A stretch of 63,980 nt of DNA, counting the filler. It is 15 parts of 15 records of this genome, joined end to end, with 100 filler letters (N's around TTAATTAATTAA, not from the genome) between each part and the next. Parts side by side here need not be neighbours in the genome. Positions count along the whole stretch, not along the records: positions 1 to 6,425 come from SRR7504441_8543; 14 more parts are not named here. One strand, given 5' to 3'. The notes under the pieces are model-generated. The model was not told where the DNA came from, did not search any database, and saw nothing but the letters and a program-made list of their open reading frames with translations. Positions within the stretch are counted from its first letter, which is position 1; each line of letters opens with the position of its first letter. Shown in pieces: positions 1 to 63,980 of the stretch. A program made the position numbers and the translations under genes.

Positions 1-39
1 TTTTAATCCAGCTTGAGTTTCCGAACGGAGATAGTATGT

Positions 40-3000
40 CTACTCTGAAGCTTGCTTGGTAGGCTCGGAGGCAAGGAAGGTAATTATCACTTGCTCGGCC
101 TTGTCGAGGTCGTCCAGCCAGAGCTCCGGCGGGGAGCTCTTCTCCAAAAGCGCTAGCTCGTTTGCCACGCCTGCTCGGCCCATTAACACTCAATTAACAC
201 ATGCCTCAACCTTTGCGCCGCTCGCTCTGGTTCTCCAGTTCTTCTAATGTCAACTGCCGCAGTGACATTCGCAGCAGCGCGTCGGTGGCAGCGTCGGGGG
301 TCATCTTGCCTGCAGGCTGCTTAAAGCGCATCGGATTCAATGTATTCACCCTTCCAGCGGGCGGCTTGCTCTATCTGCTGGCGCAGCTGATATCTCGACT
401 GGTTCAACACCTGGAACCAATCAGTGTTGATTCATGTTTGGCCGAGAGCTTACCTGGACGCGTCCGTTGACCACAAGCTGGGTTAACTGTATTGAGTCGT
501 CCATATCGACAAGTTTATCCGTCATTTTCTCCTTCAGCCTACAGCCAGCGCTCAACTCAAAATCACCTAACAGCACTTGGCGTATCGCTTGTTGTACAGC
601 GCCATCCTGGCCGTTACAAAGCGCTCCAGCAGCGACGTTGTGTCGTCGAACCGCCGGAGCACTCCATTTTCGTCAAACGCATGCATGTTGCTCACCTGAT
701 TAGAGACAGTCAAGTTCGGCCATCCAATCAATTGGCTGCCTGAATGTGCGTCTCCAGCCGCAGTCCGCGCACCAGTCCGCCTACATCACAATCGATTGAC
801 TGCGCCGTGTTAATTAAGAACCCGGGCGCAGCTGCAGCCCTGCCAGCTCGTCCGCAGAATGGAAGCGGACCTGTTGTTGTTTTTAACACTCGCATTGCTT
901 GACTAGCTGACCTCGAAATCCACGCTCTGTTCAGTGTGGTTCTCCACATAGTCACTCACCTGGCCATTAACTCCGCTAAATTAAATGGTACTATGTAAAT
1001 TAATACCTGCGGGTGGCTATCTAGGAACTTCTTATATTCGTCAGTCCATCGATACATCGGCAATTCTGTTATCCTCACAGTCCTGCCAATCGATTAGGTT
1101 GCTGATTCGTATCAAGTTCTGAGTGACTCTGGATTCAGCAACTCGAAAGAGCCATGCGATACATAGTTGGCCTATACAGTAGGATCAAATCGTTAAGCCG
1201 GAATCCAGGAGCCACCGAGCTCTCTGCAGGGAGGATCTTACCCTTGAAGCCGCTGGCCCAGGGAACCATTGGCAGTACCGGCTCTCTGGCGATCGCCCTG
1301 CGCACGTTATGCAGCACCTGACCATAAATCGAGAATTGTTTCAGCAGATCGACAAGGGTCACCTCCAGTGGGTGGTGCGGAGGAATGGTGGTCGACCACC
1401 CAGTGCCAATCCCCTCACAGCCATTCACAAGCACCAAAGGCAGCACCTGCCATTCGACTGAATCGCAGCACACCATTAACTCACCGGAGCGAAGGTGACT
1501 GGCTCAATTTCTTGACCGTCGTCTGTATTGTGTTCCAGAATCTCGCTGTCATCGCTAATAAATAGCGCCGGAACCAGCGGACTAGTCTTTGTGTAGATAT
1601 ATCTTGGACTGGCCGCGTCCTTCCCGCCTGGAAGTGATCAAGGAACCGGCAATAAAGTTTCGTGCGCATTGTACCGGCGAGTCGTGTCCCAAACTGTCCC
1701 AACGGCTCTAGAAGCGGCAGATTATTGTTGGAGCCCACAAACGACTGAGCCATCCCAGTGATTGTGCCCTGCAGACTCGCCTGCTGATGGCTTAATACTC
1801 GAGTGACTGGTTGATTCACAGACCTCTCCATGGTGGTAGGCAGTTTTCTCCGAGACAAAACCAGACAGTTGGGCCACCTGGGGATTACTGGTCATCAATA
1901 TTGACGTGGCAGTTAGGCACTTTCACTTCTTGGCTGAGCGGGCGCTGCAATAAACTCCAGAGCACCTGCCGTTTGGTCTGTTAGGGACCCACCCTAACAC
2001 TCTAGAGCGTGAATTGATTGGCAAGGGTTGGGATTTGAACCGCCTGTTACAAGCCAAGAAGGTGCTTTGCCTAATATTTTTAGTGACTATCTGAGCCAAG
2101 TGGACAACTGCTGGCCCTGCGGTGGAGGCGCACACACCGACGGCCTCGAATTCTATTGGTGCTAAACATGCTAAGTCTGTGGGTTTACCTTCCGTTGGGC
2201 CGGTTTGAGGCCGTCCATCAGGCTTGGGATCGACCTGTCTTGGAGCTAAATATATTGACTGACACAAGAGTCAACCCACCGCAGGTTGTGACTGGTGGAA
2301 AACATAGAGAGCTCCTTGTTAACAAAGTCACTGTAAGCCACCTGCTGGCCAGTTTAGATCTCGCGTTCCTCTTGTCAAGCCATAGACCTCGCTTGAGGTG
2401 TGGTCCACGAATAAGTCCTTGTCCACCTGCCATTTAAATGATGCTATGGGAACAAACTGAATCAACCGTTGCTAGCCAGTCCTTGCGGTCCTCTGTTCGG
2501 TGTTTATTGAAAGCTAAATCTATGAGCGAGCCACTCTGGTCGTCCCACCTGCCATCAAACCTTACATGGCTGTACACTACCGCAGCAATCATTGAGCCAT
2601 TAAAATAGGGATGGATACTTGAACTGAATCTGGTGCCGGTCCAGCTGAGAAAAATACTCCCTCGCCTCGGCTGAGCTGGAGGTACCCAGCCTGTTCACAC
2701 AGAATGATCCAACTAAACAAAAAAACAAGCCACCCTTTGTAGTATTTGGATACCCAATTGGCTTTAAAGTCGGCATGGCTCATCGACGACTTCCATTGCG
2801 CAAACTCAGCATTCGTGTAGAACGCGATCAGCTGCCCATGGAATCGAGCATTCAATGTGAAGTGAATCAACCTGTGAGTCGCGCTTGCTCTTGTTCCGAA
2901 CTTTGACGAGTGGCGTGATAAACTCAAATAGAAACCCATCCTGGAATGTTGTTAAATAATCAAACAGCCAGCGTTTCGTGAACCTGTTGGAGCAGCGCCG

Positions 3001-5324
3001 GCCAGAAATGGTGCAGCATGTTTATCACCAGCCCCTGCACCCGTTCTAGCCGCCTGCTGCTCTGACAGTGTTAACCTTGATGTGTGAGCCGTCTGGATCC
3101 TGGTCGGTCATCAAAAGCACCTTTCCATATCTGCAAACAACAGCTAAAATCGATTGAAGCACTGTTATCACACCGGAGTGAGTCACGCTCCTCTTGCGCT
3201 TTGTAAGTCAGTGAGTGTGACAGCCCTAAAATAGTCTTCAGATTGTTCATCTCAGCATTGTCTGTCAACTGCCTGTGCGAGGCCGTCCGCACGTTCAGCA
3301 GCTTACCTGCCCGGGGAGCTTAACAAATTGTAATCATTGAATTAATCGCCTTTGAGCGGAAACACACCATAGGTGTCCCTGCCGACCACCGCCAGCCCCG
3401 CCACCGCCAGCGACTTGGCCGAGTCGCCTACACCCAACCTTAGCTCTCAAATAACGGTGTGCAAACCTTCGGTTAAGATCAGCGTGCATTTGCCAGATCC
3501 GTGCCTGTCACGCAGGTAACAGTGGCCGGGGGTTGAGTTTTATACTTGGTGCCGGCCAGGTTGGCATCATCTAGTTTGTCTACAGCCAACCGTCGCCGCT
3601 TGCTCCCGACAGTTGGCGGCCTGGATTTACGAACTAATTCTCTTTGCTGCTTGCTCTGCACAGCTCGGATCGTTGCCTGTCGCGGCATGCCTGAGTTTTA
3701 ATTGATTTTGAGCATCAAGAGTACCTCGACCACAGGTGAGTCGGGTGAAGCCAGCTGGGCCAGCAAGGCCTGTGGCAGCCTGTGATACAGTTATAGCAGT
3801 TGGGATTTGGGGATTTAATAGTACTGACTTGGCTTTGGTCCCAAACTGGGCCGGTCGAGTGGTGAGCTGCTCCTTCATTTGAGCGTCAAACGAAGGCTGC
3901 GATACAGTTGAGAGCAGTTTGGATGTGGTGTTCACCTTGCTCACAGATGCCAGCACGAACATGGCCAGGTGCTGGCGTACCGCTGCGGGCGTCACCTATA
4001 CTAGCCATAAGTACACCAACCGCATCTGACGGCACCGTGCTCCCTCCGATGCTCTTGGCGTGATGCCTATTGATGTAATCGGCTAAATGCCCAGCCACTT
4101 GGTCGGTGATGGCAGTTACGTGAGTGCCGCCCTTGATCGTGCTGATGCCGTTGACGAAACTCACCTGTAAATCAATCTCCAGCCGCCAATTGACAAATCA
4201 ATCAGAGCTAACCTGGCTCGCGCCGTTGGTTGACACTGAAACCCCCACCCGCCAGTCCTTATTCGTCTCTGACACCACCAGCGGTTCATAACTGCAAAAG
4301 GCCGCTGGGAGTCAGTTTAAAGGCATCTTCAAATATAGAATTACCCGAACAGCTCCATAAATCTGGGCAGGGTCCGCTGGTCCAGCAGCTCGCCATTGAA
4401 CCGAACCTCAGCTCGATCGCCACACCACACCGCCGTATCAAGGGCCCGCCGGTGACACAGCGCCTGCACGCCGGATAAAATCTGCTATCGGCAATCGATT
4501 ACCCGGATCGTGCCGTCGATCCCGTCCCCACCGAACCGGTCCAAGTCTGGCTTGAATTCGACTTTCGTAAAGCTCTCCACACCATCGACTGGCGAGATCT
4601 CCGGCGGCTCGCACCTGTCCGTTAGCGAGTTTTGGCCAGCTGTGGATTGACGCACAGCGACATGTTGTTCCGCCAACGCTGGGTGTACAATTTGGCTCGG
4701 CCTGGCGCAGGTCAGGTCGGCAGGCCGAGGCTCTTGCCTGAGTCACACGTGGTCACAGTAAATTCATGTGAGAAAATATTCGCCAGCTTGGCCCCATAAC
4801 CCATCCGACCGCCGGTGAACCGGTCCTGCCCTAAATCATTTACCATTCGATCGAGTGTCAACCTGCGAGTCGTCGAAGTTGCTCCCCGTGAGCAGGTGAC
4901 CAAACACCAGTTCCGGGATCCAAATCTTCTCGCTCCTGTGCTTTCGGATCGGAAGGCCTTTGCCGTCGTTTCGGACGGCCATCCGCTCGCCGTCGCACTC
5001 GATCTCGATCGAGCGGACCCCGGAGCCCCGAGTGAGGCTGTCGATGGCGTTGACCAGAATCTCGTCAAACAGCTTGAGCAGCGCCGGTGAGTAGCTCACC
5101 TACGGGCGCCCCTGATCATTCACGGACAAACCGGGACGCGCCTCGGCCTCGCGGACTGCACTAGGGGACTCCGGGACCCACAGCCGTTGGGTGACTAACT
5201 CTGTCGGTCCGACGTACAGGTCGGGCCGCAGCAATACGTGCTCCACTGGCGTCTTGCGCGAATAAATTTCCGGCGCGCTGGCCAGCCGCCGGCGCTGGAA
5301 GCGCCAGTGCCGCAACTGGTGCAT
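40..5324 (-). CDS. TOP2: DNA topoisomerase II (eukaryotic type IIA), ~39 introns, probably organelle-targeted
   Basis: Manual splicing gives ordered hallmark motifs: EHVLLRPDLYVG, KLFDEILVNA, GHLLTGSNFDD, GGRMGYGAKLANIFS, SFVNGIST, LTEGDSAK, FPLKGKLLNVR, MTDQDPDGSHIKG, YYKGLGTS, SIPSLMDGLKPAQRK, YHHGE, GQFGTRLAGGKDAASPRYI (catalytic Tyr), NGCEGIGTGWST, ITELP, LWLDDL. ATG 5324, stop at 40-42. Confidence 0.95.
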
Positions 5325-5573
5325 GTGCGCCGTGCCGCAGAGCTACTCACCGGCGCCAGGAGCAGCAGAGTCGCAGCCTTCGTTGACCATTGTCAGCCCC
5401 GCTTCAGATGAACCCGAGCCGGTCTGTACTTGTACGCATAGAGTCTACTTGTACTCTACGGTATTTTCAAGTACCGTACCAGGTAGACTACGAACTCGTA
5501 CTCGTAGGCTTTTACAAGTTATACTGTAGCTGTCCTACCAGGCAACCCGGTACCGTCGACAGAGCTCGGTGAA

Positions 5574-6130
5574 ATGGCACCAAACGAGGGAGTGAAGATA
5601 AGCATTCAATACTGCGGCGGTGAGGGCCGCCGGCCGGTCGTTACTAATTCCAACAGGCTGAGGCTACGGGCCCAAGGCGACTGCGGCGGCCGACACCATC
5701 ACACGTGACTTCCCTGCTGGAGTGCAGATAGAGCAGATCCGGGATGCTGGGGTGGCCGTTGGACGTAACCAACTGACCGTTGGGGTGGCAGACCACCGGG
5801 AACTTCGAGATCTGTGTCAACGGCAAGTTGGTTCACTCAAAGAAGACTGGCGGTGCGCCGGGGGGGGGGGGGCACTGGGCGCCCCGATAGGCACCGACCA
5901 TAATAGGGTCGGGTCTTAGCCCCTCTTGGTCGGGTACCGCTCGGCAATAAACCCTACACACCCGCGCCTCGCCGGCAGGGCCCGATCGGGCGGGCGCAGG
6001 CGACGGTTTCCTGGACTCCGAGGAGAAGGCCATGAAGCTGTTCGAGGCGATCAAAGCGGCTGGAGGCACCCCGGCGGCCGATGGACCCTCCGAGCCGACC
6101 AAGCCGGCTGACGGGTGCACACTGCTTTAG
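5574..6130 (+). CDS. SELENOW: SelW/Rdx-family selenoprotein (CGGU motif, in-frame TGA at 5659-5661) with C-terminal CaaX (CTLL)
   Basis: Introns 5620-5656, 5752-5791 and 5853-5999 (all GT-AG) give MAPNEGVKISIQYCGG(U)GYGPK...[41 protein letters not shown]...DGCTLL*. YCxxUGY, GxFEI.[10 protein letters not shown] and GDGF.D are SelW-family motifs. Missed by the ORF track. Confidence 0.9.
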
Positions 6131-6179
6131 ATGCGTCTGATTTTACGCGGTTGGCGGATCCATGGACAACTGAGTCCCT

Positions 6180-6242
6180 GTGGCGAATGACGACGGCGTT
6201 TTAAAGAGCCACATTAGGCTCGGGACACTGTTTGAGAGCCAC
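6180..6242 (+). promoter_or_regulatory. SECIS element (type II) in the 3' UTR of the SelW-like gene
   Basis: Helix I GTGGC(6180-6184)/GCCAC(6238-6242); ATGA core 6187-6190 opposite TGAG 6233-6236; ~11-bp helix II GACGGCGTTTT/GGGACACTGTT (G-U pairs, one mismatch); unpaired AAA 6203-6205; apical mini-stem GAGCC/GGCTC. Lies ~50 nt after the stop codon. Confidence 0.88.
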
Positions 6243-6425
6243 GTATACTCAGGTAGTACTTAAACGACCAATTCGTTTTTATTAGGATTAACCTCTTGAG
6301 CCAGTTTTCGCGGGTCCAGAAACTTCCATCGGTCCTCGCTAGGACATTTTTTACGTACCGCTCCGGCCAATTCAAAATAGCGCATCCGCTATGACTTTTA
6401 AAGTTCTGACACTTTTCTGGCAAAC

Positions 6426-6525
6426 NNNNNNNNNNNNNNNNNNNNNNNNNNNNNNNNNNNNNNNNNNNNTTAATTAATTAANNNNNNNNNNNNNNNNNNN
6501 NNNNNNNNNNNNNNNNNNNNNNNNN
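6426..6525. other. Artificial contig spacer (44 N + TTAATTAATTAA + 44 N), first of 14
   Basis: Identical 100-nt spacers also start at 10497, 14762, 19407, 23352, 26778, 33019, 38216, 42872, 46061, 49193, 52946, 56215 and 60616. The linker has stop codons in all six frames. Confidence 0.99.
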
Positions 6526-7127
6526 GGACTGAGCAGAGTGGCAGGCGGCCACGCTGGTGCTGCTGATATGGGCGGCCCGGCGCTGGCGTTTCAGACTGAT
6601 GCTCTCGCTGCTTCGATTTGTGCGAGAAGCTTGAGCGTTTCCATTTCTTCTGCCCGAGCCAGTCCCTGGGCCCGCCGAGCTTGATCACAAATGACCGTAT
6701 CAAGAGTGATCTCTAGAAGCCCCGCTGCGACAGGTGCTGCTTGGGTGTGAGGGGCGGCCGGTGAGACCTGGTCGGTTGGCGCGATGTGCTCGGTTCGAGA
6801 CGCGAGCCCGGAAGAGGGCAACTCACTCGAGCCGCAGGTTTATTGTTTTTGGCTGTGCGCCGAAATGGAAAATAAATCCCTCCAACAACGGCTGAGCTAT
6901 TACTGGCCTCACCCAGCGCGGTTGTGTGCGGCGGAGTAGCGGCTGAGTACAGTACAATCGGTTGTACGGTACGTAACTACAACGTAACTTAAACGTAACT
7001 ACGTATGACCGCCGCCTCTCCGGCAATGCGCACCACCTTCAAAGATTTTTCACCTCTGGGCCAGCCGACATAAAGCCGACAAGTTTAGAAAAGTGGGTAC
7101 CAGTTTATCAAAGGACTACTTGACATG

Positions 7128-7267
7128 ACACGAATCGATGACAGACTGTCGATTCGGCCGCAATCAAACCCAAAAACTTGACAGTCTGTCTTGACATGTC
7201 ATCGACCAACTCTGTTCAACCGTCTGTCAAGTTTTTGGATTTGATTGCGGCTGTCTTCGATTCGTGT
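7128..7267. repeat. Inverted duplication spanning the stop codon of the SNARE-like gene
   Basis: 7157-7184 is the reverse complement of 7224-7251 (28 bp, 1 mismatch). The match extends to 7128/7267 with a ~12-nt insertion in the left arm. Confidence 0.85.
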
Positions 7268-10208
7268 GCCCACCTCATCCACAATCTCGTTGCTCTCGTC
7301 AAACATGTCGCCCAGCACCTGGCACAGAGGTCAGAGAACCAGCAATAATAGAACCAACCTCGGCCTTCTCTTTGATCTCTGTTATCCGGTTCTCTGACCG
7401 GTTATAAAACGCGTCCATCTGCTGATCGCCAGTGCTAATGTCCATGTCTTTGCTGTAAGTACGCTTCTTCCCCGGGGCTCTGGACCGCATGTCATTATGA
7501 TTAGAGTAACTAGCAGGCTTGCCGGTGGCTCTCTCGCGCCTGTTGACTGCTGTTGTTCCTGAGCAGCACGTCGGGCTGGAAGTAGCTCGCGTCCTCGGCG
7601 AACAGCACCTCCACCTGCCCCTGCTCGTCCCGCCCACCCCAGCCGGCACATGGTGGTTCACGTTCTCAAACGCGCGGTACACCAGCTCCCGCACCTGCCA
7701 TCGTCAGCCAGCCGCTCTGCTGCAAGCCACCAGCTGCACTGTGCTGCCGTCCTTCTGGTCCACTGGCCACAATTCCCACAGCTGCCCGAATCAGTCCAGC
7801 GCGAATCATAAACACGAACCTCCGGTTCGGGCGATTTTCGGAGCCGGTTCTTGAAGTGCAGCACCACTTGTGCCTTTTTAAGCACTTGAATGCACATGAG
7901 CGCCGTGAAGCTTTTGGCCTGATCCTTCTCAGCTTGGATGATTCAACCAGGCACCTCGGTCACAGTATCGCCCGTGAGGTGCAGCAGCCCGATCCGAGTC
8001 AGCCTGAGCATGCGCTTGTGCCTGATCATAGGTTAGGGCCAGGGGCAGGCCCTCGTGCCTAAACATATCCGAGTCCAGCTTCACACGCAGCTTGTATTCG
8101 TTGTCGCCTGTCCGCGCGGGATAGCGAGACCATCAGGCAACAACGGGCACCCTCGCTCAGCTTTGGGGCCTTGGTCTGCTGGCTTCCGCCTGAGGAAAAC
8201 ATGCCGCCCTCCATGTTCTTGATGAGCTTGTCTGCTTCACTCAGCCGGGCCTGGACCATGTTCAGCTTGCGCGCGGCCGCCTTCAAGTCTGTGTTTTGAT
8301 CATAAAGCTCCTGTGCACGGCTGGTAAATCAGCGGTGCGTGATTGCGCCTTTATGGTATCAGTGGCCAGCTCGCTGGTGAAGAGCGTGGTTCGGTCGACC
8401 CGTTCCTGCGCCTGGAGCAGCCGGACTTGCGTGTCGATCTGCTCTTCCAGTTGCGCCTGCACCCCCGTCATTGCCTGCCACACCCTGCAGCGCCTTTTCG
8501 CCCGGGTCCTGCTCCTGATCGCGCATCGCCACCAGTCCCTCTGCCCCTCAGCTGAGCACCCGCCCACCACCGGGCCGCTCACTTATCTTCCGCTCGGCCA
8601 GACCCTCAACTGACTTTGGCTCGTCTGCGCTTCGTCGCCGCTGCTCAAACGCCCCCTGCGTGCACAAAGTCGCGAGCACAGCGTGCAACAGGCTGACCGT
8701 GGCCGGCGAGTTGCTCCAGGGCTCGGGCGAGGCGCTCCCGCTGCTCAGAGAACTGCGGGCCGGAGGCGAGCCAGTCTTGCTCGCGCGCTGCGGCCAAGTC
8801 TGGCACGCCTGGAGCCCGCGTTCGCTCAGCTGGAAAGTGGCGTCGCTCATGTTGCCTGCCAGCCAGCTGGAGGGCTGGGGCTGGGCGGGCACCGATCACA
8901 GCGGTGAATCTGGCATCGTGCAGCTTTTGAGTTCGGAGCAGCCCGTGCTTGACGAACCCGTCCACCGTGAGGAAGCCCTTGGCCAGGCTGCCCTCGGCCG
9001 TGTAGTTTGAGTGCACAGAAGCCAGCTGGTCCCAGTCCCCGAGCAGCAGCTCCAGGTCAGCCAGCTTGGTCGGCCCAAGCTGCGCAGATCGAATCAGCTC
9101 CTGAAGGCCTTGCTGCAAGCACCTGAAGCTCGTCTGCCAGCCCAAGCATGAGCCCCATCATCCTGTCGCCAGCATAGCGGCAGAGCGCATCCGGCGGAAT
9201 CCGAGTGCTCGGCTCGTCGCACTCCGGGCCTGTGGCTGCCGCTTACCAAATGATGGAGTAGGCTCACCTGGTGCCCGGAGTGACTTGAGCTTGGTCAGCT
9301 CCTCAAAACGGTGCCGAAGCGCCAACCGACGTGAAACCTGCCAAGCGGTCAGAACGCCCGTACTGAACAACCGGCCACCCGGGCCTGATCTGCCGGCCCG
9401 TCCCTGGGCTGCACCTGCGGCACAATGAGCCAGCCTGACTCACTGGTCCAGACCTGCACACGGAAGATCCTCTTGCGTCTGAGCGGGGTCAGCAAAACTC
9501 CCTTGTCCTCAAGCCCCCTGCAACCAATCAGCTGAACCAGACGGAATATCGGGCACCACGAATCGCTGTCCCAATCGGCAGCGTATCGCCAGCCCTTCTT
9601 GTCTGGCTGGGTGGCTGAGTCTGGGCTCCAGTTCCAGCCGAGGTCAGGCTCCCACTGGCTGATCCACTCCCACCCGTCGTGCAGCCCATGCCTCACCATG
9701 TCCGCGCTGCTCATCGGCCGGCCCTCCGCGTCCATCGTCTTGGGCGGATCGGCTTGCCTCACCTGCCCGTCCCTGCGCTCGTTGATGTACGCCTCCGTCT
9801 TCTCGGCGGCCTCCACCCGGGACAGAACCAGCTCCAAGGTTTGGCTGCGCACCGGGCAGGCAGCGCTGCTGCTGACCAGCCCGGAGAGGCTTTGGCCAGA
9901 GAGCTCGTCGAGCATGCTTTCGAGCAGGAATAGGTTAGAGTCTGTGAGCGCCCCGATCTGACGGAGCAGCCCGGCCGCCCGGTCCGGGTCCAGGCTCAAT
10001 TCGCCGTCGGAAGACCAGACCACCGCAGGCAGGAAGAAGAGCCGGACGATCTGGGCCTGGCGCGGGCTGAGTTTGTGATTGTTGAGCTGTTCCGTCAGGC
10101 AACTCGGCATCGGCATGCTCCGCACCTATCACACCCGGCGGTCAGGCCGGCGGCCGCGCAGAAAGGCGCCTGGATATCGTCGTTGCACCGCGAGCATAGG
10201 CCTCCCAT
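7199..10208 (-). CDS. Multi-exon protein: N-terminal MGGLCSRC acylation motif, DysF-like domain, and two SNARE motifs (Qb and Qc, SNAP-25-like)
   Basis: Continuous frame after removing short GT/GC-AG introns. DysF-like: GWEWISQWEPD..DKKGWRYAADW..LRRKRIFR. Qb-like: TDTIKELYDQNTDLKAAARKLNMVQARLSEADKLIKNMEGG. Qc-like: DQQMDAFYNRSENRITEIKEKAEVLGDMFDESNEIVDEVGTRIEDSRNQIQKLDRRLNRVGR*. Confidence 0.75.
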
Positions 10209-10988
10209 ACCACGGTCTACTGTCCCGGCCTACCGCCGCTCCGCCAGACAGAGCCTGGCACAGTGATGACAGTGGGCTGTGGCGCCTTGCGCAAGTTGAC
10301 CGAGGTCAGGGAAACCCCGTCGGCGCATGCGCATGCAGCACGTTCAGCTGCACTGCTGTACGCGGGCTAAATCAATGCGTCAATTGATGCCAGTGGCGCA
10401 ATGACCAAGTGCTGAGCTCCGTCGCCAAGCTAGACCGGCTCTAGTGTTCGGGTGCAATTAAAAATAATTGTCACATGTATAGTGATTACTCGTATTNNNN
10501 NNNNNNNNNNNNNNNNNNNNNNNNNNNNNNNNNNNNNNNNTTAATTAATTAANNNNNNNNNNNNNNNNNNNNNNNNNNNNNNNNNNNNNNNNNNNNACGA
10601 GATTACAACAACAGTACATGACCATGGCCACCGCCAACTATGGCAAATAGATTTCATCAACTACGCATCAATGTGCACAACTACATGATAGTCATCAACC
10701 GCGACATGTACATTAGGCAGATGCGGCGGCCAAGGGCCTCCACACGTACATTGATGTGTCCATCACACACACGAGTGTGTACACGAGTAATTATACGAGT
10801 ACATGTGCCTGTACTCGTAATCATCGCTACTCAAATTAATATTAAAACTATTCAAATTTACTAAGTTTATACTTAGGATTACGAGTATGGGTGAACATAT
10901 AGGGTTGACGTCGCTAGGTACGTAGAAAAATTATTGTATCATAATAATAATAATTATTATGCATAGCGTTTATGCAAAACTTTGTGCA

Positions 10989-13900
10989 TTATCTTGCACC
11001 ACGTCTCGAATCCTCGATTTCGCATGCCTTCCGAACAAGTTCTTCATAAGGCAAACCATACTTCTTGGCTAAGTGATAAGCATGAGAGCGAGCAACCTTT
11101 TCTTTTTCTTCCTCGAGCAAATTCAAACCTTGTATGCTAGAGCTTGGGCGCTCGTATGAGTGCGAGTTTCTTGTAGGTGTAGCAGATTGACGGGCAAAGA
11201 ACTCTTGGCGCGATATTGTATCATCCCTGTTAGTGTCCGTAATTTCAAACTCGTGAAGTGCAGCCACGCCCTCAGAAGGGCTGTGCGCATGGACAAACTC
11301 AGATCGAGAAAGCTTACCATCCTTATTAGTATCTATCGCATCAAAGTGCGCATCATGAACGGCGGAAGCTCTGGCGGCCTGCTTGCTCCAGGTGCCAAGC
11401 GCAGTAGCAGCTTTCAGCACCACCCATCGTGACATCATACGACCAAGAAGTTTAAGGCCCGCCTTCTTCTTCTGTAGTCCTGGAGAATCCTGCTTCGGTG
11501 TGTTGGCCCGCCAGTGGCCAAGACCTCGAATGATTCCGGCTGCGACCCATCGAGAAACAATGTTGCCAATGATTGCAGCTGCCCCTTTGGCTCTCGCCTT
11601 CCGCAACTTAGCAAGCATGGCATCCTTTCCAGATGCCCCCACATGATCTGCTTTCGGTTCTGATGCTTTGCTCGACGTCTCTGGTTCTTCCCTAAGGGCT
11701 GGTCGGGAGGCGTTTGCGACATCGAGTGGAGTCTTTGTGTCCTGCTGGTTCTCTTCCAGCCGCTTAATTCGAGCCTCCAATTCTTTATTCTGCTGTGCCA
11801 AGCGAGAAACATCGCTCACAGAGTGCCCACCCGACCCGACCCCAAGCTTCCCACCCCCTTTGCCCTTGCCGCTGCGCAGCCCAGATTGGCCAGGCTGGCT
11901 ACCACCTTTAGACCGTCCGTTTTGTGTCGCAACTGGTTTTGGATCTTCGACCAGTCGGCGTTCATCTCCCTTACTGCTAGGCAGCACTGTCTGTGGTTGT
12001 ACAGTAGATGAAGTACCTGTGTCTATCCCCACGATGCCAGTCGTCTCGAGTGCAACGTTTGCACCAGGAGACGAGCTGGAATCCTCACTTCTACCATAGC
12101 TTACTGGGGGCAAGGCCGCCTGTTTGCGAAATGTTGCTAAGCGATCAGCTTCTTCGGGCGTTTGTGGGACCACTTGGATAGTATTGTGAGCATATGCGGT
12201 AAACTCTTGCCGAGAAATAAACCCATCCTTATCCGCGTCAACACGATCGAATTCTTGATTCGCCAGCTGTTCAACAGTTGGCATCTCGCCCTGTGATCTC
12301 GCAATTGAGCCTGGCACCCTCGGTGCTAACGTTGTTTCTGAAGTTCCTGTGCCAGTTTCCCTTCGCCTATCTTGCGCTTCTAGCTTGGCATTCAACTCTC
12401 TGTGATCTAGAACTCCGTCTTGATTTAAATCATATGTTTCAAATTCTTGGTTTGTCCCCCCAGAGCCCAAAAACTCTTCCCGATCCACTATTCCATCTCG
12501 ATTCTTGTCCATCGCAAGCGCCTCCTGTAATTCGTTGTTTTTCTGCTCAAGTAAATCCAATCGAAGCTTTAGTTCTCTGTTTTGTTCCTCCAAATGAGTG
12601 TGCTTCTCATTGGTGTTGTCCAACTTTTCAACATGTGATGGACCAGCTTCGTCAACAGCATTGCTGGCCCTAAGCGATTCTGTGGCTCCAGCTGCTCGAA
12701 GCGCAGATTTCATCACACCTTTGCCTGTCCTTCCGGCCGTCGGGAGTGCTGGCATAGGCCTTCGACATGCTGCAGCATATTCATCCTGAGAAATCACGCC
12801 GTCCTTGTTTGAATCAACTCTATCAAACTCTGCCTCGCCAGCTTTTTCTCCGAATGCATCTTTGAACTCTGAACGTGAAATTAGCTTGTCCTGATTTACA
12901 TCAACCTGGTCGAACTCTTCTTGTGTGGTCAGGCCTTGTTGACGCAAAGCGTTCTCTCCACGCTGATCTGGGCTGTAAGCAGCAACGAATTCTTCACGGG
13001 AGATCAAGCCATCCTTATTTGTATCCACTCGAGAAAATTCCACGTCCCCGACCTCTGGGTTATAGCCATAGGCCGCAGCAAACTCAGCTTGGGTTATCTG
13101 TCCATCGGTATTGACATCGATTTTGTTGAATTCCTCCTCGGCAGCAGACTCTGCACTGGGATTATTGAGCACTTCTGGAATTTTGGGCTCCGGATCCATA
13201 TCTCTGAGAGCCTGTAGCAGCGCGGAATCTTCGGTATACTTTGGAGACGATTCATTTGATTGTGGGTTGGGTGTCACTAAATGAGCAGAATCTTGTTCGT
13301 CTGCATAGCTTGGCCGAGTCCGATCCGTGCCTGCAAGCTCAGGCCATCTGATTCCACTCTTATCAGTATCAAGCTCCACACCAATGCTTGCCTTCATGGC
13401 GTTCGTCTCAGAATCTAAAGTGCTCGAAACTGACTTGATTCGTTCCTTTGGCTTAAATGTGTCGAAAAAGCTTCCTCCCCCAGGGGATGCTTCGAGAGAT
13501 CTGCGGACGCTCTCACCTTCAATGGGGTCATCGCATGCGGCCTTCACTGCCGCTACGAACTCTCCACGGGAAATTAAACCGTCTTTGTTTGTGTCAATTT
13601 GGTCGAACTCCTCGTCCAGTTTTCTCATTGGGAGATGGGGGACAGTCTCTGGGCCAGGCGCCAGCTGCTGCTGTCCTGCAATAATTTCACGATCCATCGA
13701 ATCAGGCTCGTCGACATTGCTTCTACCAAGGTCAGCCTTGAGCTTGCGGTTTTCTGCCTCCAGCCGCGCCATCTCCTTTTCCAAGAGCGACACGGTCGTA
13801 CCTGAACCTTCCAGGGGAGATCTCGCCTCCAAAGCAGCCACTCGCTGTGCTAACGAGTTTGCGTTGCTGTTAGTTGGTCCAGAGTCTGGCGATGCTCCGT

Positions 13901-14750
13901 ATTCATGTGGCGCACGCGAGTCAGCGTCCGGAGATTGAGACATCGATGGGGATGTTTTGGACCGTCGGATAGCTGCAACGCGGTCTGCTTCCGCCGCAGC
14001 CCACGGGAAGAGTTCTCTTATTTCAGTCGTTTGAGCAGCAAATGCCACCGGCACCTCCACCTTTGCTGCAGCTGCTGTCTTGACCGCAACCTCCGCTATT
14101 GCATCTTTGATGTCCATTACTGGGACTTTCGTCATATGGCCAGCTGGTCTAGCTTCACTAGATGCAGTCGATGGGCTTGGCGCAGAAACCTCCTTAGAAG
14201 GAGCTCTCTGCACTTGGCCTGCTTGGCCTGAGTCCAATTTGATGGGAGGCACTCGCTGTGCTCCTGGCATACTTGGCGGACTGGTGACTGGCGGCGGCAT
14301 TGGTGGTTTTTGCACAGGTGGTGGCTTTTGTACTGGTGGTGGATTTGGCACTGATGGCGGCACGCTAGCCTTCTCCACCCCTCCACGTCGCCACTCGTCA
14401 CGATCAATTACCCCATCCTTGTTGATGTCCAGGTCATCAAACGATTTGCCTTGTGCGTCTGAAGCAAAATGGCCTCTATCCTGCCCTATCGACCCAGAAG
14501 GGATGTTGGGCTTCGGTCGCTCTCGTTCTGGGCTCTGAGCTGGACTCGCACTGGGCGAGCGTTTCAGAACAAAGTCAAAATGCTGGTCAGTTGGGATGGT
14601 AACATATTCCTCCAAAGGCCCTTGTACTGCAGCCGGGGGTGGGGTGCCTGACAATGCCTCATCTAACTCCTGCTGCTGCCGCGCCGCCTCCTGCCCTGCC
14701 TGAACGGCATTGTTTTTAATCATTTCAAATTCCTGCCAGCCCCCACTCAC
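10989..14750 (-). CDS. Large multi-EF-hand protein (11 EF-hand loops, coiled coils, Pro-rich linkers), probably 5'-partial
   Basis: Uninterrupted 1253-codon ORF with 11 DxNxDGxIxxxE-type loops (e.g. DINKDGVIDRDE, DTNKDGLISRGE, DSNKDGVISQDE). Starts at the contig edge. Confidence 0.88.
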   Translation of the reverse strand: MSGGWQEFEMIKNNAVQAGQEAARQQQELDEALSGTPPPAAVQGPLEEYVTIPTDQHFDFVLKRSPSASPAQSPERERPKPNIPSGSIGQDRGHFASDAQGKSFDDLDINKDGVIDRDEWRRGGVEKASVPPSVPNPPPVQKPPPVQKPPMPPPVTSPPSMPGAQRVPPIKLDSGQAGQVQRAPSKEVSAPSPSTASSEARPAGHMTKVPVMDIKDAIAEVAVKTAAAAKVEVPVAFAAQTTEIRELFPWAAAEADRVAAIRRSKTSPSMSQSPDADSRAPHEYGASPDSGPTNSNANSLAQRVAALEARSPLEGSGTTVSLLEKEMARLEAENRKLKADLGRSNVDEPDSMDREIIAGQQQLAPGPETVPHLPMRKLDEEFDQIDTNKDGLISRGEFVAAVKAACDDPIEGESVRRSLEASPGGGSFFDTFKPKERIKSVSSTLDSETNAMKASIGVELDTDKSGIRWPELAGTDRTRPSYADEQDSAHLVTPNPQSNESSPKYTEDSALLQALRDMDPEPKIPEVLNNPSAESAAEEEFNKIDVNTDGQITQAEFAAAYGYNPEVGDVEFSRVDTNKDGLISREEFVAAYSPDQRGENALRQQGLTTQEEFDQVDVNQDKLISRSEFKDAFGEKAGEAEFDRVDSNKDGVISQDEYAAACRRPMPALPTAGRTGKGVMKSALRAAGATESLRASNAVDEAGPSHVEKLDNTNEKHTHLEEQNRELKLRLDLLEQKNNELQEALAMDKNRDGIVDREEFLGSGGTNQEFETYDLNQDGVLDHRELNAKLEAQDRRRETGTGTSETTLAPRVPGSIARSQGEMPTVEQLANQEFDRVDADKDGFISRQEFTAYAHNTIQVVPQTPEEADRLATFRKQAALPPVSYGRSEDSSSSPGANVALETTGIVGIDTGTSSTVQPQTVLPSSKGDERRLVEDPKPVATQNGRSKGGSQPGQSGLRSGKGKGGGKLGVGSGGHSVSDVSRLAQQNKELEARIKRLEENQQDTKTPLDVANASRPALREEPETSSKASEPKADHVGASGKDAMLAKLRKARAKGAAAIIGNIVSRWVAAGIIRGLGHWRANTPKQDSPGLQKKKAGLKLLGRMMSRWVVLKAATALGTWSKQAARASAVHDAHFDAIDTNKDGKLSRSEFVHAHSPSEGVAALHEFEITDTNRDDTISRQEFFARQSATPTRNSHSYERPSSSIQGLNLLEEEKEKVARSHAYHLAKKYGLPYEELVRKACEIEDSRRGAR

Positions 14751-14917
14751 ACTAAGGGCGCNNNNNNNNNNNNNNNNNNNNNNNNNNNNNNNNNNNNNNN
14801 NNNNNTTAATTAATTAANNNNNNNNNNNNNNNNNNNNNNNNNNNNNNNNNNNNNNNNNNNNCCCGATAGCCTCCAACCGGCCGCCGGTCTGCCCCCTCAC
14901 CGCCGCCCACTTGCAGC

Positions 14918-15462
14918 ATGGCCGACGGGCCGAGATCCCATTACGAGTATACACCAGCATGGAAGACTGAAGCGCTCAACAAACTCGTGAGCTGGCGCGG
15001 CTGGCGCTATTAAGCGTTCCATGTGCAGTTTGACCGGATCGACAGCGACAGCGACGGGCAAATCACTAAAGACGAATGGGGGTGAGCTTTGCCCCCAGCA
15101 ACCGCTTGATGCGCGTTATAATTATGATTTGTGTGCCACAGTGCTGCGTCGCTGCCGGAGAGCTTTCACGACGCCATCGACTTCAATAACGGTGCGACGG
15201 ACCATTTAATCCACCTGCGCTCCCACGATTAGTTAAGCCCGGCCCGTTTCGCTCGTCCACACTAAGGACCATCTCACTGCTGTCAGTGGGCTCGAGTTGC
15301 TGCTAGTGTGGCTGAGTCCTGTCCATAGTGCGCGGTTGCGGCTGGGCTATATTAATGTGTGCTTTGCCCCCAGATGGGTTTTGTACACGCGAAGAGTTTC
15401 GGGTCTACTTGGGACGGAAGAGCGATGTCATAGTTCGACAACTCACAACGATGCTCGCATGA
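14918..15462 (+). CDS. Small two-EF-hand calcium-binding protein (4 exons)
   Basis: Splicing gives MADGPRSHYEYTPAWKTEALNKLFDRIDSDSDGQITKDEWG...DAIDFNNDGFCTREEFRVYLGRKSDVIVRQLTTMLA*. The third intron is 15192-15373. Confidence 0.75.
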
Positions 15463-15650
15463 ACTCGTGGTCTTCGCGGAATGATCATCGATCAATATCA
15501 TCCAACGATGCTCAGGCTCGACTGATCAAGAGGAGGATGCCACTCATGTGAGCTCGACGGGGTCATCAAGACGTTTAATAGTTATTCACCTCGCTATATA
15601 CACCAGCACTACTCGTATCAATACCACTGATGCGCCGGTAGTATAGTAGC

Positions 15651-17814
15651 TCAATAGCACTCGAGCACATCGTCTCGCCCGCCGCCTTCGAGCTGCGTAG
15701 ACACCTGCATCTCGATCGCGCAATCCTCCAGCGCTGCCTCTAGCCGAGCTACATCCTCCTGGCTCGCGCTCCCGCTTGCCCGGAGCCCCTCCGCACTCGC
15801 CTGCCTCACCTCCACGTCCAGCTCGTCCAGTCCATCTCTCAGCAGCTGCATGCACGCCAGGGCCCCAGCTAGCCCGCTCAGCTCTGGGTCGGCCGATAGC
15901 CCTCCGGCCAGTCGCACCAGCGCTACTTTGACTCGGGTGTCCGCCTCCCGCAGCAGCTCCGCTGGCCGCCCGGAAGGGACGGCGCCAAGCGCCTGCCGTG
16001 CCACAGTGCGGAGCTGCTCAGGACTCATACACCACTGGCCGAGCAGTTCTAGGACCGCCAGCTGCACACAGCTCGCATCGGCCAGCCCGGCCGCCAGCCC
16101 TCCGGCCAGTCCTTCAAGCCAGCCGCCATGCGGTCGCCTGTTCCCCAACGCCCGAACCGCCACCACGGCCGCAGCCCGCACGGCCGCAGTCGGCTCATGC
16201 CCCCGGAGGAGCCTACGGGCGGCCGGCAGGCACAGTCCGTCGAGCAACGGCTCGGGGGCGCTGGCGACAAACTCGAGTGCCACTTCCCTCAGCTCGCAGT
16301 CGACATCCTCCAGCCTCGCGAGCACAGCATCCGCGAGCCCCACGGAAAGGCCAGGACATGCTGCCAGGGCCCGGCTCAGCACGGCAGGCCGGTCTGCGCC
16401 AACCAGTGAGTGGCTCGGCCGGCTTGCAGGCACCTGTGCGCGTGGCCAGCTGCACCAGCCCTGCACATAGATCCGAGTCCCGCTCAGCGAGCATACCTAC
16501 CATCACTCAATCTAGCAGCAACTGGGCAGCCCACCCGCCAGTCGTATTGCCGGCAGCTGGACCCGCTGGCCTGAACTGAGCCCAGCCCGGGCCAGTCGGA
16601 TCCCGTCCGCCGGATCGAGCTCAGGCAGCCACTGAGCCACTACCTGCAGCCCCGCCACGGCCGTGCTTGTCCGACCGGACACCAGAGCAGCCTCCGTTAT
16701 CGTCACCAGCCGCCCCCCCCAGGCCCGTCCCCGGCCCAGCCGCCCCGATCAGCCCCACTGCGTCGGCCGAGCGGCCGTTCGCCTCGAGGGCCTCCACCAA
16801 CTCGGCCAAGAACGCCTCGTCAGCCCACTCACCGGACCAGCCGACCGCCCGCAATGCTTCGATGCTCCTCTGCCTGACTAGCAGCTCAGGATCCAGAACC
16901 AGCCCGACCGCCCGCGCCGGCCCGAGCCAGCCCACCACCGGCCCGGCGGTCGGATCGGCCGCGGCTTGGGTGAGCAGGCCCAAGCCGGCTAGTTTGCGAA
17001 GCACCGCTGCATCCGCGGCCCAGCAGATGTCGCCAATCTGGCTGGCGGTGGCCTGGGCTGCGGCTGGCGGGAGCTGTTGGAGCATCCGGAGCACCAGCTG
17101 CTGGGCCGGGCGAGCCACGCTTATGGCTGGATGGGCGGCCCAGTCCATCCAGCGAACCTGCCAGCCTGACGCGCCCATCAACCACTCCCGGCCCTGCACC
17201 CCCCTCGCACAGCCCGCCAGCCGCACACCTCCGGCTCGGCCGCCGCGCTGACCAGCAACCCGACGCACCCGGCTAGCACCGCGCTATCCATCTCTCCATG
17301 CCTGCCGCCGCCGGCTCGCGCACCGGCAGGCCGAGCTGCCGCACCGGTCGGGCAGCGTCCCGCGGTCGCGGACCGCCAGGGCCACCGACGCCACTAGCCC
17401 GGGCGGGGCGGTCCGCTCGGCGAAGCTCCACTGCAGCACCCGGCCAGCCAGCTGCCGAGGAAGTCGGCGGGCCGTCAGGGGCTGATCTCACCCGTATTGC
17501 GGCGCCGACCACCCGGGAATCGTGATGGCCAAGCCCGCGCTGACCCAGCGGTGAGCCCGCAAGTGCCGGGCAGGGGCACCGCGAGCTGCCGCAGGCCGGC
17601 TGGGGCGGCCAGGCTGGCCGGGTGTTGCATCAGGTGGTCGGCCAGCTGCTCGACCCTGGCGCTGTCCGGCTCGCGCTGCCACAGGGTCGGGCCGGCCGGC
17701 CGAGGGGGCTGCCTCGGGGCTGGTGAGCAGCTCGAGCGTCGCCTGGGCCGAGTCCACCGGCCGCCGCGAGACCAGCCCCCCGAACTCCACCAGGCAGGCC
17801 TGGCAGCAGTCCAT
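15651..17814 (-). CDS. BRAT1: ARM/HEAT-repeat protein, BRAT1-like
   Basis: HEAT-like segments LARLEDVDCELREVALEFV and DGLDELDVEVRQAS; acidic C-terminus ending DDVLECY*, resembling the conserved BRAT1 terminal DCY. Multi-intron. Confidence 0.6.
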
Positions 17815-18086
17815 CCCTTCGGGCGCGGGTTCCACCCGCAGTCAGACCGTTGTGCGTTCCTGGGCTGGTCTCAGGCAGTGGTACGCATCAGGTACGCATA
17901 GATTACGCAGTACATTAGCAGTACATGTATAGTACATGACATTGTATTGTACTTGAATACCGGATTTGAGTACATGTATGGCTCGGACGACCGGACGAGG
18001 GATTCAATGATTTATGGACTTATTGATAGCCATTAGACCAGCCATTCATACAACGCGGTGACAACCATTAAAACCAAGTCTACCAA

Positions 18087-19334
18087 TCAAAGTTTGGCCA
18101 CGGCCACAGCTTGCGGCACCGTGGGCACAACCGTCTCAATCGAGCAGCGCGTGTACGTCCCTCCTGACTCCACGTCGCGCAGCTCCATCAGAACGTCGCC
18201 GCCGGTCCACCCCGGCTCGGGCTCATCGATTAGACAACCCCACACCGCCACCTGCACCAACCTGCCGAGCTCCGGTTGCCGAAGGTATTCTATAGAGACC
18301 ACAGCGGCCGACGGCATGGTCGGATACTTGCCCGGTGGCAGCCGCTGGAAGGCCTCATACCGAGCTGCTTCGAAGTATCGCACATAGTGGCTCTGATGGA
18401 CCTCGCCTAGAACATCTATCTCTGCAGGCCCGAGCAGTATCGGTGTGGCCAGGAACGGCTCAGGCGCGGTATCGATCGTGCAGCACAACCGCTCGTACGA
18501 TTCATCGAACAGCGGAAGCGACGGATCAGGATCGCACAAGTCTTCGAGCCTGGGCCGATCCGGAAGCACCGAGTGCTCTTTAGAGGCCAAGATCGCACAG
18601 CCGTGCGCCAGCAGCCGCGAGCTGGACGGTTCGAGCAACGTGTGACCGGTCCGGACAGTCACCGATCCAAACTGCTCGATCCAAGCCTCCGAGCGCAGCC
18701 TGCCCTCTGACAGTTAGAGCTTATAGTAGCACAACCCGCCTGATATTCATCTGCCACTTTCTCATTGCAGTGGCAGCGTCGGCGGCCAGCCAGAGGGTTT
18801 GGTACCTGCCCGCCGAGTGGGCCAAGGCGGGGCGGGGGGTCACATCATGCTCATCTTGGGCTTGCCGTTCGGAGCGGTCATTGACTGCAAGTGCCGTTGG
18901 TACAGCATCCGCCAGCTGCCCTCCGGTAACAGACTAACGCTGTGGCTGAACCGACCGGGAGTGCTCAAAAAACTGGGCAGTGGTGGTGAGCAAGGTGGAG
19001 GAAGTGCCGACCTCCCAGGCTTTGACTACAACCGACTGAGCCAGCCGGCGCCCGATGTACGCCTCGCCCTCGAGCGCCTGTGCGATGGTGTTGAAAATGA
19101 CGATCGGATCGTTATTGCTGCCATCCACCCGTTTCACAATCTCGGAATAATACGAAAGAATCGACGGCATGTGCTGGTGGAACGCCTGCAGCCGGCTGCC
19201 GCTGTCTGTCAGGCTCAGGGCGCAGGAGGCTGCCGACCGTTTGATCTTGTGTTCGGTGTCGTCGCTCCTGCGGACCACCCTGGCAGCCACCTCTGGCTCC
19301 GACGGTGGGTTAAAGTCCGTGTGGTATACCCGAC
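18087..19334 (-). CDS. Adenylate kinase (LID + C-terminal part) fused to hotdog-fold thioesterase domain(s), 5'-partial
   Basis: GRVYHTDFNPP..VVRRSDDTEHKIKRRLQAFH..ILSYY..VDGS..IFNTIAQAL is an ADK LID/C-terminus. It continues in frame across short introns to WIEQFGSVTVRTGH and EIDVLGEVHQSHYVRYFEAAR (4HBT-like thioesterase motif). Confidence 0.7.
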
Positions 19335-19506
19335 CTGAGCCGGCCGGTCAGTGCAGTACAATACTACTGTGTGCTGTACTGCTATTACTGTGAATAGTAT
19401 ACTACTNNNNNNNNNNNNNNNNNNNNNNNNNNNNNNNNNNNNNNNNNNNNTTAATTAATTAANNNNNNNNNNNNNNNNNNNNNNNNNNNNNNNNNNNNNN
19501 NNNNNN

Positions 19507-21308
19507 ACCCGCTCTTCTATATTGATGGCTTGCTCGTCCAGAGTACGGCTGGTCCAGCGTGTCAGCATCGTCCACACCAACAGTCTTTGTAGTAGGCGGT
19601 CTATGTGTTGCCCGAGTGGATGCACAGCCCGCGGATTCTCATCCTGAATCGCGTTGGAAACATGTTCCACCGAGCCGTGAGCTGTTCGAGCCTCGTTGCG
19701 AAGAGATGAGCGTGAAACATCGTCTTCCTCGAATTCCAATCCACGGAACCAATCCTCGTTAGTCCGAGCCCCATGCTTTTGCGCGTCAGTTACATCAATG
19801 CATACGGATGTTGGGATTTCGGCACTGTGCCCTGATTCACTGCTCTCCTTGACTACACAGGATGCTCTACGATTCCAGCATCTTAGCACCATCCATATCG
19901 ACAGACGTCGCAGCATGCGGTCTAATAGTGAGCATTGCAGTGTAGCCTTCCACCTGTTCCTCGAACTCATCTCACGGCTCGTCAAAACCGACAGTCTCAC
20001 TTGAATACTACCAAGCTGCTCCTCATCACTCCACTCAATTCCGGCATTTGCATCGAGCTTGCGGGCCTTCGATAACTCCACCACGATGGGCTGGCTACAA
20101 TCCATGTGCTCCCAATCAGCGTGCAGTACACCAGTTGCCAACAGCTTCGACTTTCTAGATCGAACCAAAATGTCGAAGTCGGCACAACTGACCTCTGGGC
20201 TGAGTGTGAACGTCACTTTCTCGACAAACGGATGCTCGGCGTGAAACTCGGGCGGCTGTCTACAGATTCCGACGCGAGAAGCTTGCATCACGTGCACGGT
20301 GTGAGCTTCCTCAATTGCAGAGAGGGTCATAGGTCCAATGGCTACCCCGACATAGATCTCGTCACGGACATACACAAACGGCATGTCCAAGCCGTCTTTC
20401 CAATCGCCAACGGGCTGTAAGTATCTCCCAACTGGGACTGAGCGAAGGATGGTTAGCATCTCGCTCTCAGTGAACAGCATATCTAACGGAGCGAACGAGC
20501 CATCCACCATAACGGCCTTGAGAAGCTGAACAGCCCCTAGAAATGGGCCGCCCAGGGGTACAAAGTGAGCGAGGTGCTCGGCCACCCACTGCCCGCCCTT
20601 GTGTGCTTGGCAGAAATGGAGAAAGTACTTGGCTATACGGCAGCCGAGGCTGAATCCAACCACAACTGCAGGCTCCCCCATGCAGGCCGCCACCATGTGC
20701 TCAGTCTGCTCCACGAGTCGAGTGAAGAACTCATCCCGCGACTCGAGCAGCGCCGGAGTGAGCCGCCAATCTATCCACATTGTCAGAGCAGCAGCGGGGT
20801 ATCCCCAGCAAGCAACAAATAGCAAGCTAAGCAGGGCAAGCTATGGGTGGCCACCGTAGCTCGCTCCGATCATGCTGCCCTTGGTACCGTCCCACTCGGT
20901 GTACCCATGCTCCCTGAGCATGTCGGTGATCACCCCGAGGATCGCAGTCCCCCCCTTGACCAGCGGCTCCTCGGACAGATACTCGCACCCTGCAAGCCCC
21001 GGCTTGGGCCGCACCTGCCCGCATCTGCGTCAGCCGATAGCGTCCAGCAGGCACACCCTGAATCCGGGCAGATCCTGGCCCGGGGCCTCCGGGTCGAGCA
21101 CTAGGTGCTGCACGAACGGGTGTGTCACGTCGTGCGAGCTGTGCGAGGTGCTCTTGAACTCGACGCCCTCGCCCCGCTGGGCCAGCAGAGGGCTAAGGCC
21201 CATCCAAATCCTGGTGTTCTCGTAGCCTTCCACAGGCGACTGTTCGCATTCGAGCACCGAGCCGGCCAGCGAGGGGAACAGGATCACTGGGCTCCGCTGC
21301 CCGGGCAT
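19507..21308 (-). CDS. LCAT/PDAT-family acyltransferase/phospholipase, 3'-partial
   Basis: PVILFPSLAGSVLE, RIWM, GASYDWRL, nucleophile elbow VVVGFSLG, PLGGPFLGA. Confidence 0.8.
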
Positions 21309-21393
21309 TGCCCACTGCTGGCCTCACCGTGGCCTTACAGCACAGAAGGCACCACGCGGAGATGAACTCGGGCTTCCGTTATCCTCGGCTCCG

Positions 21394-23288
21394 ATGTTGA
21401 GGCTGCTCGTCGCGCTGGCCGGAGCACTCGGGTGCGCCGGTTCGCTCACGTGGAGCGCAGACTCGGTGGTTTGCGCGGGCTCGCTCAGGTGCACCGACGG
21501 CGAGCTGCGGGTGCACATCGACCCGTCGGACCGCACCTCGCCACAGCTGGTGCTCAAGGTCGCGATGGCCCGCGCCGCCCCGGGACCGGCCCCCCAAGGC
21601 CCAATGCTAGTGCACTGCGGTGGCCCAGGCAGCGGCAAAAGCTGCGCAGCTGGCATCGCCAGCCGGTATCCAGAGTTCGCATCCCAGTTCGATTTGTGGT
21701 CCATAGATCAGCGCGGGATAGGCGACTCTCTCCCCAGCTTGAGCTGCCCGGAATCCTCCTGGAAAAATCCGCTTCCCCCACCGAATCAGACCATCGGCGC
21801 CGTCCACATATCGGACCTGACCAGCTGTGACTGCGCGATGGCTGACAGCACCCGGATGGCCGACCAGTGCTACGCTGACTTGGATCCGGAGAACAGCACA
21901 CAAGTCCGGCAGCTCTTTGACCAGGCCGCCCAAAGAAACGCCAGGTGCTACGGCTCGCCACAGTTCCGGCTCCAGAACCCTCCAGGGCACCCCAATAATA
22001 CACGCGTGTATAACTTGCTGGATTGGGTCGGGACAACTTATCTGGCTCACGATATCGATGCTATGCGGGAATCGCTCGGCGCAGACCGGATGAGCGTGTT
22101 TGGGCTGAGCTACGGCACCTCCGTCGGCGCGGCCTATGGCAGCCTATTCCCTCAGAGGGTGCACCGGCTCGTGCTCAACGGGAACATGCCCCCCTTCCCT
22201 CAGCTGGATTCACTCGCATTGATGACACGCGATGCCGAGGGTACAACGCTCCGCAAACTACTCCAGACATGCAACGACCAGCCAGGCTGTCCTCTGTATC
22301 CGGACGCTTTCGGCACGTTTGATGCTATCCTCGCCCAGATACGTTCGGCGCGAGGGATCGCCCCTCTCACCAATGCTGGCCAGCCTTTCAAACTGGTGAG
22401 TGCAAGTGCAGTGCTGGGCTGAGCTGAGGTTGGCAGAGCGTAGGGCTGCTGCTGCGCTTCTTGCAGGGCTTGCTCATCCCCGGTGGCGCCAACAAGGGCG
22501 CATGGGGCACCGCGCTGTACTATTTGTCACTGCTTGCCCGGCCTTCCTCAAGGCTTGGGATGGCTGCAGCAATCCTCGATGACGCATGTACCCTCAACCC
22601 GCCCTCGTCTGTGTCCACCTCTGCTATCGTCACCTGGCGCACTTACGGTACGCCTAGTATCGCCCCTCAAGTGTGAGCGCATGGCTGCTCAGGTGTGTGC
22701 GTGGGTCCTCCTCACATCCCCGATGGCTCGTCCCAAGCTTTCCCGACCACTGCGATAACTGGCTCCGACTATGCGGGAAGATGCTCCACCGATCAAGCCA
22801 TGGCCCATGTCAAGGAAGCAACTGCCGGCATGCCCACGATGGGCACCAGCGCGTATGTAGGCTGCCTGTCACTAGCGAGCAGCTGGGCTGCAGTCCCAAC
22901 TCCGCTGCCACCCTACGGAAGCCCAGGGGTGAGCGCTCTGGTGGTGGGGAATCTGTACGATCCTGCAACAGCCTTTGTGGACTCACAGCGGATGCATCGG
23001 GGCTTCCCTGCAGGATCGTTGCTCACCTGGCAAGGGGTCGGGCATTGCTTTATGCGCAGTGGCCAGAAGGAGTCACAAGAAGACAGCGAGGGCTTCGATG
23101 CTTGTGAGCCGCTGATGGTCAATTTTGTGCTGAACGGCACCCTCCCTCCGAGAGGGCATGTCTGCCACTCGAGACTGGAAGGCCAGTTCAACGCATCGCA
23201 CCACTCAGCCGATCTGCGAGACGGTGCCAACCTTGTCAATATGGTGCGTACATACATGGCCATGCTTCGGAGGAGCCGGCTTTATTGA
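21394..23288 (+). CDS. Secreted alpha/beta hydrolase, TAP-like (tripeptidyl aminopeptidase-type)
   Basis: Signal peptide; GGPGSG, DQRGIGDSLPSLSC, GLSYGTSVGAAYGSLFPQRVHRLVLNG, LVVGNLYDPAT, LLTWQGVGH (Ser-Asp-His triad). Two short introns. Confidence 0.85.
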
Positions 23289-23553
23289 ATGGCATTGTGC
23301 TTAGTACAAGTCATACGTCAATCAATCAATGTCTTTATTGCATCCTATGAGNNNNNNNNNNNNNNNNNNNNNNNNNNNNNNNNNNNNNNNNNNNNTTAAT
23401 TAATTAANNNNNNNNNNNNNNNNNNNNNNNNNNNNNNNNNNNNNNNNNNNNCTAGACGCAAACGCATTGAGAACGATTTACTGACATGTAAGTAAGCTAG
23501 CAGCAAGGGTTAATGTGCATGTAGTATGCATGCTATAGATCACTCGCGCATTA

Positions 23554-26134
23554 TCAGCTGATGTTTCCAAACCTCTCAAGCACAATGTCCTTGTGACCCG
23601 ACACGTTGGCAACGAGGAAATCACCGGGCTCACGGCTACCATCTTCGAATGAGAGTGCGTAGCTGCCCACAGCGCTGACCAAGTCTCCAGATCCAACATC
23701 CCGAACTGCCAGTGACTCGGCTCGGATTGTAAAGTTGAGTGTGGCGGTGGCTCCTGGCTCTATCTGCTGCAGCCGCTGGAAGTCGAACAGCGACTTGATC
23801 AGCTTGCTGCTAGATTGGCTGCCGACGCTCAGGAATCTGAAATACGCGGTGACCACGATGTCGCCAGCCACGTTCCCTCGATTCTGGACTCGGACAGCCA
23901 CCTCACAGCTAGACTGCGCAGGATAGGACAATCTGCAACCACCGGAATTGCCCGCAAATGCTGCTGCAACCGAGAAGTCGGTGAGAGAAAGCCCCCACCC
24001 AAAGGGAACCAGGGGCTTGCCCCGGTAGAACCGGTACGTCCGGCCTTGATCCGCAGTCAGATCGTGCTGATCCATCTTGGTCCTGTTGACCCATCCCTTG
24101 TCGTAAATCGTGTACGGCAATCGACCCCAACGATTCTCCTTGCCAAACAGTGCCCGCGCGATCGCCTCTGCCCCCTGAGCCCCAGGGTAAAATGCCTCGA
24201 TCACAGCAAACCGAGTCCTGCCCTCCGCCGAAGCCTGCAGCTCCTCTGCGATCGAGACCGGCCCTCCATTGATGAGCACCATCACGATTGGCTTGCCCAG
24301 GCTGCCAAGTGCCGCCAGCAGCTCGTGCTGGGCCGCTGGCAGGTCAATGCTCCTTCGGTCGTGATTCTCGCTTTCCAGGTGCTGATCTCCATTCACGTAG
24401 CTCGTCCTGCCCACATTCGAGTCGCCCTCCGAGTTTGTGCAGGCCCTATAGTCTGACTCAAACCAGTGCTTTAGACTGCGATCTCCTCCGCAATTTTGAA
24501 TCCCCACCATGGCAACGATCGTATCGGCTTCGGCCGCAACGGACACCGCGTGCGCGAACTCAGCGCTGCCTGTCTTAGGATCACTTACAATTCCACAGCC
24601 CTCAGCAACTGTCGTATTGCCGCCCACATTGGCCGCAGAAATGGCATCGAAAGGCGTGGTCAGACAATCAAAGTTGCCGTTTGTGTCGCACACTGCGGAC
24701 GAGTCGGCTTGTATCAGCCAGCGCTGGGCCCGCGCATGGGGTCCAACCACTGCGACGCGTCGCCCGGGCTTGAGAGGCAGCACGTCATCGTTATGGATCA
24801 AGACCAACGACTCCAGAGCCATCCTCAAGTTGAGTGCAACAGACTCGTCTGCGCCAATCACATCTTCTGGAGTGAGTTTGGCGAGCGGCTGAGAGCTTAC
24901 AGGGTCAAAGAGGCCCAGCTCGAAGCGGATGCGAAGCGAATTGAACAGCGCGCGGTCGATGTCCTTGTCGGTGCATAGGCCCTGATCAATTGCCTTAGGC
25001 AGGCTCATGTACGTTGACCCATCGTTGATGTCGCACTGGCCATGGGTCAGGGCCAACGCAGAGGCTTGCTCCGGCGTAGGAACGTAGTGATGGCCTGTCC
25101 AACCTTAGGATAGTTCAACCGGCCCGGCCACCATTATACGAGCTCCACGCATTCTGAATCGCGTCGCCATCGGACGTCACATACCCGTCAAAGCCCCACG
25201 CTGCCCGCACCTCCCGCAGCAGCGGATCCAGGCAGGCCGGCACTCCGTTGATGCTCTGCACACACGCACAGAGTGAGCGCCTGCAGTGCCAGGCGGTCGT
25301 CACGTTATAACTGCACATGATGCCTCTCGCGCCGGCTTTGACTGCGCTGCGGAAGGCGGGCAAGTACGCGTCGGCCAGAGTGTAGTTGCTCACATTCACT
25401 GAGATGTTATTCCGGGTCCACCACCCATCTGCCTCAAGCGGGCTCCAGCCAACAGTAGACTCGAGCGAGTTGGCCACCATGTGCTTGATTGTGGCCGCCA
25501 CCGCTACCCGGCCAGGATCGAGACTCGAGTTCTGCATCCCAACTGTCCAGGCAGCCGCCAGCTCGCCCGAGAGGTACGGATCTTCGGAGCCGGTCTCCGA
25601 GTTCCTGCCCCAGCGCGGGTCTCTAATCAGGTTGACTACTGGCCCCCAGCACACCAGCCCCCACGCCCGCCGCGCATTGTACAGCGCCCGGAGCTCGCGC
25701 GCGATGGTGCCGGCCATCGCCCTGATAGTGCTCCGGCTGAAGGTGGCCGCAACCGCGGGGCCCGCGGGGAAGGCCGTGGGGCACTTGCCATTTCGGCAGC
25801 CGGAGCCACGCAGGATCTGATCGGCCAGCCCATGGATGCAGTTGGTGCCCCAGTAGAACTCAGGGACTCCCAAATACGGCAGCGGCTGCATCAGCGCCAG
25901 CGGGCCCACCTGGCGCCCGCGGGCTGTGAGCAGGTTGGGCTTGTCCTCGGAGCGAATCCGACCGATCAAGTCTCGCACCCGCCCGTCCAGCGGCATCGAG
26001 ACGTTGCAGAACGGGTAGCCGGTGTGCCCCGGCAGCGAGCAGGCCGGCGCCCCGCTCCGCTCAAACGGCGGCGAGCCGGCGCACCCGCCCAGCAGAAGCA
26101 GCGGCAGCAGGACAGGGCTGAGGTCAGCTCGCAT
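23554..26134 (-). CDS. Glycoside hydrolase family 3, beta-xylosidase-like, with signal peptide
   Basis: PFCNVSMPLDGRVRDLI, WGPVVNLIRDPRWGRNSETGSEDP, KHMVAN, IMCSYN, WGFDGYVTSD, ESENHDR, YPGAQG, GRTYRFY, PFGWGLS, Fn3-like C-terminus. Confidence 0.92.
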
Positions 26135-26218
26135 CGCAGTGGGGGTGTACGGGATCCCTCCGGCTCGCAGCCGGAGTCGTTCATCAATTCAACGTAACAA
26201 CTCGATCCCTTGCCTGGA

Positions 26219-26777
26219 ATGGGTGAACCCTGGCAGTTGTTGTGGGCGTGCCTGCTGGCGGTGGGGGCCTTGGGCGAGCCGCTCGGGCTAACCGCCGGGC
26301 TGCTGCTGCGGCGCGTCCCGATATCGACATCCTCAAACCAATCGGACATCGTCGGCTGGGCCACGCTCCGTTACGCCGACGATCCAGCCCAGGTCGCCCT
26401 CGCCTTCTGCGCCCAGCCTGGGGCCGACCGGCTCGGCGCGCGTGAGGAGTGCGAACGGACGCTCACAAGGGCGTTCCAACGGCTGTACCAGGAGGAGGCC
26501 GACAGGCGCCAGGGCGAGCTCCAACGGCTGAACGCCGAGCAGTCGGAGCTGGCGGCCGAGACTGGCGGGACCCTGACGTGTGGAGAGCCATCCAAGCGGC
26601 GGTGCAGCAGCAAGTGCTTCTCCCAGGGAATAAAATACTCAAGCCTGTCCCACCTGCAGGTGGGTTTGGCACCGGTCGGCGGTGCAAGGACGGGTGCTCC
26701 ACGCTACTGTACTAACCAGGTAGATCTACGGTCTGACAGGTAGAGGAGGAGAAAATTGAACATGGTCGCTCGCGGTG
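26219..26777 (+). CDS. Hypothetical secreted protein, 3'-partial
   Basis: ORF with hydrophobic N-terminus (MGEPWQLLWACLLAVGALG) followed by DDPAQVALAFC and a coiled coil. Head-to-head with the GH3 gene. Confidence 0.5.
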
Positions 26778-26877
26778 NNNNNNNNNNNNNNNNNNNNNNN
26801 NNNNNNNNNNNNNNNNNNNNNTTAATTAATTAANNNNNNNNNNNNNNNNNNNNNNNNNNNNNNNNNNNNNNNNNNNN

Positions 26878-27865
26878 GGTCACAGGCGCCTGCACAGCCT
26901 GCGGCCCGCCCGCCCGCCCCCGCACCAGCTCGGCATCAAAGGCGTCGTTCTTCATGGCGGCCTCGGCCCGCTTGTACGACTGGATCGCGAACTCGTCCTG
27001 CGCCTCCCGAGAGATCCCGTATTTTCTGCTGCAGTCCTCGGCACAGCTACCCTGCCGCCCGCTCGACCGGGCGTCATCCGGCAGGCGCGCCATGTGCTTG
27101 TTGTTGTAAACGTCCCACAGCCCGTCCTTGACGATCCCGTCCAGCATCTGCCCGCACAGCTCAGCCGGACCCAGGCTGACCCGGCACCTCGCCGTGGCCG
27201 AGCCTCTGGCCCCGTCGGAGGGTCGCGCTGTAGTAAGGTACGTTCGACATGGATTCCATCCCTCCGGCCACGATGCAGTCCTGCGGGCACGCTCACCCAC
27301 AGCCGGCCGGTCGAGCACCCCATGCCCGAGCATCACGCTCTGGGCTGCGGTCATCACGGCCTTCATTCCCGACGCACACACTTTATTGACGGCCGAGCAG
27401 ACCACCGTATTGGGAAGCCCTGAGCCAACCGCTCGCCGGCCGCGCGTGCTGGCGGTCAACTACCGGCGTAGAGGGCGGCCTGCCGGGCCGGGGCCTGCCC
27501 GACGTTGGCGGGAATGACGTTGCCCATGATCACTTCGGTCACATCGGTGGTAGCCACCCCTGGCTCAGCTCAGGAAGGTCCGCCCAGCCGACGCACCGGC
27601 GCGGTCCACCGCGGCGGAGATGGCGACGGCGCCCAGGTCCGGCCCACTCATCGAGGCCGGATCCCCGCCGAAAGAGCCGATGGGAGTCCGGGCCTGGTTG
27701 GGGCTCGTCGGCGGGCCTGGCGGCAGGCGGCACCGCGCTCACGATCACGGCTCGGTCGATTCCGGTGGTGAAGCGGCGCCGCAGCGGCGCCTGAGACCGC
27801 ACCGGATCAGCACGCACAGCTGTCGCCCATGGCACTCTGGCGGAGGACAGGCGACGGAGCAGCAT
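26878..27865 (-). CDS. ACAT1: Acetyl-CoA acetyltransferase (thiolase), mitochondrial-type, 3'-partial
   Basis: Arg-rich presequence [38 protein letters not shown] (catalytic Cys), [32 protein letters not shown]. Confidence 0.92.
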
Positions 27866-27971
27866 TGGCGAAGCGTCGAGGCCAAGCGTCGAGGCGGCTT
27901 TATTTTATTTTTTTCGGCCTGCACTTGCAACCTACCGGCCGGAGAGGGGCTGAACCCGGCCGGCGGCGGGG

Positions 27972-29200
27972 ATGTCGGGTGGCTGGATGACCGTGCCTGG
28001 TACGGCTGCGGTCGCCGGCAGCCCAGACTGTTGCAGGCGGGATGGGCGGGCTGGCGGCCAAGTACAGCGGGAAGCGGGCCCACGAGGTGGACGAGGCCGG
28101 CGGCTGGGAGGACTTCCAGGTCCTCAGCCGGCAGCAGGGCGCCAGTCAGCCGGCGGCGCAGGACGGGGAGGACCGTCGGCTACCGCGGAACTTTCTCTCT
28201 GCGCACGGGCTGGACTCGTCCGGCTTTACGGTGGCGCCGGCCGGTACGCTGTGCGAGCTGGGGCAGGCGGCCAGCATGGACACGGCGCTGCCCCCGGAGA
28301 ACAAGGGCTACCAGCTGCTCCAGCGGATGGGCTGGAAGGCCGGCGCCGGGCTGGGCAAGGCGGCGCAGGGTGCGGCGCAGGGTGTGACGGGCAGGAGCCC
28401 GGGGGGGGCAGGCCGGCTGGTACCGGTCCGTCTAGACGAGGAGAACGCCCGGTTGGGGCTGGGCAAGAATTCGGAGTTGAACTACTACCATAAGGAGGCC
28501 ACTAAAGAGCGGGTCAAACTAGACTCGGAGATTAGTCGGGAAGAGCACTACGAGAAGCGACACGAGCAGGCAGAGAAGTGTGAGAAGATCCAGACAGAGG
28601 TGGCCTGCGGTGGGCGCCGGGTGCCAGGCTGCTGGGCAGATAAAGCAGGTGACGCGCAAGTTCTACTGCGATGTGTGCGATAAACAGTGCGAGGGCCGGG
28701 GTGCGGCGAGGAGCCGGTTTCAGGTATCAGACGTCTATGCAGTACCAGGAGCATTTAGATAGTTACGACCACCATCATACCAAGGCACCCAGCCGACTGG
28801 CTGGGCTTATTCGGGACGGCAGCGGTTCAAGGAGATGAAGGCAATGATGAAAGGCGCTGAGACGGAGTCAAAGGAGGCGCGGGAGCAGCAGGCAGCAGGC
28901 AGTTAGTTGGCTGGTTGAGCTGCATGGCAGAGGGCGGCGAAGGAGATGAAAAAGGCGATGAAGCAGGCGGCCAAGGTGGTCCACGGTGTGCTTAAATGGG
29001 CGACGGGTGTGACAGATGGCGGAGGCTGCCAAGCAGGGTGGTCAGTCACAGACGCTGAACCGCACTGCGGGTGCGGCAGTTTCCATGTCGTTTGGGAAGA
29101 AGGTGAGCTTGCCGCTTTCGTTGCTTTGTCTGAAAATTTGACTTTGCAGAAGAAGACCGGACTAGCGCCTAAGAAGCCTGTCACCATGACTTTTGACTGA
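27972..29200 (+). CDS. G-patch domain + C2H2 zinc-finger protein
   Basis: G-patch ENKGYQLLQRMGWKAGAGLGK..PV..RLGLG; zinc finger FYCDVCDKQY..YQEHLDSYDHHHTKRFKEMK after splicing. Confidence 0.85.
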
Positions 29201-29245
29201 GACACAATTGCTTTACTACGTATTACATTACTATTACATTATTGT

Positions 29246-31419
29246 TCACGCGCTTATCAATCTCTTGACAGCGTCTTCATACTCTTTCATCGAACCCACC
29301 TGTAGCTCTCCCATCCCAACCGCATGCACTAGACTGCCCGCAAGCCGTGCAGCCATTGCACCCCACCCCGCCACAGTGACTACTGGCACCTCGGCCCATA
29401 GGAGCTCAGCCACTGTGGTGTGCCCGTTGTAGATGGGCGTGTCTAGCGCCAAGTCGGCTTGCCTCCTGGCCACTAGGTGTGCGTGCTCCCCCACCTGCCC
29501 CCCTATGTCCCCCACTGGTAGCAGCACGCACATCGTCCAACGGCTGCTCGAGCACCACTCTATCCAACCCACGCCCAAACACCTGCCAACAAGCTCGACA
29601 TAATCCGGCAGTGCCCACAAGCCTCAGCCTTGAGAGCATCCACAGACTCGGCGTTCACCCGCGCAAGCCATAGCTGGGTGCCAGTCACACGGCGGGCCTG
29701 ATACACAAATCAGTAGTCCTTGGCGACCAGGGGCACCGCATTGGCCCAGAGTGTGAGCGAAAGTGGGCTGAGTTTGCCGCACTTGTGAAACGACCCGATA
29801 ACCGGACGCGGGTTGACATGGTGCGGACGAGGTATTGGCCACCGTGTGGTGGGCATGAGCGCCCAGGGCAGCATCACCATCCTCTCACTCACGGACTCCT
29901 TGGTGTCAGGCGGATTGGTCACCTTATCGGTGCCTATATACAACACAGCCTGTGGGGCGCCTACTGTGGCGGGGTAGCCCAGGAAGTTGATTGCAACAGG
30001 GGTCAGCCGGGCCAGCACTAGCTCGTGTTGAAAGTATGACCCAGAGTATCCATCCAAATCCACCAACAGTTGAGCACCCTGCACGGCAGTTGCCACCTGC
30101 CCCACCATTAATCGCCCCAGCCTATAGCAGCGCACCTGATGCGCATCTGCGCTATCTAGCTGGATCATCCGATCCCCCATATCCTGCGCGATCTTTGCCC
30201 GCACCTTGCTATCATCTGGAGGATTCAGCGACAGCAGCCGGGCCTCGATGGTATGCTGGCTTAGCACTGATTCCATCAGCAAAGCCACAGGATGATGCCG
30301 GACCTCGGAAGACCAATACACCACTCGCAGACCAGAGCCGTGGCCAACAGCTGGCGGCAGCGGCACCCCAGCTAGATTGCTACTCTCCTTGGTGGCCTCA
30401 CTCTCAGCCAGCCATCGATGCAGCCTTGGAGGCAGCCCAAGCACCAGTGAGTGCAGCGGTACTATCCCGTCAGCTTCCCCCGACTGGATCAAGGCTCGTA
30501 GCTCGGTCTCCACTAATCGCATCCCTCTCCAGTCCACCGCCTCCCGCATCGCGTGCGACGCCCGCGAGAGCACGTTGGCTCTGTCGGGGTCCCCAAGTCC
30601 AGTCGAGGCCACCAGCCGCCGTGCAGCTCGCACAGCCTCCTGCTTGCGGCCCACCAACCCCGCAGCTTCCATTGCGTTCATCTGCAGCTGTCTATCAACC
30701 GGGAACTCGCTGGCGCCCCGGCTGAGCACGCTGAGCGCCCGCTCCGCCGTCTCAAAATCGTTGCTTGCCCAGCCAGCCTTGAGCAGAGCCGCCCCGAGCC
30801 GGTTCCAGCCCTCAGCCCGCAGCGGGTGCCCAGGTGGCATCATGCCCAGCCCGGCCTCCAGCTGCTGCTCAGCGGCTGTCCAGGCCCGCAGCGAGGTGTA
30901 CGCTACTCCCAGATTCACTCGAGCCAGAGGGTCGCGTGGACCCACCGCCACAGCCCGCTCAAACAGCCGAGCGGCGCCGGACGAGTCGCCCGCCTCTTCC
31001 AGCAGCACTCCCAGGTCGAGCAGGCTGCCTGCGTGCCCGGGGTCCAGCTCAACCGCCTGGCTTAGCAACCGGCGCGCCCGTGCAGTTTCGGTGCGCAGAA
31101 TGGTCACCGCCTCGTTGTACAGCCCGACTGCCTGGCGCTGCTCGGCCGAGCGGCGTACTCGTGGGAGCAGGTATCGACGGAGCGCCGCCGGGGGGCCGAG
31201 CTCTGCAGGGGCCTGGAGCTCGGCGCCGTCCAGGTCGAGCATCGAAGGCGGCCCGCCCGTGGGCGGACGCCGGACGGCCAGGAACGGTCGGGTGAGGTCC
31301 TGGGCGAGCAGTCGGCAGGAGCGGGCCGCAGTGCACAGCTCGAACCGCAACCAGAGGGGCGCAGCGCGCGCCAGCCCGCACGCGATCCCTATCGTAAGCA
31401 GCCAGGCTGTCCCTCGCAT
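29246..31419 (-). CDS. TPR + GT41 (OGT/SPINDLY-family) glycosyltransferase with N-terminal signal peptide
   Basis: TPR repeats; YWSSEVRHHPVALLM, LLVDLDGYS, FLGYPATVG, ADLALDTPIYNGHTTVAELLWAEVPVVT, MAARLAGSL. Confidence 0.85.
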
Positions 31420-31626
31420 CGGAGGGGACCCGATCCGTTATGCCATCAAGCGCTTGATCCTTCAAGTACATTTCATTTTATAGTAAGCCTACTATGCATC
31501 GCTAGGTACTACGACCACGGAAATGCATCCAAATGAAGACAAGCAAAAGTAAACTGTTTAATGAAGTAATTAGTTATAATCAAGTGGTGTACTCGTCCAT
31601 CTATGCCGATGTCTATTTATTGGACG

Positions 31627-32580
31627 TCAAGACTTTACATCACCCTCATCAATATCTACTTGAAGTGCCGCGAACACCTTCTCTCGCTTGAGTTTCCATA
31701 TCTCTTGCTTCGAATCCACAAGCTGAGCCTCAAAGGAGGTCACCGTATGTTCATGATACCTCGCAAACGCGTCTTGCCTATTGGTTTTGTGCCAGTACAT
31801 CATCATCAAAATCACAAGCGCGAAGAACCACAGGTATGCGCTCGACATGATGTCAAAAAAGGTGGAGGCTGAGTCCTTGCCAAAGACATTAAAGAAAGTG
31901 TCGATGGCTGGGGATGTCGTGTACGTATCCACAGTCTGATCTGAAGGTACAAAGGGCGAGCAGTAGGCACCAGACGAAAGCCGATATCTTCTGATCGGCC
32001 CTGAAAGCCATCCTGCGTACATGAATGTGGCAAGGCACAGTGTTGCAAACCACATGATTGAAATTTGGCTGGCAGTGTCTCCAATGTCGACACCAGCGGG
32101 CTTCTCGAAAAAGTTATTGAGAACAATACGGTAGTAGTGGAAGCTGAGCCAGTGAAGCAGTCCGGATTGGGTGATGAATGGCAACAACGCGTTGAGGAAT
32201 GCAATGCACAATGGCACCACGAGGGAGGCCGCGAACTCGCCGATGCCCGCAGCCGCCTCGGTGATTGTACTGTTGAATATAGTGAGCATGATGATGGCAG
32301 CCCACTGCCCAAATATGAGTATAAGATTGAGGCATCCTCCTGCAATACGCCGTGTATACAGAGACCGCCACTCTTCGGGAGTGCGTTCGTCCATTTCCCG
32401 CAACGTCTTCAACTGTGTGAGCAACACCTTAAATCTATCCGCAAGCAAACCCTTTTGGTCCAGATTATCTCCAGAGTCCTCGACTGTGAAAGACCATGGA
32501 TTTAGCGCCGACCAATCTCACTTACAATGAAGGCAACTGATGTCAAGAAGTGGTTCAAAGCGGGCAATTGCTGCAAGGGA
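31627..32580 (-). pseudogene. TMC (transmembrane channel-like)-family fragment, apparently disrupted
   Basis: Several TM helices with SSGAYCSPF resembling the TMC PSxxCGPF motif. An in-frame TGA lies upstream of SALNPWSF, no ATG-led N-terminus is evident, and the central region looks shorter than in a full TMC. Confidence 0.45.
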
Positions 32581-32682
32581 GACTGCAAGCCCATGATGAT
32601 CGTTCGGGGGCCTGGCAAAGTTGAGCTGTCGCAGGACCCGGAGGACACTGGAAAGAAAATGCCGGAGAACTGAAGGACGGAG

Positions 32683-32772
32683 CTTAGTGGACAATAACTA
32701 AAGCTGAGATGAACACCCAAAGCTCAGATGAACGCCCAAAGCTGAGATGAACGCCCTTAGTGGACAATAACT
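32683..32772. repeat. Three 19-bp tandem units flanked by 17-bp direct repeats
   Basis: CTTAGTGGACAATAACT at 32683-32699 and 32756-32772 encloses AAAGCTSAGATGAACRCCC x3 (32700-32756). Confidence 0.85.
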
Positions 32773-33118
32773 GACGAGCGAGTATGACCAGTTGACCAAA
32801 TATTAAATTATTTGACTCATTTCGAGCGGCATGATATCTATCTTATCTATTGAACATTTTGAGAATCAGAGACTAAGTTTCGAAGCTTGCCGGTGAATTG
32901 TACCGATTGTACTCGTACGTGCAGCGACCACGAGGAGCGGCCAGGGTCCCAGAGCCAGTCGGCGGCCGGGACGGTCCCGCCGGCCGGCCGGCTGCCCGGG
33001 GCGTTCATCTCGATGTAGNNNNNNNNNNNNNNNNNNNNNNNNNNNNNNNNNNNNNNNNNNNNTTAATTAATTAANNNNNNNNNNNNNNNNNNNNNNNNNN
33101 NNNNNNNNNNNNNNNNNN

Positions 33119-35939
33119 GGTGATCTCGAACAAATGGATGGAGCTCCGGACTCAGAGCAGGCGGTCGATGGCCCAGAGGACAAGGTTGCTTCTGCACTGC
33201 ACATAGCTGGGGCCGTCGAGAGTGCTCTCGGTCCAAGAAATGGGAGCCCCATAAGGAAGCGAAGCGCCCGGGCTGAAGAAGAGATCAAAGCAGCAAGGAA
33301 TGCTAGACTCGCAAAAGAGGAGCATGCAGCCCAGCAAACTTTAGAATCAGAGCAGCAGTTGCAAGCCGCAGAACAGCAGCAGGATTTATTGCTGGTTGAA
33401 GACGTCGAAGAACAGATTCGCGCTGCAAGAGAGGCCAGGATTGAAAAGGAGCGAGTGGATCAAGCAAATGAACAGAGCAGCCCTCGCACGATGGACGCAT
33501 GCGGAAGCACCCAGCTCACCAGAGCAGCTGCTGAAGAGCAGCTGACAGCAGCGTTGGCGACCCAAGAGCCTGAGGAAATAGCGTCAGCTAGAGAGCATTT
33601 GCGTACTGTTATCATGCATGAGACCGGAGCTGAATCATCTGACGGCGCTAATGCTGAGTTTGACATTACAAAAGGGCAGATAAGAAGTGCAAATCGGATC
33701 TCACAGCTATTACAGGACAATGCGAACGATTGTGAAAACGAGTCAAAGCAGCATTTGCTCAATAAGCAACCAGCAGTACTGAACCCTCCGGTGTCAATGT
33801 CAGGCAATGGCGTTGGGAGGCCCATTAAACAACCAGTACAAACAAACGGTAGCAGAAACCTGGAGCCGAGACTGACAAATGATATGAGCCCCCAAGAGCG
33901 GAAGGAGATGGAGCGCGACCTCATGGATTCTATGCAAGGCGTTAAACGTCAGAAGGAGCGATGTCGAGTGCCCAAACTTGAGAGGCATGCCAAGGCTGTT
34001 GTTCTAGGCCTAGCTGCTCGCGAGCCATGGGACGCCCTCCTTCTTGCTCATCTTCTCAGGCAGGTCTCGACTACATTGAATCACGTGCTAACGGTTCCAC
34101 ATGTGCTGCACCAGCTTGTCTTGACAGCTTCGGTATTCGTCACTAGCTTCAATTTGAGCGGGCAGCCAGTCTTAGAGGACACAGGCAGTTGGTTGCCTCA
34201 GGGGGCAGTCGATTATGACCTATGTGTGATTGCTCTGCAGCAAGTAGACCCAGACCATGAGCCACAGATCACAACAACGCTTGAGACGAATCTGGCACCC
34301 ACATATGTGAAAGTTGCCTCGCAGTCTGCTGCATCGCTCCTGATGGTTGTGTTTGCTCGCAAGCGTCACCTTGACTTTGTCACCAACGTGGTGTTTGCGG
34401 CTTCTGCCCGGGCCCAGGGCAACTCTGTTGCCGCTGCAAATAGCATCTCGCTCGAGTTCTATGGCAAAACCATGTGCCTGGTGGACGTGGACCTGCCATG
34501 CCACTCTGAATGGCCAGCAAAGGTGAGGAACGATTGTATCCGCTGCCTCTCCTACGACCTCGCAACTCAGCTTCGTCCGTCTGCAGCACCACAGATGGCG
34601 TGGTGTGAATTGTCAACTTGCTTTGATCTCTGCCTCTGGACTGGTTGCTTCGGATTTCCACTTATCGGTAAGCGAGAAGAAATACAGAGTTTGATTGCAG
34701 GTGGTGACTTGGCGGCGCTTCAAGAAAAGGATTCATTCCTGCAACAACGGCGTGAAGACGCTCTTTTGCACACATTTAATTCCAGTGACAAGGCAGTATA
34801 TGCGCTCCGTCCTATGTACCCTCTACCCCCGCGGAATGCAGAATCAGCAGAGCTGCACGACTTGCCCGAGCAGGATTCTGAATGCTGGGAGGTACCATGG
34901 CCGTCTCGCATGTTGTGGCGTCCAGCCTCCGGAGTCCAGTTTGGTCAAAGATGGCTGAAGACCGACCATCAATTGTGCACTTGTAGCAGTCACTGCCCCT
35001 TATCAGCTTTGTTTGAGCTTTCGCTGGACTGCCGCCCTCTACGGGCATCGCCAACTGCGCCTTTCGATAACCAGCAACTTGGGCTCGTCCTGCACGATCT
35101 CAGGGCCCACTTTGCACCCTCGGCAGATCATCATTTGGACTCTTTGGAGAGCAGCGGGCCGGATCGAGTATTTGTGATGTTTTCGGCGCATTTCCTACAG
35201 AATTCTGGGGTTTGTACCGGATTGGCTAATTCGAATCTTGGGTTGTATGAGTGGCCCCGGGTCGATACACCCATGCTGCGGTGCGTCAAGCACTTCATTC
35301 CATCCAAAGCACCGCTGCTCCACATAGACGCGTTTCAGGTTATTAATTAAGCCTCTGACGTGCTGTCCGGCTGACAGCTTGTTACAGGTTGGGAACGATG
35401 CTAAAGGCGCTCTGCAACCTGTTGGCTCAACAGCCATACGACTGCACGATGCAGATGGCGCGTGGATCGGATCAGAAGTTTCTGGCACTTTTGAATTCAA
35501 GGCAAACTTATCTCTGTGCGGATTCCCTGGTGGTACTATCACTGGGCGGCTCGGTGTCCACTGGCTGGATCCGCCAGCAGCTCCCGGAGCAATGCAGTCC
35601 TTTCTGGGGACAGTCTCGACTATGCTGGGAAATGAGTCGGTGCCAGAGCCACAGCGGCCTCGAAATATACAGGTCGCCCGGCTCAAAGCTTCAGCAAGGC
35701 GCCTTGACCCTGCTCGGCGCTGTCATCGCAGTGCCCCACAGTGCAAACCTCACACCGCGCCAATGAAAGCGCCAGCTTCTCGCAGCTGCATCAAGTGCCA
35801 TGATTTGCTGACTGCTTTCCAGACACCACGTCCTGGGTACAGTTGTGACAAGTGCGGATCTGGACTAGAGAAAGGCGCGCAAGCTTATGGGTGTAGGAGA
35901 TGTGACTACGATCAATGCGCCAAGTGCTACTTTACGTAG
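33119..35939 (+). CDS. Inositol polyphosphate 5-phosphatase-like protein with degenerate active site and C-terminal Cys-rich zinc finger, probably 5'-partial
   Basis: Ordered remnants of 5-phosphatase motifs (VTSFNLSG, DLCVIALQQ, WTGCFGFP, PWPSRMLWR, SSHCPLSALF); terminal CIKC..CDKC..CRRCDYDQCAKC. Confidence 0.65.
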
Positions 35940-36138
35940 AGGCCATTCCATAACTTACGCAGTACATGTTCGAGTACGAATTAAGAAGTACCAATTCTGT
36001 GTCTTTTCAGTACTGTGTCACATACCGTGACATGATTGTCACAACTGACTCTAACTTACTCATAGTAAAGTACTCAACTATCACTAATGAACTCGTTCAT
36101 ACTATATTAATGTCTTTTACATTAATTCATTTAGTTTA

Positions 36139-37852
36139 CTATAAGGTATCGGTTACCACACCATAGTCACTCAAACACTTCTCCATAGTCTCATCTGAGT
36201 AAGTTTGCATCACGCATAGTTGGGCCAGTTGCTGTCCCGCTGCAGTATCGACTCCGGTCATAGGCTTGACAATCGGTGATGCGTACCACGAAATGGGATC
36301 AGATGCATTTAGCGGAACGAACCCAGAGTCGCGATTGTTCCAAAATGTATGCCAGAGCCCGGGTACCGTGTTCCCAGCCGCCCTGAAGGTCTCGATCAGC
36401 TGAAGTAGCACCGCATTGGTGAGCGGTCCATCTCCGCTAATCTCGTATGCCGAACGGAAGGAGTACCGCTTTCGCCATTCGAGCGGCTCTTGATAAACGT
36501 CGGTAGAGTAGGCGATTAGATCTTGGACCTGGCCGTTCTGGTCGAGTTCGATGATGGTGAACCCTGGGTTGTTGCCCATGTGCGCTTCCACCTGCTCTCG
36601 GCCGCTCAGCCCGGCCCAGTCTGGCCGCACCCACCGCGGTCGTGATGAACAGCGGCGGAAAGTGCTCCAAGGACGACTGGCTGAATGGCCAGGCTTGGGA
36701 GAGCGCTCCGAATGAAGTCTTGTGCGTGTGCCCAAAGAGCTGAGCTCGGACCACAGCGCCGAATTGGTTCAGAATGGCCAGATACTTGAGCACGTACTGC
36801 TGCTTCCAGAGCGCTGTCTGCGAGTACGGGTCCAGCAGGTACGGAATGTGCCCGAGGATCAGGCAGCCCCGACCCTGCTCTGCCATCGCGGCCAGCTGTG
36901 AACTCAGCCACGCAAACTGGCCAAACGGGTCTTCTTCACCGGATGAATCATAGTTGATTGAATAAATCACGGTATTGAGATTGAGCACAGTAAGCGCGGG
37001 GCTCTGGATCTCGAATGCAGAGTACCCACCTGCAGGCGCACTGAGCCGCTCTCAGCGTGCTGCGCACCCTGTATGAAGCGCGTAGCCTCGGTGTCGGACC
37101 AGAGTGTGGCGGTCGAGCCCTGGATGATGCTGAGCAAGCTCTGATTCAGGTTGCCGTAGTCGAACACGAAGTCGTTGTTCCCGAGCACCACCCCAAGCTG
37201 CAGCTCGTGCAGCTCAGCAGGCAGGTTCACAGTCTCTGCAGCTGGGAAGTGCTCTCCGATCAGCTCGCTCACTGCCCCGATCGCATCGATCACCACCCGC
37301 TGCGCCTCCTCCCGCCCGAGCCGCTCCGTGTGGTGCCGGGTAAAATCGCCCGTGGTGACCACAACATCGGGGGCGGTGAGCGAGGCGGCCGCGGTCAGCA
37401 GCTCGCGCACCAGCGCCAGCGAGGCGCAGCACATGTACTTGGAGTACGGGTTATCGTGCTTGCTCTTGCTGGCGCAGCTCGCATCGGAGATGTTTGGGCC
37501 GTCGTGCAGCCGGTGCTCCAGCGAGTTGCACCTGTCCACAGTGAGCGAGCTGATCGGGCCAGCGGCCTGACCCGCACTCCTTGCCGAGGCTGCCGTTGTA
37601 GTACCGGTCGTAGTGAAAGTCCGAGATCCACAGCAGCTTTGGGGACGATGGCCCGGCACCGGACGATCCGCCGCCCGACCAGTACACCAGCCACACCGTC
37701 ACCAGCACGGCAGCCAGCGCCGCCAGCCCGGCCGCCAGCCCGGCCAGGAGCCGCCAGTTGAGCCAGCTGCGCGGCTCGGGCACCGGCTGGCCGTGCTCAT
37801 CCACCAGCGCGAACTCGACCTCCACCGGCTCCCAGTCCTCCCCCGTGCCCAT
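36139..37852 (-). CDS. Calcineurin-like metallophosphoesterase (PPN1 endopolyphosphatase / acid sphingomyelinase-like), type II membrane protein
   Basis: N-terminal TM helix; WISDFHYD, TGDFTRH, LGNND, DPFGQFAWL, GHIP, GHTH, NNPGF. Confidence 0.85.
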
Positions 37853-38547
37853 TGCCGCCGCCAAGCTGTGGCCGTCGTTGGCAACTGCTAACGGCATCCT
37901 CGGGTGCGTCCCTGGACTGGAGCTCGGGTGGCTCCGACCGACTCCGAGTCTCCGACCTGTCAGACGAGGAGACCTTTGGGGAGAAGATGCTCCGGGTCAA
38001 GGAGGCCTCCATCTCCACTCCCGAGGCTGTGGCCCGCTGGTTGGCCAGGGAGGACGGCCGTCTTCCACAAGGTCAGCTCCTCACAACGCTCACAATTCAG
38101 ACAATCAAGGTCTGCTCTTGTTGTCCCGTGCGCGTACACCATGTGCTCCAAGGCAGCGCGATCACGATTGCACTCGTGGCGCAGAACGACCGTGCCCGGA
38201 GCTCCACCGGGGGGTNNNNNNNNNNNNNNNNNNNNNNNNNNNNNNNNNNNNNNNNNNNNTTAATTAATTAANNNNNNNNNNNNNNNNNNNNNNNNNNNNN
38301 NNNNNNNNNNNNNNNACGGCTTACTTCCACTAACCCCCTATCTAATGTCTAAACTATCTATCTTGCTGTAGCTCTGCAACACCTCGCTCGTCAGCTGATC
38401 ACTCACGAGTGTGTTTCGCAACTTCACGTGCATAATTGTACGAGTATTGTACGTACGAGTAATCACCAATGGATTTGAGACGTTCAGCTCACGTTCAGCT
38501 CTTTCAACTCGAAACCATTCATTTCAATGGAGGTCTAAAAATTTCAA

Positions 38548-41377
38548 TTAGAGGCTTGATACCGATCTAGTCGCATGCATGCGGTACACAACGAGTCCCA
38601 GTGACGACGCAGCGGCCATTGTTGCTGCAAGCCCGACAACTCGTCGCTGAGCGGTCGTGTTTGACTTGACTTCCGGTTGATTTGGGCGTGCAGGCTTGTC
38701 TTCCTTGGTGACAACCCAGCGTGTAAGCCACTCGTGCGTCTCATAGAGGCAGTGCATGATTGACTCCCGGGACTTGTACCCGTGGCCCTCAAACGGCAGC
38801 ATGCAAAGCTTGGAGATCCCGCCCTGGCCTGCGATCGCTGCGTACATTCGCTCGCTCTGCAGGCACAAGATCAGTACGTACAATTATTCTTTGGTGACCT
38901 GCATTGGATGGGTGCCAGAGTTGGGGTCATTCTGGCCATGAATTAGCAGCAACGGCGCCTGCTTATCTGCCAGGCGCTTGGCGTAGCTGAACGGCGAGAG
39001 CTTGTGGTACGTTTCGGGAACCTCCCAGTAATCCCTTTCTTCGGACTGAAACCCGTTTGGAGTGAGAGTCCGATTGTACGCGCCGCTCCGAGCAATGCCG
39101 GCGGCAAACAGGTCAGTGTGCGCGAGGAGATGTGCAGTCATGAACGCTCCATAGGAGTGGCCGCCGACTGCGATTGCCCCTCGGGTGGCTACTCCGCGCC
39201 GGCAGAGCTCCTGCACAGCAGCGTCTGCGTTCGCCTGCACTTGCTCCACGAAAGTGTCGTTTGGCTCTTTCTCACCGGCCCCTAGGATGGGCATCCCGAA
39301 CCGCTCGAGCACCACCCAGCCCTGTGTCAGCCACAAGGTGGGTCGGGACCAGTGAGCCGTGGTGAACTTAAACGGCGACCCCTTCACCTCGCCGGCCGCT
39401 TTCGCGTTCTTGAAGCTCTGCGGGTCTGCCCGCCACAGATCAGGACAGCCAGCGGGCGGACTCACAGGCCCACATCAGGCATGGCCGTGGGCCGTCTCTG
39501 GCCGGATCATACCCGACCGGCAGGTAGAGCTTGGCAGTGAGCTGCACCCCGTCGGCCCTCGAGTACCTGACCATCTCTGTGCTCGTCTCCTTCAGCTCCG
39601 GCTGTGGATGCTCAAACTCTGTCAACAGCGTCTCCGCGCCCGACTCTAGGTTCCGGATTAGGTAGTTTGGCGGGTCGGCGGTCCCTTCTCGTCGGAGCAG
39701 CAGCAGTTCTTGCTTGCTGCCCAGCAGAAACACCGGCGCCTCGTAGCAAGCTGCCCGGGTCTCATCGGCCACCGCCTGCCCGCCTGGCTCCAGCGAAGGG
39801 TCCTCCGGCTCCTGCCCAGGCTCGAGCGGTCCGGCAGCGCTCCTCCAGAGCCGAGTGCGCACGGCGTTGGCCTCGAGAGGGACCAAGTCCACAAACGGCC
39901 TGCCGGTCTGTCAGCACCCGACTCAGCCGGCGGGCTGCCTGTCGCCTCGGGGAGAGGCCCCGTTCCCCATGAACACCACCGTGGGCGGTTGGCCGGGCGG
40001 GGAGTGCACGCACTGGAGGACCTTCTCGCATCGTTGGTTGGCCACTTCCTCGGGGCTGCCCGGGGCTGCGTAGCTGTCCTCGTAGCTCCGGTCCCACAGC
40101 TGGTGCCGCGCGCCGTCCAAGTCAACCCGCCACATCACCTCCCGGCGGTCCTTCCACCGGCGCTCCTTGACCAGCCCAACCCCTAGCTCAGTGAACCACC
40201 AGCCGGCCCAGCGCATCTCCAGCCCAAACCATTCCGTCCGCTCGCCCACGCTCCCGTCGGCACAATCGGCAGTGTATAACATATCCCGGAACCCCCCCGG
40301 CGACGGGTCGGATGCAGGGTCGCCGCCGTCGAGCGCTTCCACCCAGATCAGCCGGGCAGGGTGGCACGGGTGCCAGTAGCACGAGCGGGCGCCCGCCGTC
40401 CTTGCATCGAAGCCCTTGGGAACCGCATCCTGGAGCGGCACTCTAGCAAGCTCGCAGACAGACAGCTGGCCTCGGGTCGGCGGGATCCGCCAAAGCTCGA
40501 GCGAGTGCCCGAACCGGTAGGCTGGGACTTGGTACGAATACTGGGCCGGGTCCAGCCGCTCGACAAGAACACAGCTCGCGTCGGGGCTCGGCTGCACTCC
40601 GCCATGGATCAGTCCGGAGCCCAAGCTGACAGGCTCGGACCAGCCCCCGTCTGCGGGCGTGAGCATCACCAGCTCGGCCGCACTGAAGTGGCTGAGCAGC
40701 TGCTCGTCGTGCTGGTTCTTGAGCAGGTCTTGGTAGGTCCGGGCCGCCTTCCTTACCCCGCCCGAGCTCTCCTGTACGGGCGGCCCGGCCGGCACCAGCG
40801 GGCTGGCCGGCGGCTCGTTCGGGTGGTCGGCCGGCACCAGCTTGCACAGCAGCCGGCCGTCGGCGCACCAGCAGTGGGGCGAGCCGTGCACTGCCTGCAG
40901 CGTCCGCCCGCCTAGCGGCACCCGGCTCGCCCTGCACTCCTGCCCCTCCACCAGCCGGTCCGGGTCGAATTCGCAGCTCCAGAGCTCCAAACTCTCCGCC
41001 TCCGGCTCCGGCCGCAGCACGAACGCCAGGCCGCCTCCGGTGGGCCGCCACTGGACGTACCGCACCCCGTGCCGCTCGGGCAGCCCGGTTATGGGGATGG
41101 TCGGGCCGGCCGGGATCGGGCAGTCGGCACTGTCGAGCACCGGCCTGAGCCTGGGCTGGTGGAAGAAGCTCAGGTGCGACTGGGTCCACAGGGCCGGGTC
41201 CAGACGAATCCCAGCCAGCTTAAGCTCCGGCCGGGCCAGCTCCGCGAGCGGCGGGAGTGCAGGCCGGTCGAGCAGCAGCCCCCAGCGCCGGGAGGGATCC
41301 AGCGTGAAGGACGGCGTCGATGGCGCGTCCACCAGGCTGGCGATCCCGGCCGGCGGCATCTTGTAACCTCCGGACAT
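38548..41377 (-). CDS. Prolyl oligopeptidase family S9D glutamyl endopeptidase-like protein
   Basis: KAARTYQDLLKN, GGHSYGAFMTAHLLAH, GIARSGAYNRTLTPNGFQ, LLIHGQNDPNSGT, LPFEGHGYKSRES; hydrophobic C-terminal tail. Confidence 0.9.
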
Positions 41378-41536
41378 GTCGGTGATCGGCGTGTAGGTGG
41401 TCTGACAGTGAGCGCTTCCGAGAGCCGGTCGTTTGTCCCAACGGAAGCGAAGCGCGGGGTGACCGGGGGGACAGCGGGGCGCCCGATGGCTGGGGAGCCC
41501 GGCTGATCTGACTTGGACGAGATCCGGACGAGCTCA

Positions 41537-42586
41537 ATGTCAAGCGGGTCCCCCGACCCGCTCAACAGCGCGGTGGCCGACCTAGCCGGCTCGCTGGCCG
41601 CTTTCCGGCACGGAGTCGCCCGGCCTGGAGCCGATCCGTGTGCCACCGCTCGCCCGGGCCCTGAGAGCAGCGGGGCGCCGGCGGAGGAGCCGAGCGGCGA
41701 GCTGCTCAACAGCACAGTGGCCGACCTGGCCGGCACGCTCGGGGTCTCGGAGGAGGGCGAGCTGCCGCGGGGAGCGGCGCGGCTGGCCAAGGCGATGGGC
41801 GGCTCGTGCGGGGCGGCCGAGCTGGGCGAGCTGCTCACCAGTTCGCTCCGGGGACGGAGCTGGGATGCCGGGCAGGGCCGGGTGCTCAGCCATCGGGACG
41901 AGGCCAAGTTCCGGGCGGCGTACGAGCGGATCGTCGAGTCGGGCGACCCGCGGGCTGAGCTGGTCCTCGTGGCCGAGCTGCTCCGGGCGGAGGCCGTCAC
42001 CCGATCGGCGCCGCAGGGCCAGGCCGGGCCGAGCTGGCGGCTGCTGACGGCGGGCGGGGAGCACCAGTTTGCGAGCGGGCAGGTCGTGACGGTGGGTCGG
42101 GCTGGGGCCCAATATGCTAACGATGTGCCGGTGCCGGGTGGACGTGAGATCAGCAGGGTACACTGCGTGATACTCCCGGTGCAGGACGGGCAGATGGTGG
42201 TGTGCGATGTGGGCTCGGCCCCGGGGCTCCAGATTATCGAGCGGTCCGGCCGGCCCTACCACCAGTACAGCGTGCCCGGGGCGCGCCGACCGCTGCTGGT
42301 CGGGGCGGGGGAGACCGTGGTGCTGCAGCTCGGACAGGGCAGCCAGGCACCCAAGCTCACTGTCAACCCTAAGCGATGCGTGGTCTGCCTCAGCGCGCCA
42401 CGCACCGTCGAGTTTGATTGCGGCCACTTTGTTTGTTGCGCCGAGTGCGCCGTGCGAGTCGGCACGGCCTGCCCCATGTGCCGGGTGGAGTTGGGCGGCC
42501 AAGCGAGCGCCGTGCCGGACTTCAGAGCGAGCACAATGTGCTGGCCACCTGAGCTCACGCCACTAGCTCGCCGGGCCGTGGGATGA
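41537..42586 (+). CDS. FHA domain + C3HC4 RING protein, intronless
   Basis: FHA motifs VTVGR..ND..ISRVHC..DVGS; RING CVVC..CGHFVCCAECA..CPMCR. Confidence 0.85.
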   Translation: MSSGSPDPLNSAVADLAGSLAAFRHGVARPGADPCATARPGPESSGAPAEEPSGELLNSTVADLAGTLGVSEEGELPRGAARLAKAMGGSCGAAELGELLTSSLRGRSWDAGQGRVLSHRDEAKFRAAYERIVESGDPRAELVLVAELLRAEAVTRSAPQGQAGPSWRLLTAGGEHQFASGQVVTVGRAGAQYANDVPVPGGREISRVHCVILPVQDGQMVVCDVGSAPGLQIIERSGRPYHQYSVPGARRPLLVGAGETVVLQLGQGSQAPKLTVNPKRCVVCLSAPRTVEFDCGHFVCCAECAVRVGTACPMCRVELGGQASAVPDFRASTMCWPPELTPLARRAVG

Positions 42587-42971
42587 TTGCTCTTAACTGC
42601 TCTCCACGATTTAATTTAATGTCACGATTAGTTCCTACATAGATCTACTGTACTTTAGATCTACTTAAATGATCATGATACGAGTACGAGTACCCTCGTA
42701 CAATTCATGATTGTACGTACATGTACAGTACGTATGCTATCATGTCTCGTACAATCATGATGTCCATTTCATGTACAATCATGTACAATCATCAGGTACC
42801 CGAGTCGCGACAGATAGCTGCATGTCGGCGCACCCGTCACACCCGTGAGGTCGGCACCCTCGAGGTTGGCTNNNNNNNNNNNNNNNNNNNNNNNNNNNNN
42901 NNNNNNNNNNNNNNNTTAATTAATTAANNNNNNNNNNNNNNNNNNNNNNNNNNNNNNNNNNNNNNNNNNNN

Positions 42972-44019
42972 TATTATCTGGAGTTTGACTCCGACCTCAA
43001 TTCGCTTCTCAGGGCTTGGGGTATTTAACGATTGTGTCGCTGCCCCAACAATAGAACCTATGGCAGGCATTGGTGTCACTGGATTTCACGCCTATCGTCT
43101 GGGATTTTGTAGCCGCCAGCTTGTCACGCAGTGAGCTGTCCCGCGGTGGCTGGCATGAGGCTGTAGCAGGTTTATGTATGTCTGGCTGAATTTGGCTCTG
43201 ATTGATGCCTTCTTCCGGCCCACAATCTGGCTCGTTAAAAGTTTGCCTTTGTCACAGTATGTGATAGGAAAGCTCAGACATTGGCGGGACGAGACTCTGC
43301 CGGCTTGCGTCAGGCCGAGCAGCGCTCCCGAACCAGAGATAGCCTTAACCCAGAAAGCTGCATTTGAGTTGCAGCAAGATTTGGTGGACGTACTTACATT
43401 ATTGATAGTCGTCTGTGTGTTTGGAAACGTGGTCCCATTGCTATTGCTGCTGGCACCGATGGCAGTATGCCTTCTTCTTTGCGCCCATCAATGGTGTGAT
43501 ATGCGCAGCGCCCGGCCGTTTGGGCAGAAACTTGCTACGCACGTCCTAGTACAGCTGCCAGTCAGAACTTTCCAGGTCATCCACCTGCCCACTGGTGCCT
43601 CTTGGAGCCACGGGGCAGGCTATAATGCTCGTACTGAGCTGGTTGATGGCAATCTTTGTCATGATTGACCTGCAATATGGGATTTTTCCTCTCTTGCTCT
43701 TTGGCTGCTTCTGCGCCGCCGAGGCAATGTTTCTATCCAAACATGAGTTTCACTTGTGTAATAGGTGGCACTGCTTCTGTACCTAAGGCACTTCTGGAAG
43801 GCTCGGAGAATGTCTGACTCAACACGCAAGGAGATCATCTTCACCGCAACAAAGAGTAAGACGGCAAAGGGCGAAGGGACCTTGTCTATCGAATTGGTGA
43901 CTGTTGCGCCTTCCGACGTTGAGGACAGCTGCGGTGAGACTGTTGTGCGGAGAACAGTACTGTACAAGAATCCGCTGGCAACCGATAAAAGCGATCAAGA
44001 TTTCACGGTGGGGCATTGA
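42972..44019 (+). CDS. C-terminal part of a multi-pass membrane protein, 5'-partial
   Basis: Consecutive hydrophobic ORF segments (e.g. DVLTLLIVVCVFGNVVPLLLLLAP) linked by short introns and ending at TGA 44019. Family not recognised. Confidence 0.5.
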
Positions 44020-44313
44020 ACCCTATCGTGCTATGGTGCCCATTGTGAATCGATTGCTAAATTGATTGCATTTACATACGAAGTCTTTGACTCTTTGTTC
44101 TCGCCAATAATTTACATGTACTCTACATGCACGCTACATGCACGTTACATGCACGTAACACGCACAATTAGAGCAATTACTAGGTAAATTACTAGGCAAT
44201 ACGTATACTCGTAGTATACTCGCTGATTCGAGGACAATCGAGGCGTCCATACTGCATACACGCATGAAAATGTTAGTGTCGATCCACGCACCGTAACTGT
44301 ACACGGTTACAAG

Positions 44314-45991
44314 CTAGGCGCACTGTTGCCCTTTGCAATGCCATTGATTTAGCAAAGTCTTGCCGAGGCGTTCAGTCAGCTGTGGATCGGCGTCAAAGTA
44401 CAAATTATTGAGCTGGCCCGACAACAGGTTAACAGCAGATCAGCCCAAATACAATTGAGCCGCACCTGATACGGGTCGTCATCTAGGTCGTAGAGCTCGT
44501 GCCAATTCACGGCGTCGTAGTTGTAGTCGCTCACTGTGGTCAGCTCAGCATAGAGCATGTTACGCTGCTTTGGAGCTGCTGTCGGATCAATCACTCGTAG
44601 CGCCCGGAAAGTGTTATTAGGGCAGTCATTAATGCGCTCGGTGGTGTTTGACCAGTCAAGAAGCCCACTGTACTCAATGAGATACTCCCTGCGCTGCCAC
44701 GTGCTTTGCGTGTCCCGCCGTGACTCGAGCAGCCACGGGAGCACCGATTTCCCGTCCATCTGTGGAGCTACCGAGGCAGCGTCTAGGCCAGCCAGGTCCA
44801 AGAGAGTTGGTGCAATATCTGTATTTCCAGCGAGCTGCACCGGAGCGCTTGCTGGTGTGATGCCGGGCCCACGCACAAGGAAGGGCACACGGGCGTCAAA
44901 TTCATAGAAGTGGCTCTTGCCGGCCGCTAGTCTCAGATGGCCCAGGTGGTAACCATGATCAGACGTATAGAATATGAAGGTTTGCTCAAGGAGATTCAGA
45001 CGGTCGAGCGTTGTCACTACTTGATCCACTAGATCGTCCACACTCAACAGCGTTCGCCAGCGGTTGGTGTTAGTCTCGTCAAACTGCGCCGCCTCTGCAG
45101 AGGAAATCGCCGGATTTGACTCCAGCCAATCGACGTGGTTGTGTTCCGCTCTGCCGGTGTTGTTCCACGCTGGCGTGCGTGCTGCTTGAGATCCGCCCTT
45201 GAACTGGACGTCTGCGTACCACGGGGCGGGAGTCTGCGGCCCGTGCGGCGCCCGAGTGGCAGCGCTCACAAAGAACGGCCTGGCGAGCTTGCCGGGCGCC
45301 GCCTGGAACTCTCGGGCGTGGTCTTCAATAAACCGAATGGTCCTGTTGCCGATTATTGATGTGGAGTACTCGTCAGGCCGGTCGCCGGTTTGCAGGATCG
45401 AGCCATCCGACTGCACCCAAGGGATATTCTGCCCCGCCAGCCACTCAACCCGCGCTGCAGCACGTCTGCACTCACATAGTATGCAGTCACGCACATGCCG
45501 AGGAACTGATCCCACCCGGGCACCGGCGTCTTGCTCTCCTTGTGGCAGTACGGCTCCATCGCCGGGGGATTGAGGTACTTCCCGAAGTACGCCGTGGTGT
45601 AACCCGCCGACTGCAGGTAGTTGCCGTAGTGCTGCCGCTCGAACGAGCTGCTGCAGTTCATCCGCATGCATCCGCACCGATGCGGCCGGCCCACAGCCTC
45701 GTCACCGCAGCTGCTCCTGTGCCACTCCGGCCCGGGCCCGTCGCGCATGTTGTGATGGTACCGGCCCGACAGCGTCTCGGTGCGCGAGGGGCAACAGACT
45801 GGGGTGTTTACATACCAGTGCCGCATCGAAGCCCCGGCGCTGACCAGGTGTGTCTGCAACCTGGGCATGTGCGCCAGCCCGCCGATCTCGACGTCCTGAT
45901 CGTCCGTCTGGATGAGCACGATGTTGGGCAGCGCAGCCGCACTCAGCGAATGCAGCAGCAGCAGCAGTCGGCACGTAGAGCTCATCAGCAT
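44314..45991 (-). CDS. Formylglycine-dependent sulfatase, N-acetylglucosamine-6-sulfatase-like, secreted
   Basis: Signal peptide; PNIVLIQTDDQD, CCPSRTETLSGRY (CxPxR), GYTTAYFGKYLN, APHGP, YTSDHGYHLGH, YEFDARVPFLVRGPG, ELYDLDDDPYQ. Confidence 0.92.
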
Positions 45992-46160
45992 TTTGCAGCT
46001 CAGCAATGCCGTTAGTTGCCGTTCGGACTCATGGCCAGCTTGCAGCACAGCAGCTGGGAGNNNNNNNNNNNNNNNNNNNNNNNNNNNNNNNNNNNNNNNN
46101 NNNNTTAATTAATTAANNNNNNNNNNNNNNNNNNNNNNNNNNNNNNNNNNNNNNNNNNNN

Positions 46161-47227
46161 AAATTGCTAAGGCTGTTGACCGGCGGATGCAGTATGATAC
46201 GTCGCTGGACCGGCTGCAGGCAATGATGGTGAGCAAGAACCTCTCATTTGGAACGCTCTACACCTACATGGATGTGGATCGGTCGGACACAATCACCCGG
46301 CAGGAGTTCACCGATGGGCTCAAGGCAGCCGGGGTCGACTGGCACTACACCGAGATCGAGGACCTTTTTGACGAGATTGACACCGATCACTCCGGCTGGA
46401 TCTCCACGCAAGAGCTCAAGGACCGACTAGCTGACTCAACAGAAGGAGTGGTGCAATCTCCGGCATCCTCGCCCAGGTCGCAGAAGGCCCAGTCACCTAC
46501 ATCCACATCGCAGCCAATCGAGCAGCGCAAGGAGCAGGCCAAACAGCGAGCCAGGCAGCTCGTGCAGCAGGCCAAGGCAAACAAGAACCAGGATCCTGTC
46601 GCAGCAGCAGTGATCCAGAGTCAGATCTCGCTCGGCATGCCAGAGCATGCAGTCAGTCCAGCCCAGCGGCAGCACCTGCGCGTGCTCTTTAGTTCGCTCG
46701 CTGAGCCCGGCTCTGGGACTGTGTCCTTGGCTGCTATGGGCCGATTCGACGGGGTGTCTGCCGAGCTGCAGCGGAGCCTGTTCCAAGGGATTGAAAGCCT
46801 CCCAGCCACAGACCAGGTGGAGCTGGGCCGGTTCATGGCCTTCTGGGAGGCTCAGGTTGGACTGAACGGCTGGGAGTCGATCCGGTCGCTGACCCATCAA
46901 ATGCTTGCGCACAAATGCGGCCAGCCGGCTAGTTGTGGAGAGGGTGCACTCACAGATGCGCTTCGGAAGGTCTGGGCTGCCAACGCATCGGAACTGGTTC
47001 TCTTGGTGGTCGGGGCGGGTACGAGCATCGGTGAAGCTGAGCTGATCGGCTGGGCCAAGCAGTACCCAAGCAGCATCCAGAGCCTGCTGCCCAACTCAGA
47101 ACTGCTGGATGAGTGGCAAGGCGGCTACTGCCGTCTGCTGGGGCTGCCCGCTGGCTGGACAATCCTTACAAGCCAGTTCATTAGCAAGGTTGTTGACACC
47201 ATGCAGGCAGCCTACTTATGCCAATGA
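46161..47227 (+). CDS. EF-hand protein, probably 5'-partial
   Basis: EF-hand pair DVDRSDTITRQE and DTDHSGWISTQE; the frame is open from the contig edge. Confidence 0.7.
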
Positions 47228-47612
47228 ACTAGCTTCAAACACGCGACCATGGTACATGGTGAACCCATAGTGAACAAGTACTTAGTAGAGTGCAGACCGC
47301 GTAGTACAGGTATGATCGGATACAGTAGATTCGTGTGAAGTCACCTAACTTGCATTCATGGATCCATCTACATGGATCCACTAGTTACACGTATCAGTTG
47401 TCTATTTTGTTCGAAACTCATTTTACATTACAGCTAGCGCTGTACGCCGGCTGTACGACGGGGCGGCGCGTGGAACTATAGGACATTGGATCTTGATCAC
47501 ATTGCACCGGAGATACGACGGATATACCGAAGACTACGTTAAGACTACGTAGAGATATCGATTACGCATGATCTCTTTTATTATTAACCTATTAAAATCT
47601 TGATGTTGAAAG

Positions 47613-48751
47613 CTATCGTAATGACATGTGGTCTGACTCCGTCTCCATGATGTTGTGAAGTTTTTCTTTGAGCGATGTGAGTTCCATTCGTGCTTGTTCG
47701 ACCTTCACTTGTACCAGACTCATATCGAGAGGCAGGCTTTGGCATCCTTGTAGCCTAGCATCCAATGCTTTGGCCTTCTCTTGCGTCTTTGAGATCGAAT
47801 TCCCGGCCTTTGAGCACAGGCAATCAAGCAACCTACAGCCATGGTGGGTTTCACCTCAACAAGCGCATGATGCTCCAGCTCAGGGGACCAATTACATTTC
47901 CGCAGCGTTGCCTGTCGGCAGAGTTAGTTGGAGCGCCAAACAGAAGGCTGGCCACCTCGTGCTGTGCAATGTTCCTGCGATATTCGCTGCATTTTGCATC
48001 AAAATATTGATCAAGGGATGCTTGCTTGGCATTGATTGCAGCCTCCGCATCAGCCTTGGCATTCTCGTGGTGCTCTAGGTTGCTGGAGAGCCGATGCGTT
48101 AGCCCGGGCAACTGGCCAGCGCACCAGTTGATCTGTTTGAGCTTCTTGCTGACCTGGGCGAGCTGAGCTTCAAGCTTCTCCTGACAGCGGCCTTCACACA
48201 CGCCAGATGCGTTCGTTCGCCTTTTGGAGCGTTTGGTGCAGGTTGGCGAGCTCGCGCCTGTCGAGCTCGTCTGCCTGGTCCTGGATCGCAAACAAGTACC
48301 TGCCGGCTGTGAGCCAGACCAGGCGCGAAAGCCGCGCACGCTCCGACATGGAGTTCGTTGAGATCCAGGATGTTGGCGACCTGGGCCAGGTGCGACAGGC
48401 TGGTCATCCCCGACTTGGACATGGACTTCGGACAGATCCCGAATTCCGCCAGCAGCGTCTGTATCCTGTCAGCTGGCACAGCGGTCACAGGGCGCTGCTG
48501 GGAGTTAGACTGCTCACTCTCGGCGCGGTACTCGGCCCGGGCGTCGGCTAGGCTGCCGATCAGGCTCTCGGCACAATCAGTGGCGGTCCGAGACTCCTGC
48601 ATCCTGGAGGACAGAATCGCCAGCGTCTGAGGGCTAACCTGCCCCGGTGTCAGTGGATTCGCCTGGGGTGCGTCGTCACCTCAAAGGACGGCTTCTCACC
48701 GAGAATGGACGCCAGCCACTCCATGACCGTCTCCACGCGCTGGAGATCCAT
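47613..48751 (-). CDS. HAUS1: HAUS augmin-like complex subunit 1
   Basis: EWLASILGEKPSFEV, AEYRAESE, EFGICPKSMSKSGMTSLSHLAQVANILDL and QSLPLDMSLVQVKVEQARMEL match the HAUS1 pattern. Confidence 0.75.
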
Positions 48752-49005
48752 GTGGCGCTCCTCCTCGGCAGCCCGCTGCAATCGAATTCGTGCAGGAGAG
48801 AAGTCCCGGCGCGAACGATTGCCAGTGCTGAACTCGATGCTGTAATGCTGCAGTGCGATTACAGTGCGATGCTGAAGAATCGAGCGCAAGTGCAGCCTGG
48901 ATAGGGCTTCAAACAATGATTGTCATTTAATCAGTAATTATTAATATTAATGCCATTTATCATGCCATCATCAGACCATGCACCAGACTCGGTTTAGTCA
49001 TGGGT

Positions 49006-49192
49006 TTAGTCGTCAGGTTCACCCTTGAGCTTAAGCTTGTTGACGCACATCCGGTTAGTGTTTCCACTTTGGGTCCCGGCACATACACCGACGCAGACCG
49101 AGCTAGGGATTTTGACGCCCTCAAACTTGATGTCGTCCAGCACTTTCGTGCCGCCGATCTCGACATCGCACTTGTTCTCCTCGATGTCAAAC
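49006..49192 (-). CDS. C-terminal fragment of a beta-rich protein (possibly ConA/L-type lectin-like)
   Basis: Open frame from the contig edge: FDIEENKCDVEIGGTKVLDDIKFEGVKIPSSVCVGVCAGTQSGNTNRMCVNKLKLKGEPDD*. Confidence 0.35.
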
Positions 49193-49578
49193 NNNNNNNN
49201 NNNNNNNNNNNNNNNNNNNNNNNNNNNNNNNNNNNNTTAATTAATTAANNNNNNNNNNNNNNNNNNNNNNNNNNNNNNNNNNNNNNNNNNNNATGCATTC
49301 CAGGAGACATGGACGTCTCGATAATGGAGGACTTTAGCTTGGCGATCGCAGCGGCACTCCAGAGATTGGAACCTGCTGACTACATCATCAAGTAACTATC
49401 GAGTGACGAAGTCATGCAAAAACTTGTAATGCAAAAGTCTAGATAAGAGAGTTTATTTAAAGTTGCACTGATCTGTGCCGAGATAATTATCTGAGCCTCG
49501 AATAAATCTCTTCTCGTCTTGAATAATCTCTACAATATGAATGTTCATGCACGTGCCGGGATGCTATTGCATGAAGGT

Positions 49579-52032
49579 CTACGTATTGTTCTCACTGCGC
49601 CCATGTATTTGCAGAAACAGTTCTCTCCGCGACATCGAATGGTGTCGCAGCCTCGCCTCGGACATAGGACCTGAGCCTTCAAACGTACTCTTGCCTCTCA
49701 GCGGTGGCGATGGACAAGGCGTCGATTGTTGACTGGAGCCAGATACCATTGAGGCATGAGGGGAGAAGCTAGATACCATAGACGAGTTTGCCAGTTGACC
49801 CGGGCCGAGTTGCGGAGCGAACAGAGGCGAATACCTTTGGTCGTCTGGGGCCTGAAGGTTGCCGGTGTCCAGAGGTGCCAGGTTGGGAGTGCTCTGCTCG
49901 GTTTCGGACTTGACACCGTGCGGGCGCAAGTAGCGGCAGACTCTGTTGACACAGTGGTGCAGGTCCAAGATCAGGAACTCGACCACGCCCATCCCGGCCA
50001 CACAGGCGATTTCGGTGATCCACATCCCAAAACTCGGGTGGTCGCGGTTCGGGCACTTGTAGACTCGATGGTCGTCGTGATTGAAGAACGAGCTGTTGGC
50101 CCAGGCTTGGAGCGTACACTTGATCCAGGTCTTGTACGCGTCGCCGTACTCGGTGTACTCGACCTTCAGATCCACCTGCCCTGGAGCTCAGCGGCCCAGC
50201 CGAGCAGCTCACGTGGTAGATGAACATCCAGAAGAAGAGCAGGAAGAACAGTATCACGAACATCGTGCCCTCCCGCATGTCCACTATCCGGCGGCAGAGC
50301 GTCGAGCATGAGCTGTGCCCCAAGCTCAGGCCTGCGGCTGGCTGACCACACCGCTCGGGGTCCTGGGTCCAAAGATAGCGCAGCACCAGCCCAAAGAAGA
50401 CGGCGCCGGTGGTGAATGCCAGCCCGAGCGGCAGGAAGAAGAAGGCAAACATCCACCACTGCTGGTTGTCCGGCTTGATCCAGCACCATATCGCCCCGAC
50501 CCCGCCGGCCCCGAGCTCCTCGCACAGGATTAGCACCGCAGTGACCACCGCCGGGAAGAAGTAGGCCACCACCTTGAAGTGCACCTCCCACTGCTGGGTG
50601 TCCAGCTGGATGTCGGCCACCACTGAGGTGGACGGGAGCAGCGCCGGCGAGGCCTCCTTGACCTGGTGCTTGTCGTGGTAGAGCACCACCGCCAGATACA
50701 CGTGCACGCAGATGGCAACCCACCAGACCACCACCGCCAGCGCAAAATAGTTGATCAGAATTGCCTGCACCATGCACATCGTATGGTTCTCGCGCTCGCA
50801 CCACTTTGGGACTTGGCCCAGTCCGTCGCCCACGAAGCTGTTTATCACAAACCCGACAGAGAGCATCAGCACTGAGAACGCAAAGTGCAGCTGGAGCCTT
50901 TCCGGGTACCTGCACGCCTCGCCGCTCGACAGCCGCTCGGCCAGGTGGATCAGGCAGCAGACGAGCGACATCCAAGCGAGCAGCTCGAGTGTCAGCTCGG
51001 CGGTCTGGTATTGCTCATCGGTGAACACAGGGTCCAGGCAGGACATCCCGCAGTACGGCGCCTCCGGGATCGGGTCAAACCCGTCCTGATCCGGCTGCCC
51101 GAGCGGCGGCGGGCAGCTCACCGAGCCTGCCAGCCCGACTCGCTACCGTCCGAGCCGGATACTATACTATACCATACTATAGCTGCTACCGTCCGAGCCG
51201 GATACTATATTATACTATACCATACTATAGCTGCTACCGTTGGAGCCGGATACGTTGATGCACAGCCCGGCCGAGTCGCTCGCACACACCGAGCCCTGCG
51301 CCCCCGTGTGAGCCTCCGGGCGGGCGGGGAGCGGCACGTTGGTCCCAGGCCCGAGCAACCGACTAATAATGGCGCTAGAGCTCTGAGAGATGATGGACAG
51401 CGCGCCGTTGCAGCTCGCGTTCAGGCTGGTGCACATGCTGGGACCCGCCACCGTAAGCAGCTGGCCGGCTGCGCACCCACCTCTGGCAAGGGTACAGCAG
51501 CAGATCTGTCTGTAGATCGCCCGAGCCGGGCCCGAGCTTGAAGCAAGTCGGAAACAGCACCCCGCACGCCGTGTCCACAACTTTCCGTCGGCAACCTAGC
51601 CCACCGTCGGCCTGCCGCCGGCCGCCGGACTCACTCGCGTCCTGCAGCGCCACCAGCGCGCGCATGGCGTACGCGAGATCTGTCTCAGCCTTGTGGTCCT
51701 GGCCGGAGTGTCAGCCGGCCCGAGCGACCGCGCACCCAGTTGGCCACCAGCGCACAACGGCCGTCCTGGCAGAGCGACTGACGGCATATCTGGCCATCGT
51801 ATGTCCGGCAGGCGGTGCAGTTGGATCCTCGGCCCGAAGAGTGGGTGCAGTTGTGCTTGTTGGCCGTTGGCGCAGCTGTCGGTCCGCCGGTCGTCGGAGT
51901 CCTAGTCGGTCTGCCGGTGGTGGGCGCGCCGGTGGTTGGTGTGTCGGTAGGACCGCCAGTGGTTGGAGCTACCGATCGGGCCAGTCCGGCCGCCTCGACC
52001 GCTAACAGCGCGAGCACTAGCCAGCGCGCCAT
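49579..52032 (-). CDS. Frizzled/Smoothened-type (class F) GPCR with cysteine-rich domain
   Basis: Signal peptide, PT-rich stalk, Fz-like CRD (CRRKVVDTACGVLFPTC..YPCQSMCTSLNASC), linker CPPPL..CGMSCLDPVFT, RYPER, 7 hydrophobic helices, WCWI, WIKC..C..HP. Confidence 0.8.
51142..51253. repeat. ~2.5 copies of a 43-48-bp tandem repeat covering an exon-intron junction
   Basis: GCTACCGTCCGAGCCGGATAC.. units start at 51142, 51185 and 51233. Confidence 0.85.
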
Positions 52033-52290
52033 AGCCGGCCCCCCACCGCGCGCGACGGTTTGGTGAGCCATCGCAGGCCAATCAAAGGCCGATGGCGCCG
52101 GCTGGAGGCTCGAGTGGACAGTCAGAGAGCCCCGGTCCGCCCGCAACCTGGCCCGCTGTTCGAGGAGGCCGCGAGCTCTGGCTCCTCCGCTCTGGCGGCC
52201 AAATGTCAGCAGTGACCTTGCGGCTTGCGCTGCGCTAAGAAGCGAGATCAACTCTGATTCACTGATTCTCAACGGCTGAAGGTGCTCCAA

Positions 52291-52945
52291 ATGTATGGTC
52301 CGGGAGCCTCCAGTCGGCGCGCACAACGGCGCGGGGAGTCGGACGGGCTTGCGATGCCCAGCGGAGCCTCCAGTCGGCGCGCACAGCGGCGGGGCGAGCC
52401 GGGGCTCACGATGCCCAGCGGGGGGACCAGTCGGCGTAAGCAGCGGCGGAGGGAGGCCACTGACGCCACCAAGCAGCGGCGGGGCGAGTCGGGGCTCACG
52501 ATGCCGACGATGGAGGAGGACGAGCTCGGGGTGCCCACGATGCAGCAGGAGGACCTCGAGGACAAGCTAGACCAAGGCGTCGAGATCGAGCTCTTGCCCC
52601 CGCCGGCCGAGGGCTGCGAGCTGCTCGAGCCGTTAAACGGGCTGCTGATCATACAGCAGCTCGAGCTGTTCGAGGCGGTGGCCGGGCCGGCGGGTCGGGC
52701 TGAGTCGGGGGCAGTGCTGCGGGTGCGAGGTGAGCAACCGGTACGTGCTGCACAGCGTGCCCGGGCTCCCGGACCCGATCCCGGACGATTGGCTCGAGCA
52801 GTACAAGCAGCGGATCGGGACCAGCATCCCGCTGCTCGCCGCCAAGGAGGACAGCGAGTGCTGCGAGCGGGTTTGCTGCCCGTTTTTTCGCTCGTTTGTG
52901 ATGCCATTCTGTGCGGCCCAGCCTGGCCGGGGATGAGGGGGGGGG
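52291..52945 (+). CDS. Phospholipid scramblase-family protein with N-terminal ~57-60-bp coding tandem repeats, 3'-partial
   Basis: GCELLEPLNGLLIIQQLELFEA, GCEVSNRY, AKEDSECCERVCCPFFRSF; repeats encode (MPS)GASSRRAQRRGExGLT. Confidence 0.75.
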
Positions 52946-53102
52946 NNNNNNNNNNNNNNNNNNNNNNNNNNNNNNNNNNNNNNNNNNNNTTAATTAATTA
53001 ANNNNNNNNNNNNNNNNNNNNNNNNNNNNNNNNNNNNNNNNNNNNTTTGAACCTTATGATCATGCCGTCATGCACAAGAATCCCGCGTTTACATTGGCTG
53101 GT

Positions 53103-54674
53103 CTAAGCCTTGAGCGCAGCTTGCAGCTCGCCACGGTTGGTCGGGAAGGTGAGCCCGTTCTTCTTACCGAGCTGTTCCAGCTCGTACTTGTCCAGGCACT
53201 TGTCCACCTCCGCCGTGGGCAGCTTGTACTGTCCACGCAGTCAGCCAGCCGGCAGCCACCGGTCCGGTGCCTTTTTCAAGTATTTTTTCATTCCCAGGTA
53301 AGGCAAATCCTTATATCGCTTGTTGGCTGCCTCGACCAGCTGGGCTTGAGACTTGACCGCGCCCTACCCCCACGCTCACGCTGGGCGCGGCCCCGTCGGC
53401 GCCTCGATCTCATCTAGCAGCGCGTAGGCCTCATCCACCAGCTTCCTGGTCTCTGGGTGGTCGCTAAATCGCTCGCAGACCTTGATCCGCGACCGAATCA
53501 GCTGCGGCTGCTTGCCCTGCCCGCCGCTGTCAGCACACACCAGTCGCGCAGCGTGCCATGAACGAGGCCCGAAGCTTCTCCTCCGCCTCCAGCCGGGCCA
53601 GGTCGTGCGCCATCGCAGCCGCCTGCGCCTCCCTCCGCGCTTCCTCCTCCAGTTCCGCCTCCAGCCGGGCGAGGCACTCGTGCGCTTGCTCTATCAACTC
53701 TGGAGACGCCATTGAATCCTCGGCGTAACCAATCGCTTTACGGAGGTTGGCAGGACTTCGGCCGGCCATGGCCTGTTTGAGCAATCGCTCGGCCTCGGCG
53801 GTTTGCTCGTCAGGCACGAAGTAGCTGACTTGATGCCCATCCTTGACGGCTTTACTCTGTGCACACTCAGCCGGTCAGCCACACACTCAGCTGAGGCTCA
53901 CGTCGAACTGGAGCTTCATCAAGCCGCCGTCAAGGCTGACTTGCTCGTTCTGGCCGCCGGCCCACTGGACCACCAACGTCTTGCCGTCCTCGTTCAGCTG
54001 TATCACGGTCCCGTCCACCCCGCGGAAGTGTTTCATCCCTCCCTTGTCCGTCTGCAGGCGCTGGATCTTTGGCCAGGCAAACTTCTCGCCATTGGGCCGG
54101 GCCTCCGGCAGGAACTCCGGCGCGGGCGCTCCGCCAGGCTGCCCGGGCAACAGTCAGTTGCCGCCCGGGGGGAGGGGCACCGCGTACTCCTCTATGGTGG
54201 TGCCATCCACGCAGTAGGACATCTTGGAGCCTGGCCAGCCTCAGCTCCGGCCCAGTGGGGGGGCACCGTCGGCGTTGGTCTGGGCCCACGAGTTGTCTGG
54301 GTTGGTCTGCTTCTGACTCCCGTCGGGGAAGGCTTCAACCGATATTCCGTTGGGCCAGCTCTGCTGCTGCCTGCCGTCCCGCCAGATAGTCTGGGTGCAG
54401 CCGTCCGGCATCTTGGCTGCCGCGCACTCAGCATCGCCCGGAGGGAGGACGGACTGAATTGCTGGCAGCCGTGCTCGGCCTCGTCGGGGTACATGTAGAT
54501 AGAGGTACCGTCGATCCCGATCTGGATCGTGGTCCCGTCCTGCCCCCGAGCTCGCCCCGCCGGGCCCGCCGCACCCACCGCGTACTCCTCCCAGGTGTGC
54601 TGCTTGTCGTCCGACTTGATCACGTGCAGCGCCGGCGGGGCCGGGGTATGCGGCGGTTCTGCTCCGTATCCCAT
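53103..54674 (-). CDS. Hypothetical protein with (P)DG beta-hairpin repeats (TCP10/CPAP G-box-like) and a helical C-terminus
   Basis: Spliced sequence contains repeated MPDGCTQT, WPNGISVE, FPDGSQKQTNPD, ADGSK, VDGTTIE, VDGTVIQ. Ends ...ELQAALKA*. Confidence 0.6.
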
Positions 54675-55242
54675 GGCTATGGCCTTTTGTCCGTTGGCCA
54701 GTTGGTCAGCCCTGTCGAGCGAGCTGTAAGCCTCAGCTCATACAGCGCCGTCACCGGTGAACAGTGAGCTCCGGATCGGCGATCGGGGGAACCGCTGGTT
54801 GGATGCGCTGCTAGCTCGAGCACCGCTTGTTTCTGCGCCTGCCCGCCCCGCACCCAAGCCGCCACCTCGCCCGGTCGCCTGAGGTGACTACTCCCTCCCC
54901 CTCCTCGCCCCAGTTGAATCCGGCCCGGCCGTAATAGAAAGTCCCGACAAGCCAGATCCCCCGGACCGGTCCGTGCGGGGCTGCTGGAGCTCTCGGGTCG
55001 GCCCGTCCGCCCTAATCTCCAACCCCCACGTCGCACGGCGCGATGTGTCGGAAGGAAAGGCCCCGGCCTGAATAAACCGCCCGGCCGGGGGGCGGCCTGA
55101 TCGGCCTGCTGCCGACCTCGGCCCGGCTTCGCCCGCCCCAGAGCCGCATCTGTCGGCCTAGAACCCCGGCGCAGCCTGTGCGCGCGGCTGGATCGCCCTT
55201 TCCGCACTAGCCCCCCGCTGACCGGCGGCTCGGCAGATAGCA

Positions 55243-56080
55243 ATGGACGCGGCGCCAACCCAAGCCGCGCCCGCGGGCAACGCCCCGGTCCAGTACGACG
55301 AGAAGCAGATTGTGCCGGTGGTGGCCACTGTGCTGACCCAGCTGGTCGCGCGGAACGACAAGATGTTGGAGCAGGTACGCGTCGACACCGACTGGCCCTC
55401 CCCCCCAGCCGCACCTGGCCTGCTTGCTAGACCCGGGCGCCGGGCGGGGATCCAGTCTAATCCGGCTTCAAACTGACCCTCGCCGTGCTGCAGACTCCTC
55501 AAGTGGCGTCCAACGTCACGGTCTTTCACGCAGTGAAGCCTCCGGCCATCACCATCCGCAAATACCTAGAGCGGTGCCTGCGGCCAGTCTCGCCAGTCTG
55601 ACTGGTGCTCGCCGCAGGGTAGAGCGCTACGCCGGCTGCAGCAGCCAGTGCTACATCGTCGCCCTTGTGTACGTTGACACTATCATTCAGCGCAAAAAGT
55701 CGTTCGTGATCTCGTCTCTGAACATTCATCGGCTACTCATCACCAGGTGGACCAGCCCTCTCGCGGCCAGTGCTCACTGGTCGGTCGATGTACAGCATCA
55801 TGCTGGCCGCCAAGTTCTATGACGACATTTACTACAATAACGCTTACTATGCCAAAATTGGTGGCGTCCCGTGCAACGAAATTAACAACCTCGAGTTGGA
55901 GTTCCTGTTCATGATCAACTTCACGCTGAATGTGCCTCTGGATGTGTTCGAGCGATACAAGGCCGAGCTGGCCGTGCACGCCAACCAGCTTGGAGGCTCC
56001 AACCAGACTCAGGTGGATAGCTCCTAATGCCCCCCCATGCTTGTCGCTGATGCGTCGGGCTGCAGGCTGAAGGCGCTTGA
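55243..56080 (+). CDS. PHO80-like (P/U-type) cyclin
   Basis: [67 protein letters not shown]. The last exon is uncertain (stop near 56026, or 56080 if a final intron is spliced). Confidence 0.92.
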
Positions 56081-56314
56081 TCGTAGTTTTTGCGTTCGGT
56101 GGCTCGATGAGCTTAGCGATCACTTAGGGGGTGCGGCTATAGAACCTGCTGGATTCGTGCACACAATGCTTCGAAACAGGTATTTCGCGAATTCATCAAC
56201 AATATTATAATTTTNNNNNNNNNNNNNNNNNNNNNNNNNNNNNNNNNNNNNNNNNNNNTTAATTAATTAANNNNNNNNNNNNNNNNNNNNNNNNNNNNNN
56301 NNNNNNNNNNNNNN

Positions 56315-56869
56315 GTGACGGGCTGACGGCCCTCACTCATACCACAGCTCTAGATGCTTGCTTGCCGATCGTGCTTTCTCAGTTTATAAGTTTGAATGCA
56401 GGCATCTCAGATTGCCGACGCTTTGCAGGCCAGCAATGCACAAAAGGCTCAGGTTGATTGTGAGGCAGCAGCCAAGCCAGCAGAGGCAGCTGTGTGCACT
56501 CCACAGAGCCGCCTGCAGCCACCCTCTCCGCCACCAAAAAGTCCACAGGTTCAGTCACCCGCTGACCGCCAGCCCAAATCTCGCGGCTCTCTAGCAGTGT
56601 CCACTAAGAGGGACCCCTCCTCTTCACGCCCACCTGTAGTGAATACCAAGCTCAGGAGCCCGTGCCCAAGCCCGCCCTCAGCAAAGAACCGGCCAATGAG
56701 CAGTAAGACCCGGGCCGACTCCCCGTCGCCTTCAAATATACCCAAGGTTCAGCGGAGGGCGCCAATCCCTCGGACAATCCCAAAGCAGCAGACCGTGTTC
56801 TTAGGAACCGGTGCAGCCATGCCAAAATCCCCTCAAATCCATCGGCGGCTAGGCAAAGGATGGAGATAG
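56315..56869 (+). CDS. Pro/Ser-rich C-terminal fragment of an unknown protein
   Basis: Low-complexity ORF ending at TAG 56869, followed by an AT-rich tract. Confidence 0.4.
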
Positions 56870-57137
56870 GAATAGACCAATAGTACATGTAATTAATTAA
56901 TCACGTTGAGTCGTGAACACTAATCGATAATTGAAGTCACATTGAAGGAGGCGATCCGCTCCGCTACGGGCGATCCCACGGAAATTGTAAAACGTCTTAA
57001 ACCCCTATTAAACCCCATCAGTGTACACAATCATCAAGGCAATCCATGCATGGTGGAAAAAGTAATCTGTATAATTATTGAACGCCAAGCAGCTCCCTTC
57101 GTGAATCATCTAAACAAATGCGATGCACGCGGGCTGA

Positions 57138-59434
57138 CTAAGTAGTTGATAGAAAATCACGGATCTTTAGCGACTGTTGGGCCATCTTGAGGCAGAAAAC
57201 TTGCTCTTTCACCTTCTCGTTCAGGTCTGCTATCGTCTCATCCGCATCCACCTTCTCACGCTGAGCCTGTTGTACCTAACCTGCGCTCAGCCTCGCCCTA
57301 CCAATCTGGTACCTTGGTCCTCAGCTGTTGGATGTACCGAATCACCGCCTCGCTATCCGTCAAATCAACCTGGCCGTCATATCAGCTCAGGCGCCATGCG
57401 GACTGCGACCTCCTCTGCCGGGGTGTCATCTGGCTGATCTGAAAGCTGGCCATCTAGCTCCGACTCTACATCGCTCCTCTCGAGCAGCCGTTGGAGCATT
57501 TTATTCCGCTCCTGCGCTTTCTCGAGCTCGGCCTCCGCCTGGTCAGCGTCCCGGACGGCGGTCTCCCGAGACTTTTCTAGCAGTTCGATCTGGAACAAGT
57601 GCTCGGCCTCCTGCTCTGTAGACTTGCGCTTGGCCTCCTCGAGCTGCTGCTCCATCCAATCCACTTGCTGGCGCAGCTCATCTGCAAGCCGGCTGCAGCC
57701 CGGCCCAGGCCCGGGACGGCACCCAACTCGCTCTCCTGCTGCGCCCTGATGTTCCGAGCAGCGATCTCCAGTTGCTCTGGTGTGCTGCCAGCACTTAGCA
57801 GAATCTGTCACTGCAGCTCACCCGTCTGAGCCATCGAGCTGCGCAGCCAGGCTCTCGCTGCTCGCCCCGGCAGCAATCAGCGACTGGAACGACTGCAGGC
57901 GACGCTGCATAGCTGCCAGCCGGCTCAGAGGCGGCGCTGGATACGCGGTTTACCCTCGTGTTCGCCCAGCCACTGCCGGCGCTCTGTGGATAATTGTCGC
58001 TCGAGAGAAGCCCGTGCGGCCTCCTTTTGTTTAATCTCCTTTTCCTGCTCTGCCACTCTAGCCGCCAGCCTCTTGTCGCCTTCCTCCTGTCCCCCGCTCC
58101 GCCCCAACTCAGACCCGGCCCGACCACGACCCTCGTATCCGCCAGTTGTTGCCTCAGTGCCTCCACCAGCTCCTCCAGCTCCCGGATCCCAAGCTGCCTC
58201 GAGCACGCCGTCACCATCCGCCGGACCCCTCCCCCCAAACTCAGCCCGCATCGAGCCGGCCGATCCACCTTTGAGCGCTGTGCCAAACTCTAGAGTATTC
58301 TGCGTGGCGTGGTATTGCAGATCATGAGCTGAGCCTGTGAGCAGCACCATCGCCTTCGAGTTGCCGCCAAGCGCGTCCCGCAGCACCCACGTCAGCGTGC
58401 TCTCCCTGTACGGGGGCACGCTGTGCGCCTCGCCCTTCTTGGTGCCCAGCGCGGTGATCACTCGTTTGAGAGTGAGCAAGTCCCGATTCACCTTGCACAC
58501 TCAGGTCAGCGCGAGCCAGCACGGCCGGCGCACCGCCGCAGTCTCGGCCAGCACGGCCTCAGCCATCTGCGGGTCCTCCACAAGAGCCTCGCTTCCCATC
58601 AAATCTGCGAAGTAGAACGAGGACCGGGTCCATGACCGGTCAGGGTACTGTCGCTTGGTGTGCAACGCAAAGACTCCGTGCGAACTGGCCATCCGTGAGC
58701 CGCACAGGCACCGAGGTTAGCCACCGTGAAGAGACCGGGTTCATCGGCATCGGGGCGTACCGCCGTTGGTCCCGGCCGACGCCGAGTACTTGTACTGCTT
58801 CCTGCACAGTATCGACAGCAAACTCCTTGATTTTCGCGATGTGCCGGTCCTCTCTCCCGGGGATCTTAACGGACTTGCCCTCGGCGTCCAGATGGAGCAG
58901 GTCATACAGATCGTCCTTGTACACCTCGAAGAACGACACCGAGAACTGGACTGGATCGCCCAGCCCGCCGGCCATCTCGAAAAGGCTCCGCACCGTCCGC
59001 GGAATGATGCCCATGAACTCGCCTTGCAGCGCACCGTCCTGCCCACCAATCCATGCCCGCCGGCCCTGGCGGTACCCGTCCGAGCAGGCTGTACGTCTTG
59101 CCGCCGCCGGATTGGCCGTAGGCGAACAGGGCGCAGTTGAACCCGTCCAGGTGGTCCCGCAGCATCGGGAGGGTACTCGCCTCAAACGCGTCCTCCTACC
59201 CCAGACTGGCCACCAGCCGACCGAGCCGGCTGCCTGCGAGGCGCCTGGGCCGAGGATGCAGTCGAAGCAGGTGTACTGGCCGCCGCGCTTGTGGTCAGTC
59301 ACTGTGGAGCCGGTGACGGTGAACGGCAGCTTGGAGCCACTCTCGTTCTCGGCTGCGTTCAGCGGCCGGAACCGGGCGAGCACTTTGATCGAGACCGTCT
59401 GCTCCGGCTCGGTGGGCTGGTCCTTGTCCGCCAT
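57138..59434 (-). CDS. Kinesin motor protein (N-terminal motor, coiled-coil tail)
   Basis: IKVLARFRP, DGFNCALFAYGQSGGGKTYS, GIIPR, MNPVSSR, FADLMGSE, PYRESTLTWVLRDALGGNSK, NTLEFG. Confidence 0.92.
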
Positions 59435-59567
59435 CTGAAGCGGCGCGGGTGCCCACAGTGCTGGTCGGCGTGAGGCTCCCCTTGAATCTCGCAAGTAACG
59501 GAATCAGAGCGACTTGTGATGTCCTGGACGAGTGAGCGAGCTGGTGCGCAGAACGCCACGGCGCAAC

Positions 59568-60332
59568 ATGTCCGACTACGAGGGTCCCGTGATCACCTGC
59601 AGGGCGTCTGATGGCTATGAGACGACAGTTGCCCTTCATTGCCTATGCAGCGCCTCCGAACTGCTTCGGAGCATCCTTACCCCAGCGTGTGCCGAACTAT
59701 CCGACGACACGGTCCTGTGCTGCGCTTGCATAGCAGCGTTCGCTGTAATACTTGCATTGCAGGGAACCGCCGACCACGTACTGGAAACCAGCGCACCCCC
59801 GGAACAAGTGTATGCATTTGCTCTCATATGCGAAGCACTGAGCTGCCGTGATGGGGTCGAGCTCAACGATCTCCAGACACCGCATGAGTATTGCAGGGAA
59901 GGCATGGAAGCCATCGCCATGGCAATGCCGCTCATCTTCAAGTACAATTGCAGTGGCCTCTATCGGTTCTGCAAGGGCATTGTGTCAACCCAGATCCAAC
60001 TCTTCAAAGATCCCGGTTACTTGATGGGAGGCCGGAGGAATGAGACCGAGCAAAAGACTTTGTTTAATGTGATTGCAATTGACGAGCTGTATGATGAGCG
60101 CTGGCCGCACCACGTGATCACCTTTCTAGTCGCCCAGACAATTGGAACTCAAAAGGGCCAGACCTGGACTCGCGCGTTGGAAAGGCTCAAGCCGAGCACG
60201 CTTGCTGCGATGATCGCCAGGCTGAATTCGCAACCGGAGGTGTCCGGGAGGCGCTACGACCTCAAAGACGTGGAGGTTGAATTTGGGTTCCAGGATCCGA
60301 CTTGGTTTAAACCCTCGGCTGAAAAAGAATGA
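59568..60332 (+). CDS. Hypothetical protein, possibly with a BTB/POZ-like N-terminus
   Basis: Long ORF; VITCRASDGYETTVALHCLCSASELLRSIL and LIFKYNC resemble BTB-fold patterns. Confidence 0.5.
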   Translation: MSDYEGPVITCRASDGYETTVALHCLCSASELLRSILTPACAELSDDTVLCCACIAAFAVILALQGTADHVLETSAPPEQVYAFALICEALSCRDGVELNDLQTPHEYCREGMEAIAMAMPLIFKYNCSGLYRFCKGIVSTQIQLFKDPGYLMGGRRNETEQKTLFNVIAIDELYDERWPHHVITFLVAQTIGTQKGQTWTRALERLKPSTLAAMIARLNSQPEVSGRRYDLKDVEVEFGFQDPTWFKPSAEKE

Positions 60333-60715
60333 GGATGCATTCTTACAAGTTAGTACTACGTATACTCCCCGCATACCGGCGTGTAAAAAAGAATATAAAA
60401 TTCATTTGAATTCATCGAGTAGACGATTGAATCAATTCCGTGATGCTCGTGTTTAATGCTGCCTCAACCGGAATGGAATTTGGTTAAATTTGGTCAGCAG
60501 GTCAGGCCCATGGTCATTCACCGCATCATTGAAGGGATAATTGAAGGGATGTCACGGCCCGGGCCATCCAGGGCGGTGTGCTGGGCCGCGCCCCGCCGGC
60601 CGATCACACCAGGAANNNNNNNNNNNNNNNNNNNNNNNNNNNNNNNNNNNNNNNNNNNNTTAATTAATTAANNNNNNNNNNNNNNNNNNNNNNNNNNNNN
60701 NNNNNNNNNNNNNNN

Positions 60716-61510
60716 CAGCGGATCCGAGAGCTCTGGCTGCAGGGATTGGCAGGCTTGTAGCGAGGGTGCGGGCGGCGGTCGAGGACCATCTGGAGGAGTA
60801 AGCCCGCCCAATCGGCCGGTCTGAGTGGCCGGCAGCTTCGATATGCTCTCGTTATGGGACCAAACAGCACTCGAGAACGCGCTGACAGCGATCAGGCAGA
60901 AGCTCGAGGCGGGCGGCTGCAGCGAGCTGTTCATGTGTGCTTGAACGCGGCCGGGTTTGAACGGCCGGCAGTGAGCACTTCATCGGGCCTGAGCTGCCGT
61001 CGGAAGCGGCTGGGGATTTGATGGCCATTTTGAGAGACCTGATCGATTTGTGGGTCGGCTGGTGGCCGCCACTCACTGCGTGGCAGCGAGGACTTCAGCG
61101 CCGTGCTCGAGAGCAAGCTGAGTACAGCATTCGGGCTGATGCAAGCATACCTAAACGAGCGACTGTTCTCCGAGGTGCGCGCGCAGCCGGCGTGCAGCTG
61201 CCGAGCTGCCGGGCGTAGATGGCGCTGAAGAAGCAAGCCAAGGGTGCAGCTTCGAGTGGCAAATGGCCGCTGGCGAAGGCGACCCGCGCGGGCTGGCTTG
61301 AGCTAACGGTCTGAGCAGGTCTTGCCGGTGGTCAAGCGAGCGCACGAGCAGATCTTCACGCAGGACGCGATTGAAACTCTGAACAGCTCGAGCGATGTCC
61401 GCGAGTTCTTTTCGCTCATCTTTACGACGCTCAAAGCCAGCGCCATGGAGTGATTTTAGAGTGATTTGATCAGAGTAGATTGCGTCCCAGTACTTAACGG
61501 CTGCTGCCAA
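60716..61510 (-). CDS. Hypothetical multi-exon protein, 3'-partial, start uncertain
   Basis: Chain of minus-strand ORF segments (61151-61510, 60931-61236, 60852-61076). No family recognised. Confidence 0.35.
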
Positions 61511-61677
61511 CTGCCATATAGAACTACCGCGCGCCGTTATTAAACTATCAGCCGCTCGGTATCGGCGACTAATCGGCTACTAATCGGCGGCATGTAAAAC
61601 GGTCCAAACACACCTCTGAAGCAAACCCGCAGACCGTACCCCGGAGACCCCGCAGCCTCGAACAAAAAACGGACAAA

Positions 61678-63566
61678 ATGGCGGAGCCCCCGAGCAAGAA
61701 GCCCAAGGGCGAGTCACGCCTCGGGCTGGCCTCTCTGGACAAGCTCAAGCCCGGCTGCACTGGGCTGCCCTACGACCGCGCTGGGCTGTCGGCCGGGATC
61801 GTGCACTTTGGGCTTGGCGCCTTCCACCGGGCCCACCAGGCGCTCTACACGCACGAGGTGCTCGCCGACAGCCCCGAGTGGGCCATCGTGGGCGTCTCGC
61901 TCCGACGACCGGACATGCGCGACCTCATGGCCCCTCAGGACTTCCTGTTCACCCTGGTCGAGCGGGCAGCCTCCGGAGTGCCCAACCCGGCACGCGGCGC
62001 CCGAGCGGCCACGGGCAGGTTACCGCCCGAGTGATCGGCTCAGTGCTGGATGTACTGGTGGCGCCCGAGGACCCGGGTGGCACCCGCGGCTCGGCTGGCG
62101 CTGATGTGCGTGGCAGCCAAAGTGCTGGCAGTGCTGGCGGCCCCCTCCACCAAATTGGTGAGCCTGACTATCACCGAGAAAGGCTACTGCTGCAACCTGG
62201 CGAGCAAGTCGCTTATCATGGACCACCCAGACATTGAGCACGACCTGGTACCCGGCCCATCGGCCCGCCCCCAGCCCGGCGCAGGCCAACCAGACCGCCC
62301 CGCGCTCAGCGATCGGGCTGCTGGTCGCTGGTCTTGCGCTCCGGCGCAAAGCCGGGCTCAAGCCGTTCAGCGTGCTGCCATGCGACAACATGCCGGGGAA
62401 CGGCCCTCTGGTGCGCCAGCTGGTGATCAGGTGCCGCGCGATAGTGGAGGGCTTGAGCTTTGGGTCAGCTTTGCATCCGCACTCGACCCTGAGCTTGCGA
62501 GCTGGATCACAACCAATGGCAAGTTTGCCAGCTCGATGGTGGACCGGATCGTGCCCGCAGTGACCGCGGCCGACATAGCCCAGGCCGAGGAGCTGAGTGG
62601 ACTGGTGGGCTGGCGCCTGGCGCGTACGCCGACTAGTGAACAGGCGGACCCGGGAGCAGTGGCCACTGAACAGTTTAAGCAGTGGGTAATCGAAGACAAC
62701 TTCGTCGACGGCGCTCGGCCGCCGTGGGAGCAGGTCGGCGCGCTGCTGGTCAAAGACGTGGAGCCGTTTGAGAACATGAAGCTTCGGATGCTCAATGGCA
62801 CTCACTCGACATTCGCCTACTGCGGCTTCCTGGCGGGTTTTGAATTCATATACCAGGTGCGGGGCGGGCCAGGGGGGAGGCGAGCCCGGCCAGGTGATGG
62901 AGGAGCCCGCAATGGTCAAGCTCATGCACAAACTGCTCTCTGAGGAGGTCGGTGCCACTGGGAGGCGATCCAGACAGGAGCTGACAGGTGCTGCCTACCC
63001 TTGAAGTACCGGCCGGGGTGGACCTTCAGGCCTACCAGGAGGCGCTCGCGGTGCGGCCCTGGGGTGTTGGCTGGGCTAGCCGGCGGCAGGAACGGTTCCG
63101 GAATCCGCACATCAAACACAAGACCTACCAAATCGCAATGGACGGCTCCCAGAAACTGCCGCAGCGCATCCTGTCAGTAGTGCAGGCAGCCAAAGGACCC
63201 ACCGACACGCTCGCGCTCGCCACAGCCGGTAAGATGCTGCCGACGTGGCCTTAGCCAGCGGCAGGCTGGATGCGGTATGTAAGGGCCAAGGATGAGGCTG
63301 GCGGCTCCTACCAGGCAATTTGGCAGTCCGCTGTGGCATGCGGGCCGATTGGGCTCGGTCAGGTTCAAGACCCGATGAGCGAGCTGGTGGTGGCTAAAGC
63401 CAACCAGAGCGAAGATCCAGCCGCAGTGGCCGAGGCGTTGTTTGGGATCGAGGAGATCTTTGGTGGAACAGCGGCCAATGTAGGGTTTAGGAACAAGGTG
63501 ACTGAGCACTTGAAGAGCATTTTTGAGAAAGGCATGCTGGCAACTATCAAAGCACACGTGCAATAA
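61678..63566 (+). CDS. Mannitol dehydrogenase-family oxidoreductase (mannitol 2-DH / D-mannonate oxidoreductase-like), ~10 introns
   Basis: GIVHFGLGAFHRAHQA, VSLTITEKGY, CDNMPGNG, SMVDRIVP, EQFKQWVIED, MKLRMLNGTHS, RFRNPHIKH, IAMDGSQKLPQR. Confidence 0.95.
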
Positions 63567-63698
63567 TTCAAACTTGGCTTGCATGTGATCATCTCGCCTT
63601 TATTGACCGAGTCGTTTTAACCCTGTAGCGGCGGTAGAGTGGGGTTATTCATAAAGACTCTATCTCATTAAGCATGATCCCATGCCTGATCCGAACCG

Positions 63699-63980
63699 TC
63701 AAACCTGAGCGTTCGCCTTCGCAGCCTCCGCAGCCTCCGCAGACTCAGGCAGCATCGGCAAGAAGTAGGCGACGAATTTATCCTTGGGCACACGCCCGTT
63801 CTCGTCGCCCATTTTGGCCATCTCCTCCTTGGCGTAGTCGGCTGCCTCCTCGGAGTCGAGCCCGAAGCTCTCGTAGAATTTGATCATTTCGGCTGTGGTG
63901 ACCGTGTCGTCGCCGTCCACGTCCATCTGCTTCCATTCCTGCTCGCACAGGTCCATCTGGTATTGTGTGGCCTCGAGGCC
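63699..63980 (-). CDS. Small EF-hand protein, 5'-partial
   Basis: DVDGDDTVTTAE and DENGRVPKDKF loops. Confidence 0.7.
   Translation of the reverse strand, partial: GLEATQYQMDLCEQEWKQMDVDGDDTVTTAEMIKFYESFGLDSEEAADYAKEEMAKMGDENGRVPKDKFVAYFLPMLPESAEAAEAAKANAQV

Follow-up and report, generated by a model that had tools for sequence, protein, structure and literature searches.

Dense introns of about 40 nt in a topoisomerase II gene of a probable telonemid: weak splice-site elements and tight donor-acceptor spacing

Introns in the dinoflagellate Symbiodinium are hundreds of bases long, while ciliate introns are AT-rich and keep a consensus of the GTA...TAG type. For Symbiodinium minutum, intron-rich genes with a weak 5' splice-site signal, GC donors and a G after the 3' AG are described, the GC donors of Symbiodinium being about as frequent as GT and accompanied by GA donors (PMC4083563). 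The ciliates Paramecium and Nyctotherus have introns of about 25 nt, which form a narrow peak at the lower limit and for which intron definition is presumed (PMC5014332). Moreover, the length distribution is a recognised source of information for intron recognition, from which fungi, plants and protists profit most and which still leaves an "information deficit" in some species (Iwata and Gotoh 2011, PMC3033335; fitild 2018, PMC6157073); the shortest mean intron length in a survey of 61 species was 56 bp (PMC3033335). In human, short introns whose pyrimidine tracts are truncated or absent are reportedly served by SPF45/RBM17 in place of U2AF (10.1101/784868; 10.1101/2022.12.30.522300).

Gene structures and transcript junctions

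The stretch of DNA analysed here (the window; 63,980 nucleotides, filler included) comes from an uncultured marine protist, probably a telonemid, and Telonema subtile provides the closest named homologue for two genes located on other contigs than TOP2. We found no description of telonemid nuclear introns in the literature. The DNA topoisomerase II gene (TOP2) occupies 40..5334 on the minus strand, with its stop codon at 40-42 and a putative ATG at 5332-5334, beyond the edge at 5324 given in the earlier note. It was modelled with our own protein-to-genome dynamic programme, in which GT/GC-AG introns of 18-400 nt were permitted, against the closest homologue (P0001, a metatranscriptome protein without a name, 67% identical over 1116 columns). 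The essentially gap-free alignment returned 40 exons and exactly 39 introns, where about 39 had been claimed, and the spliced protein is identical to P0001 in 745 of the 1116 columns with gaps almost absent. The introns measure 36-48 nt in 35 of 39 cases, the range previously stated for most of them, and 36-53 nt in 37, with a median of 43 nt and outliers of 70 and 223 nt. The exons are 30-237 nt long (median 77), and the intron density is 11.4 per kb of coding sequence. Four of the 39 donors are GC and the remainder GT; the six donor hexamers quoted before (GTTGAC, GTCTAT, GTTCTT, GTGCCT, GTCACT and GTGGCT) are all found among these introns. The observation of dense, weakly marked introns of about 40 nt is confirmed.

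The RNA joints listed in marine metatranscriptome contigs (X3, X4, X6) match at least 12 of the 39 predicted introns to the base. Numbered from the 5' end of the gene, and all required by homology to P0001 as well, these are intron 39 (171..210, 40 nt), with joints in X3, X4 and X6; introns 38 (310..349, 40 nt), 37 (411..453, 43 nt), 36 (539..576, 38 nt) and 27 (1628..1674, 47 nt), with joints in X3 and X4; introns 35 (696..739, 44 nt, GC-AG), 34 (781..821, 41 nt), 32 (960..1006, 47 nt), 31 (1083..1127, 45 nt) and 30 (1172..1215, 44 nt), with joints in X3; and introns 26 (1781..1823, 43 nt) and 20 (2549..2618, 70 nt, donor GTATCCAT), with joints in X4. The matched set includes both the 70-nt intron and a GC-AG one, and the joint of the latter (696-739) has six equivalent cut positions, known termini being present only in the GC-AG one. 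Ends of RNA pieces coincide with, or lie next to, three further introns placed by homology, namely intron 14 (3307..3349, 43 nt, GC-AG), where the piece 3174-3305 ends at the exon edge, intron 15 (3131..3173, 43 nt), where this piece begins at 3174, and intron 28 (1447..1484, 38 nt), where a piece starts at 1485. Intron 33 (871..911, 41 nt) carries an in-frame stop, and the alignment is restored only by its removal; it was left unspliced in one RNA contig (X3 record 7).

The remaining TOP2 introns were placed by homology. Intron 1 (5100..5141, 42 nt) is GC-AG, and its sole GT-AG alternative would be 24 nt long. Intron 3 (4696..4731, 36 nt) is also GC-AG, and the alternative GT donor at 4746 is read through in an RNA contig (X4 record 14). 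Intron 21 (2418..2457, 40 nt) has the acceptor AAG, and introns 9 (3897..3935, 39 nt) and 29 (1318..1362, 45 nt) are multiples of three without an in-frame stop. The length outlier, intron 24 (1966..2188, 223 nt), separates exons that are contiguous in the reference; searches of it against Rfam and for tRNAs gave no hit, and it is not repeated elsewhere in the window. The others are introns 2 (4826..4862, 37 nt), 4 (4615..4655, 41 nt), 5 (4464..4502, 39 nt), 6 (4292..4344, 53 nt), 7 (4165..4212, 48 nt), 8 (3996..4035, 40 nt), 10 (3780..3828, 49 nt), 11 (3677..3724, 48 nt), 12 (3505..3545, 41 nt), 13 (3428..3466, 39 nt), 16 (3035..3075, 41 nt), 17 (2941..2983, 43 nt), 18 (2832..2871, 40 nt), 19 (2691..2733, 43 nt), 22 (2342..2387, 46 nt), 23 (2235..2279, 45 nt) and 25 (1878..1920, 43 nt).

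Similar introns are present in other genes of the window. A SelW-like gene adjoins TOP2 on the plus strand and has at least three RNA-confirmed introns, at 5620..5656 (37 nt, joint in X3), 5752..5791 (40 nt, X3 and X6) and 5853..5999 (147 nt, X3, X4 and X6). The mannitol dehydrogenase family gene (M2DH; 61678..63560, plus strand), which carries the Pfam Mannitol_dh N- and C-terminal domains and lies on another contig than TOP2, had been credited with about 10 introns, mostly of 36-48 nt; spliced alignments to three references (P0156, P0157 and P0160) returned an identical set of exactly 10, all within this range (61978-62018, 62077-62116, 62248-62284, 62431-62468, 62605-62643, 62857-62893, 62948-62987, 63051-63089, 63229-63264 and the GC-AG intron 63315-63362). 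In the kinesin gene (57144..59165, minus strand), aligned to P0288 from Telonema subtile, five of 10 predicted introns were kept as well flanked after a flank-identity filter (59039-59075, 58685-58724, 58229-58268, 57913-57953 and 57785-57821; 37-41 nt).

It is very improbable that these are anything but spliceosomal introns, whether the reading invoked is an assembly or annotation artefact, U12-type introns, hairpin introns like those of euglenids and Amoebophrya, or introner elements. The window is made up of short metagenomic contigs strung together, and the donor GTATCCAT of intron 2549-2618 resembles the U12 donor consensus. However, the comparison of RNA and DNA contigs contradicts such a reading: the introns are missing from RNA contigs of three runs, while no joint came from the DNA run X1, whose contigs keep the introns and run colinear with the window there. 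The termini are GT/GC-AG throughout, neither hairpins nor pairing of the intron ends is indicated (mean folding z-score -0.18; 4.0 end-to-end pairs versus 3.6 in shuffles), and introner-like similarity is lacking, with no 11-mer shared between introns. Intron 2549-2618, the one U12 candidate, lacks a U12-type branch box near its 3' end. Among the joints listed, the ends of the 15 RNA-confirmed junctions are GT..AG in 14 and GC..AG in one. When GA, AT and GG donors and AC acceptors were also permitted, three of the 39 TOP2 introns shifted, all three displaced ones being RNA-confirmed, and none of the 10 in M2DH was altered.

Splice-site and branch-motif information

The statistics are based on 57 high-confidence and 66 model-dependent introns of this single window of short contigs. 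In the intronic part of the TOP2 donor, the information content is 0.00-0.01 bits at positions +3 to +5 and 0.22 bits at +6, in agreement with the earlier statement that the donors share essentially only GT; this statement does not extend to the four GC donors or to the exon side, where A occupies -2 in 62% and G occupies -1 in 77%. At the TOP2 acceptor, 79% of sites have C at -3, and on the exon side 87% have G at +1 and 87% have a pyrimidine at +2. Counted with the exon flanks, about 5.8 bits reside in the donor and about 7.8 bits in the acceptor, and the judgement that there is so little sequence information had overlooked the exon AG and the CAG|GY acceptor. In addition, G stands at donor +3 in 65-69% of the introns of GC-rich genes and directly after the acceptor AG in 64-87% of introns; GC donors number 5 of 57 (about 9%) in the high-confidence set, and intron GC content spans 47% to 71%.

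A polypyrimidine tract is absent, as claimed before for many 3' ends, the pyrimidine fraction being 0.45-0.50 in the 15 nt upstream of the acceptor trinucleotide, and U2AF-type recognition is therefore not evident. The claim that only some introns have a branch site stands for the strict YTRAY motif (17 of 49 short introns) and fails for a degenerate branch-like motif that had been missed, which is enriched in the high-confidence set (log-likelihood 32.3 versus 10.1 in shuffles) and in the 66 ab initio introns, predicted without a branch term (61.2 versus 12.0). The best site of this motif has no positional focus (median distance to the 3' end 16.5 nt versus 18 in shuffled interiors). There is also no AG-free zone before the acceptor: the last 12 nt contain 33 internal AGs in the 54 short high-confidence introns (38.8 expected) and 53 in the 66 ab initio ones (43.6 expected), a pattern that differs from textbook scanning for the 3' site.

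Length as a source of information

The high-confidence introns (n=57) have a median length of 41 nt (interquartile range 39-44) and fall within 35-50 nt in 53 cases, with a sharp lower edge at 36 and a right tail of 53, 70, 147 and 223 nt. Relative to a uniform range of 25-300 nt, length contributes 3.5 bits on average (median 4.2); picking the 39 TOP2 introns needs about 15.2 bits when the candidate pairs are 25-300 nt apart, and 18.5 bits when every pair is a candidate. In a decoy test, leave-one-out weight matrices were used to choose greedily the best 39 non-overlapping GT/GC..AG pairs in the TOP2 pre-mRNA. With a length prior 29 of the 39 introns were recovered exactly and six decoys scored at least as high as the median true intron, versus 6 of 39 and 215 decoys without it. 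Since recovery drops so far, spacing matters greatly, and the short fixed distance between donor and acceptor supplies much of the information to find TOP2 introns. The idea that a length window is the main signal is borne out to this extent; the splice sites nevertheless hold 13.6 bits, and length is already recognised in the literature.

Ten of the 39 TOP2 introns were missed by the site matrices even with the length prior. The information beyond this simple model may come from signals in the exons, or a better branch model might capture it; alternatively, the training set may be too small. It is possible, though doubtful, that the lacking specificity comes from outside the introns, by exonic enhancers or silencers or by codon-level depletion of decoy sites, with nonsense-mediated decay clearing the errors. 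Such clearing of mis-spliced or unspliced RNAs has been proposed for ciliates with tiny introns. The 10 unrecovered introns and the one retained intron in RNA agree with it, and so do the consequences of retention: 29 TOP2 introns would shift the frame, and 8 of the 10 with a multiple-of-three length carry a stop in frame. On the other hand, a clear shortage of multiple-of-three introns is not seen (10 of 39 TOP2 and 4 of 10 M2DH introns, a sample far too small), and 5 of these 14 have no in-frame stop. Specificity of this kind is compatible with intron definition and does not exclude it.

A different proposal, which we consider improbable, is a length-measuring or modified spliceosome. The lineage would have loosened or given up sequence-specific recognition by U1, SF1 and U2AF, the 3' AG would be picked mainly for lying about 36-50 nt away from a minimal G|GY donor, and SPF45/RBM17-like short-intron factors might replace U2AF. 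The empty positions +3 to +5 of the TOP2 donor, the missing pyrimidine tract and AG-exclusion zone, the unfocused branch-like motif and the large effect of the length prior are all consistent with it, and in human, SPF45/RBM17 reportedly replaces U2AF at short introns whose pyrimidine tract is truncated (10.1101/784868). However, the longer introns of TOP2 and the SelW-like gene (70, 147 and 223 nt) are RNA-spliced or required by homology, and therefore the machinery is not confined to one length. Furthermore, 13.6 bits remain in the exon flanks and acceptor, the branch-like motif is enriched, G is frequent at +3 in GC-rich genes, and ordinary intron definition predicts the same information pattern. 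A search of the window for snRNAs found none.

We favour, with a probability of roughly 0.78, the explanation that these are ordinary nuclear introns of the major (U2) type, with GT-AG termini and about 9% GC-AG, which would be at the minimal workable length of the lineage (floor 36 nt, median 41-43 nt) and very dense in some genes. Recognition would proceed by intron definition, both ends being paired across the short intron, and the information would be spread over several weak elements: the exon AG ahead of the donor, the donor's own GT/GC dinucleotide, a branch-like motif of degenerate form (YYRAYY or GCTGAC), a strong acceptor (CAG|G-pyrimidine) with two exon bases included, and the tight spacing. 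The narrow length peak would then reflect a lower limit imposed jointly by the geometry of the spliceosome and by deletion pressure, not a measured "ruler". Pairing across the intron and a standard machinery are what we infer from the observed junctions, length distribution, per-position information and gain in discrimination from length. The effect of length is most likely that of classical intron definition at minimal intron length and is not evidence for a changed spliceosome.

Comparison with known short-intron systems

The introns described here share with those of Symbiodinium minutum their high density within genes, the weak 5' splice-site signal, the G after AG (64-87%) and the GC donors (5 of 57), but GC donors are a minority and GA donors are not needed. 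The two also differ in length, the median here being 41 nt, and in lineage, the closest named homologues being from Telonema. The ultra-short ciliate introns, as far as the cited account describes them, show the same narrow peak against a lower limit and the same presumed intron definition, although the length class is about 41 nt here and about 25 nt there. Ciliate introns are AT-rich, whereas the GC content of the introns in the window ranges from 47% to 71%, and the TOP2 donor holds no information in its intronic positions. The decoy test follows the same logic as the work of Iwata and Gotoh (2011) and fitild (2018), and, as far as the portions of these surveys drawn on go, the lineage lies outside both and its introns are shorter than the minimum mean of 56 bp. 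Like the human introns described as dependent on SPF45/RBM17, which are served by the standard spliceosome, the introns here are short and lack a pyrimidine tract; in human this concerns a subset of introns, whereas here the absence seems general. The TOP2 gene would represent a real and extreme example of the already known recognition of short introns by intron definition.

Gene model of topoisomerase II and its junctions in RNA

The earlier note had described dense introns of about 40 nt in the DNA topoisomerase II gene (TOP2, 40-5334, minus strand), and this observation is real and precise. The window consists of 15 contigs of 3.0–6.4 kb each, with spacers of 44 N, TTAATTAATTAA and 44 N, and in its first contig (1-6425) stop-to-stop frames of the minus strand, between 40 and 5340, encode TOP2 fragments. 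Many topoisomerase II proteins were matched, and the best match to one 87-residue exon was P0001, a metatranscriptome protein of 1136 residues. When P0001 was aligned to the minus strand with our own protein-to-genome dynamic programme, which allows codon matches, gaps and GT/GC-AG introns of 18–400 nt in all three phases, 39 introns were obtained, and the almost gap-free spliced product is identical in 745 of 1116 columns. In this spliced alignment every intron has to be taken out, either to maintain the frame or to clear stops. The model has 40 exons of 30–237 nt (median 77) and a CDS of 3,427 nt, which corresponds to 11.4 introns per kb; 36 of the 39 introns are 36–49 nt long and the rest are 53, 70 and 223 nt (median 43), and four introns have GC donors. 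Under a relaxed rule, in which GA, AT and GG donors and AC acceptors were also allowed, only three TOP2 introns were altered and no better model was obtained; these alternatives are wrong because the three displaced introns are confirmed by RNA.

According to a word search, marine metagenome and metatranscriptome runs contain 6–14% of the words of positions 1-10000. Contigs of three RNA runs (X3, X4 and X6, metatranscriptomes) and of one DNA run (X1) were placed on the first contig, 1-6425. Among the joints listed, those of the RNA contigs agree exactly, base for base, with 12 of the 39 predicted TOP2 introns, namely 171-210, 310-349, 411-453, 539-576, 696-739, 781-821, 960-1006, 1083-1127, 1172-1215, 1628-1674, 1781-1823 and 2549-2618 (all on the minus strand). 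Eleven of them read CT..AC on the plus strand, that is, GT..AG on the gene strand; for 696-739 the RNA joint permits six equivalent cuts, among which GC..AG is the sole known type. Three further GT..AG joints (37, 40 and 147 nt) lie in a SelW-like gene on the plus strand (5574-6110), and the RNA-supported junctions listed thus number at least 15, 14 of them GT..AG and one GC..AG. Moreover, predicted exon edges coincide with the ends of several listed RNA pieces (1485, 3174-3305 and 4736-4824). A 45-nt GT-AG alternative for TOP2 intron 3 was excluded, since one RNA contig continues across that donor unspliced. One RNA contig (X3 record 7) leaves the predicted intron 871-911 unspliced, the removal of which is demanded by homology, and we interpret it as a retained intron or as pre-mRNA. 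The contigs of the DNA run showed no joint and follow the window colinearly through many introns, for example at 3325-4017. Exact removal from RNA combined with presence in DNA, as is typical of U2-type introns, was therefore found for 15 introns skipped in the three RNA runs.

In the 3' UTR of TOP2, RNA contigs of X3 and X6 match the window to position 34 and then carry about 30 differing letters; bases 1-33 may thus reflect either an assembly error at the contig end or an allelic difference. The 223-nt TOP2 intron (1966-2188, minus strand) holds a string similar to the T-arm of a tRNA (GGTTCAAATCC-like), in which neither ARAGORN nor Rfam found anything and of which there is no second copy within the window. 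The tRNA search with ARAGORN gave none, and Rfam gave no match in the entire window at gathering thresholds, snRNAs included, and merely one chance-level miRNA match on 1-6425 with E up to 1.

Introns of the other genes and their probable source

Pfam searches of long frames on the other contigs revealed LCAT, GH3, an O-GlcNAc-transferase-like TPR protein, an S9 peptidase, a sulfatase, a Frizzled/cAMP-receptor-like protein, a kinesin, a thiolase and a mannitol dehydrogenase. For the last gene (M2DH, 61678-63560, plus strand), in which about 10 introns, most of them 36–48 nt long, had been noticed before, exactly 10 introns of 36–48 nt, one of them GC-AG, were placed identically with three references (P0156 from Telonema subtile, P0157 and the bacterial P0160). 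The kinesin gene aligned with P0288 of T. subtile gave 10 predicted introns, five of which have good flanks and were kept; the other five were discarded because identity in the flanks was low, the alignment had gaps or the length, 20 nt, was implausible. Together with TOP2, M2DH and the RNA-confirmed trio, they form a high-confidence set of 57 introns, outside which was left a contig-1 gene whose best homologue, 43% identical, is too remote to fix boundaries. In this set, the median length is 41 nt (interquartile range 39–44), 53 of the 57 introns fall in 35–50 nt, the shortest has 36 nt, and the tail consists of 53, 70, 147 and 223 nt; all fit GT/GC-AG, with five GC donors. In addition, a crude ab initio spliced-ORF finder was built on TOP2 codon usage and an acceptor matrix, with donor and branch terms left out, and predicted 66 further short introns in other genes, which are used as a secondary set only; it misses stop-free introns of length divisible by three, and its yield on TOP2 was 36, not 39.

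Intron density is 11.4 per kb in TOP2, 6.7 in M2DH and about 1 or less in GH3 and the sulfatase, a more than 10-fold spread among window genes with similar codon usage. Two long frames have no introns at all: 10992-14759 (minus strand), encoding a 1256-residue multi-EF-hand protein, and 33119-35347 (plus strand), encoding 743 residues with an endonuclease/exonuclease/phosphatase domain. Unlike the intron-rich genes, they have a GC3 of 0.46–0.53 and TOP2-trained log-odds near 0, and they may be mis-binned contigs or a separate gene class. The SelW-like gene (5574-6110) has an RNA-confirmed spliced product of 109 codons with an in-frame TGA in C-G-G-TGA near the N-terminus, presumably resembling the CxxU redox motif of the selenoprotein W/Rdx family; one exon frame had no Pfam match, and no SECIS was found by Rfam with E up to 1. 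At 27929-29011 (plus strand), the ab initio predicted protein would combine a G-patch-like segment with a C2H2 zinc finger of a type found in RNA-processing factors.

Regarding the source, TOP2 has one close relative, P0001 (67%), and every other topoisomerase II retrieved is 39–44% identical, including a cluster that has a member from Karlodinium veneficum (P0117) and the proteins of Anaeramoeba flamelloides (P0113) and Hondaea fermentalgiana (P0077). A metagenome scan with P0001 found only its own cDNA-like contig and about 40%-identical TOP2 genes of other organisms, and no genomic TOP2 locus of a second close species. For M2DH, the best full-length match is the T. subtile transcript P0156, which in the spliced alignment is also clearly nearer to the gene than the other two references. 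Besides Telonema and two eukaryote transcripts, its nearest homologues are bacterial (about 45% identical across the query stretch), yet the gene has 10 introns; if it is of bacterial origin, intron gain postdates the transfer. For the kinesin, P0288 is the only long match, with 69% identity over the matched part of the query, and is alignable at full length. The three genes share a codon usage with GC3 of 0.70–0.78 and log-odds of 0.38–0.41 in the TOP2-trained model. From the two genes and the codon usage, rather than from a phylogeny, the contigs most likely derive from an uncultured telonemid. Telonemia are a deep-branching lineage, sister to stramenopiles, alveolates and rhizarians. No published description of telonemid nuclear introns or genomes was found in the literature searched, and the authors of a large plankton genome study state that it did not represent Telonemia (PMC9903769). 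If the contigs are telonemid, they would give a first look at the gene architecture of a phylum for which no intron description was found, and a very high intron density beside the stramenopile-alveolate-rhizarian group bears on reconstructions of ancestral intron numbers.

Splice-site signals and the information carried by length

The donor carries 5.8 bits in total in TOP2, 5.85 in the ab initio set and 8.15 in M2DH and the SelW-like gene together (n=13), and the acceptor carries 7.8, 7.81 and 9.34 bits, respectively, the acceptor value of the 66 ab initio introns being circular. Intron GC content is 47% in TOP2 and 67–71% in the other, GC-rich genes. The 5' splice site consensus complementary to U1 snRNA is GTRAGT-like, and such complementarity beyond GT is absent in TOP2 donors, where positions +3 to +5 hold 0.00–0.01 bits; the GC-rich genes have only a preference for G at +3 (65–69%). 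Thus the statement that donors share only GT holds for these intronic positions of TOP2 and has to be amended elsewhere, since the dinucleotide is GT in 90% and GC in 10% (the four GC donors), exon position -2 is A in 62% and -1 is G in 77%; there is also a slight pyrimidine signal at +6 (0.22 bits). On the other side of the TOP2 introns, position -3 is C in 79% (92–100% in the GC-rich genes), and the first two exon positions are G in 87% and pyrimidine in 87%.

Positions -4 to -6, upstream of the acceptor, are rich in G, and the suspected lack of a polypyrimidine tract was borne out by a pyrimidine fraction of only 0.45–0.50 over the 15 nt before the acceptor trinucleotide. A branch motif had been seen in some introns only. 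Indeed, 17 of 49 short introns have a strict YTRAY whose A lies 5–30 nt before the 3' end, compared with 9.0, and at most 16, in shuffled sequences; of the 10 introns of M2DH only one has it. By expectation-maximisation, the high-confidence set yielded a degenerate YYRAYY motif (3.6 bits), with a log-likelihood of 32.3 where shuffles reach 10.1, and the ab initio set yielded GCTGAC (4.3 bits; log-likelihood 61.2, shuffles 12.0). The best branch-like site has no positional focus, its median distance from the 3' end being 16.5 nt compared with 18 in shuffled interiors. Furthermore, no AG-free zone exists in the last 12 nt (33 internal AGs against 38.8 expected from base composition, and 53 against 43.6 in the ab initio set).

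The TOP2 pre-mRNA of 5,295 nt contains 734 GT/GC sites and 370 AG sites, which form 13,635 GT/GC..AG pairs at 25–300 nt spacing and 1,100 at 34–55 nt. In a decoy test, leave-one-out TOP2 site matrices were used and the 39 best non-overlapping pairs were picked greedily; 29 of the 39 introns were recovered exactly with a length prior (31 donors and 31 acceptors correct) and only six without it, and the decoys at or above the median true-intron score numbered six and 215, respectively. With matrices from other genes only, 23 of 39 were recovered with the prior and three without, the training of the branch matrix in this case having included TOP2. The TOP2 sites provide 13.6 bits, to which length adds 3.5 on average (median 4.2) relative to a uniform 25–300 range, and the bits required are about 15.2 among pairs 25–300 nt apart and 18.5 among all pairs; spacing therefore closes most, though not all, of the information gap. 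The idea of length-guided recognition, as first suggested, is upheld as a statement about information. Such genes are a natural extreme case of how the spliceosome locates introns when splice sites carry little information, and gene finders or read mappers with a minimum intron of 40–50 nt or an expected pyrimidine tract would misannotate such genomes.

Intron class, proposed recognition and known systems

The GT-AG, rarely GC-AG, termini of U2-type introns are found in the listed RNA junctions and in all 57 high-confidence introns. The 70-nt TOP2 intron at 2549-2618 (minus strand), an RNA-confirmed length outlier, begins with the donor GTATCCAT, which we take to be one base from the U12-type donor consensus. 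In U12-type introns the donor is RTATCCTT and a branch box, TCCTTAAC, lies close to the 3' end (this consensus is taken in part from an excerpt of PMC3033335); only donor GTATCCAT comes near this consensus, and its intron has no matching branch box near the 3' end, so this class was rejected. Introner elements were likewise rejected, for no 11-mer is common to different introns, although 8- to 10-mers are modestly above shuffled counts; the long introns have no further copy within the window. Introns of Amoebophrya and euglenids have non-GT-AG ends and inverted repeats that pair the intron ends, according to the portion of PMC7789003 consulted. Such hairpin-dependent introns do not fit here: the ends are canonical, and there is no excess of folding or end pairing compared with shuffles (mean z-score -0.18, two of 54 below -2, end-to-end pairs 4.0 vs 3.6). 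The length distribution has the narrow peak, sharp lower bound and thin right tail of an ultra-short regime.

The chemistry of the introns is thus canonical, and their number, their shortness and the scarcity of signal inside them are extreme; we file them as the known minimal-intron, intron-definition kind, with the lineage and the extreme parameters as the new elements. Recognition most likely proceeds by intron definition at minimal length, in which a weak donor and a weak acceptor are paired through their closeness, and the features found are those expected of this mode. The length distribution looks like a floor with a thin tail and not like a measured length, because the edge at 36 nt is sharp and introns in the tail of 53, 70, 147 and 223 nt are still correctly spliced.

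A modified spliceosome, which the earlier note had considered, is not required by the data, because length information, weak sites and the use of SPF45/RBM17 have already been described elsewhere, and as a statement on the machinery the length idea is unproven. We keep a small probability for it because there is neither an AG-free zone nor a focused branch site. In its specific form, Telonemia would pair a minimal G|GY donor and a CAG|G acceptor by distance, without U1-type reading of the intronic donor, pyrimidine tract or first-AG scanning, which we consider rather improbable; if true, the 5' and 3' site factors would be altered or replaced, and an intron density such as that of TOP2 (11.4 per kb of CDS), among the highest of any gene, would become possible.

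The consulted parts of two papers describe intron length as a source of information for the recognition of short introns, with deficits in some protists (PMC3033335, PMC6157073). In short human introns that lack a complete pyrimidine tract, SPF45/RBM17 replaces U2AF, as stated in the sections consulted of 10.1101/784868 and 10.1101/2022.12.30.522300. For the very intron-rich Symbiodinium minutum, an excerpt of PMC4083563 indicates that 5' splice sites are weak, that GC serves as a donor and that a G follows the 3' AG. In sites of this dinoflagellate type, GC and GA donors are about as common as GT according to the same excerpt, whereas GC donors make up only five of 57 here and GA donors were never needed; a G follows the 3' AG here in 64–87%.
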